In this document: positions 1-44,050 of the stretch, in pieces
Layout of the letters: every line of letters starts with the position of its first letter
Numbering within the stretch: position 1 is the first letter of the stretch
DNA from: Escherichia phage BEU33
Reading direction: 5' to 3' (one strand)
DNA: 44,050 nucleotides
Sequence record: OM632667.1
Made by a program: the position numbers and the translations under genes
The notes under the pieces: generated by a model
Database searches by the model: none
Told to the model about the DNA's origin: nothing
What the model saw: the letters and a program-made list of their open reading frames with translations, nothing else

Positions 1-1251
1 ACGGAGCCGCAAGGCGCGTTTCTCGGTATGCATTGCAAGTTTCCGGCATTCGTAGCTGGCTTCGGTACGGGTAAATCCGAAGTTATGTGCAACTCTGCAC
101 TACTCGACAGCATGGAAGGTGGTAGCGATTCTATCATCGCCATGTATGAGCCGACCTATGACCTGGTGCGCCTCATCCTTGCACCGCGTATGGAAGAAAA
201 GCTCACCGACTGGGGTATCCGGTACAAATACAACAAGTCTGACAACATAATCTATACGTCTTCCGGACAATTTGGGGATTTTGTTCTGCGTACACTTGAT
301 AATCCAGCAAGAATCGTTGGCTACGAATCGTTTCGTGCGAAAATCGACGAGTTGGACACCCTTAACATGGAGCACGCCGAGCACGCGTGGAACAAAGTCA
401 TCGCCCGTAACCGCCAGTTGCCGCGGACATATAAACCTATTACACCGAAACCTGCTAATACCGTTTCCGTGTTCACTACTCCGGAAGGATTCCGTTTCGT
501 ACATGACCGCTGGGTAGTCAAAAAGAATCCAGGCTACGAGATGATTCAGGCGTCCACCCTGTCTAACCCGTTCCTGCCAGAAGATTATGTGCAGTCGTTA
601 CGCGACACATACCCAGGTCAGTTGATTGACGCCTACATCGACGGCAAGTTCGTAAACCTCACGTCCGGAACGGTATACTATGCTTACGACCGCAGGAAAA
701 ACAGCAGTCGCGAAACAATCAATCCCGGCGAGACTCTGTATATTGGGCAGGACTTTAACGTAGGTCACATGGCGAGCACGGTTTACGTGCAACGCGGTAA
801 GGTCTGGCACGCTGTTGCCGAGTTGGTTGATATGTTCGATACGCCTGACGTAGTGCGGGCCATAACTGAGCGATGGAAAAGTAAGGGCCACTATATCGTT
901 ATGTACCCGGACGCCAGCGGCAAAAACCGTAAAAGCAACAACGCCAGTACCTCAGACATCGCTCAGTTACAGCAGGCCGGTTTCGAAGTACGCGCCAAAT
1001 CAACAAACCCGCCGGTTAAAGACCGCGTATCAGCAATGAACAAGGCGCTTGAATCTGGTATGGTCATGATTAATGAGCAGGCATGCCCGGTTACGGCGCG
1101 ATGCCTTGAGCAACAGGCTTACGACAAGAACGGCGAACCAGATAAATCGGGTGGTGTGGACCACCAGAACGACGGGACCACATATCCTATCGCGTATGAA
1201 ATGCCGATTCGCAAACCAGTTATTAATGTCCCGGTGACTTTCGCACTTTAA
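1..1251 (+). CDS. terL: terminase large subunit, N-terminally truncated by window start
   Basis: Frame 1 is open from position 1 with no upstream stop; Walker A-like FVAGFGTGKSE near the N-terminus; lies between terS and portal. Confidence 0.75.
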   Translation, partial: TEPQGAFLGMHCKFPAFVAGFGTGKSEVMCNSALLDSMEGGSDSIIAMYEPTYDLVRLILAPRMEEKLTDWGIRYKYNKSDNIIYTSSGQFGDFVLRTLDNPARIVGYESFRAKIDELDTLNMEHAEHAWNKVIARNRQLPRTYKPITPKPANTVSVFTTPEGFRFVHDRWVVKKNPGYEMIQASTLSNPFLPEDYVQSLRDTYPGQLIDAYIDGKFVNLTSGTVYYAYDRRKNSSRETINPGETLYIGQDFNVGHMASTVYVQRGKVWHAVAELVDMFDTPDVVRAITERWKSKGHYIVMYPDASGKNRKSNNASTSDIAQLQQAGFEVRAKSTNPPVKDRVSAMNKALESGMVMINEQACPVTARCLEQQAYDKNGEPDKSGGVDHQNDGTTYPIAYEMPIRKPVINVPVTFAL

Positions 1252-1263
1252 GAGGATTATTCA

Positions 1264-2745
1264 ATGTTAACTATGAACGGTCAGAATCAGGGTGTTAAGA
1301 CAAAACACCGGGAATGGCTGCACCACTTCGATAAATGGCAGAAGGTGCGCCACGCGCTGGAAGGCGACCTTATCCGCTATCTGCGCAACGTTGGGAAGAA
1401 TGAGCCGGACCCGACCTACGCGGCACAGCGCCAGGAAGAATACGAGAACGGCGCTATCTGTTACAACTTCACCAAGAGAACGCTGGCGGGGATGGTCGGC
1501 AGTGTCATGCGCAAAGACCCCGAGCAGATTATACCGCCTGAACTGGAGTACCTGTTACGTAACGCGGACGGTTCTGGTGTCGGGCTGTGGCAGCACGCAC
1601 AGGATACGCTAATGGAGATTGATTCGGTGGGTCGTGGCGGGTTGCTGGTGGACGCCCCGGAGACAGCCGCGGCAACGGCAGCCGAACAGAACGCGGGGTT
1701 ACTAAACCCGGTCATTGCATTCTACACTGCTGAGAACATCATCAACTGGCGACTGACCCGCATCGGCTCAGTGAACCGTGTGACGATGGTCGTGTTGCGT
1801 GAAGTGTGGGAATACTCAGAACCTGGAGCAGAGTTCGAAACTAAGTTCGGTGAACAGTACCGCGTCCTTGACCTGATTGATGGTCGCTACCGCCAGCGCA
1901 TTTACCGTTTCGACGCCGAGGGCGGCGCTCAGGGCGAAGTAATCGAAATCTTCCCGGAACTCGGCGAACAGTTACGCGGCAAAATCCCGTTCACGTTCAT
2001 TGGTGCAAGCAACAACGATGCAACCATTGACGATGCACCTTTGCTGCCGTTGGCTGAGCTTAATATTGGGCATTTCCGCAACAGCGCAGACAATGAGGAG
2101 TCCAGTTTCGTTGTAGGTCAGCCAACTCTGTTCATCGCCCCGGGTGAGAACATGAGCATGGAACAGTGGAAAGAAGCCAACCCACACGGCGTGCGTATGG
2201 GGTCACGTTCTGGCCATAACATCGGTTACGGCGGCAATGCGTTTCTGGTCCAGGCCGGTGAGAACAACCTAGCCAAGCAGAACATGCTGGATAAAGAGAA
2301 TCAGGCCATCCAGATTGGTGCGCAGCTTATCACCCCTACCCAGCAAATCACCGCTGAATCAGCCCGCCTGCAACGTGGTGCCGACACGTCCGTTATGGCG
2401 ACAATTGCACGTAACGTAAGCATGGCGTATACCGATGCGCTAAAGTGGGTTGCGGGTATGCTTGGGCTTAGTGACGGCACTGAAATTGAGTTCAAACTGA
2501 ACATGGAGTTCTTCCTGCAACCAATGACCGCCCAGGACCGCGCTCAGTGGATGGCGGATATTAACGCGGGCCTGTTACCGGCTACCGCTTACTATGCCGC
2601 GTTGCGTAAGGCGGGGGTAACTGACTGGACAGACGAGGACATTCAGAACGCTATCGAGGATGCGCCGCTGCCGTTAGGTGCTGTTACTCAGGTGGCGGGG
2701 GAGATTCCGCAGTCGGCGCAGCAACAGGACACCACTCAGCCGTAA
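1264..2745 (+). CDS. portal protein
   Basis: 493-aa ORF directly after terL with RBS AAGAGGA; size and position typical of portal; no motif verified. Confidence 0.6.
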   Translation: MLTMNGQNQGVKTKHREWLHHFDKWQKVRHALEGDLIRYLRNVGKNEPDPTYAAQRQEEYENGAICYNFTKRTLAGMVGSVMRKDPEQIIPPELEYLLRNADGSGVGLWQHAQDTLMEIDSVGRGGLLVDAPETAAATAAEQNAGLLNPVIAFYTAENIINWRLTRIGSVNRVTMVVLREVWEYSEPGAEFETKFGEQYRVLDLIDGRYRQRIYRFDAEGGAQGEVIEIFPELGEQLRGKIPFTFIGASNNDATIDDAPLLPLAELNIGHFRNSADNEESSFVVGQPTLFIAPGENMSMEQWKEANPHGVRMGSRSGHNIGYGGNAFLVQAGENNLAKQNMLDKENQAIQIGAQLITPTQQITAESARLQRGADTSVMATIARNVSMAYTDALKWVAGMLGLSDGTEIEFKLNMEFFLQPMTAQDRAQWMADINAGLLPATAYYAALRKAGVTDWTDEDIQNAIEDAPLPLGAVTQVAGEIPQSAQQQDTTQP

Positions 2746-2755
2746 GTTCACATAT

Positions 2756-2779
2756 AGCCCCGAAAGGGGCTTTCTTATA
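2756..2779 (+). terminator. stem-loop AGCCCC-gaaa-GGGGCT followed by T-rich tract
   Basis: Perfect 6-bp stem seen directly after portal stop; weak U tract. Confidence 0.45.
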
Positions 2780-2814
2780 GTATGCTATTAACTTTAGTAC
2801 CACAGGGTTTAACT

Positions 2815-3855
2815 ATGAGCTTACTTACATCCCTCATCAGCCATCAGATATGGCTGCAACGCACCGCATCCGGTGAGGTGAAAGACCTCACACCGTTCAT
2901 TCAGGAGATGCGGGATGAAATTAAACGGCAGGTGCTGTTATTCGGTGACGACGGTCGTAGCACTGCGCGACTGAATAAATTGTTACGCGACCTTGAGGAA
3001 GCACTAACCGGACTTACGGGCGACTGGCAGACAAAGCTGACAGAAGACCTTAAGGAACTGGCGGCGTATGAGGCCGAGTGGAACGTAAAGACTCTGACCG
3101 CCAACGTTAACGCGGAATTTGTTACCCCTACCGCGGAACAGGTGTGGGCCGCTGCCGAGTTTCAGCCATTATCGTTGAGTGACAAGCCCGTTGATTTCAC
3201 TAAGCTGATGGACGGCTGGGGTGAAACAGAAGTCGCGCGCCTGGTAACCGGCGTTAAGATGGGCTTTGTACAAGGCCAAACCACACGGCAGATTGTTAAG
3301 AACGTCGTAGGCGCTGGCGGACTGGCGGACATCTCTGAGCGTAACGCGGCCACCGTAATCCGTACTGCACTGTCTCACGTATCCAACGAAGCACGTAACG
3401 AGACGTACCGCCAGAACGACGACATCATCGAGAAATATGAGTGGGTGTCTACGCTGGACAGCCGTACCAGTACTTGCAGGGCCAGAGACGGAATGACGTG
3501 GGAAATCGGTAAAGGTCCGATGCCACCAGCCCATCCTAATTGCCGAAGTACCACTGCACCGGTAATCAGTTCAGAGTTCGACTTCCTTGATAAAGGCGCA
3601 AAACGTGCGGCTAAGGGTGCGGACGGCGGTACTCAGGTAAGCGCAGACACCACTTACTACGAGTTCCTTAAACAACAACCGGCGTGGTTTCAGGACCAGG
3701 CCCTCGGCCCGGTGCGAGGTAAGATTTTCCGTAACAGCGGTATATCGCCGGAAGAGTTTCGCGTAATATCTGTAGATGGTTTCGGGAATCCGCTCACGCT
3801 TAAGCAGATGGCGGAACTCGATAAACGTGTTGCTGATTATCTGAAAGGGGAATAA
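2815..3855 (+). CDS. head morphogenesis protein (Mu F / SPP1 gp7-like minor head protein)
   Basis: Position after portal, size; ATG 2815 preferred over ORF-track ATG 2782 which sits inside the hairpin tail without RBS. Confidence 0.5.
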   Translation: MSLLTSLISHQIWLQRTASGEVKDLTPFIQEMRDEIKRQVLLFGDDGRSTARLNKLLRDLEEALTGLTGDWQTKLTEDLKELAAYEAEWNVKTLTANVNAEFVTPTAEQVWAAAEFQPLSLSDKPVDFTKLMDGWGETEVARLVTGVKMGFVQGQTTRQIVKNVVGAGGLADISERNAATVIRTALSHVSNEARNETYRQNDDIIEKYEWVSTLDSRTSTCRARDGMTWEIGKGPMPPAHPNCRSTTAPVISSEFDFLDKGAKRAAKGADGGTQVSADTTYYEFLKQQPAWFQDQALGPVRGKIFRNSGISPEEFRVISVDGFGNPLTLKQMAELDKRVADYLKGE

Positions 3856-3907
3856 TGATGGGCTTTTTCAAAGTAACTGATGTACCGTCGCGTCGCGTAG
3901 TCCAGTC

Positions 3908-4309
3908 GTGTCTGGCTCTGGCGAGAACGTGGTGTTTATTGAAGATGAAAGTGTACTCGGTACACCAGTAGACGATATGCCGTTTGCAGACAAGACAGGT
4001 ATCGCACTCTCTGCCGCTGGTATGCTTTATGAAATTCCGTATCTGGCGGACGCTGGTGACGTGTATTTCTCTGTGCAACCGAAAGACACTGAACTTACAG
4101 ATGGCAGCGCAACTATCACTGTCGAAGTTAAGGCGGGTAAAGCACCGTATGCTCTGACCTGGTACAAAGACGGTAAGGAAGTGGTAAACGCCCCGGAAGA
4201 GGCCTTGTCTCTGACGGTTAATGCAGTTGGTGAATACTTCGTTAAAGTTACCGATGCTGATGGTGTAGAGGCTGTCAGTAAAGCTGCGAAGGTCACTAAG
4301 CCCGAATGA
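3908..4309 (+). CDS. Ig-like domain protein, possible capsid accessory/decoration
   Basis: C-terminal motif LTWYKDGKEV..GEYFVKVTDADG typical of bacterial Ig-like domains; start is GTG with no RBS, so start is uncertain. Confidence 0.45.
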   Translation: MSGSGENVVFIEDESVLGTPVDDMPFADKTGIALSAAGMLYEIPYLADAGDVYFSVQPKDTELTDGSATITVEVKAGKAPYALTWYKDGKEVVNAPEEALSLTVNAVGEYFVKVTDADGVEAVSKAAKVTKPE

Positions 4310-4312
4310 TAA

Positions 4313-4340
4313 AAGGCCCCATTAAGGGGCCTTAGTTTTT
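4313..4340 (+). terminator. rho-independent terminator AAGGCCCC-attaa-GGGGCCTT plus T-tract
   Basis: 8-bp GC stem and AGTTTTT directly after the Ig-like gene stop. Confidence 0.75.
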
Positions 4341-4346
4341 AACTGA

Positions 4347-4375
4347 ATAGTACCCTATTATATTGGTGTGTGCAA
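4347..4375 (-). promoter_or_regulatory. promoter-like module TTGCAC-N17-TACTAT on minus strand
   Basis: Same hexamers and spacing as modules at 13582-13610, 37491-37519, 38709-38737; here it faces the terminator, so function is unclear. Confidence 0.3.
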
Positions 4376-4427
4376 ACTATTTATTTACGTATTCCAGTTA
4401 TTCCACTCAATTGTAAATGTTGGAATA

Positions 4428-4443
4428 AACTATTCGAATAGTT
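4428..4443. promoter_or_regulatory. perfect 16-bp palindrome AACTATTCGAATAGTT, candidate operator
   Basis: Exact inverted repeat; overlaps the -35 of the promoter at 4442-4470; half-site ACTATTC recurs in other promoter modules. Confidence 0.5.
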
Positions 4444-4470
4444 GACTTTTCACTGAAAATGTGCTAAGCT
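4442..4470 (+). promoter_or_regulatory. sigma70-like promoter TTGACT-N17-TAAGCT
   Basis: Hexamers and 17-bp spacer read directly; -10 is weak. Confidence 0.45.
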
Positions 4471-4517
4471 CCACCTGAGCTTGTGAAGTATGAACAAGCG
4501 ACCGCGGCGCGGGCAGG
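4465..4517 (+). repeat. 53-bp exact direct repeat, copy 1 (copy 2 at 37402-37454)
   Basis: Identical 53-mer TAAGCTCCACCTGAGCTTGTGAAGTATGAACAAGCGACCGCGGCGCGGGCAGG at both loci. Confidence 0.85.
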
Positions 4518-4677
4518 TAACGGAGCGGGACGTAAGTCCTGAGTGTAGTTACGCTGACGCGTTCGGAAGGGCCATACTCTATTGCTTGTGTAAAAAGTAA
4601 CTGGTTTACTGAGATTACGCCGTTTCTATGTTTAAATTATAAGGACTAGCGCCCCGCTTTAAGGCGGGGCTTTACTT
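4477..4677 (+). ncRNA. candidate small RNA or regulatory leader
   Basis: About 200 nt between promoter 4442-4470 and terminator 4651-4677 with no ORF of 60 aa or more; begins with the 53-bp repeat. Confidence 0.3.
4651..4677 (+). terminator. rho-independent terminator GCCCCGC-tttaag-GCGGGGC plus TTTACTT
   Basis: Perfect 7-bp GC stem followed by T-rich tract. Confidence 0.65.
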
Positions 4678-4694
4678 ATCGAGAAAGGGGAAAC

Positions 4695-5081
4695 ATGAAT
4701 CTTAAAGCAACTGTCGTGGCAGGAGCATGTTTCATCATCCTGGCTTACACACACGGCATTTATCAGTACCGCAGCGGCTGGCACGAAGGCCGCGCTAATC
4801 TCGTTTCGCAGCAACAGCAGAAAGCACAGGCCGAGTTAGCGAAGAAAACACAACGGCAGCAGCAAGATGAATCAAAGGCCGCCGCCGCTGACAACGAAGG
4901 CAAGACGAAATCAGAGGTGATTACCCGTGAAGTCGTTAAGTACATTAAAACGCCTGGTCGCAGCGTGTGCACTTTTGACGATGCTCGCGTCCTGCTCAAG
5001 TCCCGCGCCGTCGCCAACGCCAATTCCATCTCCGGATACGACGATGATGCAGCCGCCGTGCAAGCTGGCGCCACCAAGTAG
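4695..5081 (+). CDS. i-spanin (Rz-like)
   Basis: N-terminal transmembrane segment then Q/A/K-rich coiled-coil-like region; contains an embedded +1 lipoprotein ORF; RBS AAAGGGG. Confidence 0.65.
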   Translation: MNLKATVVAGACFIILAYTHGIYQYRSGWHEGRANLVSQQQQKAQAELAKKTQRQQQDESKAAAADNEGKTKSEVITREVVKYIKTPGRSVCTFDDARVLLKSRAVANANSISGYDDDAAAVQAGATK

Positions 5082-5190
5082 TGACGCGGACGAGGATTTA
5101 GCTATCGACGTTCAGAACGCCGAATGCGTACGGCAACTGAGACTGAAAGTGTTCATGTTGCAGGATTACGTGAGGAATATTCTGGAATAG
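4927..5190 (+). CDS. o-spanin (Rz1-like outer-membrane lipoprotein)
   Basis: Signal peptide with lipobox LASC, proline-rich mature part; starts in +1 frame inside Rz and runs past its stop; GTG start with RBS GAGGTG. Confidence 0.6.
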   Translation: MKSLSTLKRLVAACALLTMLASCSSPAPSPTPIPSPDTTMMQPPCKLAPPSSDADEDLAIDVQNAECVRQLRLKVFMLQDYVRNILE

Positions 5191-5272
5191 TTGCCTTGCA
5201 TGTTGGAATAATTTATTCTTGACATGTAAATCCGGGTGGCCCGGATTCCAACGTCCAGGGGACATACTGACT

Positions 5273-5974
5273 ATGAATCGTTTTTTACGTTATCCGTTCC
5301 AGGAAGAAGCTGGAGCAGAAGATAAAGCTGGTGGCGGTGACGCTCCTAAAATGTTCACCGCTGAAGAAGTTCAGGCGCTGATTGAGAAAGAAGTTGCCGG
5401 GCTTAAGGCCAATCAGGAAGCATTGCTGGCGGAGAAGAAAGAAGCCGCCCGTAAAGCAAAAGAGGCCGAAGAAGAACGGCAGCGTGCGCACCAGGAGGCG
5501 TTAAAGGCCGCCGGTAAGATGGACGAGTTTGAAAAGACGATTCGTAGCCAGTATGACCCGGTGTTAGCCGAGAAAGATGGCCGCATCTCCAAAATGGCAG
5601 AGCGCATCCTCGGCAGCGAACGTAAAGCGGTGCTAGGCTCTTTCGCGGGTGACTTTATTACCCCGGAAGCAGTGGACATCCTTGCGCCGTTCGTTAAGAC
5701 TGAGTTCGAAGGTGATGATGTGGTTACTAAGTTTGTCGGCGCAGACGGTAACGTAATCACGACTGACCCGGAACAGTTCCGCAAATACCTGCGCGAACAC
5801 AAAGCGTTTTCGCATTTGATTAAAGCAAATGCAGCTTCCGGCGGCGGGGCTTCCGGTGGCAAAGGCGGCGGGGCCGCACCAGCGTTTAAAGACATGAGTG
5901 AAGCAGAGCGTTTAGCCCTGTATAAATCGAACCCTGCCGAATTTGAACGGCAACTTAAAGCCCTGAGGAAATAA
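5273..5974 (+). CDS. scaffolding protein
   Basis: Charged A/E/K-rich helical-looking protein immediately upstream of major capsid gene; ATG 5273 preferred over TTG 5219. Confidence 0.5.
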   Translation: MNRFLRYPFQEEAGAEDKAGGGDAPKMFTAEEVQALIEKEVAGLKANQEALLAEKKEAARKAKEAEEERQRAHQEALKAAGKMDEFEKTIRSQYDPVLAEKDGRISKMAERILGSERKAVLGSFAGDFITPEAVDILAPFVKTEFEGDDVVTKFVGADGNVITTDPEQFRKYLREHKAFSHLIKANAASGGGASGGKGGGAAPAFKDMSEAERLALYKSNPAEFERQLKALRK

Positions 5975-5976
5975 TA

Positions 5977-7026
5977 ATGGCAATTACCACTATCGGCGAT
6001 ATCGTAACTGGCAACATCCCGGTCCTGGCGTCTTATATGACCGAGGACCCGGTAGAAAAAACCGCGTTCTTCCAGTCTGGTATTCTCACCCCGACCCCAT
6101 ACGCCGCCGAGATTGCCCGCGGCCCGTCCAACGTCGCTAATATTCCTTTCTGGAAAGCGATTGATACCTCTATCGAGCCGAACTACTCGAACGACGTATA
6201 CCAGGACATCGCCACCCCGCGTAACGTGCAGACCGGCGAGATGATGGCGCGCGTTGCGTACCTGAACGAAGGTTTCGGTCAGGCGGATTTGACCGTTGAA
6301 CTGACCAGCCAGAACCCGCTGCAATCCGTAGCGTCACGTCTGGATAACTTCTGGCAGCGTCAGGCACAACGCCGTCTGATTGCTACCGCGCTCGGGCTGT
6401 ACAATGACAACGTAGCCGCTACCGACGCATACCACGAGCAGAATGACATGGTAATCGACGTGTCTGCTACTCTGGGCTTCGATGCGGGCGCGTTCATCGA
6501 CGCTACCCAGACTATGGGCGATGCTCTGATGGGCAACGGCGGTGAAGTGCTGGGGGCTATCGCGATGCATAGCTTCGTTTATGCGCAGGCACGTAAGCAG
6601 CAGCTTATCGACTTCATCCGTGACGCGGACAACAACACCATGTTCGCCACCTACCAGGGCTACCGCGTGATTGTTGACGACAGCATGACCGTAGTCGGCA
6701 CTGGCCCGACCCGTAAGTTCATCTCCATCATCTTCGGCAACGGCGCTATCGGTTACGGTGAAGGTTCTCCGTCCAACCCGCTGGAATACGAGCGCGAAGC
6801 GTCCCGCGGCAACGGCGGCGGCGTTGAAACCCTGTGGACCCGTAAGACCTGGTTGCTACATCCGTTTGGTTACAGCTTCACCAGCGCGGTAATCACTGGC
6901 AACGGTACCGAGACTATCGCCCGCTCTGCTTCATGGCAGGACCTGGCGAACGCCTCCAACTGGAACCGTGTGGTTGACCGTAAGCATGTACCGATTGCCT
7001 TCCTGGTAACTGGTGTCAGGGCTTAA
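5977..7026 (+). CDS. major capsid protein
   Basis: 349-aa ORF after scaffold, followed by a strong terminator; typical position and size. Confidence 0.7.
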   Translation: MAITTIGDIVTGNIPVLASYMTEDPVEKTAFFQSGILTPTPYAAEIARGPSNVANIPFWKAIDTSIEPNYSNDVYQDIATPRNVQTGEMMARVAYLNEGFGQADLTVELTSQNPLQSVASRLDNFWQRQAQRRLIATALGLYNDNVAATDAYHEQNDMVIDVSATLGFDAGAFIDATQTMGDALMGNGGEVLGAIAMHSFVYAQARKQQLIDFIRDADNNTMFATYQGYRVIVDDSMTVVGTGPTRKFISIIFGNGAIGYGEGSPSNPLEYEREASRGNGGGVETLWTRKTWLLHPFGYSFTSAVITGNGTETIARSASWQDLANASNWNRVVDRKHVPIAFLVTGVRA

Positions 7027-7041
7027 GGTTAAGCTATAATC

Positions 7042-7070
7042 GAGAGGGACTTCGGTCCCTCTTTTCATTT
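7042..7070 (+). terminator. rho-independent terminator AGAGGGAC-ttcg-GTCCCTCT plus TTTCATTT
   Basis: 8-bp stem with tetraloop and U tract after capsid gene. Confidence 0.8.
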
Positions 7071-7087
7071 ACTAAGAGGATTCCTCA

Positions 7088-7429
7088 ATGGCAGACGTAT
7101 TGAAACGACGCATCACCGGCGTCTCCGCTGACGCCCCGGGCGCTAAGATTGACATGGCGACTATTTCTCCTGCGTCTTTCTCTCCCGCGCTGGCGGCTAC
7201 TACCGCAGTGACCACAGGTGAAACTATGACGCTGACCGTAACCGTAGCTGGCGGTCTGGAGCCGTATTCTTACCAGTGGTATAAGAATAACAACGCTATC
7301 GCCGGGGCTAACGCGGCTACCTACGCTAAAGCGTCAACCACTACCGCTGATTCTGGTACGTATAAAGTGGTTGTTCACGATGTGTATGGTAATATTATCT
7401 CCAGCAGCACTGTAGCAACTGTGTCTTAA
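7088..7429 (+). CDS. Ig-like domain protein, possible head decoration
   Basis: Motif YQWYKNN..DSGTYKV typical of Ig-like domains; RBS AAGAGGA. Confidence 0.5.
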   Translation: MADVLKRRITGVSADAPGAKIDMATISPASFSPALAATTAVTTGETMTLTVTVAGGLEPYSYQWYKNNNAIAGANAATYAKASTTTADSGTYKVVVHDVYGNIISSSTVATVS

Positions 7430-7433
7430 TACA

Positions 7434-7451
7434 ACGGCCCTTCGGGGCCGT
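7434..7451 (+). other. stem-loop ACGGCCC-ttcg-GGGCCGT without U tract
   Basis: Perfect 7-bp stem after Ig-like gene; no T-tract, so more likely a stabilising hairpin than a terminator. Confidence 0.4.
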
Positions 7452-7465
7452 AATAAGGAAAGGTC

Positions 7466-7645
7466 ATGGCAGATAATTATGTAATCCGCGAAAAGTACAC
7501 CCACGTTGATATTGTAGACGGTCAGGTGATGCCTGTTCGCGGTGTGGTAGAAGCGGATGAACTGGTTGCGACTCAACCGGACAACGAAGAAGCGCACAAC
7601 AACGGCGGTGGTGCTAAGCGTCGTCGCCGTAAATCAGAGGAATAA
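7466..7645 (+). CDS. hypothetical 59-aa protein with basic C-terminal tail
   Basis: Below ORF-track cutoff; strong RBS GGAAAGG; fills gap between 7429 and 7649. Confidence 0.35.
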   Translation: MADNYVIREKYTHVDIVDGQVMPVRGVVEADELVATQPDNEEAHNNGGGAKRRRRKSEE

Positions 7646-7648
7646 TTT

Positions 7649-8161
7649 ATGCCGCTAATCGTGGAAGACGGGTCGATAGTACCTAACGCCGACAGTTACA
7701 TTAGTCTGGCTGACGCCCGCGCGTTAGCGGCTAATTACGGTCTTGAGTTACCCGCAGACGATACTGCCACCGAAGTAGCCTTGCGCAACGGCGCTACTTA
7801 TGTCGGGCTTGCAGAACCGCAGATGTGCGGCCGCCGTGTGTCCGCCGAGCAGTCCCTGGCGTACCCCCGCACCGGCGTTACGTTAAACGGGTTCCCGGTG
7901 GTCAACAACGCCATTCCGAAACAGGTGATTCTTGCGCAGGTAATCGCTGCCGCTACATATGGCGAGGGCACCGAAGTCCGGGCTAACTCAGACGGTCGCG
8001 CCGTGCAGACCGAGCGTGTCGAGGGTGCGGTAACAGTGACCTACTTCAACAATGGCAACAGTGGCGCTACGACCGCGATTACCGCTGCTGACGACGCTTT
8101 ACGCCCGTTATTGTGTGGCGGTCTTAACAATGGTTTCTCGTTTAACGTGTACCGGGGTTAA
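7649..8161 (+). CDS. head-tail connector protein (gp6-like)
   Basis: Position after capsid genes and size; weak N-terminal similarity pattern only. Confidence 0.4.
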   Translation: MPLIVEDGSIVPNADSYISLADARALAANYGLELPADDTATEVALRNGATYVGLAEPQMCGRRVSAEQSLAYPRTGVTLNGFPVVNNAIPKQVILAQVIAAATYGEGTEVRANSDGRAVQTERVEGAVTVTYFNNGNSGATTAITAADDALRPLLCGGLNNGFSFNVYRG

Positions 8162-8163
8162 AA

Positions 8164-8778
8164 ATGGCGAAGACTAAATCAGAGATATTCACGCTAATCG
8201 GTTCCGAGCTACCGGACAACACGACCGGACTTATTACGCCTGCGAAGTTGCGCGGGGTATTAACCCAGATGGCTGACTCACCTATTTACGCCACTCCGGG
8301 TGTTAAAGAGGTTGAAGTTCTCCGCGCTGCGTCGACAGTAGCGCAAGCGCCTACCGCAGTAGATACGGCGTTGCAGGTATCGTTCGGCTCTGCTCAGGGT
8401 AGTGCATCTGACCCGGTAATGATTAATGCTGCGGGGCTGGTTACATTCAACACCGCGGGTAACTATGCCGTTCGCATCAAGTTACAGGCCGGTCGCTCCG
8501 GCGCTAGCGGAACGTCTATCCTGTTGTCGCGTATCCTCATTAACGGCGCTCAGTACGGCTCACCAGCAGCTACGAAACTTGTTAGCTTGGAAACCACCAT
8601 CCCTATTGAATCCCGTGTAGTGATTAACCCAACCGCCGGGCAAACATTCGCCGTTCAGATTATGCGAGATAGCGCCGGGACTAACTTCGGAGGCGTATAC
8701 CCGCAGGTGGCTACTGTAACTGCATGGGGCACGGCACCGTCCGCGCTACTGGTTATTTCGAGACTGGAGGCTGCCTGA
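8164..8778 (+). CDS. hypothetical structural protein
   Basis: Tightly packed in head-tail joining cluster; no motif recognised. Confidence 0.4.
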   Translation: MAKTKSEIFTLIGSELPDNTTGLITPAKLRGVLTQMADSPIYATPGVKEVEVLRAASTVAQAPTAVDTALQVSFGSAQGSASDPVMINAAGLVTFNTAGNYAVRIKLQAGRSGASGTSILLSRILINGAQYGSPAATKLVSLETTIPIESRVVINPTAGQTFAVQIMRDSAGTNFGGVYPQVATVTAWGTAPSALLVISRLEAA

Positions 8779-9137
8779 TGAGCACTGCTTTCAGTAAACG
8801 TATGCAAGGCGTGGGTACACGCCTGCTAACCAAATTCGGCAGCACGGTATCTTTGGTTCGCGCTGGCTCGAAAGTGTGGGACGAAGTTCTCGGTGAGTAC
8901 GTCTGGTCTGCGGACGAAGTGTTGCCGTTGAAGGCCGTTCCGGTTCCTGTTAATGCGGGTCTGGTGAACGGTACGACGATTCAGGCTGGTGACATGATTG
9001 TTAAAGCCGATTACAGCGTCGTTCCTAAGATGGAAGACAAAGTGCAATTCGGCGGCGAGCAATGGTCCGTCGTAGCCATTGAGAAGAAGGTGGTTAACGA
9101 TGATGTTGTGGCCTACTTTATTCAGGTGAGAAAATGA
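8778..9137 (+). CDS. head-tail joining / head closure protein
   Basis: ATG 8778 with RBS GGAGG overlapping upstream stop; position only. Confidence 0.35.
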   Translation: MSTAFSKRMQGVGTRLLTKFGSTVSLVRAGSKVWDEVLGEYVWSADEVLPLKAVPVPVNAGLVNGTTIQAGDMIVKADYSVVPKMEDKVQFGGEQWSVVAIEKKVVNDDVVAYFIQVRK

Positions 9138-9529
9138 GTTTCGCGCTGGACGTCTCTAAGTTCGTGGAAAAGGCGAAGAAGAACCCTGAGAAGGTGATGC
9201 GTCAGGTGTCTATCAAGCTGTTTTCCGCTATTATAAAGGCGAGTCCGGTAGATACTGGTCGGTTTCGCATGAACTGGATGGCATCTGGCGGTACTCCTGC
9301 TTCCGGGATTACGGATGCTACGGATAAATTAGGAAACACAGCAACCGGAAACGCTACAAGTTTCGTGCTGAAAGCCACCGACTGGCATGAGTTCACGCTG
9401 ACAAATAACCTGCCGTATGCACAACGGCTGGAGTATGGCTGGTCGCAACAGGCCCCGCAAGGATTCGTCAGGACTAACGTGTCCCGCTTCCAGCAACTCA
9501 TTAACGAAGAAGCTAGCAAGGTGAGATGA
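9134..9529 (+). CDS. tail component, HK97 gp10-like
   Basis: Motif SPVDTGRFRMNW resembles the gp10 family signature; position. Confidence 0.45.
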   Translation: MSFALDVSKFVEKAKKNPEKVMRQVSIKLFSAIIKASPVDTGRFRMNWMASGGTPASGITDATDKLGNTATGNATSFVLKATDWHEFTLTNNLPYAQRLEYGWSQQAPQGFVRTNVSRFQQLINEEASKVR

Positions 9530-9942
9530 TGGGCTACTTTGAGGACTTAACAAAAGCGTTTGATGTGCCGCTGGTAGCCTTCGGAACCACCAACGGCATC
9601 AAGGTAGCGCTTGAAAACATCGACGCGCCGACGTCAACAGATACGCCGTATCTGGCAAGTTACATGTTGCTGGCGGATACCGAGCAGGCTGACTTATTCT
9701 TCACGGAACAACGCGCCGGTGTCTATCAGATAGACATTAACTACGCATCGGTGAAAGGTAGCGCGCCAATCAATAAAATGGCAGACTTACTTAACACGGC
9801 GTTTAAATCAGGTAAGGCATTTTCGCGTAACGACATCTGCGCCGAGGTTCAATCGGTTAGCCTGGGGCCGCTGATTGTAGAAAACGGATGGGCCAAACGA
9901 CCATTGTCAATTAACTTTATTGCATTCACCAAGAGGCTGTGA
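9526..9942 (+). CDS. tail terminator / tail completion protein
   Basis: Position immediately upstream of major tail protein; no motif verified. Confidence 0.35.
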   Translation: MMGYFEDLTKAFDVPLVAFGTTNGIKVALENIDAPTSTDTPYLASYMLLADTEQADLFFTEQRAGVYQIDINYASVKGSAPINKMADLLNTAFKSGKAFSRNDICAEVQSVSLGPLIVENGWAKRPLSINFIAFTKRL

Positions 9943-9944
9943 AT

Positions 9945-11111
9945 ATGGCTACAACTCCTTTTAAGGGCGCGAATACCGCGCAATTCTATGTGGCGGAAAC
10001 TACCCCGGGCGTAACACCGGCTAACCCTGTCTGGTCGCCGTTGCGTAACACTGGCGGTGTTCCTGCCGTAACCCGCGATGCGCTGACTTCCAACGAACTA
10101 GACGGCAGCCGTGAAACTACATCCATCCGAACCGGTAACAAACAGGTTAGCGGGGAGTACGCCATCGAACTTAGCTCTCGTAGCCAGGATGATTTCCTTG
10201 CGGGAGCGATGACTTCTACGTGGCAAGCTGGGGTAGAGATTACTGGCGCCGAAATTACGGTCGCCCCAGCAGGTAAAACATTCACCCGCGCTGCCGGTAG
10301 CTTCATTACTGACAGTGTAGAAGTTGGCGACCTTATTGCGTTCACCGACTTAACCGGCGACAACGCAAAACCGTTTATCGTGACCGCGGTTTCCGCTCTG
10401 GTAGTTACGGGCGCAGGTATTCAGCACACGCTGACAGCAGAGACAGTAACTACTGACGCAAAAACTGGCGACAAGCTGGAAACCGGTAACGCGTGTAAGA
10501 CGTTCTCCATCCTGACGTGGTTCAAGGGCCAGTGTGGTAACCTGGACGCGTACATGCTGACCAAAGGTGTGGAAATCTCTGGCTTTACCGTAGAGCAGGC
10601 GGTTAACGCCATGGTCACCGGCAGCTTCCCGTTCATCGGCCTGAGTCAGGAGATTCTTACCGCGCCGCCGTCTGGCTCTGATTTCTCTCAGGTTACGTTC
10701 ACCGATGAGCCGTTCTCGTCGGTAGATGTGTCGGTGTTCGATGGCTCCACGCCGTTGCGTTGCGATACTCTCACCATCACCAACGACAACGGAGCTTCCG
10801 CGCAGTTCGAACTCGGTAACAGTAGCGTGGCGTTCGTCGAACGTGGACGCGCAGCTAACACATTCTCTATCTCTGGCAAGCTGTACGACATGGCGATGAT
10901 TCAGAAGTTTATCAACGAGCAGCAGGTAGAGATTAACTCTATTCTGGCAGGGGTAAACGGGGCTATGTCTTTCAGTTTGAAACGTGCAGAGCTTACGGCG
11001 GTTACACCTGAGATTGGTGGGCCTGAGTCAATCACTCAGTCCATTGAAGGCCAGGCTACCGGCAATCAGTACCAGTCGTCTATCGTAATTCAACGTATCA
11101 CCTACGCATAA
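9945..11111 (+). CDS. major tail protein
   Basis: Last gene before the chaperone/tape-measure block, followed by a strong terminator; ATG 9945 with RBS AAGAGG. Confidence 0.55.
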   Translation: MATTPFKGANTAQFYVAETTPGVTPANPVWSPLRNTGGVPAVTRDALTSNELDGSRETTSIRTGNKQVSGEYAIELSSRSQDDFLAGAMTSTWQAGVEITGAEITVAPAGKTFTRAAGSFITDSVEVGDLIAFTDLTGDNAKPFIVTAVSALVVTGAGIQHTLTAETVTTDAKTGDKLETGNACKTFSILTWFKGQCGNLDAYMLTKGVEISGFTVEQAVNAMVTGSFPFIGLSQEILTAPPSGSDFSQVTFTDEPFSSVDVSVFDGSTPLRCDTLTITNDNGASAQFELGNSSVAFVERGRAANTFSISGKLYDMAMIQKFINEQQVEINSILAGVNGAMSFSLKRAELTAVTPEIGGPESITQSIEGQATGNQYQSSIVIQRITYA

Positions 11112-11115
11112 AACT

Positions 11116-11140
11116 AAGGCCCCTTTCGGGGCCTTTTTCT
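11116..11140. terminator. bidirectional terminator AAGGCCCC-tttc-GGGGCCTT
   Basis: GC stem flanked by T-tracts on both strands, between convergent genes. Confidence 0.8.
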
Positions 11141-11694
11141 TACAAACCTAATTTTAAAGCAATGTCTATAACGTTCGATTTAACGTCACCCGGTATGATG
11201 TAGGTGTCGTAATCTTTTACACCACTAACATCGTACAGATAGCCACGGCTATCGCCGATGAACGTATAGCCGTCACGATGGAGGCGGACGATTCGCACGT
11301 CATGCCCCGCGGCGACGATAGGGGCAACTTCACTGGCGAATCCACCGTCGGACACTACAAAAACTTCGTCGCCGTCAGGCAAGTTTTCAGCAAGATACTT
11401 ACCGAAATAATCATCGCCGAATACCGGTTTAATGAATTGCTCAGAAATGGCAATCATTAACTGGCGGCGGGACAACCCATTAAGAAAACCCTCGGGTTTT
11501 TCTTTCCGCGCCCGGTCGTCGTAGCCGTCGAGAAATTCGTGGTAAGCATCCTGGCCTAACGCTGCCAAAGCAATATTGAACATTGGATTCTTGAAACTGG
11601 TAGTTCCTTTCGCAAAGCCCATTTCTACCAGCGCCATAGCAAGCGTGTCTTTCCCGCAACCCGCAGGGCCATTAAGAATAATTACCTTAGCCAT
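11140..11694 (-). CDS. P-loop kinase, deoxynucleoside monophosphate kinase-like
   Basis: Walker A GPAGCGKDT and overall pattern resemble the T4 gp1 dNMP kinase family (from memory). Confidence 0.55.
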   Translation of the reverse strand: MAKVIILNGPAGCGKDTLAMALVEMGFAKGTTSFKNPMFNIALAALGQDAYHEFLDGYDDRARKEKPEGFLNGLSRRQLMIAISEQFIKPVFGDDYFGKYLAENLPDGDEVFVVSDGGFASEVAPIVAAGHDVRIVRLHRDGYTFIGDSRGYLYDVSGVKDYDTYIIPGDVKSNVIDIALKLGL

Positions 11695-12182
11695 TATTTA
11701 TCGCTCCCGTGGGGTTTTAAGTGTGTAGAGTTCCCGTTACAGTCGTATTCGGTAACTGCGTGTGCGGTTATGCCGAGGTCACGGAAATGCTTTATTACCG
11801 CTGGAGAGTCGTCGAACGCACACAAGATTCTTTCCAGTCCGAAAGCACGCAACACCTCTTCTTTAATTACGATGTCTTTTCTGTTGTCGTGTTTGCTGCG
11901 CATGATTAGCGTGTCAAACCTAACGTTATTCTCTCGTAACCATTCGCGAGTCTCCTCCTCAGCGTCATCACTTCGCCCGGTAAGGATAATTATAGTAAGT
12001 CCGGAATGCCACAGTACGCTACACAAATGGATATTGTCGTATATCGGAGCGTCATCTTTGCAGGCCATGTTAAATGGCTTCCACGCCCACGTTTCTCCGT
12101 AGTTATCTTTTGGTAACAGGTGTAAGCGATGGGTACCGTCGGCCAATGTCCCGTCTAAATCGAAAATTACAATATCTTTCAT
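11694..12182 (-). CDS. HAD-superfamily phosphatase, polynucleotide 3'-phosphatase (PNK3P)-like
   Basis: N-terminal DLDGT motif and DNRKDIVIKEE resembling the T4 Pnkp phosphatase domain (from memory). Confidence 0.55.
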   Translation of the reverse strand: MKDIVIFDLDGTLADGTHRLHLLPKDNYGETWAWKPFNMACKDDAPIYDNIHLCSVLWHSGLTIIILTGRSDDAEEETREWLRENNVRFDTLIMRSKHDNRKDIVIKEEVLRAFGLERILCAFDDSPAVIKHFRDLGITAHAVTEYDCNGNSTHLKPHGSDK

Positions 12183-13309
12183 CCCAGCATCTCCGGTGAA
12201 ATAGTTAAACGTGCGACCTCGCCATATTCGGCGCTATAAGTAATTACATTTGCACTGCGGCCCGACATCCATCCGCCGCGAGAGGCGTAGGCGTCTTTAG
12301 CCGCTAAGGTGCGGTGTTGCTCAACAATCATGTTACGGCTTTCTACAATCTTCTGGTGGTGCAGATGGCCTACGTGGGCGTAGCTGTAAACACTCTCGCC
12401 GAACGCTTTACGGAACTTGGCAATCATAACCGGTTCGATAGCGTCGAATCGTGCTTTATGCCCGTGATGGAAGAACAGCGTCGTTTTGCCGTGTTGCACC
12501 ATCTTGTAAACATCCGGCGACGTATCGACGAACACGCGCGGCTCATTGTCGTACAGCGTACTGAACATCTCAGCCAACCAAATCATACCCGATTCGTCGT
12601 GATTCCCTTGCACGATAAGCAAGCGAACATTTTTATGCTTAACCAACGCCATATCAACGACACGGCGGACCATACGAATCATGTAACGGACCAGTTTCTG
12701 ATAGCGCGTGTCAGCGTCAAGGACATGACCGCTTGCGGGCGTAACGGCATCAAGACTATCGAAGTGCGCTAAGTCACCAAGAAGATTGATAACCCCAGTA
12801 CCGGCATCCGGTGCTTTCTGGAATGCTGCATCGAACCAACGAGAGAACAGGTCTTCCGCAATCTTCATGTCCCAGTCGTCGCCGCTCTCGTCGGCCCAGG
12901 CCAGCATACCGAGATGGAAATCGGATACAGTGTAAAGATTGAGCAGCTTATCGTCCCGTTTGGCACGAACGGCTTTAACAGGTGCAACGGGCGTAATCTC
13001 CGATTTCATGCCTTCGATCACGGCTTTCATCAATTCAACCTGACGTTCGGCGTCAGTGTCGGTCTTAACCCATTGCAACTTAGTGTTGCCGAACTCATCC
13101 ACCAGTGACGACGTTCCTTTAATCTTATAGCCGTCCGGGACAAGGTGGCTAACATCACGTCCGTGACCTACACCTTTCTTAGCCAGCTTCGCTTTACGGA
13201 TACGAATTACGCGGTCTGAGATGCCGTATTTACGGGCGATGTCTACATTCTTCATTCCGGCGTTCAATTCTTCCTGTAACTGTTCGTCGGTTATTTTCTT
13301 CCGGGCCAT
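12179..13309 (-). CDS. calcineurin-like metallophosphoesterase with N-terminal HTH domain
   Basis: Motifs SDFHLG, GDLAHFD, GNHDE, HHGH, GHLHH in canonical order; about 115 aa of HTH-like N-terminus. Confidence 0.7.
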   Translation of the reverse strand: MARKKITDEQLQEELNAGMKNVDIARKYGISDRVIRIRKAKLAKKGVGHGRDVSHLVPDGYKIKGTSSLVDEFGNTKLQWVKTDTDAERQVELMKAVIEGMKSEITPVAPVKAVRAKRDDKLLNLYTVSDFHLGMLAWADESGDDWDMKIAEDLFSRWFDAAFQKAPDAGTGVINLLGDLAHFDSLDAVTPASGHVLDADTRYQKLVRYMIRMVRRVVDMALVKHKNVRLLIVQGNHDESGMIWLAEMFSTLYDNEPRVFVDTSPDVYKMVQHGKTTLFFHHGHKARFDAIEPVMIAKFRKAFGESVYSYAHVGHLHHQKIVESRNMIVEQHRTLAAKDAYASRGGWMSGRSANVITYSAEYGEVARLTISPEMLG

Positions 13310-13347
13310 GCTTACTTCCTCGTGTTTAGGATTTGTCTTATAGTAGC

Positions 13348-13566
13348 CTACTTCTCTTTCACGTTCGAGTTACAAGCCCAGATTAAAATGAATACCCACG
13401 GCAACAGAACCCACCCGAGAAATAAGTTAGCCATGAATATCGCTAGCTTTGCTTTATGGTTTCGCATATGGGCCACAAAAAACGGGATAAAATAAACGCC
13501 TACAACAATAATTAAAAAGAACATAGCGATACCGGTCATAACATAACTCCTGATTTGAGATAACAT
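13348..13566 (-). CDS. small membrane protein, superinfection-immunity (Imm)-like
   Basis: Two TM segments; motif RNHKAKLAIFMANLFLGW..WVFILIWA resembles the Imm family signature. Confidence 0.55.
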   Translation of the reverse strand: MLSQIRSYVMTGIAMFFLIIVVGVYFIPFFVAHMRNHKAKLAIFMANLFLGWVLLPWVFILIWACNSNVKEK

Positions 13567-13581
13567 CGTTGGTGTAAGTGA

Positions 13582-13610
13582 ATAGTACGCTATTATATTG
13601 GGGAGTGCAA
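13582..13610 (-). promoter_or_regulatory. promoter TTGCAC-N17-TACTAT driving the minus-strand island
   Basis: Hexamers and spacing read on minus strand; -10 ends about 15 nt upstream of the Imm-like start codon. Confidence 0.5.
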
Positions 13611-13717
13611 GTAGTGTGCTAGAATAATTTTGCGCCTAGTGTCGCACACGAAAAGCGGGTGGTTCCCGTCTGGCGCATTTCCTTTAACCAGTAACCTCTT
13701 AACCAAAGGATTAAAGA

Positions 13718-14134
13718 ATGAAACTTTCTGATTTTTATTACGAAGCGGAAGCCGAAAAGGGCGCACGTATGCCGATACCGCTAAAAGACGGTACTGATTC
13801 CGGGGAATGGCTTAATGTTGTTTCTCCTGAGGCGGACGTTGCCGTTAAGGCTATGCGCGCGTTCACCCTTGCATACCGGGCAGTATTAGGGAAATTAAAA
13901 CCGCTTCGTGATAAGTGCGAAGAGATGAAAGATTTCTCTGAATACAACCTGAAGATGGAAGACGCGGCGACGGACCTTAACCGTCAGTTAGCGATTGAAT
14001 TGGTTAACGGGTGGAGCCTTGACGACGAATTCAATAAAGAGAATCTGAACACACTCCTGACGCAATATAAACGACTCGCGGAACTTGTTGTTGTGTTTCA
14101 TAACGAACAACTGCACCAGCTACAGGAAAAGTAG
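13718..14134 (+). CDS. tail assembly chaperone (G-like)
   Basis: Immediately upstream of tape measure gene; followed by a -1 frame ORF. Confidence 0.55.
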   Translation: MKLSDFYYEAEAEKGARMPIPLKDGTDSGEWLNVVSPEADVAVKAMRAFTLAYRAVLGKLKPLRDKCEEMKDFSEYNLKMEDAATDLNRQLAIELVNGWSLDDEFNKENLNTLLTQYKRLAELVVVFHNEQLHQLQEK

Positions 14135-14499
14135 ACGCGTTGCTCCAGTTCGCCCGTTGGAACTTCATAACCCGCCACAAACGGCGGGAATTTGACAGTA
14201 TCGCCGATGGGCATAAAGCCGCGCTAATTGCTATGGGGGTTATGCAAGACGCGCCGGATGCAACGCAGGCCGCTGGGCCGGAATGCCCCCCTGAGCTATT
14301 AACCACATTTGAGAAGTACAGGGAAATTAAATTCACCCGCCGAGTGGACGACGACGGCATCAAGATGTACCCGCGCGAGCAATTACGATGGTCAGATTTA
14401 GTGGCGTACAGCACCGTTTCAGGCCAGAATATAGGGATGTTCGAATCCGACATCATCATGAGCTTAGACGCTATTTTCGAGGGTAGAAACGATGGCTGA
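14125..14499 (+). CDS. tail assembly chaperone -1 frameshift extension (GT-like fusion with 13718-14134)
   Basis: -1 frame open from 14104; candidate slippery heptamer GGAAAAG at 14125-14131 just before the stop at 14132. Confidence 0.45.
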   Translation, partial: GKVDALLQFARWNFITRHKRREFDSIADGHKAALIAMGVMQDAPDATQAAGPECPPELLTTFEKYREIKFTRRVDDDGIKMYPREQLRWSDLVAYSTVSGQNIGMFESDIIMSLDAIFEGRNDG

Positions 14500-16831
14500 T
14501 GTAGCTAGTTTAGTAGTAAAAGTAACAGAGCAAGGCGCGAAAGCCACATCAGACCGTCTTGACAACCTTTCAAAGTCCGCAAAAGTAGCGGGGGCCGCCG
14601 TAGCAGGCCTTGCTTCTATCGTAGCGGCTACCGCGTATAAAGCTGCCCAAGAACTGGTTGACTCACAGCGGCAACTGGACAAGATGTCCGCCAGTTTGAA
14701 GACCTTAACAGGAAGTACCCAAGGTGCTAAACAGGCGCTAAGTATCCTGCAAGATTTTGCCCGCGATACCCCATACGGACTGGAGCAGGCGGTGGAAGGC
14801 TTCCGTAAGCTGGTGGCCCTTGGCCTTACCCCATCCGAGGAGGCGTTGCGGTCCTACGGCAATACCGCATCGGCTATGGGCAAGGACCTTAATCAGATGA
14901 TTGAGGCGGTAGCCGACGCCAGTACGTTTGAGTTCGAACGCCTAAAAGAATTCGGCATCAAAGCCAAGCAGAACAAAAACGACGTAGAGTTTACATTCCA
15001 GGGGACAACAACCGTAGTTAAGAAAAGCGCTGCCGATATTGAGCAGTATTTACTTAATATTGGTAACGTAAATTTTGCCGGTGCCATGGCGGACCAGGCC
15101 AACACCCTTAATGGCGCTATCGCGAGCGCCAGTGACTCATGGTCGCAGCTAAAAATGACGCTTGCCACCAGTCTTGATGTTGGCGCACTTGCGGAACCTA
15201 TCAGGTATATCGATGACTTGATCCAGGAATTAAACGCGTCTGTTGCTTCCGGTGAATTAGCCGCTGAAATGCAGATGTGGGGCGACATAGCGTCGGAAGT
15301 AGGAAGCGCTATCGAGATGTCATTCGACGCTGCGTTTGGCTTTGTTGGTGATGCCATCAACGGGCTTAATGAACTGTGGGATTTCAGCAGCAAGAGTATT
15401 ACCGATAGCGGAGAACAAACGGCCACCACCATCGCTGAATCCGCCGCCGATGCTCTTGACTTCATCGCGGAAGAGTTCACCGCGATGGAGAGATTCTTTG
15501 AAGATATGGTTAAAGGTGCTCAGGACGCTGGCCGTCTTGTACGCGCCGCTTTTACCCCCGGGGAATCAGTAGACGTAGCTAAAAATATCAACTTCCAGCT
15601 TGGCATGGCTTTGGATACCCAGCGCGATGTCGCCGACGTTACGCGTAAAAGTTTCCGCGAACAGGTAGAAGCTCAACAGGATATTGTAGCGTTAAAACGC
15701 GCGGCGTATGACATCGATAAGGAGTCCGCAAAAGCTGAGGGGTTAAACAAATTTAAGGTAACCGGAACCGGCGGCGGTTCTGACGATGACGGGTCAGCCG
15801 CAAAAGCCGCTAAGAAAGCAGCGGACGCGTTCGAGCGCCAGAAAAAGGCGGCGGAAGACTTCTACTATCAGTCAATCCATCTTAATGATGACGTATTTCA
15901 GAAAATAGAAGCTAACCAGGAAGAGCAACTGTCTAAGTTGCAGGATTTTTATAGCAATAAGCTTCTTAGCGACCAACAGTACGAAAACGCCAAGACGCAG
16001 ATTATGCTCTCTGCCGAACAGGCCCGCCAGGAAGAACTGGACAAGAAAAGGAAAGAAGCCCAGGAGAAGCAGCAGAAAGGTGATGATTTCATGGCTCAGA
16101 TTATGGGCCAGAACGCCGCTGAGCTTGAGCTTCTCGACATCCAGGAACAGCAGAAACTGGCGGTCGCAGATAAGTACCGTGAGCAAGGGCTTATTAGTGA
16201 GAAGCAGTATCAGGCTGCGCTTAATGCCATCAACGAGCAGTACGCCACGAAGCGTGCCGACGCAACGGCAACGGCCTTCGGTAACATGGCCTCAAACATC
16301 GGGTCTGCGTTGGGCGAAGCCTCTGGTGCGTATAAGGCATTCGCTATCGTACAGGCCACCATAGCCACTTACACCGCGGCTATCGAGGCGTACAAGTCCA
16401 CGGCGGCTATCCCTGTAGTTGGCCCATTCCTGGCTCCTGTAGCTGCCGCCGCTGCCGTTGGGGCGGGTATGGCGCAGATTTCCGCTATCAGGTCCGCACG
16501 TGAACAGGGCGGACAGTTATCCGCGGGGCAGGCTTCAACCATCGCCGAACGCGGTAAACCAGAAGTTATCATGCCCGCTGGTGCGTCACGTGTACGCACC
16601 GCACAGCAGATGAAAGAAATTATGGGGCAAAACGGGTCTTCTTCCGGACCGTCTAATGTTACTATCGTAAACAACACGAGTTCTCAAATCGGCAACGTAT
16701 CCACTGAGCAAGATGATGAAGGCCGTTTGCGTATCATCATCGAGGAGCAAGTGGCTGCCTCTTTGCAGAACAGTAACAGTAAGATTAGCAAGGCCCGCAA
16801 GGCCACAAGAAATGCGCCGGGGTTTAAATAA
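14492..16831 (+). CDS. tail tape measure protein
   Basis: 779-aa A/Q/E-rich helical-looking protein after the chaperone pair. Confidence 0.8.
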   Translation: MADVASLVVKVTEQGAKATSDRLDNLSKSAKVAGAAVAGLASIVAATAYKAAQELVDSQRQLDKMSASLKTLTGSTQGAKQALSILQDFARDTPYGLEQAVEGFRKLVALGLTPSEEALRSYGNTASAMGKDLNQMIEAVADASTFEFERLKEFGIKAKQNKNDVEFTFQGTTTVVKKSAADIEQYLLNIGNVNFAGAMADQANTLNGAIASASDSWSQLKMTLATSLDVGALAEPIRYIDDLIQELNASVASGELAAEMQMWGDIASEVGSAIEMSFDAAFGFVGDAINGLNELWDFSSKSITDSGEQTATTIAESAADALDFIAEEFTAMERFFEDMVKGAQDAGRLVRAAFTPGESVDVAKNINFQLGMALDTQRDVADVTRKSFREQVEAQQDIVALKRAAYDIDKESAKAEGLNKFKVTGTGGGSDDDGSAAKAAKKAADAFERQKKAAEDFYYQSIHLNDDVFQKIEANQEEQLSKLQDFYSNKLLSDQQYENAKTQIMLSAEQARQEELDKKRKEAQEKQQKGDDFMAQIMGQNAAELELLDIQEQQKLAVADKYREQGLISEKQYQAALNAINEQYATKRADATATAFGNMASNIGSALGEASGAYKAFAIVQATIATYTAAIEAYKSTAAIPVVGPFLAPVAAAAAVGAGMAQISAIRSAREQGGQLSAGQASTIAERGKPEVIMPAGASRVRTAQQMKEIMGQNGSSSGPSNVTIVNNTSSQIGNVSTEQDDEGRLRIIIEEQVAASLQNSNSKISKARKATRNAPGFK

Positions 16832-18249
16832 TGAGCGACTTATACTTTCCACGTAGCCTTAAGCCGGTGGTATCAAAAGGCTACTCAATGACCAGACGTA
16901 ACAACGTCTGGAGTGTAGATTTAGCCGGTGGCGGAGTGCGTCAAGGCCGTGACACGTATTATGATGTGTTCCCAATAAGCGTAACCCTGATTACATCCGC
17001 AATGGGGCGGCAGGCGTTTCTGTCGTTCCTCGAGAAAGTCGATGGTGGCGCGTCAAGTTTCTGGATGGCGCACGACTTCGGCATGGGTATTGAGGATTAT
17101 CAAGTCACCATTACATCCACCGTCGCCGAGTCCACTGAAGACGGGATTAACTGGACAATTACTTTCACGGCAACCGCTGAGAAATCACCGTTCCAGGACC
17201 TCGAGAACCAGTGTCTGATTAACAATCTGCCAGATTTGTATGGCTGTTATGGTGATTGCCTGGGCAGTTTCCTGAAAATATACGCGAACTACGAGACTAC
17301 GTTCCCACGCATCTGGAGTAATGAAGGGCCTGCGGGATACCCGCCAATTAACCTTCTGGCGTCCGCGCTGGATAGCCGCATTGTTTATGAGGGGCCACAG
17401 GTTTACTACATCAACCGAAATGGCAATCTTGTGCGGTCCGCCGCCAATGAATGGCCTCTTACGTTCATTGACGGGGTTGCTGTTGGGCGTGTGCCACCAG
17501 AAGGCGGTTCTATTAACTACCAGATAGGCGGGTTAGGTATTGGGTGGGTACATACTTTCAACCGTATACCACTAACATCAACAGAGGACAGTGTATATCA
17601 AGGCAACCTGGCGGGCACAGTCACCCCAACAGCAGAAAATAACAGCCATTTCTTGTATGCCGAATCGCTGGGGGATTCAGTAATAGATGTTGGGGAAACA
17701 TATACTGCTACGGTAATTCTTAAGGCGAATGGTGTCCAGTTTATTCAGGTTTATTGGAACGCAGGTAGCACAGGGATTTCATCGCACTACTCTAACTTCG
17801 ACCTTATTAATAAAGCTGTATCAGGCACGGCGACATCGGCTTTCGTAACTGAAATATCTGATGGGTGGGTTCTATGCTCAACTACCACAACCGCGACAGG
17901 AGACGGTTCTGCACTATCCTCCATCGCGGTGGCAAGCGTACCGTCTATGACGTCTACCAGACTCCCGTCTTACGCATCGGATGGAGCATCTTCTTTTTCA
18001 GTTGCGTCCGCTCAGGTTGAAAAAAAACCATTTGCCACGTCGCCGATAGTAACTGACGCATCACCATCCGCCCGCCCGGCGGCATCGGCAAAAGTAGCAA
18101 TGAACGGCGCAACAAGCATCGACATTACCTATTCTGACGGCACTGTGGTAAACATTCCAGCGATTGGAGATTACGCCGCCATCCCACAGGCTGATTCTGC
18201 GTGGGGCAGTAAATACATCACTCGTATTGATTTTAATGTGGGCGGTTAA
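16831..18249 (+). CDS. minor tail protein (distal tail-like)
   Basis: Directly after tape measure, start overlaps its stop; position only. Confidence 0.45.
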   Translation: MSDLYFPRSLKPVVSKGYSMTRRNNVWSVDLAGGGVRQGRDTYYDVFPISVTLITSAMGRQAFLSFLEKVDGGASSFWMAHDFGMGIEDYQVTITSTVAESTEDGINWTITFTATAEKSPFQDLENQCLINNLPDLYGCYGDCLGSFLKIYANYETTFPRIWSNEGPAGYPPINLLASALDSRIVYEGPQVYYINRNGNLVRSAANEWPLTFIDGVAVGRVPPEGGSINYQIGGLGIGWVHTFNRIPLTSTEDSVYQGNLAGTVTPTAENNSHFLYAESLGDSVIDVGETYTATVILKANGVQFIQVYWNAGSTGISSHYSNFDLINKAVSGTATSAFVTEISDGWVLCSTTTTATGDGSALSSIAVASVPSMTSTRLPSYASDGASSFSVASAQVEKKPFATSPIVTDASPSARPAASAKVAMNGATSIDITYSDGTVVNIPAIGDYAAIPQADSAWGSKYITRIDFNVGG

Positions 18250-18252
18250 CTT

Positions 18253-18768
18253 ATGAGTCAGGAATCAGTAGAAGCAGCCTACCGCCGTAAGCTGGCCTCA
18301 AACCCCGACGGCGAGATTGACTACACGACGCTGGAGATAGTGCATCCGCTTCTTTCGAAGCGGTATTTACTTGTGCGCGGGCTACAGGAACTTACGGCAA
18401 CACTGGAGACAGGCGAAACTATCACATTCGAACCTACCCCGATGGAGGCGTCGGGGGCGGCTAACAACAGTGATATGGACCAGACGACAACATTCACTCT
18501 GCCGGATATTCTCAATCAACTGGATGATGAGATGGATAAAATCCCGATGAGTAATACCGAGTTACCGAAGTTCATATTCCGCCGTTACGTCAGCACTGAC
18601 CTGTCTTACCCGGCTGACGGCCCTGTCGTGTACGAGTTACAGGCCATTAATCAGGAGAAGGGCGAGTTCTCCGCAGATGTCGGTACACCTATGCTGAACC
18701 AACGAAGCACTGGTATACTGATGACACCTAAAGAGATACCGTTATTACGCGGCCTGTTGACCACATGA
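18253..18768 (+). CDS. minor tail protein
   Basis: Position in tail tip cluster. Confidence 0.4.
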   Translation: MSQESVEAAYRRKLASNPDGEIDYTTLEIVHPLLSKRYLLVRGLQELTATLETGETITFEPTPMEASGAANNSDMDQTTTFTLPDILNQLDDEMDKIPMSNTELPKFIFRRYVSTDLSYPADGPVVYELQAINQEKGEFSADVGTPMLNQRSTGILMTPKEIPLLRGLLTT

Positions 18769-19130
18769 ATATTAACGACTACACGGGAATACCTTACGAC
18801 TTTCGCAAACGCAATTGCTGGCATCACGTTCGCATTGTACGGGCCGATGCCGGGTTAGAAACCCCGGCGTTCGACGTTACAAGCCCAACGGCGATTAACG
18901 AAGCGTTCGACGAAGGCCATCGTGACACGAAGGGGCTTACGAAGATTGATAAGCCTGAAAACTTCTGTGCGGTGCTTATGGGGTATCGCCGTGGCGGTCG
19001 TATCGTGTGGCACGCGGGAGTTTACTTCGACGGGATGGTGAGTCATTGCGAGCTTGCGTCCCGTCAGGTACGACTTGACCGGCTGGCGGACCTCAGAGAC
19101 ACGTACACGGAGATTGAATTTTGGCGATAA
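18765..19130 (+). CDS. NlpC/P60-family tail assembly protein (K-like)
   Basis: Motif RKRNCWHHV with downstream His, consistent with an NlpC/P60 catalytic core. Confidence 0.5.
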   Translation: MNINDYTGIPYDFRKRNCWHHVRIVRADAGLETPAFDVTSPTAINEAFDEGHRDTKGLTKIDKPENFCAVLMGYRRGGRIVWHAGVYFDGMVSHCELASRQVRLDRLADLRDTYTEIEFWR

Positions 19131-21688
19131 TCCTGCACTACACGCGAAATGCCGACGGGGCTTTCGACCGTACAAAACACGTCGGGATGCCGATGGAGTT
19201 TGTCGTTAACCGTATCCCGGACGGCGTTCCGGTACGCGTCTATCTTGGCGAGATTGGTGATGATACTGATGTTACAGACGACTTCGACGCGCTCAAAGAC
19301 GAGGACGCCGTGTACCACATTATTGAGGGCGCTGGCGGCGGCATTGGCGACGCCATCGGGAGTGTATTCAGTTTCATCCTTAAGCCAATCGCCAAATTGT
19401 TCGGGCTAAACACAGCGGCTAACGCTAATTATTCCGCTACCAACAATCAGGCTACGTCGCCTAACAACAGTCTCACCGACCGCTCAAACAAGCCACGACC
19501 TTATGAGCGTTCTTATGATATCTGCGGGACAGTGCAGACCATCCCCAATGACCTGATGCAGACATATAAGGTGTTTAATGCCGCGGGTGCGCTTATTGAA
19601 TATGCGTACTATGACGCCGGTCGAGGGTATCTGCATATTGAGGAAGACGGTGTAACGGAGGCGGATACCCGAATCAGCGAGATAACTGGCTCGTCGGTGG
19701 CGGTGTATTCCCCTTACACTTCGCCGAATAACACCAACGCCCCACAATTGCATATTGGCGACCCGATAGACCAGAAATTGTACGTTACATTTAAAAACGC
19801 CGATGTCGATGGCGCTGTTCTTCCCGCCCCTAATGATATCGCTATAGACGTGCAGGACTACACTGTCCAGCGGCAGGGAACAACCGGCGTTGTAATAGGC
19901 GATGACGCTGGTTTCGATGAGTTTTTGGCTGTCGGAGACCTGGCATATTTCGATAACGTATATGCGGACACAACTCCTGGGTCTTTAGGTAATGAGGTTA
20001 ACTTAGACGGGAGGTACACTGTTCTTTCGGTTAGTGAAACCACCCTTATTGTGGACGTCAGTACAAATCAATCAGTATGGAACCGGCTAGGGGCGTCTGT
20101 GTGGTTTATAGGTGAAGAGGGTAACCATCTTATAGGCCCGGCGGACACTTACGCGGCTTCTCTCTCTGAATGGGCGTACATCACCCGCGGTACTGTCGAC
20201 CGTGTTGTAGCCAATGTCGCCGCCAGCAACGGCATGTATAAATACAACGGCGACTATAACCGCGCTTCAGTGACAGTGGAACTGCAATACCAGATGGTTG
20301 ATGAGCTGAAACAGCCTGTAGGTGATATGTTCACCGTGCAAGGCACTGTTACAGGGAGAAACACCGATTACACTGGTATTACCCTATACGGAAGCTTGCC
20401 TACCGCTTCCAGATTCCGCGCCCGTATGCGCCGTGTTTCCGATACTGATAAAGATTTTGAGGGTACTGTTAGCGACGAGGTTACTTTCACTAATCTGTAC
20501 GGGCAGTCACTGGATACAACCCCGCACTACGGCAACCGCACTACTATACACTGCGCTCGTAAACAAACCCCACGTGCCGCCGAGGTGTCAGAACCGGAAC
20601 TGCGCATGATTGCTACCGAGATGTGCTACAAATACTTAGGTAACGGCGTATTCGATACGGTAATGACACCGAACACTCAGGCCGTGCAGTCGCTAATCAG
20701 GCTGGCGCGTGACCCTGTGGTGGGTAATCTGGAACTGACAACGGCAAATATGGACAAGTTACTTGCCGTGCAGGAAGAAATTGAGTCGTATTTTGGCAGT
20801 GAATTAGCCGGGCAGTTCTGCTACACGTTCGACGACTACGACACCACGATGCAGGACATCGTTCATACCATCGCGGAAGCCGTTTTCTGTACTGCGTACC
20901 GTAAAGGTGCGGATATTATGCTGCGATTTGATCGTCCGGTTGCGGGGCCCGAAATGGTGTTCACCCACCGCAGCAAAACTACTGGTACAGAGAAATGGAC
21001 GCGCACGTTCAACGATTCGACAACCTATGATAGCCTGTCGTTCTCATACATCGACCCGGATACTAACGTACAGGAAACGATTTATATCCCGGAAGAACTC
21101 GGCGCGAACACCGAGGAATATGAATCGAAGGGCGTACGTAACTATCAGCAGGCATATTGGCTGGCGTGGCGTCGCTACCAGCGCAACGCGTTAAGTAAAG
21201 TTGTCGTAGAGTTCGAAGCTACCGAAGAGGGTGCACTCGCTACACCGGGTGGTGTAATCAGCGTGGTTAAAGGTTCACGTATCGCGCCTCAGGATGGTTA
21301 TGTTGTTGCCGTTAATGGGCTTACGCTGACACTGTCGCAACCTGTTACGTTTACCCCCGGCGATGACCACTCCATCATCCTCAAGAAGCGCGATGGCTCC
21401 GTGCAGAGTATTTCTGTTATCAAAGGAAGCCACGACCGCGAGGTGATTATGCTCTCCGCGCCGGAGGAGGCAATCTACACGGGGAATAGCGCACTAAAAA
21501 CTGAGTTTTCATTCGGCAACGAAGCAAGGCATAATGCTCAGAAGATAGTTGTTTCTTCAATCGACCCCGGCGACGACCGCACGGTCAAGATTACTGGTTA
21601 CAACTATGACGACGGATTCTATAAATACGACGGCGTCGCGCCATACGGCAGCAGCTTCTCCGACGGATTCAGCAATGGTTTTAATTAA
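19121..21688 (+). CDS. tail tip / central fibre protein (J-like)
   Basis: 855-aa ORF following the K-like gene; TTG start with GGAG 8 nt upstream. Confidence 0.5.
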   Translation: MAIILHYTRNADGAFDRTKHVGMPMEFVVNRIPDGVPVRVYLGEIGDDTDVTDDFDALKDEDAVYHIIEGAGGGIGDAIGSVFSFILKPIAKLFGLNTAANANYSATNNQATSPNNSLTDRSNKPRPYERSYDICGTVQTIPNDLMQTYKVFNAAGALIEYAYYDAGRGYLHIEEDGVTEADTRISEITGSSVAVYSPYTSPNNTNAPQLHIGDPIDQKLYVTFKNADVDGAVLPAPNDIAIDVQDYTVQRQGTTGVVIGDDAGFDEFLAVGDLAYFDNVYADTTPGSLGNEVNLDGRYTVLSVSETTLIVDVSTNQSVWNRLGASVWFIGEEGNHLIGPADTYAASLSEWAYITRGTVDRVVANVAASNGMYKYNGDYNRASVTVELQYQMVDELKQPVGDMFTVQGTVTGRNTDYTGITLYGSLPTASRFRARMRRVSDTDKDFEGTVSDEVTFTNLYGQSLDTTPHYGNRTTIHCARKQTPRAAEVSEPELRMIATEMCYKYLGNGVFDTVMTPNTQAVQSLIRLARDPVVGNLELTTANMDKLLAVQEEIESYFGSELAGQFCYTFDDYDTTMQDIVHTIAEAVFCTAYRKGADIMLRFDRPVAGPEMVFTHRSKTTGTEKWTRTFNDSTTYDSLSFSYIDPDTNVQETIYIPEELGANTEEYESKGVRNYQQAYWLAWRRYQRNALSKVVVEFEATEEGALATPGGVISVVKGSRIAPQDGYVVAVNGLTLTLSQPVTFTPGDDHSIILKKRDGSVQSISVIKGSHDREVIMLSAPEEAIYTGNSALKTEFSFGNEARHNAQKIVVSSIDPGDDRTVKITGYNYDDGFYKYDGVAPYGSSFSDGFSNGFN

Positions 21689-21700
21689 AGAGGACTCTAT

Positions 21701-23686
21701 ATGTCAAGCGGATGCGGTGACGTTTTAAGCCTGGCGGATTTACAAACCGCCAAGAAGCACCAGATTTTCGAGGCCGAGGTTATCACTGGCAAATCCGGCG
21801 GTGTAGCTACGGGTGCAGACATTGATTACGCAACAAATCAGGTTACCGGGCAGACGCAGAAGACGCTTCCTGCCGTGTTGCGCGACGCGTGTTTTTCTCC
21901 GGTGTCATGGGATTTCTCCACAGGCGGCACGTTAACCGTTAACGACCGGGACAAGGTGGTGTATGACCCTGTTAGCAAAACATGGTACTCGTACGCAGGT
22001 ACGTTACCAGTTGTTGTCCCTGCATCGTTTAATCCAGTCGGTAACGCTAACTGGAAGCCGCAGACAGACCCAAATTTGCGTAATGATTTGGCGTCAAGTA
22101 CCGCCGGTTTGGGGGCTTCACTGGTGTCTTTTTCCAACGGTAACACCGTTGAAACATTATCTGACGCGGACGGTGCCAAGAACATAGGCAGCGGCGAAAG
22201 GAGTTTGCTTGCACGTAACAATGATATTAAGCATTCAGGAGACTTCTCTACCCTGCAAGCTGCAGTAGATGCATCGTTACCGAAAAATGACTTACTTATT
22301 TCCCCTGGTGAATATACTGAAAAAGTTACTATTGGTAGCGCACAGTTAAAAGGCGTTGGTGGGGCTGTAGTACTAAAAACACCAGCAGACTTTACAAACA
22401 CTGTTCAGGTTAATTTATCGACGCCTCATTGGCAATTCCGCCATAGTGGCGGTTTTGCTATAGATGGTTCTGGTACAACCGGGGCCGTAGGTATTAGTTT
22501 TGACCCGTCAGACCAATATTCCGGACGTCATAATTTTAGTGATTTATACATACACAACATCAACAAGGCAATTCAGAAGCCTTCCGGGAACATCGGTAAT
22601 ACATGGAGAAATATTGGGGTATCTACGTGTGATTGGGGGTATTACGCGATTAGTGGCTCAGAGATGCATTGCGGGGCCGATACCCTCTACAATATCCACT
22701 TCGACGACATCTCCACCTATGCCGTCTACCTAAACGGCACTGTCGATAACGGCGGGATAGGCGGATGGTGGCTTAAAGACTCCATTATTGAGGCTTCCGG
22801 AGGCGGCGGGATATATTTAAAAAGCAAATCAGGTGACTGCCCTACATCTCCATGCGGGGTATCCAATGTATGGACGGAAGCGATTGCAACATCATCGGCT
22901 GTTCAGGTAGACGGCGTGGCGCAAAAACCGCGAGTTCTCAAGTTGGTAGACACCGCGATATTCTTTGCTGAGTATTCTTATCTCAATAACATCGAGCTAT
23001 CCAACTCCAACTTAGTAACTTATGGTTGCCGTTTTGACAACGCCGATGGTAATCAGGATATTGTAGTGGATGCACAAAGCACCATTGTAGCCCACGATGT
23101 GTATTTAAACGGCAGTTCTGGAAAGGACGTTATTGTAGAGTCTGTCGCGTCGCAATCCGCAACGGTAGCCACTACAAACTTGTCTCTGCGAGGAAATTTA
23201 ACAAGGGGACGAGTGTTTAATACGCCGACGGGGAATAAGTTAAAAGCTATCACATTTGACTCAGGTCGCCATAATTTTTCTGGTAGCGGTACCGTTAACG
23301 GTTCGACTGTATCTGACGGACTTCACGCCGCTACATGTACCGAATTTTCATTCCCTGGGTCCGGTTTATATGAAATGGTAGCGTCAAGAACGACACTTAC
23401 ATCCGGTAGATGGTACGTGTGGGGCGTCAACTCTCGCCTCCAATCAGGAACAGCAGATGTGAGTATAACGTCAGGTATTACTATGGGTAGCGTTTATACT
23501 AAGTCTGGTGAGTGGATTAGCACATTTGGGGTGGGTAAAGCTTCCGCTAACGGTACTGTAAGTCTGTACGTCTCTACTGCGGGAGGTTCAGGTGCTGTTA
23601 TCAGATTTAGCGACTTCTTCATCGCTGAGTTTACGACGCAGGCTCAGGCTTTAGCTTTCGCTAACTCCAGAATGTCGTTGGCTTAA
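21701..23686 (+). CDS. tailspike / receptor-binding protein
   Basis: Last structural gene; G/N/S/T-rich repetitive body suggestive of a beta-helix; RBS AAGAGGA. Confidence 0.5.
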   Translation: MSSGCGDVLSLADLQTAKKHQIFEAEVITGKSGGVATGADIDYATNQVTGQTQKTLPAVLRDACFSPVSWDFSTGGTLTVNDRDKVVYDPVSKTWYSYAGTLPVVVPASFNPVGNANWKPQTDPNLRNDLASSTAGLGASLVSFSNGNTVETLSDADGAKNIGSGERSLLARNNDIKHSGDFSTLQAAVDASLPKNDLLISPGEYTEKVTIGSAQLKGVGGAVVLKTPADFTNTVQVNLSTPHWQFRHSGGFAIDGSGTTGAVGISFDPSDQYSGRHNFSDLYIHNINKAIQKPSGNIGNTWRNIGVSTCDWGYYAISGSEMHCGADTLYNIHFDDISTYAVYLNGTVDNGGIGGWWLKDSIIEASGGGGIYLKSKSGDCPTSPCGVSNVWTEAIATSSAVQVDGVAQKPRVLKLVDTAIFFAEYSYLNNIELSNSNLVTYGCRFDNADGNQDIVVDAQSTIVAHDVYLNGSSGKDVIVESVASQSATVATTNLSLRGNLTRGRVFNTPTGNKLKAITFDSGRHNFSGSGTVNGSTVSDGLHAATCTEFSFPGSGLYEMVASRTTLTSGRWYVWGVNSRLQSGTADVSITSGITMGSVYTKSGEWISTFGVGKASANGTVSLYVSTAGGSGAVIRFSDFFIAEFTTQAQALAFANSRMSLA

Positions 23687-23690
23687 AACT

Positions 23691-23716
23691 AAGGCCCCGA
23701 AAGGGGCCTTTTCTCT
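23691..23716. terminator. bidirectional terminator AAGGCCCC-gaaa-GGGGCCTT
   Basis: Same stem as 4313 and 11116 terminators; T-tracts on both sides; at the convergence of structural and replication operons. Confidence 0.75.
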
Positions 23717-23847
23717 ACTCTTCTGATAGCTTCTCCAGTACAAACGCCAGTTGCGCATTAGCGGCGTCTCTTTGCTGGCGTAATCGTAGAACCTCTTCTT
23801 CAAGTTCCTTGATACGTTTTTGCAAGCCGGAATCGGGGCTGTGATGT

Positions 23848-24363
23848 TCATTTGACAAATTTCCTCGCAAGATACGTTATTTCTTCTTCACAAAGTTCAT
23901 CAAGGTCGTTAGATACAAATCCTCTGGAGAATGTTCTGCTAAATTTTAAACCAGCTTTATCATTGTCACCGGCGCACACCCATTCATACGGCAAAAGTGA
24001 CATTTGCTGCCGTAAGTCAGCTGGTATGTTCGACCCCAATGCGCTAACTGCATTAAACCCGCAATTCATCAAAGCAACAGCTTTAAATATGCTTTCGGTA
24101 ACAAATACCACCCCGCTACTTGGCAAATACTCAAGTCCCCATAAACACGGCCTTGTTGTTCGGGTAAAGTACCGCGCGTCTTTAGGGTTTTTACAGTTCT
24201 TTTCAGCATGTGGCTTGTAATGCTGGTATCCTCGTAGCCTACCGTCAAAACCCCACAAGTAGAATGTAGCAACGCCAGGGGCTAAGACTACCTGGAGACG
24301 GTCTGCGTCAAAACCTCGTGACAGCAGATGCGCCTTAAGTAGTAACTCCTCGCCATCCATCAT
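23848..24363 (-). CDS. Toprim-domain protein (primase-like)
   Basis: Conserved Glu in VFVTESIF and DxD in CAGDNDKAG, the Toprim signature. Confidence 0.5.
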   Translation of the reverse strand: MMDGEELLLKAHLLSRGFDADRLQVVLAPGVATFYLWGFDGRLRGYQHYKPHAEKNCKNPKDARYFTRTTRPCLWGLEYLPSSGVVFVTESIFKAVALMNCGFNAVSALGSNIPADLRQQMSLLPYEWVCAGDNDKAGLKFSRTFSRGFVSNDLDELCEEEITYLARKFVK

Positions 24364-25784
24364 TTCTTACCTCGTCTCTTCATGTAATTAAGCAACTCTT
24401 CCTGTACCGATTTCTTCTCGTCAGTACGTGTGGCAACAACCTCGTCCAGCGTGTCTTTAGCGACGATGTGATAGAGGAACACCGGTCGCTCGTGCCCCGC
24501 TTGTTTCTGGCGGACCGGGCCTATACGCTCAACAACCTGCAAATAGTGCTCAAGGTTCCAGCCTTGCGAGATGAACGCCAGATGATGACCCCCGTCCTGT
24601 AAATTCAAACCATGCCCGGCTGACGCAGGATGCACGCATAAAATCTCGATTTCCCCACGGTTCCACGCTTCCATCTGCTTATTACCCTTCGCACCTTTGG
24701 CAAATGCCTGGGCCTGCGGGAATCGCTTAAGGATGCGCTCCAGTTCGTGCTTGAACTGATAGGCCACCAGTAACGGCGCGCCCTGTAACTCTTCCACAAT
24801 GGACTCCAGTGCGTCCAGTTTCGTGTCGTGCACTTTCTCCCAGTCTTTGGTTGCTTCGCCGTCAGGGCCCGAAACATACACGGCACCGGAGGCAATCTGC
24901 AGACACTTCGACGTCTTCGCCGCAGCGTTAGCCGCTTCAACTTCTCCGCTTTCCAGTTCCGCGAATAGCTTCTCCTCCATATCGATGTACGCCTGACGTG
25001 CTTTCTTCGGCAGGTCGATTTCAACCGGCACGATAACAGGCGCTTCACAACCGAACCACTCGGCGGCGTCAATCGTCAGACTGATGTCCTTCATCTTCTG
25101 GTGAATCTCGTTATCTGCACCAGGGCGGGCGTGATATTCACGTGCCATCGCAGATTTTCCTTTCTGTACCGAATTAAACCAGCGGTCGGTGAATGCTGTA
25201 TACGACGAACCTAGGCGCTCGCCAGCGTCGATAAACCAGTTCTGGCCCCACAAATCCTTGAGGCCGTTTGGTGACGGTGTACCAGTCAGGTTAATAAAAC
25301 GCTTAACCCTTCCGAAAGCCACTTTACTAAGCGCCTTTGCACGCTTGCTACCACCTGAACGGCTGCGGAATGATTTAAGCTTCGTGCTTTCATCGGCAAC
25401 GATAACAGTAAAAGGCCAGTCATCTTTGCCATAGTAGTCAATCAGCCACTCAATAACTTCGTAGTTCGTGCAAACCACGTTAGCATCTGACTCCAGCGCC
25501 GCGATGCGGCGCTTCTCTGAACCAGTCGCATCTACAACACGCAGACATGGGAATTGCCATTTCTCTTGCTCTGCAGGCCACGTACCAGACGCAACCCGCA
25601 GCGGGGCGAGGATTAACACGCGGTCGTCATCATTAAGTTGGCCGTTTCGGAACAGTCGGTTTAATGCCCACAGTACGCTGCCAGTCTTCCCAGCGCCCAT
25701 GCTTGCCCATATGTTGCAGCGATGGTGCCGCAGCATGAACGAAGTCATGAGCTTTTGGTACTCACGCCTTTGAAACTTACTCAT
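24360..25784 (-). CDS. SF2 helicase, SNF2-like
   Basis: Walker A GAGKTG, motif II DEST, LTGTPSPN, C-terminal GHGLNLQDGG block. Confidence 0.75.
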   Translation of the reverse strand: MSKFQRREYQKLMTSFMLRHHRCNIWASMGAGKTGSVLWALNRLFRNGQLNDDDRVLILAPLRVASGTWPAEQEKWQFPCLRVVDATGSEKRRIAALESDANVVCTNYEVIEWLIDYYGKDDWPFTVIVADESTKLKSFRSRSGGSKRAKALSKVAFGRVKRFINLTGTPSPNGLKDLWGQNWFIDAGERLGSSYTAFTDRWFNSVQKGKSAMAREYHARPGADNEIHQKMKDISLTIDAAEWFGCEAPVIVPVEIDLPKKARQAYIDMEEKLFAELESGEVEAANAAAKTSKCLQIASGAVYVSGPDGEATKDWEKVHDTKLDALESIVEELQGAPLLVAYQFKHELERILKRFPQAQAFAKGAKGNKQMEAWNRGEIEILCVHPASAGHGLNLQDGGHHLAFISQGWNLEHYLQVVERIGPVRQKQAGHERPVFLYHIVAKDTLDEVVATRTDEKKSVQEELLNYMKRRGKK

Positions 25785-26706
25785 TTACCGCCCCCATGAA
25801 TGCCTTTATAAATTCAGCAGCTACTTGCGGGACGATGGCATTGCCGTAACCGCGCAATCGTCCCACTCTGGCGGGTATCCCATCAGCCAGCGGGAATGTG
25901 CCGGGTTCAACTGGCCTGAATTTTCCATCCCGGCATCCGAGCCAGTCTGCCTCTGACCAGAAGCCGTGATGCGGATTGGTCGCGATATTTTCAGTCCCTG
26001 CTCCGTTGAGTAGTCCAGCCTGTCGAAAGTCCGGTCCTTTCCGTCCTTGCGAATCACTGTCTCTCCGCTCCCTCTGTAATCGTTCGCGGTCGGCGTCGCC
26101 CATGCCGTCATCGCGGCGGCCCACCCCAGTTTGTTCGGTTTCGTCCTGCCGTCTGTGCTGCGCATGTTCACGTCGTTTGTTATCAGTGATACTGCTGGCG
26201 TGGGCCAATCTATGCGCGCCGAAGAAAAGTCGGTCGCGTTTGTGCGGTGCGCCGACGCTACAAGCTGGGAGTACGGCAAACCCGACGGCGTAGTTTTCTC
26301 CTTCCAGGTGAGTTTGTAAATCGCACATCCACGATTTTGCAATTGCTGGCGCAACCTGCTCCCCAAAGAGGACTGGAGGGCGGCACTCGCTGATGAGGTC
26401 GAGGAACACAGGTGCGAGGTGTCTCGGGTCGAACTGTCCGAGTTGCTTTCCCGCTGCGCTAAACGGTTGGCAAGGCGGGCTTCCCGTCCAGAGAGGCGCA
26501 TCTTCCGGAACTCCCGCAAGTCTGAGCGCGAGAGGCCAGCCGCCGATACCAGCGAAAAAATGACACTGGGTGAATCCGTCGAGGTCTTCTGGCTTAACTT
26601 CAGTAATGCTTCTTTCATCTACAACTCCAAAAGGTATGTGACCCTGTTTTATTAATTCACGCAGCCACGCGGCTGCGCCTTTATCCCATTCGTTGTAATA
26701 GTTCAT
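25777..26706 (-). CDS. DNA (cytosine-5)-methyltransferase
   Basis: Motif I FAGIGGW, motif IV SPPCQPFS, C-terminal GYGNAIVP; unusual charged low-complexity insertion in the middle. Confidence 0.8.
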   Translation of the reverse strand: MNYYNEWDKGAAAWLRELIKQGHIPFGVVDERSITEVKPEDLDGFTQCHFFAGIGGWPLALRLAGVPEDAPLWTGSPPCQPFSAAGKQLGQFDPRHLAPVFLDLISECRPPVLFGEQVAPAIAKSWMCDLQTHLEGENYAVGFAVLPACSVGAPHKRDRLFFGAHRLAHASSITDNKRREHAQHRRQDETEQTGVGRRDDGMGDADRERLQRERRDSDSQGRKGPDFRQAGLLNGAGTENIATNPHHGFWSEADWLGCRDGKFRPVEPGTFPLADGIPARVGRLRGYGNAIVPQVAAEFIKAFMGAVNE

Positions 26707-26894
26707 TTTGCCACCAGAACTAACTCTTTACGCCCGAACGCCGTAACGTTACCGGTTACATCTTCGATAACCAGTTTACCGTTCGACTCGACGTACACCG
26801 TATCAACGGCAACAGGCCGACGGGTCTTAACGTTGAAAATCATGTCGCCAGGTACGATGTCACGTGCTGGTTTGCGGTCATATTCGTGTTTCAT
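26703..26894 (-). CDS. hypothetical protein
   Basis: 63-aa ORF with RBS AAGGAA, start overlaps methyltransferase start region. Confidence 0.4.
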   Translation of the reverse strand: MKHEYDRKPARDIVPGDMIFNVKTRRPVAVDTVYVESNGKLVIEDVTGNVTAFGRKELVLVAK

Positions 26895-26924
26895 TTCTCA
26901 ATTCCTTATATTGTTGGTGTAGGA

Positions 26925-27212
26925 CTAACTATAATAGTTCGCTATTAGGGCGTCAACCTGTTTAAACGAACCAACGACAAAAACATTAGCACCACGCTTA
27001 CGCATCCGCTCGTGCTCCCGTAACTGGTGTGGATCCGGCTTCGTGCTTTCGTCTTTCTTTATCTCGACGAACCAGATGACGCCGCCGGGGAGAATTACCA
27101 GCAGGTCAGGGGCGCCGGAACGTCCTTCGTAGGAAAGTTTACGAACGAGGCCACCAATGGCCTCGAATCGGTCTTTTGCGTATTTCTGTATTTTGCCCTC
27201 AGGCGTACTCAT
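26925..27212 (-). CDS. VRR-NUC domain nuclease
   Basis: GAPDLLVILPGGVIWFVEIKKD pattern of the PD-(D/E)xK VRR-NUC fold; ATG 27212 with RBS GAGGGG preferred over GTG 27248. Confidence 0.7.
   Translation of the reverse strand: MSTPEGKIQKYAKDRFEAIGGLVRKLSYEGRSGAPDLLVILPGGVIWFVEIKKDESTKPDPHQLREHERMRKRGANVFVVGSFKQVDALIANYYS
26928..26956 (-). promoter_or_regulatory. sigma70-like promoter TTGACG-N17-TATAGT on minus strand
   Basis: Hexamers read on minus strand; overlaps the 3' end of the VRR-NUC gene and precedes the gene at 26894. Confidence 0.55.
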
Positions 27213-27293
27213 CCACACACCCCTCACGTTTCGTATGCGCAATACCACAGCGCGGACAGATCCGGCGGTCTTCTTCGTAGAACCAGTAAATTT

Positions 27294-27425
27294 TCATTCC
27301 AGCACCCACAGATAAATTGTTACTAACATACCTAATACGGCAACCATCATGCCGTATTGACCCTCGTGACAGTAGACACCGGCGGCGAATCCCGCCAGTA
27401 CCGCAATAATCAGTTTACTTGGCAT
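27294..27425 (-). CDS. hypothetical 43-aa membrane peptide
   Basis: Below ORF-track cutoff; two hydrophobic segments; GGAG upstream; start overlaps polymerase stop. Confidence 0.3.
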   Translation of the reverse strand: MPSKLIIAVLAGFAAGVYCHEGQYGMMVAVLGMLVTIYLWVLE

Positions 27426-29679
27426 ATCGCTTCATCTCCGCACCTTCAGCTACAAGAGGGAACCCCTCCGCCCATTCCGGCAATTCGCACATCAACCGCT
27501 CAAGCTCTGCTACATTGTATTCCGGTGAATCTGGTGTCTCGCAGATAATCTCATCGTGTACGTGAAGTACAATCGGGTAGCCGTTTGCTTCTACGTTCAG
27601 CAGGGCATTAGCCAGCAAATCACGGCACAATGCCTGAGTGCAGTTTTCCACCAGTTTACCCGAGTAGGTGTACTGGAACCCCCACTGACGGGTTAGCTGA
27701 TTTTCGCCCTGGTACTTAATGCGCACGTTAGTAGACACCTTCCCGTCTCCATCTGTTTCTTTCGACACGCTCAACCCGACGCCCGGATAAGACATAACGC
27801 GACCCGACGGCAACGTCATGCGCAACCACCAACCAGCGACTTTGTTGCCGTTGTTGTCCGTTTCTACGTTACGCGAAAACTTAACACCCCGCGGTCCCGC
27901 AGTGAACTCTTTACCTGGATTGCGGATAGCCGCCATAGCCGCGTCTTCAATATCACGCCAGAAAGCTACTGTTTCCGGGTGTGACTCACGCCACATGCGC
28001 TTGATAGCGTCGCAGGTACGCCACACTTTCTTATCAAGAATATACGATGGTCGGTCATCCTTTTCACCTGGCCGCGGAGGTCGCTTGGCTTCCTGAATAC
28101 GTGCCCATTCATAGCCGCGTGCAGTAGCGGCCCATATATGGTTGGGGAATGTCCCGTCCATTGTTTTTGCCATATCAACCAGGTTTAAGCCGAGGTTCTT
28201 AGCAAACTGAACGAAAGCACCGACACCACCAGCATAGCCAAGGCCCAATTCACATGCTTTACCTATCTGGCGTAGGTCACTACGGCTTTCGAGAATGTAA
28301 TCAGGGTCCATGCCGAACATCTTACCCGCGGTTACACAGTAAATATCCAATCCCGCACGGAAGGTATCGAGAGCGGTTTCTTCTCCCGCCAGCCATGCCA
28401 ACCCGCGACCTTCAACGTTAGAGTAATCAGCTACGACAAACTTACGCCCGGCTTCCGGTATGATGCAGCTACGCACCGTCGATGCCGTTAGCTTGGCTAC
28501 ATCGAAACGGCGATGCGCGCGGCCTTTAAACAACAGGTCGATTCCGTAGGACAATGGGTGTGTTACTCTCCACCAGTCCTTCTCTGACATCCAGTCATAA
28601 CGTACTTTCTTCTTTTTATTCTTCGGGTCGTCATGATAGTACCCGCGCGCCAGGTTCTGTGGCTGGAAGCCTTTACCCGCGAACCGTAACGTACGCTTTG
28701 CCCCACCGTACTGGATACAACCGCGGCGTCGGTCGTCCGACGAGCGGCCTAACAGCAGCGGGTTATATTTCGTGGACGCTGTTGACGCGGCCCCGAGGCG
28801 CATTTCGATAATCGTGCGGGCGTCGTCAGGTAAATCATCATCGGCCAGCAGGTCATTCAGCGTCGACTTCTGTGCGTTGTGTATGCGGTGTGCGGGGGCC
28901 AGTTCACGTAGAATAGGCAGAAAGTCCTTACCGGTAAGCGAGCCGCCGTATTTACGTTGAGCTTCTTCCTGTAACTGTGCCTTGTGCTTCTCTACGGCTT
29001 CAATCGCGGCTTCCGCCAGTGCGACGTCAACCTTAAATCCGCGGTCGTTGATTAACTGGTCAAGTTCCAGTACACGGTCTTCGAACTCGGAGTTACCCCA
29101 ACGCGGCAGCTTATGGAAGACTTCACGCATCGCAGTGATGTCGCTCACGGCGTACCTGATGAACATCGCCCACTCGTCAGGGTGAGTTTCTGCGGTGTAG
29201 CGGCGGATTTTGTAGTTCTTCGGCGTCGGTTTAGAGAAACGCTTAATCAGAGCCTTGCCGCGTTTATCTTTCGCGTTGTCTGCAGACACGCCCAGCACTT
29301 CGCACAGCGCATCAAGAGAACCCGGCAGCGCGTGACGGAACGCCCAAATCATAGTATCAATGGTGTTACTTACCGGAATATCAAAGCCCCAGCAGTGTTT
29401 CATGATTAGGCGATCGAAAAGTCCACCGTTGTGCCATACCATCTTAATGCGACTGTTTGGCTTAACCAGACGGCGTAGAGCGCGGTGTAAATCCACGGGC
29501 ATATCACTGCCGTCGGTGCAATCCCATACCTGTACAGGCTCGTCGTCAAAAGCGTAGGTACAGATAAGCACTTCGGTAGTTGGATGCTCGGCGTAAGCAT
29601 AGGAGCCGACTTTCTTCAAATCGGCTTCGGAGAATGTTTCAAAGTCTAAGTAAAGCAATGTGTTCATAGTCTGTACCAC
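27415..29679 (-). CDS. family A DNA polymerase with 3'-5' exonuclease domain
   Basis: Exo motif LDFETFS, motif A DYSNVEGR, motif B RQIGKACELGLGYAGG, motif C VHDEI. Confidence 0.9.
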   Translation of the reverse strand: MVQTMNTLLYLDFETFSEADLKKVGSYAYAEHPTTEVLICTYAFDDEPVQVWDCTDGSDMPVDLHRALRRLVKPNSRIKMVWHNGGLFDRLIMKHCWGFDIPVSNTIDTMIWAFRHALPGSLDALCEVLGVSADNAKDKRGKALIKRFSKPTPKNYKIRRYTAETHPDEWAMFIRYAVSDITAMREVFHKLPRWGNSEFEDRVLELDQLINDRGFKVDVALAEAAIEAVEKHKAQLQEEAQRKYGGSLTGKDFLPILRELAPAHRIHNAQKSTLNDLLADDDLPDDARTIIEMRLGAASTASTKYNPLLLGRSSDDRRRGCIQYGGAKRTLRFAGKGFQPQNLARGYYHDDPKNKKKKVRYDWMSEKDWWRVTHPLSYGIDLLFKGRAHRRFDVAKLTASTVRSCIIPEAGRKFVVADYSNVEGRGLAWLAGEETALDTFRAGLDIYCVTAGKMFGMDPDYILESRSDLRQIGKACELGLGYAGGVGAFVQFAKNLGLNLVDMAKTMDGTFPNHIWAATARGYEWARIQEAKRPPRPGEKDDRPSYILDKKVWRTCDAIKRMWRESHPETVAFWRDIEDAAMAAIRNPGKEFTAGPRGVKFSRNVETDNNGNKVAGWWLRMTLPSGRVMSYPGVGLSVSKETDGDGKVSTNVRIKYQGENQLTRQWGFQYTYSGKLVENCTQALCRDLLANALLNVEANGYPIVLHVHDEIICETPDSPEYNVAELERLMCELPEWAEGFPLVAEGAEMKRYAK

Positions 29680-29942
29680 GTCTGATAGTCTGCTTCTGTG
29701 AGATGGTCGTCGCGATCTTGTTTCTTGTTTTTACCGCGTTCTATGATTTCTGCCCAAGTCCGGTCTGGGTCTGTGTCTTCTATTAAATGTTTATGCTCCT
29801 CGCATGCATAGTGTTTATACCAGTCTCGTACACCGTAAGCTGGAGGGTATTTAGTCATCCAAATTGCTCTAACTTTTTTACCTTCTGCCTTACAAAATTT
29901 GCAGTATGTGATGCGTCTGTATCTCTTAAGTTCCGCTGCCAT
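29664..29942 (-). CDS. hypothetical Cys/His-containing small protein
   Basis: CKFCKAEG and YACEEHKH suggest metal binding; RBS AAGGG; overlaps polymerase start. Confidence 0.4.
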   Translation of the reverse strand: MAAELKRYRRITYCKFCKAEGKKVRAIWMTKYPPAYGVRDWYKHYACEEHKHLIEDTDPDRTWAEIIERGKNKKQDRDDHLTEADYQTWYRL

Positions 29943-29962
29943 TATTTTCGACCCTTAGTAAA

Positions 29963-29990
29963 AAGGCCCAATGAAGGGCCTTAGTTAAAT
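29963..29990 (-). terminator. stem-loop AAGGCCC-N6-GGGCCTT with T-rich tail on minus strand, possible attenuator
   Basis: Lies between SSB-like gene and the polymerase operon on the same strand. Confidence 0.4.
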
Positions 29991-30001
29991 TGATTCAGAA
30001 A

Positions 30002-30625
30002 TTAACGGCGGCGACGTTCGCGACGCGGTGCGTCTTCTTCGTCGTCTTCCAGGTCATCGACGCTTGCAGCTACTTTAGAACCACCGAACGCTTTACCTTC
30101 GCCTACGTATTTAATCGCCAGCAGGTTAACGCCGAGGACTTTATATTTCTGGCTGAACCAGATTTCTACGCTTACGTTAGCAACGCAGCCGCTGTAAACC
30201 TGTTCACCTTCAATCTGTTCACCGTCTACATTGAAGTCCTGCTCTACCTGAGTCTCGCCTTTTTTAGAGGTTACAATCAGCGGTTGTTTCTGTGCCTTCG
30301 CTTTGAAGTAGAAGCCTTCCGGGAAGTCTTCAAACGGATTGTCGCGCTCGGCAATGTCTTTAATCGCGCATTTATCCATGTGCTTACCTTCACCGTAGTT
30401 GGACTTCATCCATTTCTCGGCAGCGGCTGCGCCTAACGCTTCTTCAACTACAGCGTAAACGGTGTCGTAGAGTGCATCGATTTGAGCATGGTCAGACGGC
30501 AGGATGATAGTCGCGCTGTACTGGCCTTTAGTGATTGAGCCATCATCGTTTTCACGGTCTTTTTCACGTTCAAATACGTTAACCCATGCAGTGTTTACTT
30601 TACGCAGATTCAGTTTAATACCCAT
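30002..30625 (-). CDS. single-stranded DNA-binding protein-like (DUF2815-type)
   Basis: Acidic C-terminal tail DDLEDDEEDA and context next to nuclease and polymerase; family assignment from memory. Confidence 0.4.
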   Translation of the reverse strand: MGIKLNLRKVNTAWVNVFEREKDRENDDGSITKGQYSATIILPSDHAQIDALYDTVYAVVEEALGAAAAEKWMKSNYGEGKHMDKCAIKDIAERDNPFEDFPEGFYFKAKAQKQPLIVTSKKGETQVEQDFNVDGEQIEGEQVYSGCVANVSVEIWFSQKYKVLGVNLLAIKYVGEGKAFGGSKVAASVDDLEDDEEDAPRRERRRR

Positions 30626-30693
30626 CGTGATTTCTCGCTTTTCAGTTTATATTTCAAAGTTTACTCCGGGAAGCTGCCCGGCCAGTGATTAGA

Positions 30694-30722
30694 ACTATAA
30701 TAGCTAACTATTCAGGTGTCAA
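30694..30722 (-). promoter_or_regulatory. sigma70-like promoter TTGACA-N17-TATAGT on minus strand
   Basis: Consensus -35 with 17-bp spacer, about 60 nt upstream of the SSB-like start. Confidence 0.6.
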
Positions 30723-30911
30723 ATAAAATTTTGCAATAGGGATTATGTTCTCGAAATTAAGCATATTGGCCGGTTCGAACTCATCCTCTACAGGGTAGTA
30801 TCGCATCATGGTACCGTTCAAGAACGTGAACGATTCCGAGTGTAGATACCCATCCCAGTGCCATACCATCAAAAAATCTTTATCAGTCGGCATTTCATTT
30901 ACTTGAATCAT
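30708..30911 (-). CDS. hypothetical protein
   Basis: ATG 30911 with RBS GAGGAGG and ATGA overlap with upstream stop; ORF-track start 30941 less likely. Confidence 0.4.
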   Translation of the reverse strand: MIQVNEMPTDKDFLMVWHWDGYLHSESFTFLNGTMMRYYPVEDEFEPANMLNFENIIPIAKFYLTPE

Positions 30912-32149
30912 TCTAAATCCTCCTCTGTAACTTGATTCCACTCAGGACGTTTGTCATCCGCCGTTGCGACGCATGGCGCACCGGGCTTACGGGTAATGAA
31001 GTCTTTCAGTTCTTCTTCCGGTACAATTTTAACCGCTTCGGTCGGTGTCATAAGAACTACCTTTTGCAGCATAGTACCGTACTTCTCGAATACTGCATCG
31101 GTATCTTTCCACGCACGATTACCCGGGCGTCCTTCAACCAGTTTATACCCCGGCACTTTCTTACCGGAATGTAACGCAGCAGCCATAGCTTTCTCAACCT
31201 TGTCGATGTGCTGGCGCAACAACGGCAACTTCTCATACTCAGCTACGAGTTGCTCTGGCGTAAGCTCAAGTGCAAAGTCGTCCTCCAGTTCTTCCGCCAG
31301 CCCCGCGTTAACGGTTTTTGTACGCGCTGCGCATTGTTCAGAGAACCGACACCACTGACAACCATCTACCGACGGCTTGAAGTCCGACGCTTTCAGGTTC
31401 TTTTTACCCCGGAAATAGGCATCAAGAGCCAACAGCGCCCGTTTCTGTGCAAACTTAGCGAACAGTTCCAGACCTTCAACCGAGATGTCCCACTCCGATG
31501 CACCGCCAGCGTACGGCTGGAAGATGACCAGTCGAACGGTTGTTATGCTATAACGTCTCTTGAGTCGGCGATAAACGCCGAGAGCATAAAGCATAAGCTG
31601 CTTGTTTTCTTTCGCTTCGACACGATGCCGCCCGGTTTTCAGGTCGCAGATGATAAGCATGTGTTCGTCGGTGTTAGCCAGTTCCTGTATGGCAACAAGG
31701 TCAGCAGTTCCGAACGTCTCAACGCCTTCATACCCCGGATGCAATACCTCAGTAAGATTAACACGCATTTCCAGCTTGGCGTAAGTCGCTATATCGATAA
31801 TCGCCTTGCAGTAGTCGGTGTACTTGCGCACCTGCTCAATCATGTCCGCCGTAATCAGTACCGCGCCTTTCATCGGGCTGATTAGTGCCTTAATCTGGCC
31901 TTTGCCTTCATCCAGCACGTAAGCACCGACTTCACGCTCTAACGGCAGCGCAGTTCCGCGAATATAAGCGTTGAGATGGACCTCAGCTATGGTGTGCATT
32001 GCCGTGCCTAATACAGCGGCTTTACCTGACGTGTTAGGGATATCTTTTTCACAGGCCAGTGATGCCGCGCAACTTAGCCACTTTTTAGCCCCTGACGGCG
32101 ACAGTAAGGCATGTACATCGTTATTGCCGCCGCGTTCTTTAAGAATCAT
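30908..32149 (-). CDS. PD-(D/E)xK nuclease, DUF2800 / Cas4-like exonuclease
   Basis: N-terminal LSPSGAKKWLSCAAS, ICDLK (D/E)xK motif, C-terminal Cys cluster CQWCRFSEQC. Confidence 0.65.
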   Translation of the reverse strand: MILKERGGNNDVHALLSPSGAKKWLSCAASLACEKDIPNTSGKAAVLGTAMHTIAEVHLNAYIRGTALPLEREVGAYVLDEGKGQIKALISPMKGAVLITADMIEQVRKYTDYCKAIIDIATYAKLEMRVNLTEVLHPGYEGVETFGTADLVAIQELANTDEHMLIICDLKTGRHRVEAKENKQLMLYALGVYRRLKRRYSITTVRLVIFQPYAGGASEWDISVEGLELFAKFAQKRALLALDAYFRGKKNLKASDFKPSVDGCQWCRFSEQCAARTKTVNAGLAEELEDDFALELTPEQLVAEYEKLPLLRQHIDKVEKAMAAALHSGKKVPGYKLVEGRPGNRAWKDTDAVFEKYGTMLQKVVLMTPTEAVKIVPEEELKDFITRKPGAPCVATADDKRPEWNQVTEEDLE

Positions 32150-32508
32150 CGTAAACTCTCCAAATACAAGTTTAATGCCTGTAACTGTTCTTCTGTAGGA
32201 ATGAAAGAATCATCGCGATGTAAGTCGCTTAACTGTTGCAACATTCCTGCGAACTGACGTCTTGCGTCAACAGCGTCCATGTGATGCTTTTCACTTTTAT
32301 ATATTAATGTTTTCGGGTAATCCTCAAGCCTGCCAGACGATTTATTCACGCGGAGCGCACGAGCTTCATGCACAATGTGAATGTACTTTTTGCCGTTTTG
32401 TAACACAGTAGCTACGCCGCTGCTCTTTCTGCGGTCGCCGACTGTGTAAACCTTGTCGCCACTACGCAGATTAAGCCACCATTTATCGGTCATACCCTGT
32501 TCTCCCAC
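32146..32508 (-). CDS. hypothetical protein
   Basis: ORF translationally coupled in the minus operon. Confidence 0.4.
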   Translation of the reverse strand: MGEQGMTDKWWLNLRSGDKVYTVGDRRKSSGVATVLQNGKKYIHIVHEARALRVNKSSGRLEDYPKTLIYKSEKHHMDAVDARRQFAGMLQQLSDLHRDDSFIPTEEQLQALNLYLESLR

Positions 32509-32762
32509 TGGTCAATTAAATGTCGTGTCTGGTGCTGGCAGTGCATGGCCCAGCTATACATCGACTCGAAGACATAAAAGTCAGGCTTGGCAAAAGTCGT
32601 GCGCTTAATCTGCGACACGTGACGGCCTATATCTTTGGGCCTGGGTACTTTGCCTAAGTACGCCATCTCTTCCATCTGGTGCGCACCGGAAGGAGCGCGC
32701 AATAGCCATAGAGCCTCCGTGTTATCCCGTCGGTCAATACCTCGGTAGAGTTGGTAAATCAT
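32490..32762 (-). CDS. hypothetical protein
   Basis: ORF in the minus operon. Confidence 0.35.
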   Translation of the reverse strand: MIYQLYRGIDRRDNTEALWLLRAPSGAHQMEEMAYLGKVPRPKDIGRHVSQIKRTTFAKPDFYVFESMYSWAMHCQHQTRHLIDQWENRV

Positions 32763-32804
32763 ATTACGACCCTCTGTTAAAGCGGCCAGAAGGCCGCGGG
32801 ATAG

Positions 32805-33308
32805 TTATTCTTCTTCGAAATACTTGTTCTTAATCGCCGTCAGGCGTTTCAGGTATTCAGCCAGGTCTTCGTCTTTAATCGCGGCAATCTTCATTTTCTT
32901 ACCGGTGAACTCCTCCAGCAGTTCATCGGAATCGTCGCACGCAGCATCGCTAGGACCTTCGTTAATTGCATCGTCGATAGCCTGAATCTGGTCACGAAGA
33001 GACTGGTAATCGACCTCTTCTTTCTCTTCTTCTGGTTCTGGAGTCGGCTCCTCTACTTTAGCTTTACGCGGCTTGCGTTTCGGCTTCTCTTCTTCTTCTG
33101 CTGGTTTAGCGTCAACGATGTCTTCACCTTCAACAGGGATTTCTTTTGTTGCTTCTTTTTCGCACTCAGCTACCGCTTCTTTGGTATACACTACCGTCTC
33201 TACTTCTAACGGCGCTGCAACTTGTGCTGACTGTTTCGCACTGTTCGCAGCAATCAGTTCATGTGCAACTACGAAACGTTCCAGTAATTTTAAGAATTGT
33301 TCTAACAT
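32805..33308 (-). CDS. hypothetical highly acidic protein
   Basis: Long E/D-rich stretches; early position in leftward operon. Confidence 0.4.
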   Translation of the reverse strand: MLEQFLKLLERFVVAHELIAANSAKQSAQVAAPLEVETVVYTKEAVAECEKEATKEIPVEGEDIVDAKPAEEEEKPKRKPRKAKVEEPTPEPEEEKEEVDYQSLRDQIQAIDDAINEGPSDAACDDSDELLEEFTGKKMKIAAIKDEDLAEYLKRLTAIKNKYFEEE

Positions 33309-33330
33309 TTGTTTCTCCTGTTTATTTAGG

Positions 33331-33558
33331 TTACTCGCCGTCGCCTTCTGTAAGGCTATCGTCTATTAATTCAAATTTACCGTTTGAGTGTTGGATAGCT
33401 TCTTGCCCGCAATGGTCGCAAACCACCAGTTTATCGAATCCGTCAAACTCGTCCCCGACTACGCAAGAAAGTACAAATTTATGTTTTGTACATACTTCTT
33501 GATGTTCACCGAAAATTACCCGGAAACATTTAGTTATAGCTCCAGTGATTATGTTCAT
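33331..33558 (-). CDS. small Cys-rich protein, putative zinc ribbon
   Basis: CxxC-type pattern CDHCGQ plus upstream Cys; RBS GAGGTGA; first gene of leftward operon. Confidence 0.5.
   Translation of the reverse strand: MNIITGAITKCFRVIFGEHQEVCTKHKFVLSCVVGDEFDGFDKLVVCDHCGQEAIQHSNGKFELIDDSLTEGDGE
33359..33518. repeat. inverted repeat, copy A of about 160 bp at about 87 percent identity to 34190-34349
   Basis: Hand alignment of the reverse complement of this segment with 34190-34349. Confidence 0.7.
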
Positions 33559-33586
33559 ATCTTCACCTCTCGTTTGGTATGGGCTA

Positions 33587-33616
33587 ACTATAATAGCGAA
33601 CTATTCATGATGTCAA
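33587..33616 (-). promoter_or_regulatory. sigma70-like promoter TTGACA-N18-TATAGT on minus strand
   Basis: Consensus -35, about 25 nt upstream of the 33558 start; divergent from the HTH gene. Confidence 0.6.
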
Positions 33617-33680
33617 TGGGCTTTTCTAAAATAATTAATATGGTACTATTCACACATCAACTGACTAAGGAGTAATTGAC

Positions 33681-33896
33681 ATGCAACCATCCGAACTAGG
33701 CATCCGTGTAGAGCAACGCCGTAAAGAACTCGGCATCTCCCAGCGCCGTCTGGCGGTCCTGACCGGCGTTTCCCAGGGCGCAATTAACCAGCTGGCTCTC
33801 GGTGTAACTCAGGACGTCCGCCCGGCAACGTTGTTTAAACTGGCGGAAGTGCTGGAAGTAGACGCTAAGTGGCTGGCGTTCGGTGAAGGGGCTTGA
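33681..33896 (+). CDS. XRE-family HTH regulator (Cro-like)
   Basis: 71 aa with ISQRRLAVLTGVSQGAINQL helix-turn-helix; RBS AAGGAG; lone plus-strand gene between leftward operons. Confidence 0.75.
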   Translation: MQPSELGIRVEQRRKELGISQRRLAVLTGVSQGAINQLALGVTQDVRPATLFKLAEVLEVDAKWLAFGEGA

Positions 33897-33909
33897 CGCC
33901 CCTTTCTTT

Positions 33910-34107
33910 TTATTGCACCTTTATCGGGTATCTTTTGCGAAACTTACCTAACCCGCAGTACACGCTGTAAGCCTCTGTGTAACTGAACACAACATGATAC
34001 CCGCGCCCATAAGGAACTACGTTAAGAACTTCTACTACTTCGCCTCTGTGGTTGGTGTATTTATTACCTTTCAGTTCGTCGCTTACTTCTTTAAATTTAC
34101 CGCTCAT
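33910..34107 (-). CDS. hypothetical protein
   Basis: 65-aa ORF with strong RBS GAGGAGG. Confidence 0.45.
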   Translation of the reverse strand: MSGKFKEVSDELKGNKYTNHRGEVVEVLNVVPYGRGYHVVFSYTEAYSVYCGLGKFRKRYPIKVQ

Positions 34108-34189
34108 TCCAAATCCTCCTCTGTCACTGTCAACATTTCATTCGGTTCGTATATTGTCTTTGGAATCTTGTTATCAGTTATGTTTTCAC

Positions 34190-34349
34190 GCAATTTTCGG
34201 CGCACCGCAAGAAGTATGCACTAACCATAAATTTGTACTTTCTTGCGTGGTGGGGGATGAGTTTGATGGGTTCGATAAACTTATTGTCTGTGACCATTGC
34301 GGGCAAGAAGCTATACAACACTCAAACGGTAAATTCGAACTAATTAACG
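34190..34349 (+). repeat. inverted repeat, copy B; degenerate paralog of gene 33331-33558 without a credible start
   Basis: Encodes FGAPQEVCTNHKFVLSCVVGDEFDGFDKLIVCDHCGQEAIQHSNGKFEL on plus strand but has no ATG or RBS; overlaps the 3' end of the primase-helicase gene. Confidence 0.6.
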
Positions 34350-36542
34350 AATTCTGGTGTTCAGCCTGTAACGACCTGGGATTATCTGATTGTTTTCGTC
34401 AGTACCCGGAACAAGATACCCGGCCTCAACCATTTTCTTAATCTTCCCGCGTTCTATGGCTTCTTTGGAGTTAAACGCCTTTGCGTTGGGGTCTGACTGT
34501 GCGAGCTTATTCGCCGCGGCGACTGTGATGCCTTCGTTGCCGTTGTAGGTTCCTTCCGCCAGTTCAAACGCCGCGAGTATCGTGGCCTCCGAACTGTTGA
34601 CGGCGTTCTCTACGGTTTTACGTACATTTTCTTTACCTTCTTTCGTCAACCCTTCTTCCCGCTCTTTCTCCTCGTCAGTTTTGAACGGCTCGAAACCCCA
34701 CGGCATCAACACAAGCGCCTTGTGTGGTTCAGGCAGGTCCAGGTTTACGATTGTGCCGTATTCCTCTGTGCTACCCAGGAACTCAACCGCTCGGTATTCT
34801 TTAGGTGGCGGCGCTTCACGGAACTGTACCGACTCCAGCACCATGCCAACCGTCTTCTGCTGAGGCCCGTGCTTGAATTTCGAGTGATATACGTTTATCT
34901 GACGGTCGGTTGCACGTTCGATTGTCAGTTCCACATCAACACCCGCATACAGCGCCCCACTGCCGCGTGCTTTCTTTCCACCCTTCGGCGTATGGTGGAC
35001 AACGCCTACTGCGGCTTTAGTTGCATCGCGTACTTCTTTCAGAATGGCGATAACTTTACCCATGCCGATTGCTGTTGATGAACTGTTCTCGTCGAACTTA
35101 TCAATCGTCAGTGCCAGGGTCTGGTTAAGGGTGTCGAACGCAACCATGCCAATTGGCTCGTCGCCAGCAGTTTCGCGCATTAACTTAATCAGGCTTTTAA
35201 GTTTGCCGACTTCGCCCATATCGATGACATGTACATAATCTTTACCTTCCTCGCCGTATTTAGCCGCGAGCGCATCAATACGTGTACGTGTGGCTGCCCC
35301 ACCCTCGCCGTCGATATAGAAATGGTGACAACGCTGGGTGTCAGCCCCTGCAAACCGGTATCCGGCGGCGCTCAGGTACATCATCCCCAGCGTATAGAAT
35401 GATTTGTACGTGCCCGATTCTCCGACGATACCCCAGATACAATCCGACGGCATGTACCCCTCAACGACGAAATCAGCCTTTACCGGCTCCGGTAACTCGT
35501 CCTCCTCTGAGTCCTCGTCGTCTTCCAGGTCGTCGAGGCTGCATGAGACAGATTCACGCGCCCCCCAACCGATGGCCTCTGCGACTTCACTGAACGGCAG
35601 CCCGGTCGCATCGCACGCGTACTTCCACACCTCTTTCGGTGACAGGCCTTCTGTCGCCGTAATGTCTGTGTCGTGAATCATGGTTACGTTTGGCGCTTCA
35701 TACCCCTCGCGCGGGAAGCACAGCAGGAAGTCGTCCGGGCGCGGTGTCGGGTCGCTGTAGTTTTCAGCATGTTCCGGTGTGGCTGGCATCTTAAGGCCGC
35801 GCGGCGTCATGACGCCGCCGTACTCAAACGCCAGTGCTTCAAACGCGTCTGTAAACGCGGTGCGCAGTTCTTCCGGTATCTGGTAATCCGATGCGCTGCT
35901 AACGTCAACGGCTGGGATGCCTTCCAGTAACTCGTTCGGGTCGATCAGGTCGTTGCGGCGCGACCAGATAACGGTAGCGCCGACCGGCGGCAGGTACATC
36001 GGCTGCGACAGAGTGAACCCGCTGCGGTCCGCACCCATGCCTTTGAAGAAGTGCTCCAGCAACCCATGACGAACACGGATGATATCACCACCCTCAACTG
36101 GGCGGGCCAGCGGCATGACGACGCGAAAGCGAGGCGACTCATCGGTATGTGATGCCGTGGTGTAGAGACACATCGCCCGGCGGCTGCGATTAACCAGGCG
36201 CACCGCTTCCTGGTACTCTTCCGGTGTTGCACTGTCGAAGTCCAGATACGCCAGCGACGATTTGCTCACAGACGCGTCACAGCGATAGAAGAAGCCTTTA
36301 CGCGCTTGTTTAAAGCCACCGGTTTCCGGGTCTTTTACGGTGCTGTGTGTAGAATCGCACGCGGCCGTGATATAACCGGGCGCAGTCTTGGGGTTAATCC
36401 CGTCACGAACGGCATCGAGCGGCTGGATTAACTCTTTCAGGTCGTCCAGTGTTGCCGTGTGTGCGGTTCTGACATTTATATCCTTTTTCCCCGCCCGCGC
36501 GTTGCGGCGTGACCACGAGTAGGATAAAATTACATCGGACAT
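34344..36542 (-). CDS. DNA primase-helicase (AEP-type primase-polymerase domain plus RecA-like ATPase)
   Basis: DxD motif in AYLDFDS, SHTD motif, Walker A GESGTYKS, Walker B-like MVAFD. Confidence 0.6.
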   Translation of the reverse strand: MSDVILSYSWSRRNARAGKKDINVRTAHTATLDDLKELIQPLDAVRDGINPKTAPGYITAACDSTHSTVKDPETGGFKQARKGFFYRCDASVSKSSLAYLDFDSATPEEYQEAVRLVNRSRRAMCLYTTASHTDESPRFRVVMPLARPVEGGDIIRVRHGLLEHFFKGMGADRSGFTLSQPMYLPPVGATVIWSRRNDLIDPNELLEGIPAVDVSSASDYQIPEELRTAFTDAFEALAFEYGGVMTPRGLKMPATPEHAENYSDPTPRPDDFLLCFPREGYEAPNVTMIHDTDITATEGLSPKEVWKYACDATGLPFSEVAEAIGWGARESVSCSLDDLEDDEDSEEDELPEPVKADFVVEGYMPSDCIWGIVGESGTYKSFYTLGMMYLSAAGYRFAGADTQRCHHFYIDGEGGAATRTRIDALAAKYGEEGKDYVHVIDMGEVGKLKSLIKLMRETAGDEPIGMVAFDTLNQTLALTIDKFDENSSSTAIGMGKVIAILKEVRDATKAAVGVVHHTPKGGKKARGSGALYAGVDVELTIERATDRQINVYHSKFKHGPQQKTVGMVLESVQFREAPPPKEYRAVEFLGSTEEYGTIVNLDLPEPHKALVLMPWGFEPFKTDEEKEREEGLTKEGKENVRKTVENAVNSSEATILAAFELAEGTYNGNEGITVAAANKLAQSDPNAKAFNSKEAIERGKIKKMVEAGYLVPGTDENNQIIPGRYRLNTRIR

Positions 36543-36600
36543 GTTGTATTTCCTTCAGCAAGTAATTTGGCCTCGGCGTTCACCGCGTCGGGGCTTTCTT

Positions 36601-36834
36601 TTATTCCAGGTCTTCTAAAGTAGCGGTCATTCCGCGAACTTCAGCAAAGGCACTATATTTCCCGCCAACATTTTTCACGACGCCAGATTTAACCAGCACT
36701 TTTAACGACCCTTCAATAATGACGGAACTATAGTACTTAAAATAACTGCGGCGCAAGTCGATAACGCTGCACGACCCTTTTTTACGTGTCAACGAAACGA
36801 CCGCCGTAAATACGCGTGACTGAAACTCGGTCAT
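36601..36834 (-). CDS. hypothetical protein
   Basis: 77-aa ORF coupled to the downstream primase operon. Confidence 0.4.
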   Translation of the reverse strand: MTEFQSRVFTAVVSLTRKKGSCSVIDLRRSYFKYYSSVIIEGSLKVLVKSGVVKNVGGKYSAFAEVRGMTATLEDLE

Positions 36835-37001
36835 TTCACGTTCTCCTTAATCCACGCTTCCACTTTCTCCGGGTCGAACGTACCGGGCTGCCGGCGACCC
36901 ATAATGCGGATACAACAATCAGGGAACCTCCCACTCTTTAACCAGTTATTAAGCGTGCGGCGAGTAACCCCGATACGCTCAGCTACTTCATTCTGTGTCA
37001 T
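36831..37001 (-). CDS. AlpA/Xis-like HTH DNA-binding protein
   Basis: MTQNEVAERIGVTRRTLNNWLKSGRFP pattern; ATG 37001 with GAGGG RBS preferred over TTG 37034. Confidence 0.55.
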   Translation of the reverse strand: MTQNEVAERIGVTRRTLNNWLKSGRFPDCCIRIMGRRQPGTFDPEKVEAWIKENVK

Positions 37002-37401
37002 TCTCAAACCCTCATTATCAGTTAACGAAACCAAGTATACATTGCGAATAATGGGAAATCAAACATAATCGCACCTATTGACATTATGAAAATCTTCGTT
37101 TAAGGTGCTTCTATATCTTAGTTACTTTGATTCCTGTTCACCTTGTAATACCTGCTTGAAACGCAGCGGCGCCAAAGCGCCAGCGAAGTGTTAAGCAGCA
37201 GATTACTGAACATAAGAATTACCGTAACTTTCCTTCCGTAGTATCTCTGGTTGCCCTGGGCAAGCTCTATTCTCATCGGCAGCATATCTCTTAAGTATCT
37301 GATAATTAAAAGTTTCTATAGTTGCCGTGAGCAAGGTAGAGAGTACTTCACTCCGCTGGGGTGGGCTAACGCCCACCCACTGCGTTGCGTACTCTTTTAA
37401 G

Positions 37402-37454
37402 TAAGCTCCACCTGAGCTTGTGAAGTATGAACAAGCGACCGCGGCGCGGGCAGG
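37402..37454 (+). repeat. 53-bp exact direct repeat, copy 2
   Basis: Identical to 4465-4517; lies in the divergent intergenic region 37035-37553. Confidence 0.85.
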
Positions 37455-37490
37455 AAACGAAAGAATCACAACGGCAACGTAACTATTCTC

Positions 37491-37519
37491 TTGCACACCC
37501 CAACATAATAGGATACTAT
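37491..37519 (+). promoter_or_regulatory. promoter TTGCAC-N17-TACTAT
   Basis: -10 ends about 35 nt upstream of ATG 37554. Confidence 0.5.
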
Positions 37520-37553
37520 TCACTTATCGAAACGAGACAGAGGAGTGAGGGTT

Positions 37554-37745
37554 ATGTTTAAGAAGGGTCAGTTGGTTAAAACTAAACGCGGAGGGCAATA
37601 TGTATTAGTGTTGCAGGACGAGAGCGAGTATGACGAGGATAATCTGGTTGACGTATGGGGTCTGGTAAGAAAGAAAACTGGGTTCGCCTCACGCGATAAT
37701 TTAGAACTCATCGGCAACAATTTTAAATTCAAAGGGGTGAAGTGA
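37554..37745 (+). CDS. hypothetical protein
   Basis: ATG 37554 with RBS GAGGAGTGAGGG. Confidence 0.4.
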   Translation: MFKKGQLVKTKRGGQYVLVLQDESEYDEDNLVDVWGLVRKKTGFASRDNLELIGNNFKFKGVK

Positions 37746-37951
37746 TGGAAGAATTAATTTGTATTGAATCCCGCCAGGATTGGTTTGTGAAAGGTAACAA
37801 ATATTCGTCAGGAGTATATTACGACGGCCGTCGATACGTTTTAGATGAAGACGGTGATGAATGGGATTTAGAGGACACTGTGGGCGAGACTTTAACCGTT
37901 AGTTTTCTTCAATGTTGTTTCCGCATCATTCACAACGGCATCGAATCATGA
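37745..37951 (+). CDS. hypothetical protein
   Basis: ATG with RBS AAAGGGGTGA. Confidence 0.4.
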   Translation: MEELICIESRQDWFVKGNKYSSGVYYDGRRYVLDEDGDEWDLEDTVGETLTVSFLQCCFRIIHNGIES

Positions 37952-38033
37952 GGCTCGTGCCGACGACTCTGAGGGAGGTTGCCGTGGATAATATTTTAAT
38001 TGTCAGCGCTGTTTATGTGGGGTGGAGGTTGAT

Positions 38034-38228
38034 ATGAGTCCATATAATGAATTCCGCTTACGCCGTCTTGTTGGTGGGCTGCGCGCCGCCGAGTTTGGCG
38101 TTGAATGTTGGGAAAAGGCGAAGTACACCCCATGGAAGTCGTGGAATTTGGCCCACGCTAAGGCGGTAGCGCAGTACCGGGAGTACAAGTTAAATAGTTT
38201 CCTAAAGCACCACGGGGTAGAGCTATGA
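38034..38228 (+). CDS. hypothetical protein
   Basis: ATG 38034 with RBS GGAGG. Confidence 0.4.
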   Translation: MSPYNEFRLRRLVGGLRAAEFGVECWEKAKYTPWKSWNLAHAKAVAQYREYKLNSFLKHHGVEL

Positions 38229-38368
38229 GAGAAGCATTCGAACGGTGGGCCGTCGTCGAGGGTCTGCCGGTTAACAAGGGTTCAAAGAAAGAGTACCTGA
38301 ACGTTAAGACGCGTCTTGCGTGGCGGGCGTGGAAAGCTGGTGTGCAGTATGTGATGAATACGAGGTGA
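38225..38368 (+). CDS. hypothetical 47-aa protein
   Basis: Below ORF-track cutoff; ATGA overlap with upstream stop; fills gap. Confidence 0.3.
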   Translation: MREAFERWAVVEGLPVNKGSKKEYLNVKTRLAWRAWKAGVQYVMNTR

Positions 38369-38371
38369 TTT

Positions 38372-38560
38372 ATGGGTGAGTGGATTAAGTGTAGTGAGCG
38401 GATGCCGGAGCCTTATGAATACGTTCTTGTAACTGATTGTTTTGTTGGCTGTGAGGTTATGCGTGTTAATTCGGATGGCTACTGGGGACCAGCGAAGAGT
38501 TTATACCACGGCGATATCTCCCACTGGATGCCCTTACCTGAGCCACCGGCGCCGGTGTAA
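38372..38560 (+). CDS. hypothetical protein, DUF551-like
   Basis: C-terminal HWMPLPEPP motif; RBS GAGGTGA. Confidence 0.4.
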   Translation: MGEWIKCSERMPEPYEYVLVTDCFVGCEVMRVNSDGYWGPAKSLYHGDISHWMPLPEPPAPV

Positions 38561-38594
38561 CAGGTCAATAGTTTACTATTTGGCTTTGTGACTT

Positions 38595-38630
38595 ACGCTG
38601 CTACACAGCAGCGTATCATTTTTCTCATTT
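38595..38630 (+). terminator. rho-independent terminator ACGCTGCT-acac-AGCAGCGT plus T-tract
   Basis: Perfect 8-bp stem then ATCATTTTTCTCATTTTT. Confidence 0.65.
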
Positions 38631-38708
38631 TTGTTCTATTTCACCAAACGCAACAATCGAAGCGACTATTGCGGGAGATGCAACAATACAAACACCAATA
38701 AAATTTAC

Positions 38709-38737
38709 TTGCACGCTAAGATAGAATAGGCTACTAT
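38709..38737 (+). promoter_or_regulatory. promoter TTGCAC-N17-TACTAT
   Basis: Same hexamers and spacing as 37491-37519; precedes gene 38794. Confidence 0.5.
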
Positions 38738-38793
38738 TCATTTACACAAACGAGAGGAGAGACAGAAGATGAATGTAGTGGCGAGGGAAGGGG

Positions 38794-39282
38794 ATGGGGA
38801 TGGTGAGTAGCAAAAACGAAGTATTCGAGTACCTGATTGACCAGTTACGGCAGCACGTAAATAGCCACCCGCACAAGCAGCAGTGCGAAGACCTGGCGCA
38901 TGAGGTGCAGTCACTCAAGAATCAGTTACGTGATGCGTCAGCACTGGTGGCGGAGTTACATGAAACAATAAAACTAATGAACGAGGACTTTAACCGTGCA
39001 ACCGGGCGAGGTGGCTCACTGCCGAAAGGGGAGAGCTACGTAGTAGGTGAACATGGGCCCGAGCAACCCGGTTGCCGTAAGGAAGATACTCAGGAATGCG
39101 AGCACTCTTGGATTATTATGCTTGGGTTGTTTCTCAGCGAAGGCAATACGAACAACGTTCCTGGTAGTGAGCTTTGCTCTAAATGTGGTAAACGTGAGTG
39201 GGACGACAAGGTATATAAACCGAAAAACGATACTCAGGAATGTGAGCATGAGTGGAGATGTAAGACGGTTTTTTGGCAATAG
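38794..39282 (+). CDS. hypothetical Cys/His-rich protein with internal repeated DTQECEH(S/E)W motif
   Basis: Two copies of the motif about 45 residues apart; RBS GAGGGAAGGGG. Confidence 0.45.
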   Translation: MGMVSSKNEVFEYLIDQLRQHVNSHPHKQQCEDLAHEVQSLKNQLRDASALVAELHETIKLMNEDFNRATGRGGSLPKGESYVVGEHGPEQPGCRKEDTQECEHSWIIMLGLFLSEGNTNNVPGSELCSKCGKREWDDKVYKPKNDTQECEHEWRCKTVFWQ

Positions 39283-39327
39283 ACCTGGTGTTCCGTATTG
39301 CCGTAAATGTGGTGTGGAGGCGAAGCA

Positions 39328-39531
39328 ATGACCAGCATCTTATTTATCTGGGTACTATCCGCGGGCCAGATGCAACTAGCGGCATCAGAAACGTTTTATT
39401 CGATGGAGGCGTGCCAGTCAGCGGCGCGTGCCGCAGAGAACGCGCACTTCCTGTTTCAGGGCGACAAGCCCATCGATTCAGAGGTACGCGCTATCTGCTC
39501 ACCTAAGCGACTTGGTAAACAGGAGAAGTGA
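39328..39531 (+). CDS. small protein with N-terminal signal-peptide-like segment
   Basis: MTSILFIWVLSAGQMQLAASE hydrophobic N-terminus; RBS GGAGG. Confidence 0.4.
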   Translation: MTSILFIWVLSAGQMQLAASETFYSMEACQSAARAAENAHFLFQGDKPIDSEVRAICSPKRLGKQEK

Positions 39532-39533
39532 TT

Positions 39534-39716
39534 ATGGTGCGGAGATATACCTACGACCAGATATTCGGGTTTACTCCTGATGTTGAGGGCGTGTTAGTGC
39601 TTTACGAAGATTACGCGAAACTTGAAGCTGAGTTACAGAAATACAAAGACCAGTACCCTGATTATGTCGAGTGCGCGAACTGTGGGTCGGTTACACATGT
39701 GGAGGGAGTGGAGTGA
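39534..39716 (+). CDS. hypothetical protein
   Basis: RBS AGGAG; C-terminal CANCGS. Confidence 0.35.
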   Translation: MVRRYTYDQIFGFTPDVEGVLVLYEDYAKLEAELQKYKDQYPDYVECANCGSVTHVEGVE

Positions 39717-40009
39717 TGTCGTTAGCAACTGACATCCTGAAACGAAGCGGCCTTGCGCCGCTGTCACCGAGAGCGAAGACACGTATACACAAGCGTCGCC
39801 GTAACGTGCTGTACCCAGAGATTCAGGACAGACGTAAAGCTATCCGCGCCTGTGGATTCCAGAACGGGAAGGCTGTGAATCTCGGTGAGTTTAAAACGCA
39901 GGAGCGCGCTGCAATCGCTAATCGGTTATTTAATTACTGGAAATCGCTGGGATACGATGATATTCCGACGAAACCACAGAGACGACAATACATCTGGCGT
40001 CATAAATAA
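39716..40009 (+). CDS. hypothetical DNA-binding protein, AP2-like domain
   Basis: GKAVNLGEFKTQERAAIANRLF resembles the AP2 fold signature; ATG overlaps upstream TGA. Confidence 0.35.
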   Translation: MSLATDILKRSGLAPLSPRAKTRIHKRRRNVLYPEIQDRRKAIRACGFQNGKAVNLGEFKTQERAAIANRLFNYWKSLGYDDIPTKPQRRQYIWRHK

Positions 40010-40039
40010 ACCGTTATTAAGATAATTCCTAACCGTGCT

Positions 40040-40079
40040 ATCCTCCAGTTACTGCATACTTAATACGCACCTGGAGGAT
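40040..40079 (+). promoter_or_regulatory. inverted repeat ATCCTCCAG-N22-CTGGAGGAT whose 3' arm contains the holin RBS
   Basis: Perfect 9-bp arms; GGAGG of the holin RBS is inside the 3' arm. Confidence 0.4.
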
Positions 40080-40084
40080 TCATC

Positions 40085-40393
40085 TTGGATAAATTTACTG
40101 AAACAGTGACAGGCTGGCTTCTCGCTGCCGCGCTAGCCGGAGGGGTAATCGGACTACGACAACATAAGTCTGTTATTTCTGGCCCCATCGACGGATTCTG
40201 CTTTATCGCAACCGGCTTCACTTGCGCTGTATTCGGCGCGCCTCTTGCCGCTCAATGGTTCGGTATTACCGGAGAGCGCGAGATAGCTGGCCTCGGATTC
40301 ATCATCGCAATTCTCTGGATGCCCATCTATTCCCGTCTCTCCGGTATCGTCTCTGGAGAATACATCGCTCGTCGAGGAGGCACAGATGAATGA
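40085..40393 (+). CDS. holin (three predicted TM segments)
   Basis: Three hydrophobic segments, charged C-terminus; first gene of lysis cassette; TTG start with GGAGG. Confidence 0.55.
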   Translation: MDKFTETVTGWLLAAALAGGVIGLRQHKSVISGPIDGFCFIATGFTCAVFGAPLAAQWFGITGEREIAGLGFIIAILWMPIYSRLSGIVSGEYIARRGGTDE

Positions 40394-40658
40394 GTTATTC
40401 TGGTTCGGTGGTATGCTGGCAATCGGGGGCACATCGCTGTTTAATGTGTATCATCCCAGCGTGGACGACGGATTATTTGGCCGGGTGCTCTATATCCTGA
40501 CTGCCATCGTCTGTGCTGCCGGATGTATCCACCTGTTACAGGGCAGCATGTCACCAACGCTGCCTGAGACGTTAATCACATTAGTTGCGCTGCGTCAGAT
40601 TCGCCAGGTGTGGCTGTCATACGGAGGACATAAGCGTGTCTCGAAATATTTCAGATAA
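40386..40658 (+). CDS. second holin-like membrane protein (holin or antiholin)
   Basis: Two hydrophobic segments; overlaps both holin stop and lysozyme start. Confidence 0.45.
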   Translation: MNELFWFGGMLAIGGTSLFNVYHPSVDDGLFGRVLYILTAIVCAAGCIHLLQGSMSPTLPETLITLVALRQIRQVWLSYGGHKRVSKYFR

Positions 40659-41124
40659 TGGATTGCATTTTACCGCCGCGTTCGAGGGATTCCGAGGAAC
40701 TGCGTATCGCGCTACACCGAATGAGAAGTACCTGACTATTGGGTATGGAAGCTATGGCCCGCATGTTAAGGCGGGGCAGACCATCACTCCAGGACAAGGC
40801 CTCCTGTTACTTAATCGCGATATGGCTAAAGCCGTAGCTGCGGTTGATGCGGCAGCGCACCATTCACTGACACAGGCACAGTTCGACGCTGTGTGTGACC
40901 TGGTCTACAACGCAGGCGCTGGCGTGATTGCCGCTACCACGGGCACAGGTAAGGCGCTGCGTTCTGGTGACATCGAGACGCTGCGGGCTAAGCTGACACT
41001 GTTCATCAACCAGAACGGCAGACCACTACTCGGCCTGCGTCGCCGTACAGCAGGTCGTCTGGCGCTGTTTGACGGTAAACCGTGGCAAGAGGCGGAGGCA
41101 ATTGGGCGCGCGGTGAAAGGTTGA
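40636..41124 (+). CDS. endolysin, lysozyme (GH24-like muramidase)
   Basis: Pattern ISDNGLHFTAAFEGFRG..YLTIGYG..QFDAVCDLVYNAG resembles the P22 gp19/T4 lysozyme family; GTG 40636 with RBS GGAGGA preferred. Confidence 0.85.
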   Translation: MSRNISDNGLHFTAAFEGFRGTAYRATPNEKYLTIGYGSYGPHVKAGQTITPGQGLLLLNRDMAKAVAAVDAAAHHSLTQAQFDAVCDLVYNAGAGVIAATTGTGKALRSGDIETLRAKLTLFINQNGRPLLGLRRRTAGRLALFDGKPWQEAEAIGRAVKG

Positions 41125-41190
41125 CACCTAAGACTAATCCGACGATACTTAAATCACCTCCTGTTCCATCCCTCTGCTCTCCAGTTTTAT

Positions 41191-41221
41191 CCCGGCCCTG
41201 ACCCAGCCGGGATTTTTTTTT
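41191..41221 (+). terminator. rho-independent terminator CCCGGC-N9-GCCGGG plus T9
   Basis: GC stem followed by ATTTTTTTTT after the lysis cassette. Confidence 0.7.
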
Positions 41222-41243
41222 ATCTATTTTCGGTAATGACTAG

Positions 41244-41272
41244 TTGACTATTACCCTCGACCCTATTATATT
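41244..41272 (+). promoter_or_regulatory. sigma70-like promoter TTGACT-N17-TATATT
   Basis: Good hexamers; precedes gene 41306. Confidence 0.6.
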
Positions 41273-41305
41273 TACTCCATCGACAACGAGAACGGAGTAG
41301 AGAAG

Positions 41306-41503
41306 ATGAGTAACGTACCGACAATCGCAATAACCGAGGAACTTGAAGCCAAATGTATCGCATCAGTTATAGGGAATGGTTCGGTGGAAAAACTACAGAT
41401 GAGGGCCGCTGCGGGCTACATACGCAGGGCTAATAGCGCGCAGACTGATGTTTTACGTAAACGTTACCTCGTGAAAGCGTTAGAAATACTGGAGAATAAC
41501 TAA
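41306..41503 (+). CDS. hypothetical protein
   Basis: RBS GGAG; first gene after promoter. Confidence 0.4.
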   Translation: MSNVPTIAITEELEAKCIASVIGNGSVEKLQMRAAAGYIRRANSAQTDVLRKRYLVKALEILENN

Positions 41504-41652
41504 TGAAAATCACAGATATCGAAGCATTCAAAGACGCGCAACTGATGGCACGTATCGCCGTTAGTAACCTTAGCAACAGCATCCCGGCAGACGCGTTCTG
41601 GTTCGCTGCGATGCAGACACTTAAAGCAGCATATGCAGGAGAGAAGAAATGA
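41503..41652 (+). CDS. hypothetical 49-aa protein
   Basis: Below ORF-track cutoff; TAATG overlap; RBS GGAG. Confidence 0.3.
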   Translation: MKITDIEAFKDAQLMARIAVSNLSNSIPADAFWFAAMQTLKAAYAGEKK

Positions 41653-41846
41653 AAGTTAAAGCAGCTAAAATTCTCTGGTTACCCGCCCTTGACTATGTGA
41701 CAGAGGGTAAAGTGTATGACGTATACAACCCGAAAACTACTGGTTTTGGTTATATAGTTGCCGATGACGGCTGTGATATTTACATAGACTTTGGTAGCGA
41801 TGAAGGTGATGGTTTCCACGGCGTTAAATGGGAGATTGTCGAATGA
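41649..41846 (+). CDS. hypothetical protein
   Basis: ATGA-coupled ORF. Confidence 0.4.
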   Translation: MKVKAAKILWLPALDYVTEGKVYDVYNPKTTGFGYIVADDGCDIYIDFGSDEGDGFHGVKWEIVE

Positions 41847-42001
41847 GCGAACAAACACCAATCAGCCAACCGTTACGAGTAGGCCGTAAAGTCAGTCACA
41901 CCCCGTTCCCGACACGCGAGGAACTGATGAAACGTAACAGTTTCCCGGGGCCGGACAAGAACAAGTATCTCAATCGCATGTGGGGAGAGCGTAAAGAATG
42001 A
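41843..42001 (+). CDS. hypothetical 52-aa protein
   Basis: Below ORF-track cutoff; RBS GGGAG; ATGA overlaps at both ends. Confidence 0.3.
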   Translation: MSEQTPISQPLRVGRKVSHTPFPTREELMKRNSFPGPDKNKYLNRMWGERKE

Positions 42002-42183
42002 CTGACCGCGAATATGAAAAGATGATGGTTGAGGCCGTTAACAGCGGCGTAGACATCGGACACGTGATGTGCGTCCTGAATACTAAAATCGCGGTAGCCG
42101 AGCAAATGGTCGAGTCGCTTTACGAGACGCGCCGTGAACTGATTAACCGCTTCAACCTGAACAAAGGTGACACCAATGCCTAA
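41998..42183 (+). CDS. hypothetical protein
   Basis: Coupled ORF. Confidence 0.4.
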   Translation: MTDREYEKMMVEAVNSGVDIGHVMCVLNTKIAVAEQMVESLYETRRELINRFNLNKGDTNA

Positions 42184-42463
42184 AATCACAATCGCATCTC
42201 TCGAGCGCCGTATTCTGGTGCTTGAGTCGGAGAAACAGACGTTAGGCGGGCAACTGTCGATTAACGGTGAGTTTCAGCTGGAGGCGTTCCGTATACTCCT
42301 CGGCGTTATGAAGCAGGAACCCAGCGCATACGCGGGAGTGTTCCTTGACGAGGAAGGTTCGCAGACACTAAGTTACTACGCTACCGAAGAAGAATTAGCG
42401 TTCGACGGCCCCGCGGTATCTATCCCGCTGTTCGATAACTGGATGGTGTACGACTATGACTAA
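42176..42463 (+). CDS. hypothetical protein
   Basis: ATG 42176 with RBS AAAGGTGA preferred over GTG 42167. Confidence 0.4.
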   Translation: MPKITIASLERRILVLESEKQTLGGQLSINGEFQLEAFRILLGVMKQEPSAYAGVFLDEEGSQTLSYYATEEELAFDGPAVSIPLFDNWMVYDYD

Positions 42464-42641
42464 AGCGCCTGAACCAGTAGTTATCGATGGCGTCCTGTGG
42501 AAGCCATACTCGGTTTACCACATCGACGCCGACGGGAAGAAGTTTAGCTTCTACATTTTTGCAATTAGCCGTGAGCACGCCGCTTGTGTGGTTGACGATA
42601 TTCGAGAAACGGCGTGGCTTGGTGATGAGATAGCGGGGTGA
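42456..42641 (+). CDS. hypothetical protein
   Basis: Coupled ORF. Confidence 0.4.
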   Translation: MTKAPEPVVIDGVLWKPYSVYHIDADGKKFSFYIFAISREHAACVVDDIRETAWLGDEIAG

Positions 42642-42728
42642 GAGTATGAGTCTCGAGGTGGTTATCGGTCTGGTGGGTCTTAGTTACTTCATTGGGCTGT
42701 TGGTTGGGTTTCTGTGGGGTAAATACTA

Positions 42729-42899
42729 ATGTTCAGTGACATTAACGCGGCAATCGAAGAAGCAATCTGGCGTCGCTACAACGGCGAGCAACAACGGCAT
42801 TTCTGCCTGGTGCAACGCGGTAACATGATTGCCGTAGTGCAGGACCGCGATAACAAATATCCGAATGCGATGTGGACAACGAGGAATTTTTTAGGATGA
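42729..42899 (+). CDS. hypothetical 56-aa protein
   Basis: Below ORF-track cutoff; fills gap; weak RBS. Confidence 0.25.
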   Translation: MFSDINAAIEEAIWRRYNGEQQRHFCLVQRGNMIAVVQDRDNKYPNAMWTTRNFLG

Positions 42900-43132
42900 T
42901 TACCAGCATTCCGAACCTGATTAAAGAATTCGGCACGATGGCCGAGACATGCCGGCAAACCGGCATCAACGAAATGACGATTGCGAAGTACAGCAAAGAC
43001 GTTGATTGCGAGCGCCACGTAATTTATAACAATCGTCTGATGACACATGTTAAGACAAGCCCGGTGTTATTCACGCGCCGAGGTATCACTAAAACTGAGC
43101 AACGCATTGCTAAAGGGGAGAGTGGGGAATGA
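42896..43132 (+). CDS. hypothetical protein, possible HTH
   Basis: ATG 42896; segment TMAETCRQTGINEMTIAKYSK is HTH-like. Confidence 0.35.
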   Translation: MITSIPNLIKEFGTMAETCRQTGINEMTIAKYSKDVDCERHVIYNNRLMTHVKTSPVLFTRRGITKTEQRIAKGESGE

Positions 43133-43311
43133 TTGAGATTTTGAGGGCTACGAATGTTGCTGGTGACCTGGTGTTTTGGCTGGCCTTTCTCGGTGTGCTG
43201 ATAAAACAACCGACTCTGTTTAACAGTCTCCCTCGTTACCTGTGGTGGCCTATGTTTTTAGGCATGGGTGTATCAGGCGTGGCAGGCATCCTTTTGTGGT
43301 TTTTCAAATGA
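43129..43311 (+). CDS. small membrane protein (two TM segments)
   Basis: Two hydrophobic segments; ATG overlaps upstream stop. Confidence 0.4.
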   Translation: MIEILRATNVAGDLVFWLAFLGVLIKQPTLFNSLPRYLWWPMFLGMGVSGVAGILLWFFK

Positions 43312-43412
43312 GACTACTAATCATCCCTAACGCCTGGGCCATTCCCGTAGCCAACGACCATTACGGCGGCGACGGTAAAAGAGCGCAACGACACGGCCTA
43401 TACAACTGATAC

Positions 43413-43438
43413 AAGCCCTCTACGGAGGGCTTTTCTGT
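43413..43438 (+). terminator. rho-independent terminator AAGCCCTC-tacg-GAGGGCTT plus TTTCTGT
   Basis: Perfect 8-bp stem with tetraloop and T-tract. Confidence 0.7.
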
Positions 43439-43530
43439 ACATCCCGCCCAATCCCCTTATATAATCTATTTAGACGCGTAGGGCGCGTCTGGTGCGCTCT
43501 GATGGTCAGACGCATATGCAAGGGGATTCT

Positions 43531-44040
43531 ATGAAGCTGAAACTTAAGCAGCCATCGCCAGAGGTGGTGCAAGCTGCACATGAAGAAGCTGTTAGCGCAA
43601 ACCGTCGCCGTAAACAACCGCGCGGTAAACAGAGCCTTTATCAATCATCCCGTAATTCCGCTGCGCTGTGGGACCCGGACTATTGCGACGAATTGATTCG
43701 TTTCTTTGACCGCACGTCGTGGGAGCTTGTGCCAACGTCTAAGGGTGATGAACGCCCACTGATTCAGGATAAGCCGCCGTCACTGGCCCGCTTCGCCTTA
43801 CACATCGGCGTAACTATCCCGATAATTAAGCTGTGGCTGCGCGAGATTCCCGCATTTGCAGAAGCATACGAAACCGCCCAGGCTCTGGAAGAGGCATACT
43901 TCACTGAGACAGGGGCTGCGGGCATCTCGGCTACGTTTGCTGCCGCGAAACTGGGCCTGAATAAAACAGTTGTCGCCGAAGAAGTACGCGACGAGCCAAT
44001 CAGCGAAGTAACAATTAAGGTGGTGTCCGGTGAACGTTAA
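43531..44040 (+). CDS. terS: terminase small subunit
   Basis: Immediately upstream of terL start; HTH-like middle region; ATG 43531 with RBS AGGGGA preferred over GTG 43492. Confidence 0.6.
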   Translation: MKLKLKQPSPEVVQAAHEEAVSANRRRKQPRGKQSLYQSSRNSAALWDPDYCDELIRFFDRTSWELVPTSKGDERPLIQDKPPSLARFALHIGVTIPIIKLWLREIPAFAEAYETAQALEEAYFTETGAAGISATFAAAKLGLNKTVVAEEVRDEPISEVTIKVVSGER

Positions 44041-44050
44041 TATCACGGCA
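44030..44050 (+). CDS. terL: 5' start of terL (continues at position 1 if the molecule is circular or permuted)
   Basis: GTG 44030 preceded by AAGGTGGTG, overlapping terS stop; frame runs without stop into frame 1 at position 1. Confidence 0.5.

Follow-up and report, generated by a model that had tools for sequence, protein, structure and literature searches.

A phage C5 cytosine methyltransferase gene that probably contains a second, separately encoded protein in its +1 frame

A C5 cytosine methyltransferase gene of Escherichia phage BEU33 (gene A) probably forms a dual-coding pair with a second gene (gene B), which lies inside it on the same strand. We put the probability that the locus is such a pair, and not a methylase with an odd insert, at about 0.8, judging from sequence comparisons across phages and prophages. 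The window analysed is the whole 44,050-nucleotide stretch of sequence record OM632667.1. An earlier note on this DNA had described a methyltransferase with an unusual charged insertion where the target-recognition domain is expected, and had proposed an HMM search and alignment to define the insertion. Alignment showed no gene A consensus in the segment, which lies within a 265-aa open reading frame in the +1 frame that the note had missed. The features of the pair are as follows.

25777..26706, minus strand: gene A, C5 cytosine methyltransferase chain, 309 aa (open reading frame, Pfam PF00145, PHROG 363)
25821..26618, minus strand: gene B, 265 aa, pI 10.0, entirely inside gene A in the +1 frame (open reading frame, PHROG 1008, selection)
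26616..26628, minus strand: predicted translation start of gene B, with GGAG (26628-26625), a 6-nt spacer ending in an in-frame TAG, and ATG (26618-26616) (sequence)
26409..26615, minus strand: leader of gene B, B aa 2-70, over gene A aa 31-99 (substitution classes, stop counts)
26212..26406, minus strand: dual-coding block I, gene A aa 101-165 (motifs VI and VIII) and B aa 72-136 (substitution classes)
25972..26211, minus strand: the "charged insertion", gene A aa 166-245, read-through of the B repeats (substitution classes, alignment)
25828..25971, minus strand: dual-coding block II, gene A aa 246-293 and B aa 217-264 (substitution classes)

Several profiles support the assignment of gene A to a phage family of C5 cytosine methyltransferases. 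Pfam PF00145 matches at 62.6 bits (cut-off 22), only over aa 68-186, equivalent to positions 60-182 of the 324 in the profile. PHROG 363 covers the full length (E=7.8e-89), and NCBIfam dcm and PADLOC methylase models also match, the PADLOC DruM match beginning at profile position 33. Motifs I, IV and X, as claimed in the earlier note, are present as FFAGIGGW (aa 50-57, motif I being FFAGIGG at aa 50-56), PPCQPFS (aa 77-83), and GNAIVPQV (aa 288-295), together with FGEQV (aa 114-118) and APHKRDRLFF (aa 153-162). PPCQPFS and the HKRDR of motif VIII (aa 155-159) are invariant in 54 aligned homologues. Motif VI does read EQV and not ENV, as had been observed, and E116, Q117, and V118 are likewise invariant in the 54 homologues, with FGEQV found too in the epsilon15 and BcepC6B proteins; EQV is thus a family trait and no lesion. 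The last 60 residues are conserved, including motif X (GNAIVPQVAAEFI, aa 288-300, at least 90% conserved), which was spotted by eye and not by HMM.

The region between motifs VIII and X is different. None of the Pfam and PADLOC methylase HMMs continues beyond approximately aa 160-190 of gene A, and in the gene A frame neither alignment, substitution classes nor HMMs revealed a motif IX or a constrained target-recognition domain after motif VIII and ahead of motif X. The alignment to HhaI covers HhaI residues 70-168, and its sub-alignments are individually non-significant. Gene A shares the catalytic half (PCQ, E-x-V, R-x-R, and GNxxxP) with M.HhaI and E. coli Dcm, but unlike them it has no constrained target-recognition domain or recognisable motif IX, and a motif II-like YYNEWDK (aa 3-9) stands before FFAGIGG.

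Of 58 distinct gene A homologues (43-100% amino acid identity), 57 keep the +1 frame open from about codon 29-35 to nearly the end of gene A, while the +2 frame contains 9-33 stops. In 2000 synonymous-codon shuffles, applied to nine lineages, the fraction reaching the observed length of the +1 frame was 0-0.01. Shuffles equalling that length (fraction up to 0.01) were occasional and came from GC-rich relatives.

To map constraint, we counted substitution classes in the style of OLGenie in 26 sequences and measured codon-position diversity. Along gene A, codons 1-100 are constrained in the A frame only, codons 101-165 and 246-293 in both frames, and codons 166-245 in the B frame only. Changes that are synonymous in A and nonsynonymous in B (dSN) stand at 0.26-0.49 in the constrained regions of B, versus 1.04-1.14 where B is absent or is represented by its leader. 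In block I, where the B frame reads SAALQSSLGSRL...YKLTWKEKTTPSG...LVASAHRT and includes near-invariant B residues, dSN is 0.36, dNS is 0.23, and dNN is 0.14, and diversity at gene A third codon positions drops from ~0.45 to 0.17-0.22. Block II is the most tightly constrained part of the gene, with dSN of 0.26, dNS of 0.18, and dNN of 0.09. It reads FWSEADWLGCRDGKFRPVEPGTFPLADGIPARVGRLRGYGNAIV in the gene A frame and ITASGQ..TGSDAGMENSGQLNPAHSRWLMGYPPEWDDCAVTAM in the B frame, and PMG1, BcepC6B, epsilon15, and 80 bacterial loci have kept the peptides of both frames. The leader of B has a neutral-like dSN of 1.04; it is free of stops, yet its amino acids are unconstrained. No +1 stop occurs in gene A codons 37-100 in any of the 58 sequences, and the chance of this under synonymous shuffling is 0.08-0.83 per lineage.

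The charged segment itself is real: gene A aa 166-245 are rich in R, D, G, E, and Q (R 17.5%, D 11%, E 7.5%). Its interpretation as an unusual insertion or degenerate target-recognition domain does not hold, as changes affecting only A are nearly neutral there (dNS 0.97), with dSN of 0.49 and dNN of 0.41, against neutral-like classes of 1.04-1.14 elsewhere. The segment contains many indels and shows no gene A consensus among homologues. Inside it, the B frame spells WPTP at 26207-26196 and WATPTAND at 26102-26079 (minus strand). The WPTP of B is spelled [LVM]-A-[DYNH]-[ATSP] in the gene A frame, and all four bases are used at the third positions of the W-P-T-P codons, which changes gene A residues. 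Since A-only changes are almost neutral and B-changing ones are roughly halved, the R/D/E-rich segment is, as far as substitution patterns can tell, the repeat region of B read out of register by one base and no target-recognition domain. It appears to be tolerated in A as a linker, given its near-neutral evolution, and its charged make-up would follow from the genetic code. The opposite reading, implied by the earlier note, is that the charged segment is a genuine part of the enzyme and B a meaningless "shadow" of the composition of A. Long out-of-frame ORFs do arise by chance in some genes, and the shuffles of GC-rich relatives could be cited in its favor. We nevertheless regard this reading as extremely improbable, because the +1 frame is open in nearly every lineage and the +2 frame is not, A-synonymous/B-nonsynonymous changes fall 3-4 fold in the dual blocks, those affecting only A are close to neutral in the charged segment, and the start signals and motifs of B are conserved.

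The start signals of B, its Shine-Dalgarno sequence and ATG, are composed of the G-V-V-D-E codons of gene A. The ATG is identical in all close relatives, and other clades have AGGAG-N8-ATG 18 nt downstream. A B-frame ATG is found at either of the two sites in 70 of 78 distinct sequences, and the second type of start is accompanied by an SD-like sequence in 38 of 45. Gene B matches PHROG 1008 (E=1.8e-59) and belongs to a very large family: one search gave 6084 homologues, and another gave 10,028 cluster representatives at 50% identity. Members of this WPTP-repeat family are labelled "Mte8-like", "DNA methyltransferase" or hypothetical protein elsewhere. The family has no Pfam, NCBIfam or PADLOC match: scanning 56 B homologues against Pfam at E<=10 turned up only scattered noise, and the B profile matched nothing among PDB sequences at E<=10. 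A literature search found no study of the embedded gene and no origin for the name "Mte8". The stop-free leader of B is followed by a conserved LTWK...TPSG...AS.RRT module, then by WPTPxAxD repeats that vary in number, and finally by a conserved ...QLNPAHSRWLMGxPPEWDxC tail. W138, T140, W173, and T175 are invariant or at least 90% conserved. The number of WPTP-type repeats ranges from one in the Vequintavirinae to seven or eight (e.g. in P0155), and the motifs persist at 30-40% identity across phages of E. coli, Pseudomonas, Burkholderia, and cyanobacteria. Taken from these comparisons, B is very probably a real, separately translated protein under selection, and both chains are presumably made during infection.

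Genes A and B were found together throughout. All 80 bacterial-genome loci found by similarity to B also have the N- and C-terminal parts of gene A. B is in the +1 frame of A at every one of these loci except L137, where the gene A part is itself frameshifted, and both ORFs are intact in about 77 of the 80. One frame is broken in L049 (B) and in PMG1, L124, L144, and L137 (A). The pair also occurs in epsilon15, BcepC6B, PMG1, Klebsiella Jedunavirus, Vequintavirinae, an Erythrobacter phage, and a cyanophage, and the pairing holds at all ~138 loci examined, which span several phyla. Three phages matched only by the tail of B (Erythrobacter phage R6L, cyanophage Cy-LDV1, and phiXaf18) were considered as cases of B without A, and this was ruled out: all three have A, offset by -1 from the frame of B. 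In L032, a variant with an HNH insertion, the overlap is resolved, with a B-type ...WLMGFPIHWD tail followed by the insertion and then by the A-type PLGVDIPARVARLRGYGNA. HNH ORFs in the frame of B occur among relatives in L032 (2432-2827) and L029.

How the two chains might work together is a separate matter. Gene A encodes the catalytic chain, in which motifs I, IV, VI, and VIII are followed by an apparent linker and then by a conserved C-terminal piece bearing motif X. Gene B would be translated from its own Shine-Dalgarno sequence and ATG within gene A. Its product may then join the methylase as a DNA target-recognition subunit or as a targeting or regulatory subunit. Three observations point to B as a partner chain for the methylase: no target-recognition region of A is under constraint, neither gene was found without the other, and the B protein is basic. 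Although we consider this the most likely function of B, we hold it tentatively, at somewhat less than an even chance. A narrower version, a two-chain enzyme whose DNA-specificity subunit is the basic B with its variable number of WPTP modules, nested in the catalytic gene with a +1 shift, is possible, though less likely than not. B might instead be a real protein with a job unrelated to methylation, for example a regulator, an anti-defence factor or a component of the replication module, overprinted where the methylase gene tolerates change in its middle. Comparison with methylase domains detected no homology in B, and much of the protein looks like short conserved motifs between variable spacers. 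The frame of B is also fused to unrelated modules in some relatives, namely Dam (P0139), DUF2800/PD-(D/E)XK nuclease (P0137 and L087), and HNH (L029). However, the stretch of A that separates motif VIII from the C-terminal piece contains no target-recognition region under constraint, so DNA recognition must come from something else. The pairing at all the loci examined also argues against an unrelated function, although it is expected of an embedded gene whatever it does: B is physically inseparable from A, and the linkage would thus persist in any case. We consider an unrelated function a distinct possibility, though not a probable one.

Could A and B instead encode a single methyltransferase made by two programmed frameshifts? 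Translation would follow A to motif VIII, shift +1 into B (WPTP and WLMGYPPEW, which resembles motif IX), and return to A for motif X. The spliced order of motifs I-IV-VI-VIII, a variable region, "LNPAHSRWLMGYP", and "GNAIVP" resembles a canonical C5 enzyme, and the middle of A is unconstrained in its own frame. The sole hhalign alignment of the B profile to HhaI falls on motif IX (QLNPAHSRWLMGYPPEWD on HhaI KLHPRECARVMGYPDSYK), which at E=0.19 is a lead only, and the alignment to E. coli Dcm was meaningless (E=0.23). An A-B-A chimera of this phage raised the methylase HMM score from 66.6 to 71.3 bits, with the alignment reaching motif X. This gain was rejected as evidence, since controls with shuffled B segments did equally well in other lineages with the Pfam and PADLOC methylase HMMs. 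Single-frame relatives were sought with the chimera as query against 5.8 billion proteins. Among the 120 matches listed, two were singleton A-to-B fusions (P0268 and P0121) and the rest looked like ordinary A proteins, with extra length or insertions in six. The two fusions are single observations and have no motif X. Moreover, selection acts on both frames in the two flanking blocks, although a single spliced product would have no need of this, and B has ~70 stop-free codons ahead of any plausible shift site plus its own Shine-Dalgarno sequence and ATG. The first junction falls in an indel-rich stretch. No conserved slippery site was found at the A/B frame junctions in 41 sequences: a -1 slippery heptamer precedes GNA in one of the 41, and a homopolymer of at least 6 nt follows motif VIII in one of the 41. 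Programmed frameshifting is therefore very unlikely. AlphaFold2 gave mean pLDDT values of 47 for B (60-sequence alignment) and 34 for A (54-sequence alignment); the methylase core of A was not folded, and these unusable models offer no structural support for A as "linker" or B as "folded partner".

The surroundings of the pair include genes for a polymerase, a helicase, and a primase, and the following features lie directly upstream.

26703..26894, minus strand: 63-aa open reading frame, PHROG 4879 (open reading frame, PHROG)
26925..27212, minus strand: nuclease gene, annotated VRR-NUC / Holliday junction resolvase (annotation, PHROG)
26928..26956, minus strand: sigma-70-like site TTGACG-17-TATAGT, in the final codons of the nuclease gene (10/12 matches)

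The TGA stop of the 63-aa ORF shares ATGA with the ATG of gene A. The nuclease gene matches PHROG 93, an endonuclease family (E=1.4e-32), and PHROG 5702 (E=1.5e-18), but its match to Pfam VRR_NUC (PF08774) is below threshold (13.3 bits, cut-off 23.8, E=0.09). The earlier naming of this neighbor as a VRR-NUC nuclease is thus plausible from the strong PHROG endonuclease/resolvase matches, and Pfam does not bear it out. A promoter dedicated to the small gene had also been proposed at the sigma-70-like site. The site exists, but it is not statistically remarkable, as the 7-kb stretch contains two such sites versus 5.5 expected from shuffles. Of 21 related loci examined, 11 have the site, and its conservation may simply reflect coding, given its position in the last nuclease codons. 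No restriction endonuclease was found near gene A, in line with the earlier note, so "orphan" is a fair description. An anti-restriction role for gene A is plausible.

Known systems offer partial parallels. The Bacillus phage methyltransferases SPR and phi3T are multispecific, with tandem target-recognition domains of proven specificity in the enzyme's own frame. B resembles them in having a variable number of short tandem modules, its WPTP repeats, between motifs VIII and IX, but these lie out of the enzyme's frame and their role in specificity is putative. In lambda, the spanin gene Rz1 (~60 codons) lies inside Rz, on the same strand but shifted by +1, and the two products act as one complex in lysis. 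The proposed arrangement would be analogous: B, too, is a complete gene with a start of its own, nested in A at a +1 offset, read from the same strand, and co-inherited with it. It differs in concerning DNA modification and not lysis, in that B spans 265 of the 309 codons of A, and in that the interaction of A and B is putative. The E. coli dcm-vsr overlap is only 20 nt, whereas A and B are nested. M.AquI is a C5 enzyme made as two chains, alpha and beta, from adjacent genes, the second chain carrying motifs IX and X. It works as two chains split in the variable region, as a partner role for B requires; unlike M.AquI, A keeps motif X, the genes are nested, and B aligns to motif IX only at the E-value given above. 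Fragments of M.SssI, likewise split in the variable region, are reported to complement each other (PMC3404938). Out-of-frame HNH endonuclease insertions, which are sporadic and mobile and encode a homing nuclease, have been described in actinophage methylase genes as the "ShiLan domain" (Arsenault, Gosselin and Gogarten 2025, PMC11855218). There, too, a stop-free and seemingly meaningless stretch of the methylase frame encodes a real protein in another frame; B differs in being fixed family-wide and without nuclease motifs, and it is not described in that paper (PMC11855218).

At this locus ~800 nt appear to be read in two frames with measurable selection on both, and coliphages, a cyanophage, and prophages of several phyla all share the arrangement. 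Overlaps of hundreds of bases between genes on the same strand are generally held to be very rare in prokaryotes and their viruses. Gene callers and annotators give either A or B, and B is sometimes called "DNA methyltransferase" only because of its location; recognition of the pair would correct such annotation and would explain the recurrent "low-complexity charged region" of these phage methylases. The genetic code permits mutations that are silent in A and null in B, which makes the pair a clean system for studying two proteins that share one sequence. If B is the specificity subunit, gain and loss of its WPTP repeats would retune or multiply the methylated targets while leaving the catalytic chain untouched, as that chain would read the repeat DNA merely as a disposable linker. 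The pair would then represent a new DNA methyltransferase architecture, relevant to how phages evade restriction.

Gene A, the C5 cytosine methyltransferase, sits within a minus-strand replication module in the order DNA polymerase, two tiny ORFs, nuclease, 63-aa ORF, A, SNF2-type helicase, and primase. Over the surrounding 1.8 kb, the sequence shows 100% identity to Escherichia phage VB_EcoS-Golestan (Kagunavirus, Guernseyvirinae), and this region has hundreds of relatives in Escherichia, Salmonella, and Klebsiella phages. The ORF listing also shows, on that strand and wholly within A, another long ORF, termed B here. The features concerned are as follows.

25777-26706, minus: gene A, 309 aa, with FFAGIGGW, PPCQPFS, FGEQV, HKRDR, and GNAIVPQV
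25821-26618, minus: gene B, 265 aa, +1 frame relative to A
26703-26706, minus: ATGA, in which the TGA of the 63-aa ORF overlaps the ATG of A
25784-25782, minus: helicase ATG, overlapping the final codons of A (aATGAGTAA)
26925-27248, minus: nuclease, mechanical ORF of 107 aa with GTG start; the annotated gene (ATG at 27212, 95 aa) is 12 codons shorter
26928-26956, minus: promoter-like TTGACG-17-TATAGT

Gene A passes the Pfam PF00145 threshold (62.6 bits, cut-off 22), and its match to PHROG 363 extends over the full length. An earlier note, made from the sequence alone, had described its methyltransferase motifs, a charged segment, and the lack of a cognate restriction enzyme. The motifs FFAGIGGW, PPCQPFS, FGEQV, and GNAIVPQV are all found in A, residues 166-245 are rich in R/D/G/E/Q, and no restriction enzyme is present near A. 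The same note placed a VRR-NUC nuclease beside the methylase and a dedicated promoter just 5' of the small gene before it. For the nuclease, Pfam VRR_NUC is sub-threshold (E=0.09), but PHROG endonuclease and resolvase families match strongly. The promoter-like site exists and is present in 11 of 21 related loci, but coding constraint may account for its conservation, because it spells the final residues of the nuclease (VDA...YYS), with the stop codon directly after. The stop/start overlaps that chain the genes suggest translational coupling across the module. The N-terminus of A (aa 3-9, 26680-26700) reads YYNEWDK, near-identical to HhaI motif II YSNEWDK, and precedes motif I FFAGIGG (aa 50-56, 26539-26559) rather than following it; the alignment of the PADLOC DruM model to A begins at model position 33. 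The motif order suggests a permuted arrangement, II-III-I-IV, in this methylase family, with HhaI sub-alignments that are individually non-significant. Cumulative GC skew peaks at ~24 kb and reaches its minimum at ~37 kb, bracketing the analysed ~23.8-29.7 kb, a run of minus-strand replication genes.

Gene B matches a PHROG family of its own, PHROG 1008 (E=1.8e-59), separate from that of A. Both genes are annotated in phages K1G and K1ind, where B is labeled "Mte8-like protein" (GenBank) or "DNA methyltransferase" (RefSeq), and A is the sole annotated gene of this stretch in the Golestan records examined. The predicted B protein is basic (pI = 10.0) and has four parts.

Part 1: leader, ~70 codons
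Part 2: conserved module, S.SAALQSSL.SRL....GS.LY.LTWK...TP.GR....L.AS.RRT
Part 3: WPTPxAxD repeats, one to seven or eight, spaced about 30-40 aa
Part 4: highly conserved tail, RLTASG..LTGS.AGME.GGQLNPAHSRWLMG.PPEWD.CA

Peptides predicted to be unique to B include LTWKEKTTPSGLPYSQLVASAHR and WLMGYPPEWDDCAVTAMPSSR. With an E-value limit of 1e-3, the family has 10,028 cluster representatives, and a search for relatives in Pfam, NCBIfam, PADLOC, and PDB returned none.

The +1 frame of A is open beyond chance. Among 58 distinct A homologues from IMG/VR and GenBank phages (43-100% amino acid identity), it is stop-free in 57, from about codon 29-35 to no more than some 20 codons before the stop of A. 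In a few of the 57, the B frame extends beyond that stop, and in two variants where A has gained a long insertion, it ends earlier. The +2 frame of the homologues contains 9-33 stops. When A was put through 2000 synonymous-codon shuffles in nine lineages, 0 to 1% of the shuffled sequences had a +1 ORF as long as the real one. The pair is also found in epsilon15, BcepC6B, PMG1, a Klebsiella Jedunavirus, Vequintavirinae, an Erythrobacter phage, and a cyanophage. Natural A/B pairs number in the thousands, with both members of each pair read from a single piece of DNA. A search of bacterial genomes with the most conserved peptide of B gave 519 confirmed loci, of which 80 were retained; all 80 contain the N-terminal and C-terminal parts of A, and B lies in the +1 frame of A in all except L137, where the A part is itself frameshifted. 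The hosts are Gamma-, Beta-, Alpha-, and Deltaproteobacteria and Verrucomicrobia, as well as MAGs labeled Bacteroidetes, Planctomycetes, and others. B without A was not found among the loci examined, nor was a single-frame version of the pair, save two singleton proteins in which A is fused to B and motif X is absent.

Two selection analyses on 26 alignable relatives, codon-position diversity and an OLGenie-style count, agree on which frame is constrained. In A codons 1-100, third-position diversity (0.40-0.46) is well above that of the first and second positions, the classic pattern. Around codons 111-150 and 251-290, diversity at the third position of A, which is the second position of B, falls to 0.15-0.22. 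Within the charged segment, at codons 191-220, the second position of A is the most variable and that of B the least, which is a signature of the B frame.

Substitution classes along A, by effect in A, then B (S, synonymous; N, nonsynonymous; d of about 1, neutral-like).
A codons 1-29, before B start: dSN 1.14, dNS 0.15, dNN 0.18
A codons 30-100, B leader: dSN 1.04, dNS 0.14, dNN 0.14
A codons 101-165, dual block I: dSN 0.36, dNS 0.23, dNN 0.14
A codons 166-245, charged segment: dSN 0.49, dNS 0.97, dNN 0.41
A codons 246-293, dual block II: dSN 0.26, dNS 0.18, dNN 0.09

The dSN is neutral-like (1.04-1.14) wherever B is absent or in its leader. In the charged segment, changes affecting only A are essentially neutral (d=0.97) and those altering B are about halved, which indicates an amino acid constraint on the B frame and not on the methylase frame. 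Therefore, the earlier note observed the segment accurately but was wrong to take it for a methylase insertion in place of the recognition domain. Over this stretch, no consensus emerges from the aligned A homologues, and B retains W138, T140, W173, and T175. All four bases occur at the third positions of B in 113 distinct WPTP..D instances, so the A reading drifts over [LVM]-A-[DYNH]-[ATSP]. With the reading moved back by one base, codons of B starting with AC, GC, or GA/GG would appear as xAC, xGC, or xGA/xGG, giving D/N/H/Y, R/G/S/C, or R/G in A. The charged make-up of A is thus probably a consequence of the genetic code.

In Golestan, the putative start of B is an ATG at 26618-26616 with GGAG at 26628-26625, a 6-nt spacer apart, both composed from the G-V-V-D-E codons of A. 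Other clades start 18 nt further on, at gaa-AGG-AGt-att-gNa-gATG, where the Glu-Arg-Ser of A uses AGG and AGY codons that form a consensus Shine-Dalgarno sequence for B. A B-frame ATG occurs at either site in 70 of 78 distinct sequences, and the Shine-Dalgarno sequence is present in 38 of the 45 with the second type of start. The ~70-codon leader is unconstrained in sequence, yet has no stops in 58/58; the chance of this under shuffling is 0.08-0.83 per lineage. A stop-free leader fits initiation at the upstream ATG. In Vequintavirus HdK5, B must start later, because its leader contains stops. We also considered a single frameshifted A-B-A product. No conserved slippery sequence was found at either putative frame junction, and such a product cannot explain the data, as each of the two flanking blocks shows constraint in both frames.

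Several variants break or extend the overlap. In some relatives (L031 and L032; proteins P0308 and P0382), a ~170-aa insertion in A directly follows ...CRDGKFRPVE. In L032 (IMG/VR contig 3300045988_074615), the insertion is stop-free in the frame of A, and an HNH endonuclease ORF (2432-2827) in the frame of B begins right after the B stop. In these variants, B terminates before the insertion with a re-coded ...WLMGFPIHWD tail, and A picks up after it with an unoverlapped PLGVDIPARVARLRGYGNAIVPQ. Conserved C-terminal elements of both proteins thus survive a broken overlap, which argues that both matter. A remnant of the former B tail, ...DCAVTAM, lies 3' of the insertion in L032. In another locus (L029, 1568-2929), an HNH endonuclease in the B frame is fused to the B C-terminus and extends beyond the stop of A. 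These HNH ORFs resemble the "hidden HNH" homing elements of PMC11855218, and the out-of-frame HNH "ShiLan domain" of actinophage methylases described there is a close parallel to the L031/L032 insertion. An embedded gene present family-wide, as B is, is not described in that paper.

Other B frames are continuous with a downstream gene, giving B-Dam (PF05869; P0139) and B-DUF2800/PD-(D/E)XK nuclease fusions (P0137; L087, 895-2388). The two singleton fusions (P0268 and P0121; 294 aa, Logan assemblies), 96-97% identical to the sequences of this phage, follow frame A as far as motif VIII and from there frame B to its stop; natural indel variation or assembly error could account for them. In Pseudomonas phage PMG1 (L004, 1127-2027), the annotated gene is B, which is intact, and the A frame is interrupted, with its N-terminus in another frame and a longest ORF of 164 aa. 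A is likewise broken and B intact in 3/80 bacterial loci (L124, L137, and L144). The reverse is seen in a single viral locus, L049, where B contains a stop and A is intact.

B may serve the methylase as a partner or specificity chain, a tentative reading to which we assign a probability of roughly 0.4-0.45. It is suggested by the lack of a constrained region in A where the target-recognition domain and motif IX belong, by the match of every methylase HMM to A ending at about residue 160-190, and by the inseparability of A and B. The B tail resembles motif IX (HhaI KLHPRECARVMGYPDSYK) and is the sole region aligned by hhalign (E=0.19); WATPTANDYRGSGETVI in B resembles TRTLSARYYKDGAEILI of Dcm by eye, without statistical support. 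We note that A-B-A chimeras showed no gain over shuffled controls against methylase HMMs, and AlphaFold2 on A and B gave no usable model. Both outcomes count against a partner role and lower our estimate for it. A function of B unrelated to the methylase is considered somewhat less likely.

Embedded +1-frame genes have a precedent in Rz/Rz1, and split C5 methyltransferases have one in M.AquI. SssI fragments (PMC3404938) are another split example. Compared with these, the A/B overlap is larger (~800 nt, covering 86% of A), its conservation is broader and deeper, and the variable region of A is given over to the frame of B. A full-text literature search found no published study of the embedded ORF. 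As judged from sequence comparison, the locus is a methylase gene with ancient dual coding; its predicted second product is a WPTP-repeat protein for which we found no prior study. B is annotated here and there and uncharacterised, and this dual-coding methylase arrangement differs in scale and conservation from the known kinds.

Follow-up and report, generated by a model that had tools for sequence, protein, structure and literature searches.

Gene content of the region and an inverted repeat within it

The window, i.e. the whole stretch of DNA analysed (44,050 nt; Escherichia phage BEU33, OM632667.1), belongs to a Kagunavirus (Guernseyvirinae), a virulent E. coli siphophage, and is nearly identical to Escherichia phage BEU35 (OM632668.1), on which a literature search found nothing. 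The abstracts of records on the genus Kagunavirus describe lytic phages. The region of interest contains genes for a helicase-primase, a 65-aa protein (phrog_36357), a Cro-like HTH_3 regulator, a 75-aa Cys-rich protein (phrog_32657) and a 167-aa protein (phrog_3127). The features considered below are as follows (window coordinates):

30908..30932, minus strand: stop/start junction of a nuclease gene, resembling 34104-34128 (25 nt, 92%)
33331..33558, minus strand: paralog A, an intact gene for a 75-aa Cys-rich protein (phrog_32657), with an ATG and a GAGGTGAAGAT ribosome-binding site
33359..33529, minus strand: left arm of the inverted repeat, the core of paralog A
33587..33651, minus strand: conserved putative control region, with a sigma-70-like promoter for paralog A and two operator-like palindromes
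33681..33896, plus strand: Cro-like HTH_3 regulator gene (Pfam HTH_3, E = 2.3e-12)
33885-33905: intrinsic terminator 3′ of the Cro-like gene, predicted by a terminator scan
33910..34107, minus strand: 65-aa gene (phrog_36357), inside the repeat-bounded segment
34104..34179, minus strand: native primase 3′ end, now orphaned (25 codons and the stop); it contains the ribosome-binding site of the 65-aa gene and the ATGA overlap that normally couples this gene to the primase
34180..34350, plus strand: right arm of the inverted repeat, a displaced 171-nt core of paralog B lacking a start codon, a ribosome-binding site and a stop codon of its own
34344..36542, minus strand: helicase-primase gene, shortened to 732 aa (AAA_25; phrog_3228 positions 1-742 of 766)
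38769..38810, plus strand: stub of paralog B at the donor site (MNVVAREGDGDGE and a stop, 13 codons in frame), to be compared with BEU35 35878-36090

A repeat search of the whole window returned a single inverted pair, at 33359-33529 and 34180-34350, with arms of 171 nt each and a 650-nt spacer. A base-by-base count showed the arms to be identical at 145 of 171 positions (84.8%; 26 differences), the longest exact runs common to both being 23, 23 and 20 nt. The BLASTN E value of the pair (1e-51) rules out a chance repeat. The preliminary description of this DNA had reported an inverted copy of about 160 bp with some 87% identity, bracketing the Cro-like gene and the 65-aa gene, and had named an identity below about 70% as the value at which the observation should be given up. 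The precise alignment confirms the copy and lies above that limit, and the gene coordinates place both the Cro-like gene (plus strand) and the 65-aa gene (minus strand) between the arms.

The two arms correspond to two paralogs of a Cys-rich protein family

The left arm lies within paralog A, the first gene behind a minus-strand promoter. Its product matches phrog_32657 over the full length (positions 1-75 of 75, E = 1.6e-52), and the exact protein is present on about 18-22 public contigs. Four cysteines (C23, C32, C47 and C50) and a DEFDGFDKL core are invariant in 19 aligned members of phrog_32657; the family also has an acidic tail. No match to this family was found in Pfam, PDB or PADLOC, and a single-sequence AlphaFold model of the Cys-rich protein had a pLDDT of 50, too low for use.

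Alignment of the whole window to BEU35 showed the right arm to be identical, at 171 of 171 positions, to BEU35 35895-36065. In BEU35 this segment forms the core of an intact plus-strand gene of 70 aa (35878-36090) with a good ribosome-binding site (MNVVARCFHAIFG...KFELINEEGDGDGE). The product is a second phrog_32657 paralog, referred to as B, which covers profile positions 8-75; the exact protein was found on 31 public contigs. BEU35-type Kagunaviruses thus carry A (75 aa, beside the Cro-like gene) and B (70 aa, in a variable slot about 5 kb away) on opposite strands, and the two form an inverted repeat because they lie in oppositely transcribed units. The arms in the window come from these same two sequences, and the natural pair in BEU35 is likewise a 171-nt inverted repeat of 85% identity. 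In BEU35, however, the two copies are 5,032 nt apart and both are intact genes with ribosome-binding sites, whereas in the window one copy is cut down to its core, lies 650 nt from the other and appears to be unexpressed.

Gene B is missing or replaced in many relatives. The slot that contains it, between a DUF551 gene and a gene for a 162-aa protein, takes varying gene cassettes behind a conserved promoter and ribosome-binding site (window 38700-38830; 2621-2927 in locus L007 and 2750-2917 in locus L008). It holds paralog B in BEU35, an unrelated 55-aa gene in Golestan and two unrelated small genes in phiEc4. IMG/VR locus L006 (IMGVR_UViG_3300045988_006100) shows a natural partial deletion of paralog B at 3278-3394, between 12-nt direct repeats (GACTATTGCGGG / GACCATTGCGGG), which took the promoter, the ribosome-binding site and the N-terminal two-thirds of the gene. 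The absence or replacement of B in relatives, together with the partial deletion in L006, indicates that gene B is dispensable. The A locus also varies in its alleles, the A core of fEg-Eco06 being 93.6% identical to the B core. Outside this genus, the Cys-rich phrog_32657 gene has a counterpart, about 85% identical at the nucleotide level, in the early region of the T7-like Kayfunavirus podophages (e.g. LM33_P1 1868-2036), which points to recent exchange between unrelated coliphage groups.

The right arm is an insertion, and its donor site lies in the same window

The BEU35 sequence is uninterrupted where the right arm stands in the window: window 4465-34181 aligns with BEU35 1797-31514, and window 34351-37401 aligns with BEU35 31513-34563 at 100% identity. 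The window is 100% identical to BEU35 on either side of the insert, and the right arm is an insertion relative to BEU35 and to all other relatives examined. The core of B in BEU35 sits about 4.4 kb further right than the position of the insert. At the corresponding site the window reads ATGAATGTAGTGGCGAG/GGAAGGGGATGGGGATGGTGAGTAG, with an exact in-frame deletion of 171 nt between 38785 and 38786. The core keeps its original orientation but has moved 4.4 kb leftward into the 3′ end of the helicase-primase gene. The right arm is therefore the middle part of paralog B, excised from its gene and inserted into the primase 3′ end. A local tandem or inverted duplication of A followed by decay was also considered and is ruled out, the arm being 100% identical to B and 85% identical to A.

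The plus copy retains its reading frame and lacks expression signals

The reading frame of the plus copy is kept (CFHAIFGAPQEVCTNHKFVLSCVVGDEFDGFDKLIVCDHCGQEAIQHSNGKFELIN) and is open from 34013 to 34441; its translation contains C23, C32, C47 and C50 and the DEFDGFDKL core. Nineteen of the 26 differences between the arms fall at third codon positions and, counted per codon, 16 are synonymous and seven non-synonymous. The peptide has been preserved because the differences between A and B accumulated while B was a complete gene; the synonymous excess as a sign of selection on the plus copy at its present site is ruled out, since these differences are older than the move. No in-frame ATG is available to the plus copy, and no Shine-Dalgarno-like sequence precedes any of its in-frame starts (TTG, GTG, CTG, ATT or ATA). 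It sits downstream of the cro terminator and overlaps the final 7 nt of the helicase-primase ORF (34344-36542, minus strand). Only 57 core codons are present, the native N- and C-termini having been left at 38769-38810; it is therefore not a full-length phrog_32657 gene with its own start and stop. It resembles a pseudogene in lacking translation signals and in being shorter than intact homologues. It differs from one in the mutations that would have gathered since inactivation: none are seen, all 171 nt being the same as in the intact BEU35 gene, so that the event is either extremely recent or non-biological.

Several points of the preliminary description thus stand, namely that the second copy encodes a near-identical peptide (with frame and four cysteines kept), that it has neither ATG nor RBS, and that it overlaps the primase-helicase 3′ end (by 7 nt). 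Its view of the copy as a 'decaying or unconventionally expressed paralog' holds as regards an unexpressed paralog fragment; decay in place is contradicted by the 171/171 match to an intact gene. We infer that the plus copy is a passive, unexpressed fragment that does nothing useful.

The insertion shortens the helicase-primase and separates it from the 65-aa gene

In relatives the primase is 751-769 aa long, and in all 14 cluster members read it ends in ITDNKIPKTIYEPNEML(T/V)VTEEDLE (...NTRITDNKIPKTIYEPNEML(T/V)VTEEDLE); the tail is identical in 11 of them and the other three differ at one residue (T/V). The primase stop codon and the start codon of the 65-aa gene overlap there as ATGA. In BEU35 the primase ORF runs on across the junction AATCTTGTTATCAGTT/ATTCTGG (the slash marks the insertion point), and the uninterrupted junction (..GTTATCAGTT/ATTCTGG..) is found in public sequence. 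In the window the overlap is broken, and the last two codons and the stop of the 732-aa primase are supplied by the insert. This 732-aa form is known from one contig only (NCBI, 44,050 nt), while the other 14 cluster members read have the full tail. In phage replicative helicases such as T7 gp4 the acidic tail at the C-terminus contacts the DNA polymerase, so that losing the primase tail could be harmful.

A further repeat had been noted, a stop/start junction of about 24 bp upstream of the 65-aa gene that recurs at 30908-30932, and had been taken as another sign of inversion or mosaic recombination. The duplication is real (25 nt, 92%) but its use as such a sign is not justified: the junction at 34104-34128 is the native overlap of primase stop and 65-aa start, orphaned by the insertion. 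The likeness of the two junctions comes from a common protein ending, ...VTEEDLE, which in each case is encoded over a GAGGAGG ribosome-binding site and an ATGA overlap. The PD-(D/E)XK nuclease and the native helicase-primase thus share this ending, and a 77-aa protein ends in ...TLEDLE (36601-36621). Judging from the sequences, the common ...VTEEDLE end could be an acidic docking tail, or a mere constraint of translational coupling.

Junctions of the displaced core and its probable origin

The displaced piece coincides, exactly at both ends, with the ungapped local alignment of A and B in the BEU35 context, as found by both BLASTN and the repeat search (B 35895-36065 / A 30862-30692 in BEU35). 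The true homology of the A and B genes extends beyond this 171-nt block, with indels. Microhomology amounts to 0 nt at the donor junction and 2 nt at the target (an AT ambiguity). The insertion and deletion junctions gave 0 matches in the viral, metagenome and genome collections. A query spanning the insertion matched no E. coli complete genome, and its one plasmid match covered the primase part only. The ends of the insert (ATGTTTTCACGC... / ...GAACTAATTAACGA) are not inverted repeats of each other, and no transposon-like ends or motif common to the three breakpoints were seen. No transposase is present among the annotated products of fEg-Eco06, and the insert lacks the terminal inverted repeats, target-site duplication and transposase of an IS or MITE.

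The proposed course of events would be as follows. In this record only, the core of paralog B would have been taken out of its own gene (window 38785/38786) and set down, in the same orientation, inside the helicase-primase 3′ end; its new position 650 nt from A would give rise to the inverted repeat. The insertion at the same time cuts off the conserved primase tail and breaks the primase/65-aa stop-start overlap. The right arm is, with fair confidence, a non-functional displaced core of paralog B, probably an artefact and otherwise a very recent one-off rearrangement.

From the form of the junctions, it is probable that the fragment arose while the record was being assembled, joined or edited. 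This origin is favoured because the piece equals the A/B alignment block exactly, the donor junction lacks microhomology and no sequence change has occurred. Cut-and-paste errors do occur in records of the same lineage, since BEU35 (OM632668.1, marked UNVERIFIED_ORG) is itself a misjoined pseudo-molecule. Its portal gene is split into parts of 184 aa and 313 aa (1264-1818 and 41338-42279), whereas the 493-aa gene is intact in the window (1264-2745); a block equal to window 1798-4131 has been appended at the end of the BEU35 record, together with 897 additional nt, and 35 SNPs are clustered in the first 270 nt of this block. In both cases a block has gone from where it belongs and turns up at another position, with an essential gene broken. 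They differ in that the BEU35 block measures 3.2 kb, forms the end of the record and has its start at the onset of a SNP-dense patch, while that in the window is 171 nt long, internal and bounded by paralog homology. Two points count against an artefact. In all other respects the gene order of the window is the standard one for Kagunavirus, with the portal gene intact, and ordinary de Bruijn misassembly should leave common k-mers at false joins, whereas these junctions share 0 and 2 nt. Part of the event could also be biological, as deletions in the B slot occur naturally (L006).

A genuine and very recent rearrangement is a tentative second explanation. The inverted paralogs, paired as an imperfect stem of 171 bp while intermediates of replication or recombination were single-stranded, would have set the cut points, and the excised core would have been captured at a break in the primase 3′ end. 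The ends of the segment do coincide with the limits of A/B base-pairing, gene B is dispensable, and the gene products of the phage include a PD-(D/E)XK nuclease and an ssDNA-binding protein of the Enc34 type. Moreover, the 732-aa primase appears in a public protein collection derived from the NCBI contig, so the arrangement belongs to the deposited sequence, a contig of otherwise normal order. Nevertheless, no recombination mechanism is known to us by which one of two diverged repeat arms, 5 kb apart, would be cut out and put back at another site in the absence of homology. Microhomology is lacking at the donor junction, whereas the natural L006 deletion uses a 12-nt direct repeat; the event removes a primase tail conserved in the 14 relatives read; and it is known from one contig only. 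The same contrast holds for the gene remnants common in mosaic phage genomes. These too are coding fragments without signals of their own in variable regions, but natural ones stay at their locus and show junction microhomology, such as the L006 repeat, whereas the fragment in the window has been exactly relocated with no microhomology at the donor. That long-range pairing of inverted paralogs really delimited, in the phage, a cut-and-paste of 171 bp to a site 4.4 kb away without a transposase is doubtful, and rather less likely than a recent rearrangement as such.

Were the arrangement real, it would represent the puzzling move of a segment whose limits are exactly those of paralog homology, and would place a new 650-bp repeat-bounded module round a regulator gene. 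It would also mean that a phage is viable without the conserved acidic primase tail, and would offer a natural test of whether the ...VTEEDLE tail and translational coupling to the 65-aa gene are dispensable.

Possible effects of the insert on expression

If the arrangement is real, the insert might act as a built-in antisense element, in which the primase/65-aa transcript would pair with the paralog A message and lower paralog A expression or lead to RNase III cleavage. In the predicted fold of a read-through minus-strand RNA (34380 to 33320) the 171-nt duplex is indeed dominant (MFE −413.9 kcal/mol). Such pairing would, however, be a mere by-product of complementarity; the insert is unique to this record and hence not conserved, and downstream of the insert paralog A is served by a promoter of its own. 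An antisense role is accordingly very improbable.

Even less credit can be given to the plus copy as a functional paralog expressed in an unconventional way, from a non-ATG start or as a fusion: the open frame and the four intact cysteines would allow it, but the kept peptide is explained by the 100% identity to an intact gene elsewhere, the alternative starts lack Shine-Dalgarno-like sequences, the cro terminator lies upstream, and the termini and ribosome-binding site of the gene stayed behind at 38769-38810.

The repeat did not create the arrangement of the Cro-like gene

The preliminary description had proposed that an inversion or mosaic recombination event created a regulatory switch around the Cro-like gene, and had suggested a comparison with related phages for the ancestral layout. 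That comparison shows the same arrangement without the repeat. Ten of ten independent contigs with an identical 75-aa protein have a primase of 753-755 aa whose gene overlaps the 65-aa gene, then the Cro-like gene in opposite orientation and the 75-aa gene, and in none was a second copy found near A within the fetched flanks of up to 7 kb. The annotated genomes of fEg-Eco06 and Golestan have the same layout and lack the right arm, as does BEU35 at this position. All relatives without the insert thus show the opposite-strand position of the Cro-like gene; this arrangement does not stem from the repeat, and the proposed origin has to be abandoned.

It is likewise hardly credible that the repeats bound an invertible segment by which the Cro-like gene is flipped, or that they are what such an inversion left behind. 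A 171-nt inverted repeat does flank the only plus-strand gene of the region together with the promoter and operator region, in the manner of known site-specific invertible segments (Mu G/Gin, P1 C/Cin, Salmonella Hin and E. coli fimS), where inverted repeats flank a short segment containing a regulator gene and promoter region. The window differs from these in several respects. Its arms are long and diverged (171 nt, 84.8% identical, longest exact run 23 nt) rather than short and near-identical with a crossover core. The right arm is unique to the record, the repeats not being conserved in the ten contigs, fEg-Eco06, Golestan or BEU35, and the orientation of the Cro-like gene is unchanged in all relatives lacking the second arm. 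No recombinase domain was detected by Pfam among eight proteins of the region (the products of seven window genes at 32.8-37.0 kb plus BEU35 paralog B), which contained only HTH and AAA_25 domains, and no recombinase or invertase is listed among the 76 annotated products of fEg-Eco06 (96% identical). Finally, the predicted inversion junction gave 0 matches in the viral contig collection, the only one scanned for it, in which an insertion unique to this record leaves little to be expected; no inverted isomer was found there. The case calls for caution: what resembled a switch-like inverted repeat round a regulator gene proved, by comparison with relatives, to be a displaced fragment unique to one record. 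It is an ordinary or artefactual feature of that record.

The real control region is, as read from the sequence, the conserved stretch of 122 nt that separates paralog A from the Cro-like gene. It contains the predicted promoter of paralog A (33616 to 33587, minus strand; 11 of 12 consensus matches) and operator-like palindromes at 33590-33606 and 33635-33651. In having a Cro-type HTH protein, repeated operator-like palindromes (candidate operators, as judged from their sequence) and a strong minus-strand promoter, it recalls the lambda-type cro/cI switch; it differs in that the divergent neighbour is a 75-aa Cys-rich protein without an HTH, and there is no cI-like partner.

The palindrome GAATAGTNCNCTATTAT (AATAG-N4-CTATT core) occurs eight times in the window, against 0.05 copies expected: at 4345, 13580 and 26932 on the plus strand, and at 30697, 33590, 33635, 37505 and 38723 on the minus strand. 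Several copies are in promoter-bearing intergenic regions, two of them between the 75-aa and Cro-like genes and one upstream of the B slot. They are candidate operators for one of the HTH proteins.

Other differences between the window and its nearest relatives

In the 29.7-kb block collinear between the window and BEU35 there are 11 differences (10 substitutions and one 1-nt indel), nine of which are clustered within 64 nt (window 17403-17466). Such clustering resembles what a small recombination patch, or a consensus drawn from a mixed population, would give. The window also contains a 58-nt direct repeat, 98% identical, at 4465-4522 and 37402-37459, both copies being intergenic. The second copy is missing from BEU35 and is present with 82-92% identity in Golestan and phiEc4. 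The first begins at the -10 box of a TTGACT-17-TAAGCT promoter, and the repeat may be a shared transcript leader.

Follow-up and report, generated by a model that had tools for sequence, protein, structure and literature searches.

What is encoded by a short phage gene in which one Cys/His motif occurs twice, and is the gene intact as it stands? The question arises from an ORF in the 44,050-nt sequence of Escherichia phage BEU33 (OM632667.1), the whole of which is referred to here as the window. A first-pass annotation, made from the letters of the DNA, had placed the motif DTQECEH(S/E)W at two sites of the ORF, some 45 residues apart, each close to further Cys residues. The ORF and both copies of the motif are indeed present, as DTQECEHSW at residues 98-106 (nt 39085-39111) and DTQECEHEW at residues 146-154 (nt 39229-39255) of the 162-aa product, and the spacing is 48 residues rather than 45. 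At the DNA level the two copies constitute a 20-nt direct repeat that is identical at 19 of its 20 positions (repeat family D13). The statement about neighboring Cys residues holds for the first copy, which has a CxxC in frame (CSKCGK, residues 128-133), and fails for the second, whose partner CRKCG (nt 39299-39313) lies past the stop codon in the +1 frame. The CxH of the second module, module D, is consequently an orphan with no in-frame CxxC partner in the window ORF.

The ORF belongs to a plus-strand block of small accessory genes that is flanked upstream by the minus-strand replication genes (helicase-primase, 34344..36542) and downstream by holin-like genes (40085.., 40386..) and a lysozyme gene (40585..). 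The region 38560-39540 is 99.9% identical to BEU35 (Escherichia phage, OM632668; Guernseyvirinae, Kagunavirus) and is matched at lower identity by ~330 Kagunavirus and Jerseyvirus records. The HMM of PHROG 6094, a family that occurs in Guernseyvirinae siphophages, matches the ORF with E=6.1e-50 over profile positions 2-110 of 142, in two stretches. A complete terminal CxH…CxxC unit, usual in members of this family, is missing from the window ORF. The ORF is a new, damaged member of an already catalogued family, and the lesion itself is ordinary. Taken as a whole, the locus is probably explained by a PHROG 6094 gene with a frameshifted last unit, preceded by a 13-codon ORF that is the remnant of another gene. 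Coordinates of the features discussed below are collected in Table 1.

Table 1. Features of the locus and of related segments in the window.
Feature	Position	Strand	Remarks
ORF as read in the window, 162 aa	38794..39282	+	Coiled coil, module A, first half of module D
N-terminal helical / coiled-coil region, residues ~3-67	38800..38994	+	
Conserved linker GPEQPGCRKEDTQE, predicted disordered	39049..39096	+	Family consensus PEQ[SA]GCRK[ED]DTQ
Module A, long type, complete	39097..39186	+	C102-x-H104-x23-C128-x2-C131
First half of module D	39241..39279	+	C150-x-H152 …RCKTVF, then out-of-frame tail WQ
T6 homopolymer	39269-39274	+	Site of +1-nt insertion (T5 in relatives)
+1-frame continuation GNRPGVPYCRKCGVEAKQ, then stop	39275..39331	+	Displaced second knuckle of module D
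phrog_3766 gene, 67 aa (MTSILFIW…)	39328..39531	+	Start overlaps the normal stop of PHROG 6094 genes
Terminator-like intrinsic hairpin and T tract	38594..38625	+	Closes the upstream DUF551 gene block
Promoter-like site TTGCAC-N17-TACTATTC	38709..38739	+	-35 at 38709-38714, -10 at 38732-38737
13-codon ORF MNVVAREGDGDGE, then stop	38769..38810	+	Remnant of a 70-codon small Cys/His gene (phrog_32657)
Junction of 171-bp in-frame deletion	38782..38785		CGAG microhomology
171 bp missing from the small gene	34180..34350	+	100% identical to BEU35 35895-36065
Intact paralogue of the small Cys/His gene	33331..33558	-	78% protein identity, tblastn E=1.6e-32

A 1-nt insertion, which the first reading of the locus had missed, truncates the ORF and leaves its second module incomplete. 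The sequence is GACGGTTTTTTGG (T6) in the window and BEU35, whereas the T5 form GACGGTTTTTGG occurs, with flanks that are otherwise almost identical, in six relatives (L004, L006, L007, L008, L009 and L010), namely BPS11Q3, SHWT1, PHZ055, SE-W109 and two metagenomic contigs. The module is in frame in all eight relatives that carry the D unit, T5 having been read directly in these six; the other two are SP124 (L011) and the contig L017. The window ORF is FRAMESHIFTED: it stops at 39280-39282, and its product ends …EWRCKTVFWQ, without the CRKCG knuckle, because the extra T in the T5 run shifts the frame inside the last unit. The knuckle remains readable in the +1 frame, which stops at caATGAcc, the same ATGA overlap with the next gene that is used by the relatives. 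Two homologues, P0002 and P0004, end exactly …EWRCKTVFGNRPGVPYCRKCGVEAKQ, which is the window sequence minus one T.

A homopolymer error of sequencing or assembly, common to the two assemblies, would produce the same picture, and the real phage would then encode an intact 178-aa protein with two ribbons. The T6 form is carried only by the window and BEU35, which are 99.9% identical and possibly come from the same laboratory and pipeline, and BEU35 is flagged UNVERIFIED_ORG and lacks annotation. There are also odd structural differences between the two genomes. An exact look-up of the 162-aa product found no record elsewhere, and three contig collections (viral, metagenome and genome) gave zero matches when scanned for the exact T5/T6 context. 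Against an error, a run of five or six T's is short for a systematic fault, and when the window and BEU35 were compared base by base, no homopolymer-length differences emerged, the indels lying outside homopolymers. Their lack favors a real mutation over a platform error, but only modestly, since genomes this similar do not provide independent evidence. Broken terminal units are also carried by other members of the family (P0101 and P0047), so the last unit does decay naturally. On balance we regard a shared error as rather unlikely.

Far less credible is a programmed +1 ribosomal frameshift or slippage site that would yield both the 162-aa and the 178-aa isoforms. It is true that a +1 slip on U UUU UGG would leave tRNA-Phe fully re-paired and that the +1 frame is open to the normal stop of the family. 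Such a mechanism is nonetheless very improbable because the site is not conserved among the in-frame relatives described above, the A-site codon at the slip is UGG, which is neither rare nor a stop, and no SD-like element stands at the ~3-nt spacing of the prfB type, the nearest GGAG being ~12 nt upstream. Six T's are likewise a short run for efficient transcriptional slippage. Under the preferred reading of a frameshifted last unit, there is a practical consequence for annotation: automated gene calling will yield a 162-aa protein and, ahead of the next gene, a gap that nothing explains, where the correct description is a frameshifted gene for a two-ribbon protein.

The ligand positions of the family are strongly conserved. 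Across 33 aligned two-unit homologues, C99, H101, C125, C128, C147 and H149 (P0004 numbering) are invariant, and C166 and C169 are found in at least 90% of rows, the window's own protein being among the rows without them. When the set was widened to 73 sequences including a distant subfamily, C125 and C128 stayed invariant, and C91, C99, H101 and W103 were present in at least 90%. The linker residues E87, Q88, G90, C91, K93, D95 and Q97 also reach at least 90% of sequences, distant subfamily included, and by this measure the linker and first knuckle are the most conserved element of the family. The concern that the motif residues might lack conservation in homologues is answered by these invariant or nearly invariant positions; judged from the alignments, the duplicated motif is a genuine conserved feature, and chance is ruled out. 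The alignment shows the four Cys/His ligands in two knuckles that are typical of a zinc ribbon, and the proposal of a tandem Cys/His metal-binding module is supported because all Cys/His positions are conserved in relatives.

Structure prediction, which the first-pass annotation had called for, bears on the same point. AlphaFold run with the 33 sequences gave confidence only to the helices, the ribbons remaining at pLDDT <50; the 73 more diverse sequences gave a usable model with a mean pLDDT of 75.6. In that model, helices span residues 3-20 and 23-67 (pLDDT 86-96), linker residues 77-92 fall at pLDDT <50, and each Cys/His unit is a small predicted beta unit at pLDDT ~70-83, with strands at 103-106, 122-125 and 131-133 in unit A (~80-83) and at 151-153 and 164-166 in unit D (~70-77). 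A clean heptad pattern extends over residues 31-70, where the a/d positions read CVLVIF/LLALMA and are 92% hydrophobic. The predicted units and the near-invariant ligands together support the metal-binding reading.

Searches with the model and with profiles place these units by class. Foldseek against the PDB returned nothing significant (best E=1.6; TM <0.3), and its significant matches in BFVD were family members only (K1ind1 D2XJK8 and SE-W109). The sub-threshold Foldseek lists are enriched in zinc ribbons, namely those of Rpb9, TFIIS, LEF-5, NrdR and the Nudix N-terminal ribbon. Pfam zinc-ribbon models match the CxxC knuckles only below cutoff, with PF13240 (Zn_Ribbon_1) at 16.9 bits against 25 and DZR (PF12773) at 10.9 bits against 27.3. 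The family shares with the zinc-ribbon fold class (Rpb9 tandem, TFIIS/LEF-5 C-terminal ribbon, DZR) two knuckles, four ligands and a predicted beta hairpin between them, and the predicted beta units are in tandem as in Rpb9 and DZR. It differs from this class in that the first knuckle is CxH rather than CxxC, and in that its scores lie below every curated cutoff, with no significant structural match or homology to a characterized ribbon protein. Sequence and model together support the description of zinc-ribbon-like units on a coiled-coil stem as a statement of fold class, short of membership in any characterized family.

PHROG 6094 is a narrow family, since only 81 of 1.84 billion cluster representatives reached E <= 0.001 in an exhaustive profile search; phmmer with a word-indexed search recovered 1335 homologues. 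In the general layout a coiled coil at the N-terminus is followed by a disordered linker PEQSGCRKEDTQ and one to four CxH…CxxC modules, and the protein is acidic in both halves (family median pI 5.35). K1ind1 ORF38 (ADA82386), BPS11Q3_26 and 5sent1 QNI21785 have this same layout, and members occupy the same genomic position as the window gene, upstream of the phrog_3766 gene; the window allele differs from them in being frameshifted in its last unit. In some relatives the coiled coil is interrupted by an insert, or an additional small beta domain (phrog_9174) separates the coil from the ribbons. The distant subfamily, phrog_23836 (MATLKEHQ…), has an unrelated N-terminus and retains the coiled coil, the linker PEQ[SA]GCRK[ED]DTQ.CEH.W and one ribbon.

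The Cys/His units are shuffled to an unusual extent. The best 120 of the 1335 homologues contain 275 CxH-x(10-23)-CxxC units of 27 types in 45 arrangements, a type being defined by at least 60% identity and equal length; proteins in this set have one unit in 13 cases, two in 62, three in 43 and four in 3. The long A unit, with a spacer of 23 from H to CxxC, nearly always comes first and short units (spacer 10-17) follow, the arrangement in the window being A-D. The DNA encoding DTQECEH is near-identical at both positions in most relatives. In L018/P0082, which lack unit A, GCRKEDTQEC is joined to EHEWEYYYPDG at a breakpoint that falls precisely within the common 20-nt repeat, the outcome that would be expected of recombination between two repeat copies. 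A check of the DTQECEH junctions for DNA-level constraint found none beyond coding and short homology, because synonymous variants exist. In BPS11Q3, SHWT1, PHZ055 and SP124 the D unit is a separate small ORF (MADCFCTRC…CEHEWRCKTVFGNRPGVPYCRKCGVEAKQ, then stop) downstream of an A-B-C or B-C gene, so that the 3' end beside the phrog_3766 gene looks like a fixed anchor upstream of which new units may be inserted.

These observations support a gene in which an N-terminal heptad coiled coil and a flexible linker carry a C-terminal array of CxH-x(10-23)-CxxC units with a zinc-ribbon pattern and a predicted beta architecture of the same kind. The units after A differ in number (one to four units in total) and type between close phages, and the 20-nt repeat for DTQECEH (GATACTCAGGAATGyGAGCA) would serve as the point of recombination between units. 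Among phage accessory proteins, PHROG 6094 offers a compact and clear case of domain-cassette shuffling, the breakpoints falling at a 20-nt repeat which also codes for the metal-ligand knuckle. It is this cassette-like shuffling of zinc-ribbon units that should interest specialists; if the function is mundane, the window offers an ordinary lesion in a hypothetical gene.

No function is assigned to the family by Pfam, NCBIfam, PADLOC or PHROG annotations, by structure search or by the literature. Pfam, NCBIfam and PADLOC scans covered the full-length protein, single units, distant members and neighboring genes, and yielded nothing that reached cutoff. In non-structural proteins, such variability of the array is often the sign of an interface for interaction with the host. 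We tentatively suggest, as a possible role, that the coiled coil forms a dimer or trimer that displays the zinc ribbons as interchangeable protein-binding cassettes for variable host targets in defense or takeover; the truncated allele would then keep the coil and ribbon A and lose the specificity of ribbon D. This suggestion draws on the acidic halves, the narrowness of the family, the accessory block and a C-terminal array that varies between near-identical phages. A bolder form of the idea is doubtful, namely that PHROG 6094 is a modular phage counter-defense or host-takeover factor with a constant coil and ribbon A, whose cassettes are swapped at the DTQECEH repeats to retarget host proteins and for which the T5/T6 run is one of several ways to switch a cassette off. 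Given how often such variability marks a host interface, the family is a reasonable candidate for anti-defense and host-takeover screens in Kagunavirus and Jerseyvirus, phages of which are used for biocontrol of E. coli K1 and Salmonella.

The main rival to the protein-binding cassettes is a transcription factor that binds RNA polymerase or nucleic acid in the manner of DksA/TraR or Rpb9/TFIIS. DksA/TraR proteins, which combine a coiled coil with a C4 zinc finger and bind the secondary channel of RNAP, share the gross architecture of a long helical coiled coil beside a Cys-rich zinc unit. The order of coiled coil and then zinc units is in keeping with this rival, as are the top, non-significant fold matches to the Rpb9, TFIIS, LEF-5 and NrdR ribbons. 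The window family differs from DksA/TraR in having CxH…CxxC in place of CxxC-x17-CxxC, a variable number of units, and a single heptad coiled coil rather than an antiparallel hairpin, the form that the DksA coiled coil takes, with a DxxDxA tip. The zf-dskA_traR model was absent from the Pfam and NCBIfam scans even at E up to 1, and neither it nor any transcription-factor family was matched; all fold matches have E >1 and TM <0.3. The protein is moreover acidic throughout, and a factor whose docking partner is a conserved polymerase would not usually be hypervariable in ribbon number and type. We consider this alternative improbable and keep the cassette reading as the working suggestion.

Two other candidates were set aside. 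A short acidic coiled-coil stretch (SLKNQL…VAEL) weakly matches T7 gp5.9, a RecBCD inhibitor (PDB 8b1r, phrog_9014) that, unlike the window family, has no zinc units. The matches have E=0.004 in PHROGs and 0.035 in a PDB profile search, and homology was rejected as coiled-coil noise because the single sequence gave E=0.29, no better than the kinesin and tropomyosin matches among which it fell. The label 'putative tolA-binding protein' of 5sent1 QNI21785 was likewise not adopted, as it rests only on coiled-coil similarity to PF16331 at E=0.14.

Upstream of the gene, the first-pass annotation had recognized a promoter and a 13-codon ORF that hinted at leader-peptide coupling. A strict generic sigma-70 scan of the locus called no promoter and found the terminator at 38594-38615, with a 9-bp stem (5 GC pairs), a 4-nt loop and the tail TCATTTTTCT. 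The promoter finds its support in being one of four exact copies in the window of the phage-specific motif TTGCAC-N17-TACTATTC (4345 and 13580 on the minus strand, 37491 and 38709 on the plus strand), against a chance expectation of 0.18 matches even allowing two mismatches. The copy at 37491 heads the plus-strand block at a divergent junction. This recurrence supports a promoter-like site of a phage-specific class, and transcription of the gene would proceed from this phage-consensus promoter, placed after the terminator. The product, listed as early in the first-pass annotation, may belong to that class. Literature searches on Kagunavirus zinc, phrog_6094, the Guernseyvirinae transcriptome and Jerseyvirinae zinc fingers returned only a time-course of Kagunavirus K1B4, with 4 early, 42 middle and 11 late genes and without a per-gene mapping transferable to the window (PMC12645636).

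The 13-codon ORF is also present as described: it is served by a GGAG-type RBS and terminates in overlap with the start region of the main ORF (ATG 38794, ATG 38800, GTG 38803). It consists of codons 1-6 and 64-70 of a gene whose full 70 codons are preserved in BEU35 and L018, which encode MNVVARCFHAIF…INEEGDGDGE at this position (the L018 protein is identical); K1ind1 has an unannotated 71-aa homologue. The intact small gene matches phrog_32657 with E=6.6e-41, and in L018 and K1ind1 it has the same promoter sequence ahead of it, the same RBS and the same stop/start overlap. Its homologues occur in 56 phage records and include one in the early region of the T7-like Kayfunavirus (LM33_P1 gp4, flanked by the genes for the kinase and the RNA polymerase). 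Other relatives have unrelated small genes in the upstream slot, and six of the nine examined overlap the start of the zinc-ribbon gene by 8-17 nt; translational coupling is therefore a common trait of the locus, and from the sequences compared, what is conserved appears to be a stop/start overlap between any upstream gene and the zinc-ribbon gene.

Regulation by a leader peptide finds no support in this comparison: a regulatory leader peptide that controls translation of the zinc-ribbon gene has the good RBS and the stop that overlaps the downstream start in its favor, and it is highly implausible against an ORF that is the stump of a gene intact in three other genomes (BEU35, K1ind1 and L018), a short form seen nowhere else, and relatives whose slot holds either the 70-71-codon gene or unrelated small genes, most of those examined overlapping the same start. 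For annotation purposes the 13-codon ORF is neither a gene nor a leader peptide. As a remnant, it would have been left by a 171-bp in-frame deletion at the CGAG microhomology, and it may still pass ribosomes to the zinc-ribbon gene because it keeps the RBS, the start and the stop/start overlap.

The deletion is defined by alignment with BEU35, in which window 37454-38785 corresponds to 34563-35894 and window 38782-44050 to 36063-41330. The missing segment lies elsewhere in the window, where it interrupts the minus-strand helicase-primase gene 24 codons ahead of the normal stop; it brings its own stop two codons in, so that the helicase has 732 aa in the window versus 755 aa in BEU35. None of 56 relatives has the segment at this helicase-primase position. 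In view of several structural differences from BEU35, assembly artefacts may be involved in the 171-bp move, and the rearrangements may be real microhomology-mediated events or artefacts of this kind. Because of them, real or not, the upstream ORF has only 13 codons.

The window as a whole is not colinear with BEU35. The block 1798-4464 is placed differently in the two genomes, and the 58-bp segment at 4465-4522 has a second copy, with one mismatch, at 37402-37459 in the window.

The 171-bp gene-internal segment missing from its usual site upstream of the Zn gene, the zinc-ribbon-like ORF of PHROG 6094 (window junction 38782-38785), was found with 100% identity at window 34180-34350, where it interrupts the helicase-primase gene (minus strand) near its 3' end and shortens the encoded protein from 755 to 732 aa. 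Microhomology at this move amounts to CGAG at the origin and AT at the destination, and none of 56 relatives carries the segment at the helicase-primase 3' end. The relocation could be a real illegitimate recombination event or a misassembly.

Further rearrangements were seen relative to the close relative BEU35 (OM632668). The order of blocks across window 1798-4464 is unlike that of BEU35 (see table). Additionally, window 37402-37459 and 4465-4522 form a 58-bp direct repeat with a single mismatch; the former copy is an insertion as compared to BEU35 and sits between divergent genes, a short way upstream of the promoter motif at 37491. On a smaller scale, nine substitutions fall within 64 bp (window 17403-17466) of a 29.7-kb stretch otherwise almost identical to BEU35, and this cluster looks like a small recombination patch. 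Window 23826 has a 1-base deletion relative to BEU35 (GCAA-GCC vs GCAACGCC), with no clear coding consequence; the gene immediately upstream of the deletion site, on the minus strand and 171 aa long, does not differ between the two phages.

The motif TTGCAC-N17-TACTATTC occurs in four exact copies in the window, whose spacers share an ATAATAG-like element that is partly conserved. The motif probably represents a promoter consensus specific to this phage. A generic sigma-70 scan did not pick up these sites.

Coordinates of rearranged blocks, motif copies and Cys/His genes
Feature	Position	Remark
Block	window 1798-3473	BEU35 41332-43007; 97.9% identity, 35 mismatches
Block	window 3474-4131	BEU35 43905-44569; 7-bp deletion at 3907
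Block	window 4132-4464	without counterpart in BEU35
Block	BEU35 43008-43904	absent from window
TTGCAC-N17-TACTATTC	window 4345-4375 (-), 13580-13610 (-), 37491-37521 (+), 38709-38739 (+)	
63-aa 'D' ribbon ORF	related loci L004 837-1023; L008 599-790; L009 599-790; L011 about 604-800	
phrog_29624, 62 aa	window 39528-39716	two positions downstream of Zn gene
phrog_32657	window 33331-33558 (-); BEU35 35878-36087; related locus L016 1770-1997	

The terminal 'D' ribbon, the last CxH…CxxC unit of the Zn gene, is a separate 63-aa ORF in BPS11Q3, SHWT1, PHZ055 and SP124 (annotated in PHZ055 only). It reads MADCFCTRC…CRKCGVEAKQ to the stop codon and begins in an overlap with the main gene's stop. No element of the Zn-gene family is more conserved than the linker PEQSGCRKEDTQ (window 39049-39096), which holds an extra, invariant Cys (C91), is retained in the distant phrog_23836 subfamily and occurs two to three times over in some homologues (P0123, P0124, P0125 and P0131, among homologous proteins).

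Small Cys-containing proteins are abundant at the Zn-gene locus. The phrog_29624 protein, another Cys/His case, has a CxxC…H motif (ECANCGSVTH) at its C-terminal end, and its Lar-like match is weak (E=0.065). Small Cys/His proteins of phrog_32657 (about 70-75 aa, with CDHCG) occur both in siphophages of the genus Kagunavirus and in T7-like Kayfunavirus, there in the early region; the K1ind1 copy of the gene carries no annotation, and BEU35 has two paralogous copies.

Follow-up and report, generated by a model that had tools for sequence, protein, structure and literature searches.

The 75-nt gap ahead of the holin gene of Escherichia phage BEU33 encodes a conserved RNA hairpin that buries the Shine-Dalgarno sequence of the holin. 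With a little more than even confidence, we propose that this hairpin is an insulator with an embedded host-type promoter, which would discriminate between classes of transcript in the manner of T4 gene e. The proposal draws on the stem, its conservation, the RNA-compatible substitutions within it, the difference in opening energy between two kinds of transcript and the recurrence of the layout in other lineages, all of which were computed here. The window (the whole stretch of DNA analysed, 44,050 nucleotides, sequence record OM632667.1) represents a Kagunavirus (Guernseyvirinae) siphophage.

Under the proposed scheme, RNAs that read through from the genes at 38794-40009 would carry both arms of the hairpin. 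The anti-Shine-Dalgarno arm AUCCUCCAG would pair with CUGGAGGAU and bury GGAGG, so that the holin would not be initiated on read-through RNA, and the hairpin may also weakly terminate part of this RNA. The DNA of the 5' arm would double as the -10 element of an extended -10, sigma-70-type promoter (TGcTATCCT, 40036-44), and RNA polymerase would start near A40051, beyond the 5' arm, giving an mRNA without the anti-Shine-Dalgarno strand and with an open initiation region. Holin synthesis would thus be set by the embedded promoter alone and be uncoupled from upstream transcription. Within this scheme, we infer the activity of the promoter, its start site, its timing and the existence of read-through RNA.

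The hairpin lies between the upstream gene, which ends at 40009, and the holin start at 40085 (Table 1). Over 39600-41200, Escherichia phage BEU35 has the same sequence (100% identity), and about 100 further E. coli phages match this region at 88-99% identity. The upstream gene closes a run of overlapping genes (38794-40009) on the same strand as the holin and is the presumed origin of read-through transcripts into the hairpin; a scan found no + strand terminator-like site from 38615 to the hairpin (40040). Among relatives, the gene at this place is either the phrog_9632 gene or, in many of them, an HslV-like peptidase ("ATP-dependent protease") gene, with the intergenic module unchanged. Near-identity begins at about 40010, with the junction at about 40005-40013, as seen with loci L005-L008, L010, L019, L020, L022, L023 and others. 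As the sequence is near-identical from about 40010 on, the conserved regulatory module marks a recombination junction.

Table 1. Positions of the features discussed, numbered on the window.
Feature	Position	Strand	Basis
Upstream gene, 97 aa, phrog_9632, function not assigned	39716..40009	+	ORF list, PHROG match
Conserved intergenic box TTATTA(A/G)GATA	40014..40024	+	kept in all Kagunavirus-type loci
Extended -10-like motif TGCTATCCT (TGnTATCCT; TGcTATCCT in window)	40036..40044	+	conservation, sequence match
5' arm ATCCTCCAG, anti-Shine-Dalgarno strand	40040..40048	+	inverted repeat, folding
22-nt loop	40049..40070	+	folding
Predicted transcription start, A	40051	+	promoter geometry: 7 nt past -10 hexamer, 3 nt past 5' arm
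3' arm CTGGAGGAT, contains GGAGG at 40073-77	40071..40079	+	inverted repeat, folding
Holin, TTG start, 102 aa, phrog_2359	40085..40393	+	ORF list, PHROG, homologues
Second small membrane protein, holin/antiholin, 90 aa, phrog_2508	40386..40658	+	PHROG, annotation of relatives
Endolysin, Phage_lysozyme, PF00959	40636..41124	+	domain match
TGAATAGTANCCTATTATNT copies, + strand	4344-4363, 13579-13598	+	motif count
TGAATAGTANCCTATTATNT copies, - strand	30695-30714, 33588-33607, 33633-33652, 37503-37522, 38721-38740	-	motif count

The first holin is annotated in relatives as a class I holin/antiholin with three transmembrane domains. The second holin/antiholin has its own GAGGAGG ribosome site, and its start overlaps the end of the first holin; the endolysin start is probably the GTG at 40636, downstream of a GGAGG. 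Comparison with homologues indicates that the TTG at 40085 is the true holin start, because the MDKFTE N-terminus aligns with MDKLNE of the ATG-initiated Dhillonvirus homologues and the length of 102 aa recurs in 15 of 18 database homologues. The holin N-terminus (MDKFTETVTGW) contains no second Met or other start served by a Shine-Dalgarno sequence, and we rejected a lambda-like dual start on the ground that the holin has a single one. The cassette is organised differently in L045, an ENA metagenome contig (1501-2313) that has a single holin gene, 68% identical, with the endolysin directly after it and without the second holin/antiholin.

A preliminary description of this locus reported a perfect 9-bp inverted repeat with a 22-nt spacer and placed the Shine-Dalgarno sequence of a TTG-initiated holin within the 3' arm. 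Both points hold: ATCCTCCAG and CTGGAGGAT are complementary, and the homologues support the start. Folding of 40030-40100 gave the hairpin as both the minimum-energy and the centroid structure, at -16.7 kcal/mol (z = -3.1; 0 of 200 shuffles fold as well). The hairpin persists in a 151-nt context and is recovered by RNAalifold from 18 distinct relatives. GGAGG lies 7 nt ahead of the TTG (40085-40087), and the record of phage Sciku annotates the 3' arm as a ribosome-binding site. A 9-bp inverted repeat is, taken alone, at chance level; inverted repeats of at least 9 nt within 40 nt number 28 in the window, and of the 25 that were listed, the arms are apart in four, with loops of 4-22 nt in three of these. 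It is because of its conservation that the hairpin stands above chance. In opening cost, the holin initiation region ranks 4th of the 71 genes in the window, which is high and not unique. The gene starts at 37554, 29942 (- strand) and 8778 have opening costs of 11.9-12.4 kcal/mol, equal to or above that of the holin, and the start at 37554 is shortly downstream of one copy of the repeated promoter-like motif described below. Rfam gave no match to 40000-40100 at the gathering threshold and no + strand match at E values up to 1; the weak overlap that was found is with STnc500, on the - strand only (14 bits vs a gathering score of 44). Matches to TGNTATCCT with at most one mismatch are not enriched in the window (23 observed vs 24.6 expected).

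The preliminary description further suggested that holin translation depends on opening of the stem and that this could time lysis. The first part stands insofar as the hairpin is real, conserved and buries the Shine-Dalgarno sequence in RNAs with both arms. The lysis clock fared less well. Exposing the region between the Shine-Dalgarno sequence and the start codon takes 14.4 kcal/mol in read-through RNA vs 3.9 kcal/mol in RNA from A40051, and a barrier of 14.4 kcal/mol would all but abolish translation. Ribosomes on the upstream ORF cannot unwind the stem, because the stop codon of this ORF falls 31 nt before it, or about 15 nt in Sciku-type relatives, where the upstream gene is the other one; coupling of holin translation to this ORF was rejected on these same distances. 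The extended -10-like motif overlapping the 5' arm predicts transcripts that start beyond the arm, and the layout recurs in three sequence-unrelated lineages. With such a barrier and with upstream ribosomes stopping short, the holin would have to come from RNA that lacks the hairpin. By analogy with T4 gene e, the hairpin is more likely to sort transcript classes than to throttle one mRNA.

The alternative that survives best, although we regard it as unlikely, is that the hairpin is a constitutive throttle: it would be present in all holin mRNA, and its rare opening together with the weak TTG start would set the time of lysis. The conservation of both the hairpin and the TTG start would fit this, as would the known effect of holin translation rate on lysis time in lambda (bioRxiv 10.1101/2025.05.14.654169) and the fact that a consensus scan called no promoter in the window. 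Moreover, an alternative -10 hexamer, GATAAT (40021-26), would place the transcription start at about 40033, upstream of the whole hairpin. However, an opening cost of 14.4 kcal/mol amounts to near-zero initiation, not tuning, and natural variants strengthen the stem (to 11-14 bp and down to -25 kcal/mol), which is hard to square with fine tuning. GATAAT is itself not conserved, and we rejected it as the -10 because its key final T is lost in L045 (GATACC) and L006 (GATAAA). Finally, the equivalent hairpin of the sister lineages scores as a full terminator right next to the ATG, so that a throttle would have no holin mRNA to act on. If all holin mRNA did carry the hairpin, translation across a barrier of about 14 kcal/mol would itself need explaining.

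The insulator reading depends on a promoter within the module. Extended -10 sigma-70 promoters carry TG at -15/-14 and the A2 and T6 of the hexamer, and the -35 element is dispensable. In the 18 distinct sequences, TG, T1, A2, T3 and T6 are all invariant, and it is from this pattern that we infer TGnTATCCT to be a promoter, with an RNA start predicted near A40051. The hexamer TATCCT (40039-44) matches the -10 consensus at four of six positions and has no recognisable -35, and the consensus promoter scan calls none at the hairpin. ATCCT doubles as the first 5 nt of the 5' arm. Five of the six -10 positions thus fall in the stem, which confounds the conservation of the motif. TG and T40039 lie outside the main stem and are invariant in the 18 distinct relatives, with the "n" alternating between C and G; however, RNAalifold pairs GUG (40035-37) with CAU (40081-83), so the conservation of TG could need no promoter. 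If transcription starts at A40051, the loop provides the first 20 nt of the 5' UTR. A promoter inside the loop (CATACT or TTAATA as the -10) was rejected, as the loop of L045 is unrelated and has no such hexamer.

The conserved intergenic box sits in the -35 region of the proposed promoter and is unlike TTGACA. It is unique in the window and is kept also in the 68%-identity locus L045 despite differing flanks. Possibly, it is a factor site or an RNA pairing partner. In the literature, we found no mapped transcription starts or transcript ends for Kagunavirus or Dhillonvirus; the sole Kagunavirus RNA-seq study found, on phage K1B4, contains no start-site mapping and classes the lysozyme gene as "middle" (PMC12645636).

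The same layout precedes homologous holins (32-50% identity) with unrelated upstream sequences in Dhillonvirus, in the KW1E/KLB22 group and in Eiauvirus. In Dhillonvirus (HK578, SO-1 and a further 14 loci), a 12-bp hairpin has TGATATAGT overlapping its 5' arm and is followed by T6 and the ATG; a divergent member carries C/G insertions that compensate each other across the two arms. In KW1E_UTAR and Klebsiella phage KLB22, a canonical TTGACC-17-TACTAT has its -10 ending at the base just ahead of the hairpin, which is followed by T7-8 and ATG. In Edwardsiella phage eiAU-183, TGTTACCAT abuts a 9-bp hairpin, then TTTTCTT and ATG. In each of the four lineages, the +1 is predicted to lie at the seventh position of the 5' arm or beyond it. 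In real promoters, a TG extension and a good -35 substitute for each other; here, the lineages without the TG extension have a good -35, and there is no good -35 where TG is present. In the sister lineages, the opening cost falls from 13-15 kcal/mol in read-through RNA to 2-3 kcal/mol from the predicted start, for example from 14.8 to 2.4 kcal/mol in HK578 and from 12.9 to 3.2 kcal/mol in KW1E. In L045, the hairpin lies outside the global minimum-energy fold of a 180-nt context, and the two costs are 5.3 and 4.1 kcal/mol.

The layout is absent in the more distant homologues ep3, PPpW-3 and Wc4-1, partial in Scapp and ambiguous in Amjad_SA, and no further lineage emerged when viral contigs were scanned for the KW1E and L099 holins. 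In eiAU-183 (L125, NC_023555.1; holin 468-809), the ATG at 468 follows the hairpin and U-tract, and its product, MDLWQK..., matches the MDKLNEW N-terminus of homologues. Judging by this alignment, the annotated start (locus position 522) is probably 18 codons too short.

Intrinsic terminators consist of a G+C-rich stem, a loop of about 3-8 nt and a U-tract directly after the stem. A second alternative, likewise unlikely, is that the hairpin is such a terminator closing the upstream operon, that the Shine-Dalgarno sequence lies in its arm only from compactness and that it has no translational role; termination as such would be compatible with an embedded promoter. The hairpins of L045 (whose stem is homologous to that of the window), HK578, KW1E and eiAU-183 pass a terminator-like scan and have U-rich tails, and in the record of KLB22 the ribosome site of the holin is covered by an annotated terminator. 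The L045 hairpin, with two G.U pairs and a UUUAUUUU tail, is among those that score. In the window, however, the scan makes no call, because of the 22-nt loop and of a tail, TCATCTTG, in which only four of eight nt are T. The fBC-Eco01 record, whose predictions are described as ARNold, has no terminator at a hairpin of identical sequence. Kagunavirus kept the stem and the Shine-Dalgarno pairing and lost the terminator features, which suggests that the pairing itself is selected. The terminator-scoring hairpins of the sister lineages end 6-8 nt ahead of the ATG. As they score as terminators next to the start codon, the holin would there be expressible only from RNA that starts inside the hairpin; under the insulator reading, read-through RNA in these lineages would also be terminated at the hairpin.

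The alignment of 42 relatives shows a nucleotide diversity of 0.02-0.05 at 40037-40111 vs 0.13-0.26 in the holin coding sequence and 0.2-0.36 in the endolysin, making this stretch the diversity minimum of the lysis cassette. A stretch of 101 nt that includes the hairpin shows at least 90% identity in each of the 120 GenBank phages (Kagunaviruses) that it matched, and the nine core pairs are all kept in 18 distinct relatives. The 3' arm does not vary in any relative. Variants of the 5' arm are limited to A40047G (four sequences, on three different loop backgrounds) and C40046T (one sequence, L045), both of which retain a G.U pair in the + strand RNA. Next to the arm, T40049G gains two pairs, and in Salmonella-type phages T40053G, C40066T, C40068T and C40070A turn the loop into extra pairs and give a stem of 14 bp. 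Overall, variant stems are lengthened to 11-14 bp, and the + strand hairpin keeps an energy of -14 to -22 kcal/mol in every variant. Because the changes keep G.U pairs or add pairs, and because the - strand version of the hairpin drops to -5.5 kcal/mol in L045, the substitutions point to a + strand RNA helix rather than a DNA operator. Covariation in the alignment of relatives is not above that of shuffles, since the 3' arm is the Shine-Dalgarno sequence and never varies.

The loop is nearly invariant within Kagunavirus, and in L045 it is an unrelated sequence of 15 nt. Its conservation within Kagunavirus and its A/U-rich sequence (UUACUGCAUACUUAAUACGCAC) could be taken to mean that an endonuclease such as RNase E cuts the loop and frees the ribosome site later in infection. 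We consider this very improbable, given the unrelated loop of L045 and the short loops of the other lineages; a cut loop would still leave the 9-bp duplex, and any cleavage site is hypothetical. Even less credible is a DNA operator with two 9-bp half-sites, 31 bp centre to centre (about three helical turns), bound by a dimeric phage regulator. A perfect inverted repeat with half-sites in phase, in a strongly conserved region, would suit such a regulator. However, the one-sided A-to-G and C-to-T changes break the symmetry of the DNA and keep the G.U pairs of the RNA, the shortening of the spacer from 22 to 15 nt in L045 destroys the phasing, other variants turn the spacer into a contiguous helix, and the 3' half-site is simply the Shine-Dalgarno sequence; we rejected the operator for this pattern of substitutions and the altered spacer. 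A functionless chance repeat is just as hard to believe, for although the window has several perfect 9-bp repeats with short spacers and three other genes equally structured at their initiation regions, this region is the diversity minimum of the cassette, its substitutions preserve pairing and its layout recurs in sequence-unrelated lineages.

Returning to the insulator, two consequences limit what it could do. If the promoter is a constitutive sigma-70 promoter, the scheme by itself would give no delay of the holin, unlike a T4 late promoter. In addition, the block would be incomplete, as the second holin/antiholin and the endolysin have their own ribosome sites and could still be made from read-through RNA. 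A joint and more tentative reading, which we doubt more than we believe, is that ATCCTCCAG is dual-coded and that the module is a general holin insulator which also sets the ratio of the first to the second holin. As DNA, ATCCTCCAG would be most of an unusual -10, TATCCT, and as RNA it would be the anti-Shine-Dalgarno strand; the CC of TATCCT would then depart from the consensus because pairing with the GG of the Shine-Dalgarno sequence is required. The insulator would be common to the Kagunavirus, Dhillonvirus, KW1E-like and Eiauvirus siphophages, which are either Dhillonviruses or similar to these in the size of the genome and in the lysis cassette. Read-through RNA could yield the second membrane protein and endolysin only, and promoter-proximal RNA all three proteins. 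If true, this would be the transcript-class equivalent of the S107:S105 ratio control of lambda.

Several other elements in the window were recorded along the way. A 20-nt motif, TGAATAGTANCCTATTATNT, occurs in seven copies vs 0.01 expected; it corresponds to the motif that was found with PHIRE and named "phage promoter" in the fBC-Eco01 paper (PMC9825357). In four copies, the similarity extends to a consensus of about 45 nt that ends in GTGCAAG and reads TTGCAC-17-TACTAT on the opposite strand, for example at 38709-38737 (+), just past a terminator-like hairpin (38594-38615) and ahead of gene 38794. Judging from these sequences, the motif is possibly an operator element or a promoter that fires in both directions. 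At 13629-13693 (+), some 30 nt past the end of a copy, is an Rfam match to int-alpA RNA (RF02996; 36.6 bits vs a gathering score of 35.8, E = 5e-4).

At 41121-41221 (+), a promoter-like TTGACA-17-GATACT overlaps the endolysin stop codon and is followed by about 35 nt of C/U-rich sequence (CACCUCCUGUUCCAUCCCUCUGCUCUCCAG) and a strong terminator (CCCGGCCCTGACCCAGCCGGG and T10), with no ORF. The element could be a small RNA or a leader, about 65 nt long. Relatives whose upstream flanks differ have kept it, and its terminator stem carries compensatory changes in L029. Its Rfam matches, all sub-threshold, are to small RNAs of the anti-Shine-Dalgarno type. Among the duplexes predicted for this candidate, the best (-33.7 kcal/mol) involves the initiation region of gene 38794 and not the holin. 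As a trans-acting anti-Shine-Dalgarno RNA (41150-41221), it ranks the holin 41st of about 71 targets; it is not holin-specific and was rejected in that role.

For phages, the timing of lysis is central to fitness. It also matters in practice for Kagunaviruses intended for therapy, as many are being isolated against uropathogenic and K1 E. coli. If the insulator reading is true, holin output is set by a portable module of about 50 bp, made up of a promoter, an anti-Shine-Dalgarno arm and the Shine-Dalgarno sequence, that isolates a lethal gene from upstream transcription. It would explain why the most conserved stretch of the cassette is non-coding and acts as a recombination junction, would extend the T4 gene e principle to siphophages that depend on the host RNA polymerase and would offer a compact insulator part for engineering.

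Among known systems, the nearest are the T4 genes e, soc, 49 and I-TevI and Aeh1 mobE, for which initiation-region hairpins with internal late promoters are described (McPheeters et al., 1986; reviewed in PMC3014915). In the case of gene e, a lysis gene has its Shine-Dalgarno sequence buried by a hairpin in transcripts from upstream; BEU33 resembles it, with GGAGG in the 3' arm of a -16.7 kcal/mol hairpin that takes 14.4 kcal/mol to open. Unlike gene e, the BEU33 gene encodes a holin, not an endolysin, and belongs to a small siphophage. Its putative promoter is of the sigma-70 extended -10 type, in contrast to the gp55-dependent late promoter of T4; with a host sigma-70 type, late timing would not be built in. 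A further difference is that in the sister lineages of BEU33 the hairpin also scores as an intrinsic terminator, and the BEU33 case is a prediction from sequence. The sdi structure of lambda S is likewise a stem-loop just upstream of a holin that controls ribosome access to the Shine-Dalgarno sequence and affects lysis (bioRxiv 10.1101/2025.05.14.654169). That short stem-loop covers nt -21 to -7 and divides initiation between an antiholin start (Met1) and a holin start (Met3), whereas the BEU33 holin begins at one codon only, lacks a Met-Lys-Met motif and is preceded by a far more stable stem. In overlapping terminator-promoter modules, the 5' arm of an intrinsic terminator lies over the -10 of the next promoter. 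The hairpins of HK578, KW1E/KLB22 and eiAU-183 are of this kind, in that they pass as terminators and have a -10-like hexamer abutting or overlapping the 5' arm; the window differs in its 22-nt loop and poor U-tract, and the property that is conserved is the pairing of the Shine-Dalgarno and anti-Shine-Dalgarno strands. By analogy with these systems, the best reading of the element is that it represents a new case of the T4 gene e logic in another group of phages.

Follow-up and report, generated by a model that had tools for sequence, protein, structure and literature searches.

Kagunavirus, a genus of the Guernseyvirinae, is described as virulent (PMC11990801, PMC9409062), and VB_EcoS-Golestan (MG099933) is a published complete genome (PMC7203180). 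The packaging of DNA has been addressed in several related phages. With PhageTerm, headful packaging was predicted for Sciku, a member of the Guernseyvirinae (PMC6753286), and for the Jerseyvirus SeF1 (PMC9409062), and the Kagunavirus fBC-Eco01 yielded no termini (PMC9825357). For the Jerseyvirus K47, P1-like headful packaging was predicted, the EcoRV pattern corresponded to a circular map and pulsed-field gel electrophoresis (PFGE) gave a broad band; the large terminase subunits (TerL) of Jerseyvirus, including that of K47, group with the TerL of P1 (PMC10783031). The TerL proteins of K1G and K1H also cluster with those of headful packagers (PMC5582158). Here we describe the two ends of the Escherichia phage BEU33 record (OM632667.1). 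The whole stretch of DNA that was analysed, 44,050 bp in length, is referred to as the window. Its relatives measure 40.5-46.3 kb.

The terL gene at the two ends of the window

The final 21 nt of the window (44030-44050) read GTG AAC GTT AAT ATC ACG GCA, and the sequence from position 1 on, ACG GAG CCG, continues in the same frame. Seven codons, encoding MNVNITA, extend from GTG 44030-44032 to the window end, and codon 8 begins with position 1. When the ends were joined, an unbroken ORF of 1272 nt was obtained, which terminates with TAA at 1249-1251 and encodes a protein of 423 aa with the N-terminus MNVNITATEPQGAFLGMHCKFPAFVAGFGTGKSE. From these data, terL is predicted to be join(44030..44050,1..1251) on the plus strand, with codons 1-7 at 44030..44050, codons 8-423 and the stop at 1..1251, and GTG 44030 as its start codon. 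The nearest in-frame stop upstream of this GTG is at 44009, and between that stop and the window end GTG 44030 is the sole ATG, GTG or TTG in the terL frame. It is preceded by a Shine-Dalgarno sequence, TAAGGTGGTG (44016-44025, plus strand; read from the sequence), which agrees with the consensus TAAGGAGGTG in 9 of its 10 bases; the spacing from AGGTGG to GTG is 6 nt. The stop codon of the small terminase gene, terS (TAA 44038-44040), lies inside the first terL codons, and the two genes overlap by 11 nt. terL would be translated from GTG 44030, and the overlap would fit coupled translation with terS.

An alignment of the window with six relatives (fEg-Eco06, SETP3, pink, FSL SP-031, phiEap-2 and St162) revealed that the GTG and its Shine-Dalgarno sequence are kept in all seven sequences, the equivalent 5' of the GTG being AAGGTGG or GTGGAGG in every relative aligned. 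A terL of 1272 nt, starting from the equivalent GTG, is annotated in each of the six, and the 11-nt overlap with terS is also present in the relatives that annotate this length. The preliminary description, made from the window alone, had proposed that terL starts at GTG 44030 and continues at position 1. The joined ORF, the presence of a single start candidate and the homologues agree with this proposal, and the upstream Shine-Dalgarno sequence and the overlap with the terS stop were found as it had described them. The N-terminus that it predicted for the joined protein, MNVNITATEPQGAFLGMHCKFPAFVAGFGTGKSE, was the one obtained.

Domains of the joined TerL protein

The joined protein matched Pfam PF03237 (Terminase_6N) at residues 24-233 with 44.1 bits (curated cutoff 22) and PF17289 (Terminase_6C) at residues 255-404 with 48.3 bits (curated cutoff 22.6). 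PHROG terminase profiles align to it from residue 6, so that the alignment crosses the junction. Comparison with terminase families had been put forward in the preliminary description as a check on the N-terminus, and the Pfam scores above both cutoffs and the PHROG matches support the identification as a terminase, the latter from residue 6 on. The Walker A motif, GFGTGKS, occupies residues 27-33, and an IDELD motif, read directly, occupies residues 122-126 and is the putative Walker B by its position. TerL is thus classed as a T4-type Terminase_6N + Terminase_6C large terminase and predicted to be a translocase/endonuclease. The 423-aa product would consist of an N-terminal ATPase domain and a C-terminal RNase-H-like nuclease domain.

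The 423-aa protein is identical to a deposited protein, 'terminase large subunit [Escherichia phage vB_EcoS_SCS92]', and is found on 40 contigs of up to 46 kb. Since this is an exact, full-length public match to a protein that spans the junction, joining by chance is excluded. Searched by sequence against all PDB chains, the joined TerL had no homologue worth considering (best E = 0.15, to an unrelated kinase), and the packaging type can therefore not be inferred from structure.

The similarity of TerL to its relatives varies along its length. Over residues 1-200, which hold the ATPase domain, identity is 94-96% with Jerseyvirus SETP3 and only 24-46% with Kagunavirus K1ind2; for the C-terminal nuclease part the values are 74-92% with SETP3 and 52-82% with K1ind2. 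This pattern points to a TerL that is mosaic within the genus, probably through inter-genus recombination inside terL.

Genes flanking terL

terS, predicted to encode a small terminase of 169 aa from an ATG, is located at 43531..44040 (plus strand). It matched phrog_3064, 'terminase', with E 5.6e-76 over residues 1-166. A Pfam search of terS gave no family, and the protein is recognised by PHROGs alone. Its homologue in fEg-Eco06 is a 510-nt CDS annotated as terminase small subunit. The longest terS ORF opens at GTG 43492; the alternative start, ATG 43531, is preceded by a better Shine-Dalgarno sequence (AAGGGG), and the version starting there fits the PHROG profile from residue 1. The annotated terS start varies among relatives, with CDS lengths of 510, 525, 546 and 585 nt. 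Ahead of terS is a promoter-like site, TGTACA-18-TATAAT (43436..43465, plus strand), which was recognised from its consensus match alone (10/12), and before this site a GC hairpin followed by a T-run (~43414-43438) was read from the sequence. Directly 3' of terL is the putative portal gene (1264..2745, plus strand; phrog_145, E 5.5e-149), which has the same coordinates, 1264-2745, in Golestan and K1ind2. This arrangement suggests that a terS-terL-portal transcription unit crosses the window junction.

Contiguity of the junction in related phages

A junction query of 1250 nt, composed of window 43401-44050 followed by 1-600, was used in a megablast-level nucleotide search. It matched 211 records, all of them phages of 40-46 kb, and in 109 of these at least 80% of the query was covered at one place. 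The top match was fEg-Eco06, which was 98.8% identical over all 1250 nt in a single gap-free piece; over the 240 nt centred on the junction, it differed from the window by 1 mismatch and no indel. At higher sensitivity, a 298-nt junction query was contiguous in 349 of 465 records, including members of Jerseyvirus, Kagunavirus and Cornellvirus, and K47 matched it at 81.8%. The window ends share no direct repeat or overlap of at least 5 nt and carry no cohesive-end signature. By these results, the 44050->1 junction is a clean butt joint, with no base missing or added. We infer circular closure of this assembly from the relatives. In replicating or concatemeric DNA, base 44050 would directly precede base 1.

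Packaging and the opening point of the record

By analogy with its relatives, the virion DNA is most probably packaged by a headful (pac) mechanism. Headful packaging would produce circularly permuted, terminally redundant molecules, the reads of which would assemble to a circle without fixed ends. Since the relatives are headful packagers, circular permutation of the genome is to be expected.

The Golestan, phiEc3, SCS44 and BEU35 records share the exact first base of the window. K-01 and VIPECOTH07 are opened 10 nt earlier, just after the terS stop, KMB35 opens at nt 24 and SHAK7858 at ATG 28. Altogether, at least eight Kagunavirus genomes (ten accessions, including one RefSeq duplicate and 590B) have their opening point in the first 28 nt of terL (window position -10, 1, 24 or 28), and TerL is annotated 16 aa short in them; the accessions opened near the terL start are MG099933, NC_042084, MZ576217, ON001686, OM632668, PQ435593, PQ417132, OR525704, OR594183 and MW722821. 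The 590B record ends within terL and carries a partial TerL of 197 aa. K1ind2 is an older circular record opened at the ATG of terL, and its terL (1-1251) and portal gene (1264-2745) have the coordinates found in Golestan and in the window.

Alternatively, the virion DNA could truly end where the window does, at a fixed terminus or at a first pac cut made preferentially 10 nt past the terS stop. Four records from different laboratories open at this exact base and two more only 10 nt earlier, and in many headful phages the pac site lies in or near terS. Nevertheless, we consider physical ends at this position very unlikely. The start coordinates coincide with the older circular K1ind2 gene coordinates, which argues for a copied coordinate system, and the opening points of other close relatives fall at many places. 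Neither a terminal repeat nor a cohesive-end signature is present in the window, and the relatives are headful packagers, without termini and with circular restriction maps (PMC10783031, PMC9825357, PMC6753286). Moreover, a fixed end inside the essential terL gene would need terminal redundancy, so that the ends would join anyway. It is similarly improbable that the shared first base marks a real preferred terminase cut (pac end) ~10 nt 3' of the terS stop, in the first terL codons, although such a cut, if true, would locate the still undefined Guernseyvirinae pac site.

The shared first base looks like an inherited record convention rather than a physical end. Golestan-type records may have been opened by copying the coordinates of a K1 phage (K1ind2-type). 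The 5' part of the Golestan-type terL is of the Jerseyvirus type and exceeds that of K1ind2 by 21 nt, and because of this extra length the cut falls inside the gene, after codon 7. Annotation pipelines working on such a linear record would then take the first in-window ATG and yield truncated TerL entries of 407 aa. TerL entries that are 16 aa short (407 aa) are ATS93225.1, QZI78268.1 and UOL50891.1.

Choice between GTG 44030 and ATG 28

The truncated entries correspond to a different reading of the gene, namely that terL begins at ATG 28 (Met17, 407 aa), that the open frame at 1-27 and the distal GTG are incidental, and that there is no evidence of joining. Deposited proteins of 407 aa exist for Golestan (ATS93225.1), phiEc3, SCS44, phiWAO78-1 and 22664BS2; in phiWAO78-1 and 22664BS2 the upstream GTG is contiguous and yet was not chosen. 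The Pfam Terminase_6N match begins at residue 24, and the domain does not need residues 1-16. However, the ATG itself is not conserved, residue 17 being Leu (CTA/CTG) in SETP3 and pink, and it has no good Shine-Dalgarno sequence, only an AAGG read directly 12 nt upstream, whereas GTG 44030 and its Shine-Dalgarno sequence are kept in seven of seven aligned sequences. Codons 8-16 of terL (window 1-27) change mainly synonymously, with 3-6 synonymous against 0-2 non-synonymous changes per comparison in five relatives. The ATEPQxAFL motif encoded in this region is kept as far as Cornellvirus and phiEap-2, the PHROG alignment includes residues from 6 on, and 423 aa is the length of most of the listed members of the protein cluster. 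A start at ATG 28 is scarcely credible in the face of this evidence, and even if true it would leave the DNA contiguity over the junction in relatives unaffected. Since window 1-27 is coding but has no start codon of its own, terL must begin beyond the left end, that is, at the right end, at GTG 44030.

Genome identity and completeness

The window is colinear with Golestan from end to end, window position 1 corresponding to Golestan 1 and window position 44050 to Golestan 44829. The aligned blocks are 94-98% identical, and a few blocks in the early region are variable. Golestan covers 100% of window 1-25000 at 95.4% identity and 80% of 25001-44050 at 96.5%. By colinearity with Golestan and its 78 genes, all of the expected modules (packaging, head, tail, replication and lysis) are present. 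Relative to the ICTV genus guideline of ~70% nucleotide similarity, and judged by alignment and gene order, the window is assigned to Kagunavirus. No integrase was noted in the window, and a tRNA scan of it found none.

Taken together, the alignments make it almost certain that the window represents the entire genome of a virulent Escherichia coli siphophage of the genus Kagunavirus (Guernseyvirinae), deposited as a linear record that was opened after codon 7 of terL. The preliminary description had held the window to be a complete genome and not a fragment, and this view is upheld by the joining of the ends, the end-to-end colinearity with Golestan and a length within the range of the relatives. 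Its wording, 'circular or circularly permuted', was also borne out, and of the two terms 'circularly permuted' is the better fit, the relatives being headful packagers.

The 5,426 complete E. coli genomes (20,395 records) searched with the junction gave no match, and a prophage origin was rejected on this ground. The reading of the window as part of something larger, be it a prophage, a concatemer or a longer contig, with the joining only apparent from a cut of one unit length, has next to no chance of being right. The junction is absent from those E. coli records, all 211 megablast matches are phage records of 40-46 kb, and the gene content is colinear with the full Golestan genome. The window showed no sign of an integrase, and virulence is the lifestyle described for the genus (PMC11990801, PMC9409062). 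A concatemer cut at one unit would in any case be equivalent to a complete permuted genome.

Repeats, intergenic elements and the BEU35 record

The nearest relative of the window is BEU35 (OM632668.1, 'UNVERIFIED_ORG', 44,569 bp, unannotated), which contains the blocks of the window at ~100% identity in a scrambled order. The block borders in BEU35 coincide with a 58-nt repeat, a 171-nt repeat and the interior of the portal gene (window 1796/1797). Over window 1798-3473 identity to BEU35 is only 97.9%, and BEU35 is without a 53-nt insert that is present in the window at 37402. The window therefore appears, from this comparison, to be a close relative or a reassembly of BEU35 and not the same record.

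The 58-nt repeat is direct and 98% identical, with copies at 4465-4522 and 37402-37459. Copy 1 starts at the -10 hexamer of TTGACT-17 nt-TAAGCT (~4436-4470), a site that resembles a strong promoter. Copy 2 corresponds to the insertion of ~53 nt, which lies between ...CTCTTTTAAG and AAACGAAAG. The insert is absent at this place from BEU35, from fEg-Eco06 and from all of 368 related records searched, the best coverage, split over two pieces, being 86%. Two origins are conceivable for the insert: a genuine duplication mediated by microhomology (TAAG) or an artefact of assembly. With this insert and a scrambled BEU35, the quality of the assembly elsewhere in the window is not guaranteed.

The 171-nt repeat is inverted and 85% complementary (33359-33529 and 34180-34350), and its arms flank ~650 nt with a cro-like ORF at 33681-33896. 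The second arm lies within an ORF at 34052-34441 (plus strand) and encodes a partial paralogue (…EVCTNHKFVLSCVVGDEFDGFDKLIVCDHCGQEAIQHSNGKFELI…) of a 75-aa Cys-rich ORF at 33331-33558 (minus strand). This arm also overlaps the 3' end of the helicase-primase gene, and Golestan has one copy only.

A conserved intergenic motif of 36-46 nt was found at 4340-4375, at 13575-13610 and, inverted, at 37490-37535. It contains a palindrome, AATAG-N4-CTATT, followed by TATATTGG. All three copies sit between transcription units, and the motif may be an operator or promoter element. Directly 3' of one copy and 5' of an ORF at 13718-14134 is a borderline match to the Rfam int-alpA RNA (RF02996) at 13629-13693 (plus strand; 36.6 bits against a gathering threshold of 35.8, E 4.7e-4). 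Two related GC-rich hairpins, GGCCCC-N4-GGGGCC followed by TTTT, are located at 11106-11137 and 23681-23712, where plus-strand structural genes meet minus-strand genes. They look like bidirectional intrinsic terminators.

Implications for annotation and comparison with known phages

The cutting of terL at the record ends is an ordinary effect of linearisation in a known phage genus; it is already known and brings no new biology. Its value is curatorial. The break point has spread through several GenBank and RefSeq Kagunavirus records, leaving TerL entries without their first 16 residues (e.g. ATS93225.1). Downstream annotation should treat the sequence as circular and terL as a single intact gene of 423 aa. 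More generally, a gene can be cut when a permuted genome is linearised at coordinates that were copied from a relative with a different allele.

The records of SCS92 and fEg-Eco06 show how the same locus appears when a genome is opened elsewhere. terL is intact in both. The deposited SCS92 TerL is identical to the joined 423-aa protein, and fEg-Eco06 has terS (510 nt) and terL (1272 nt) annotated contiguously with the 11-nt overlap seen in the window. Outside terS-terL, the two genomes are ~92-95% identical to the window and have some variable blocks.

Golestan (MG099933 / NC_042084, Kagunavirus golestan) has the same terminal bases as the window, beginning with ACGGAGCCGCAAGG and ending with ...ATATCACGGCA. 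It differs in its length of 44,829 bp, in several blocks of the early region and in the annotation of terL from ATG 28, which makes the protein 16 aa shorter. K1ind2 (NC_041898) is like the window in the end of terL at 1251 and in the portal gene at 1264-2745, and its terS crosses the record origin. In contrast, its TerL (416 aa) starts from an ATG at base 1 and diverges in the N-terminal ATPase domain, and the opening point of the record leaves the gene uncut. Beyond the genus, the window shares with P1, P22 and the Jerseyvirus K47 the terS-terL-portal module, a T4-type Terminase_6N/6C TerL and, by its predicted closure, an assembly in the form of a circle.
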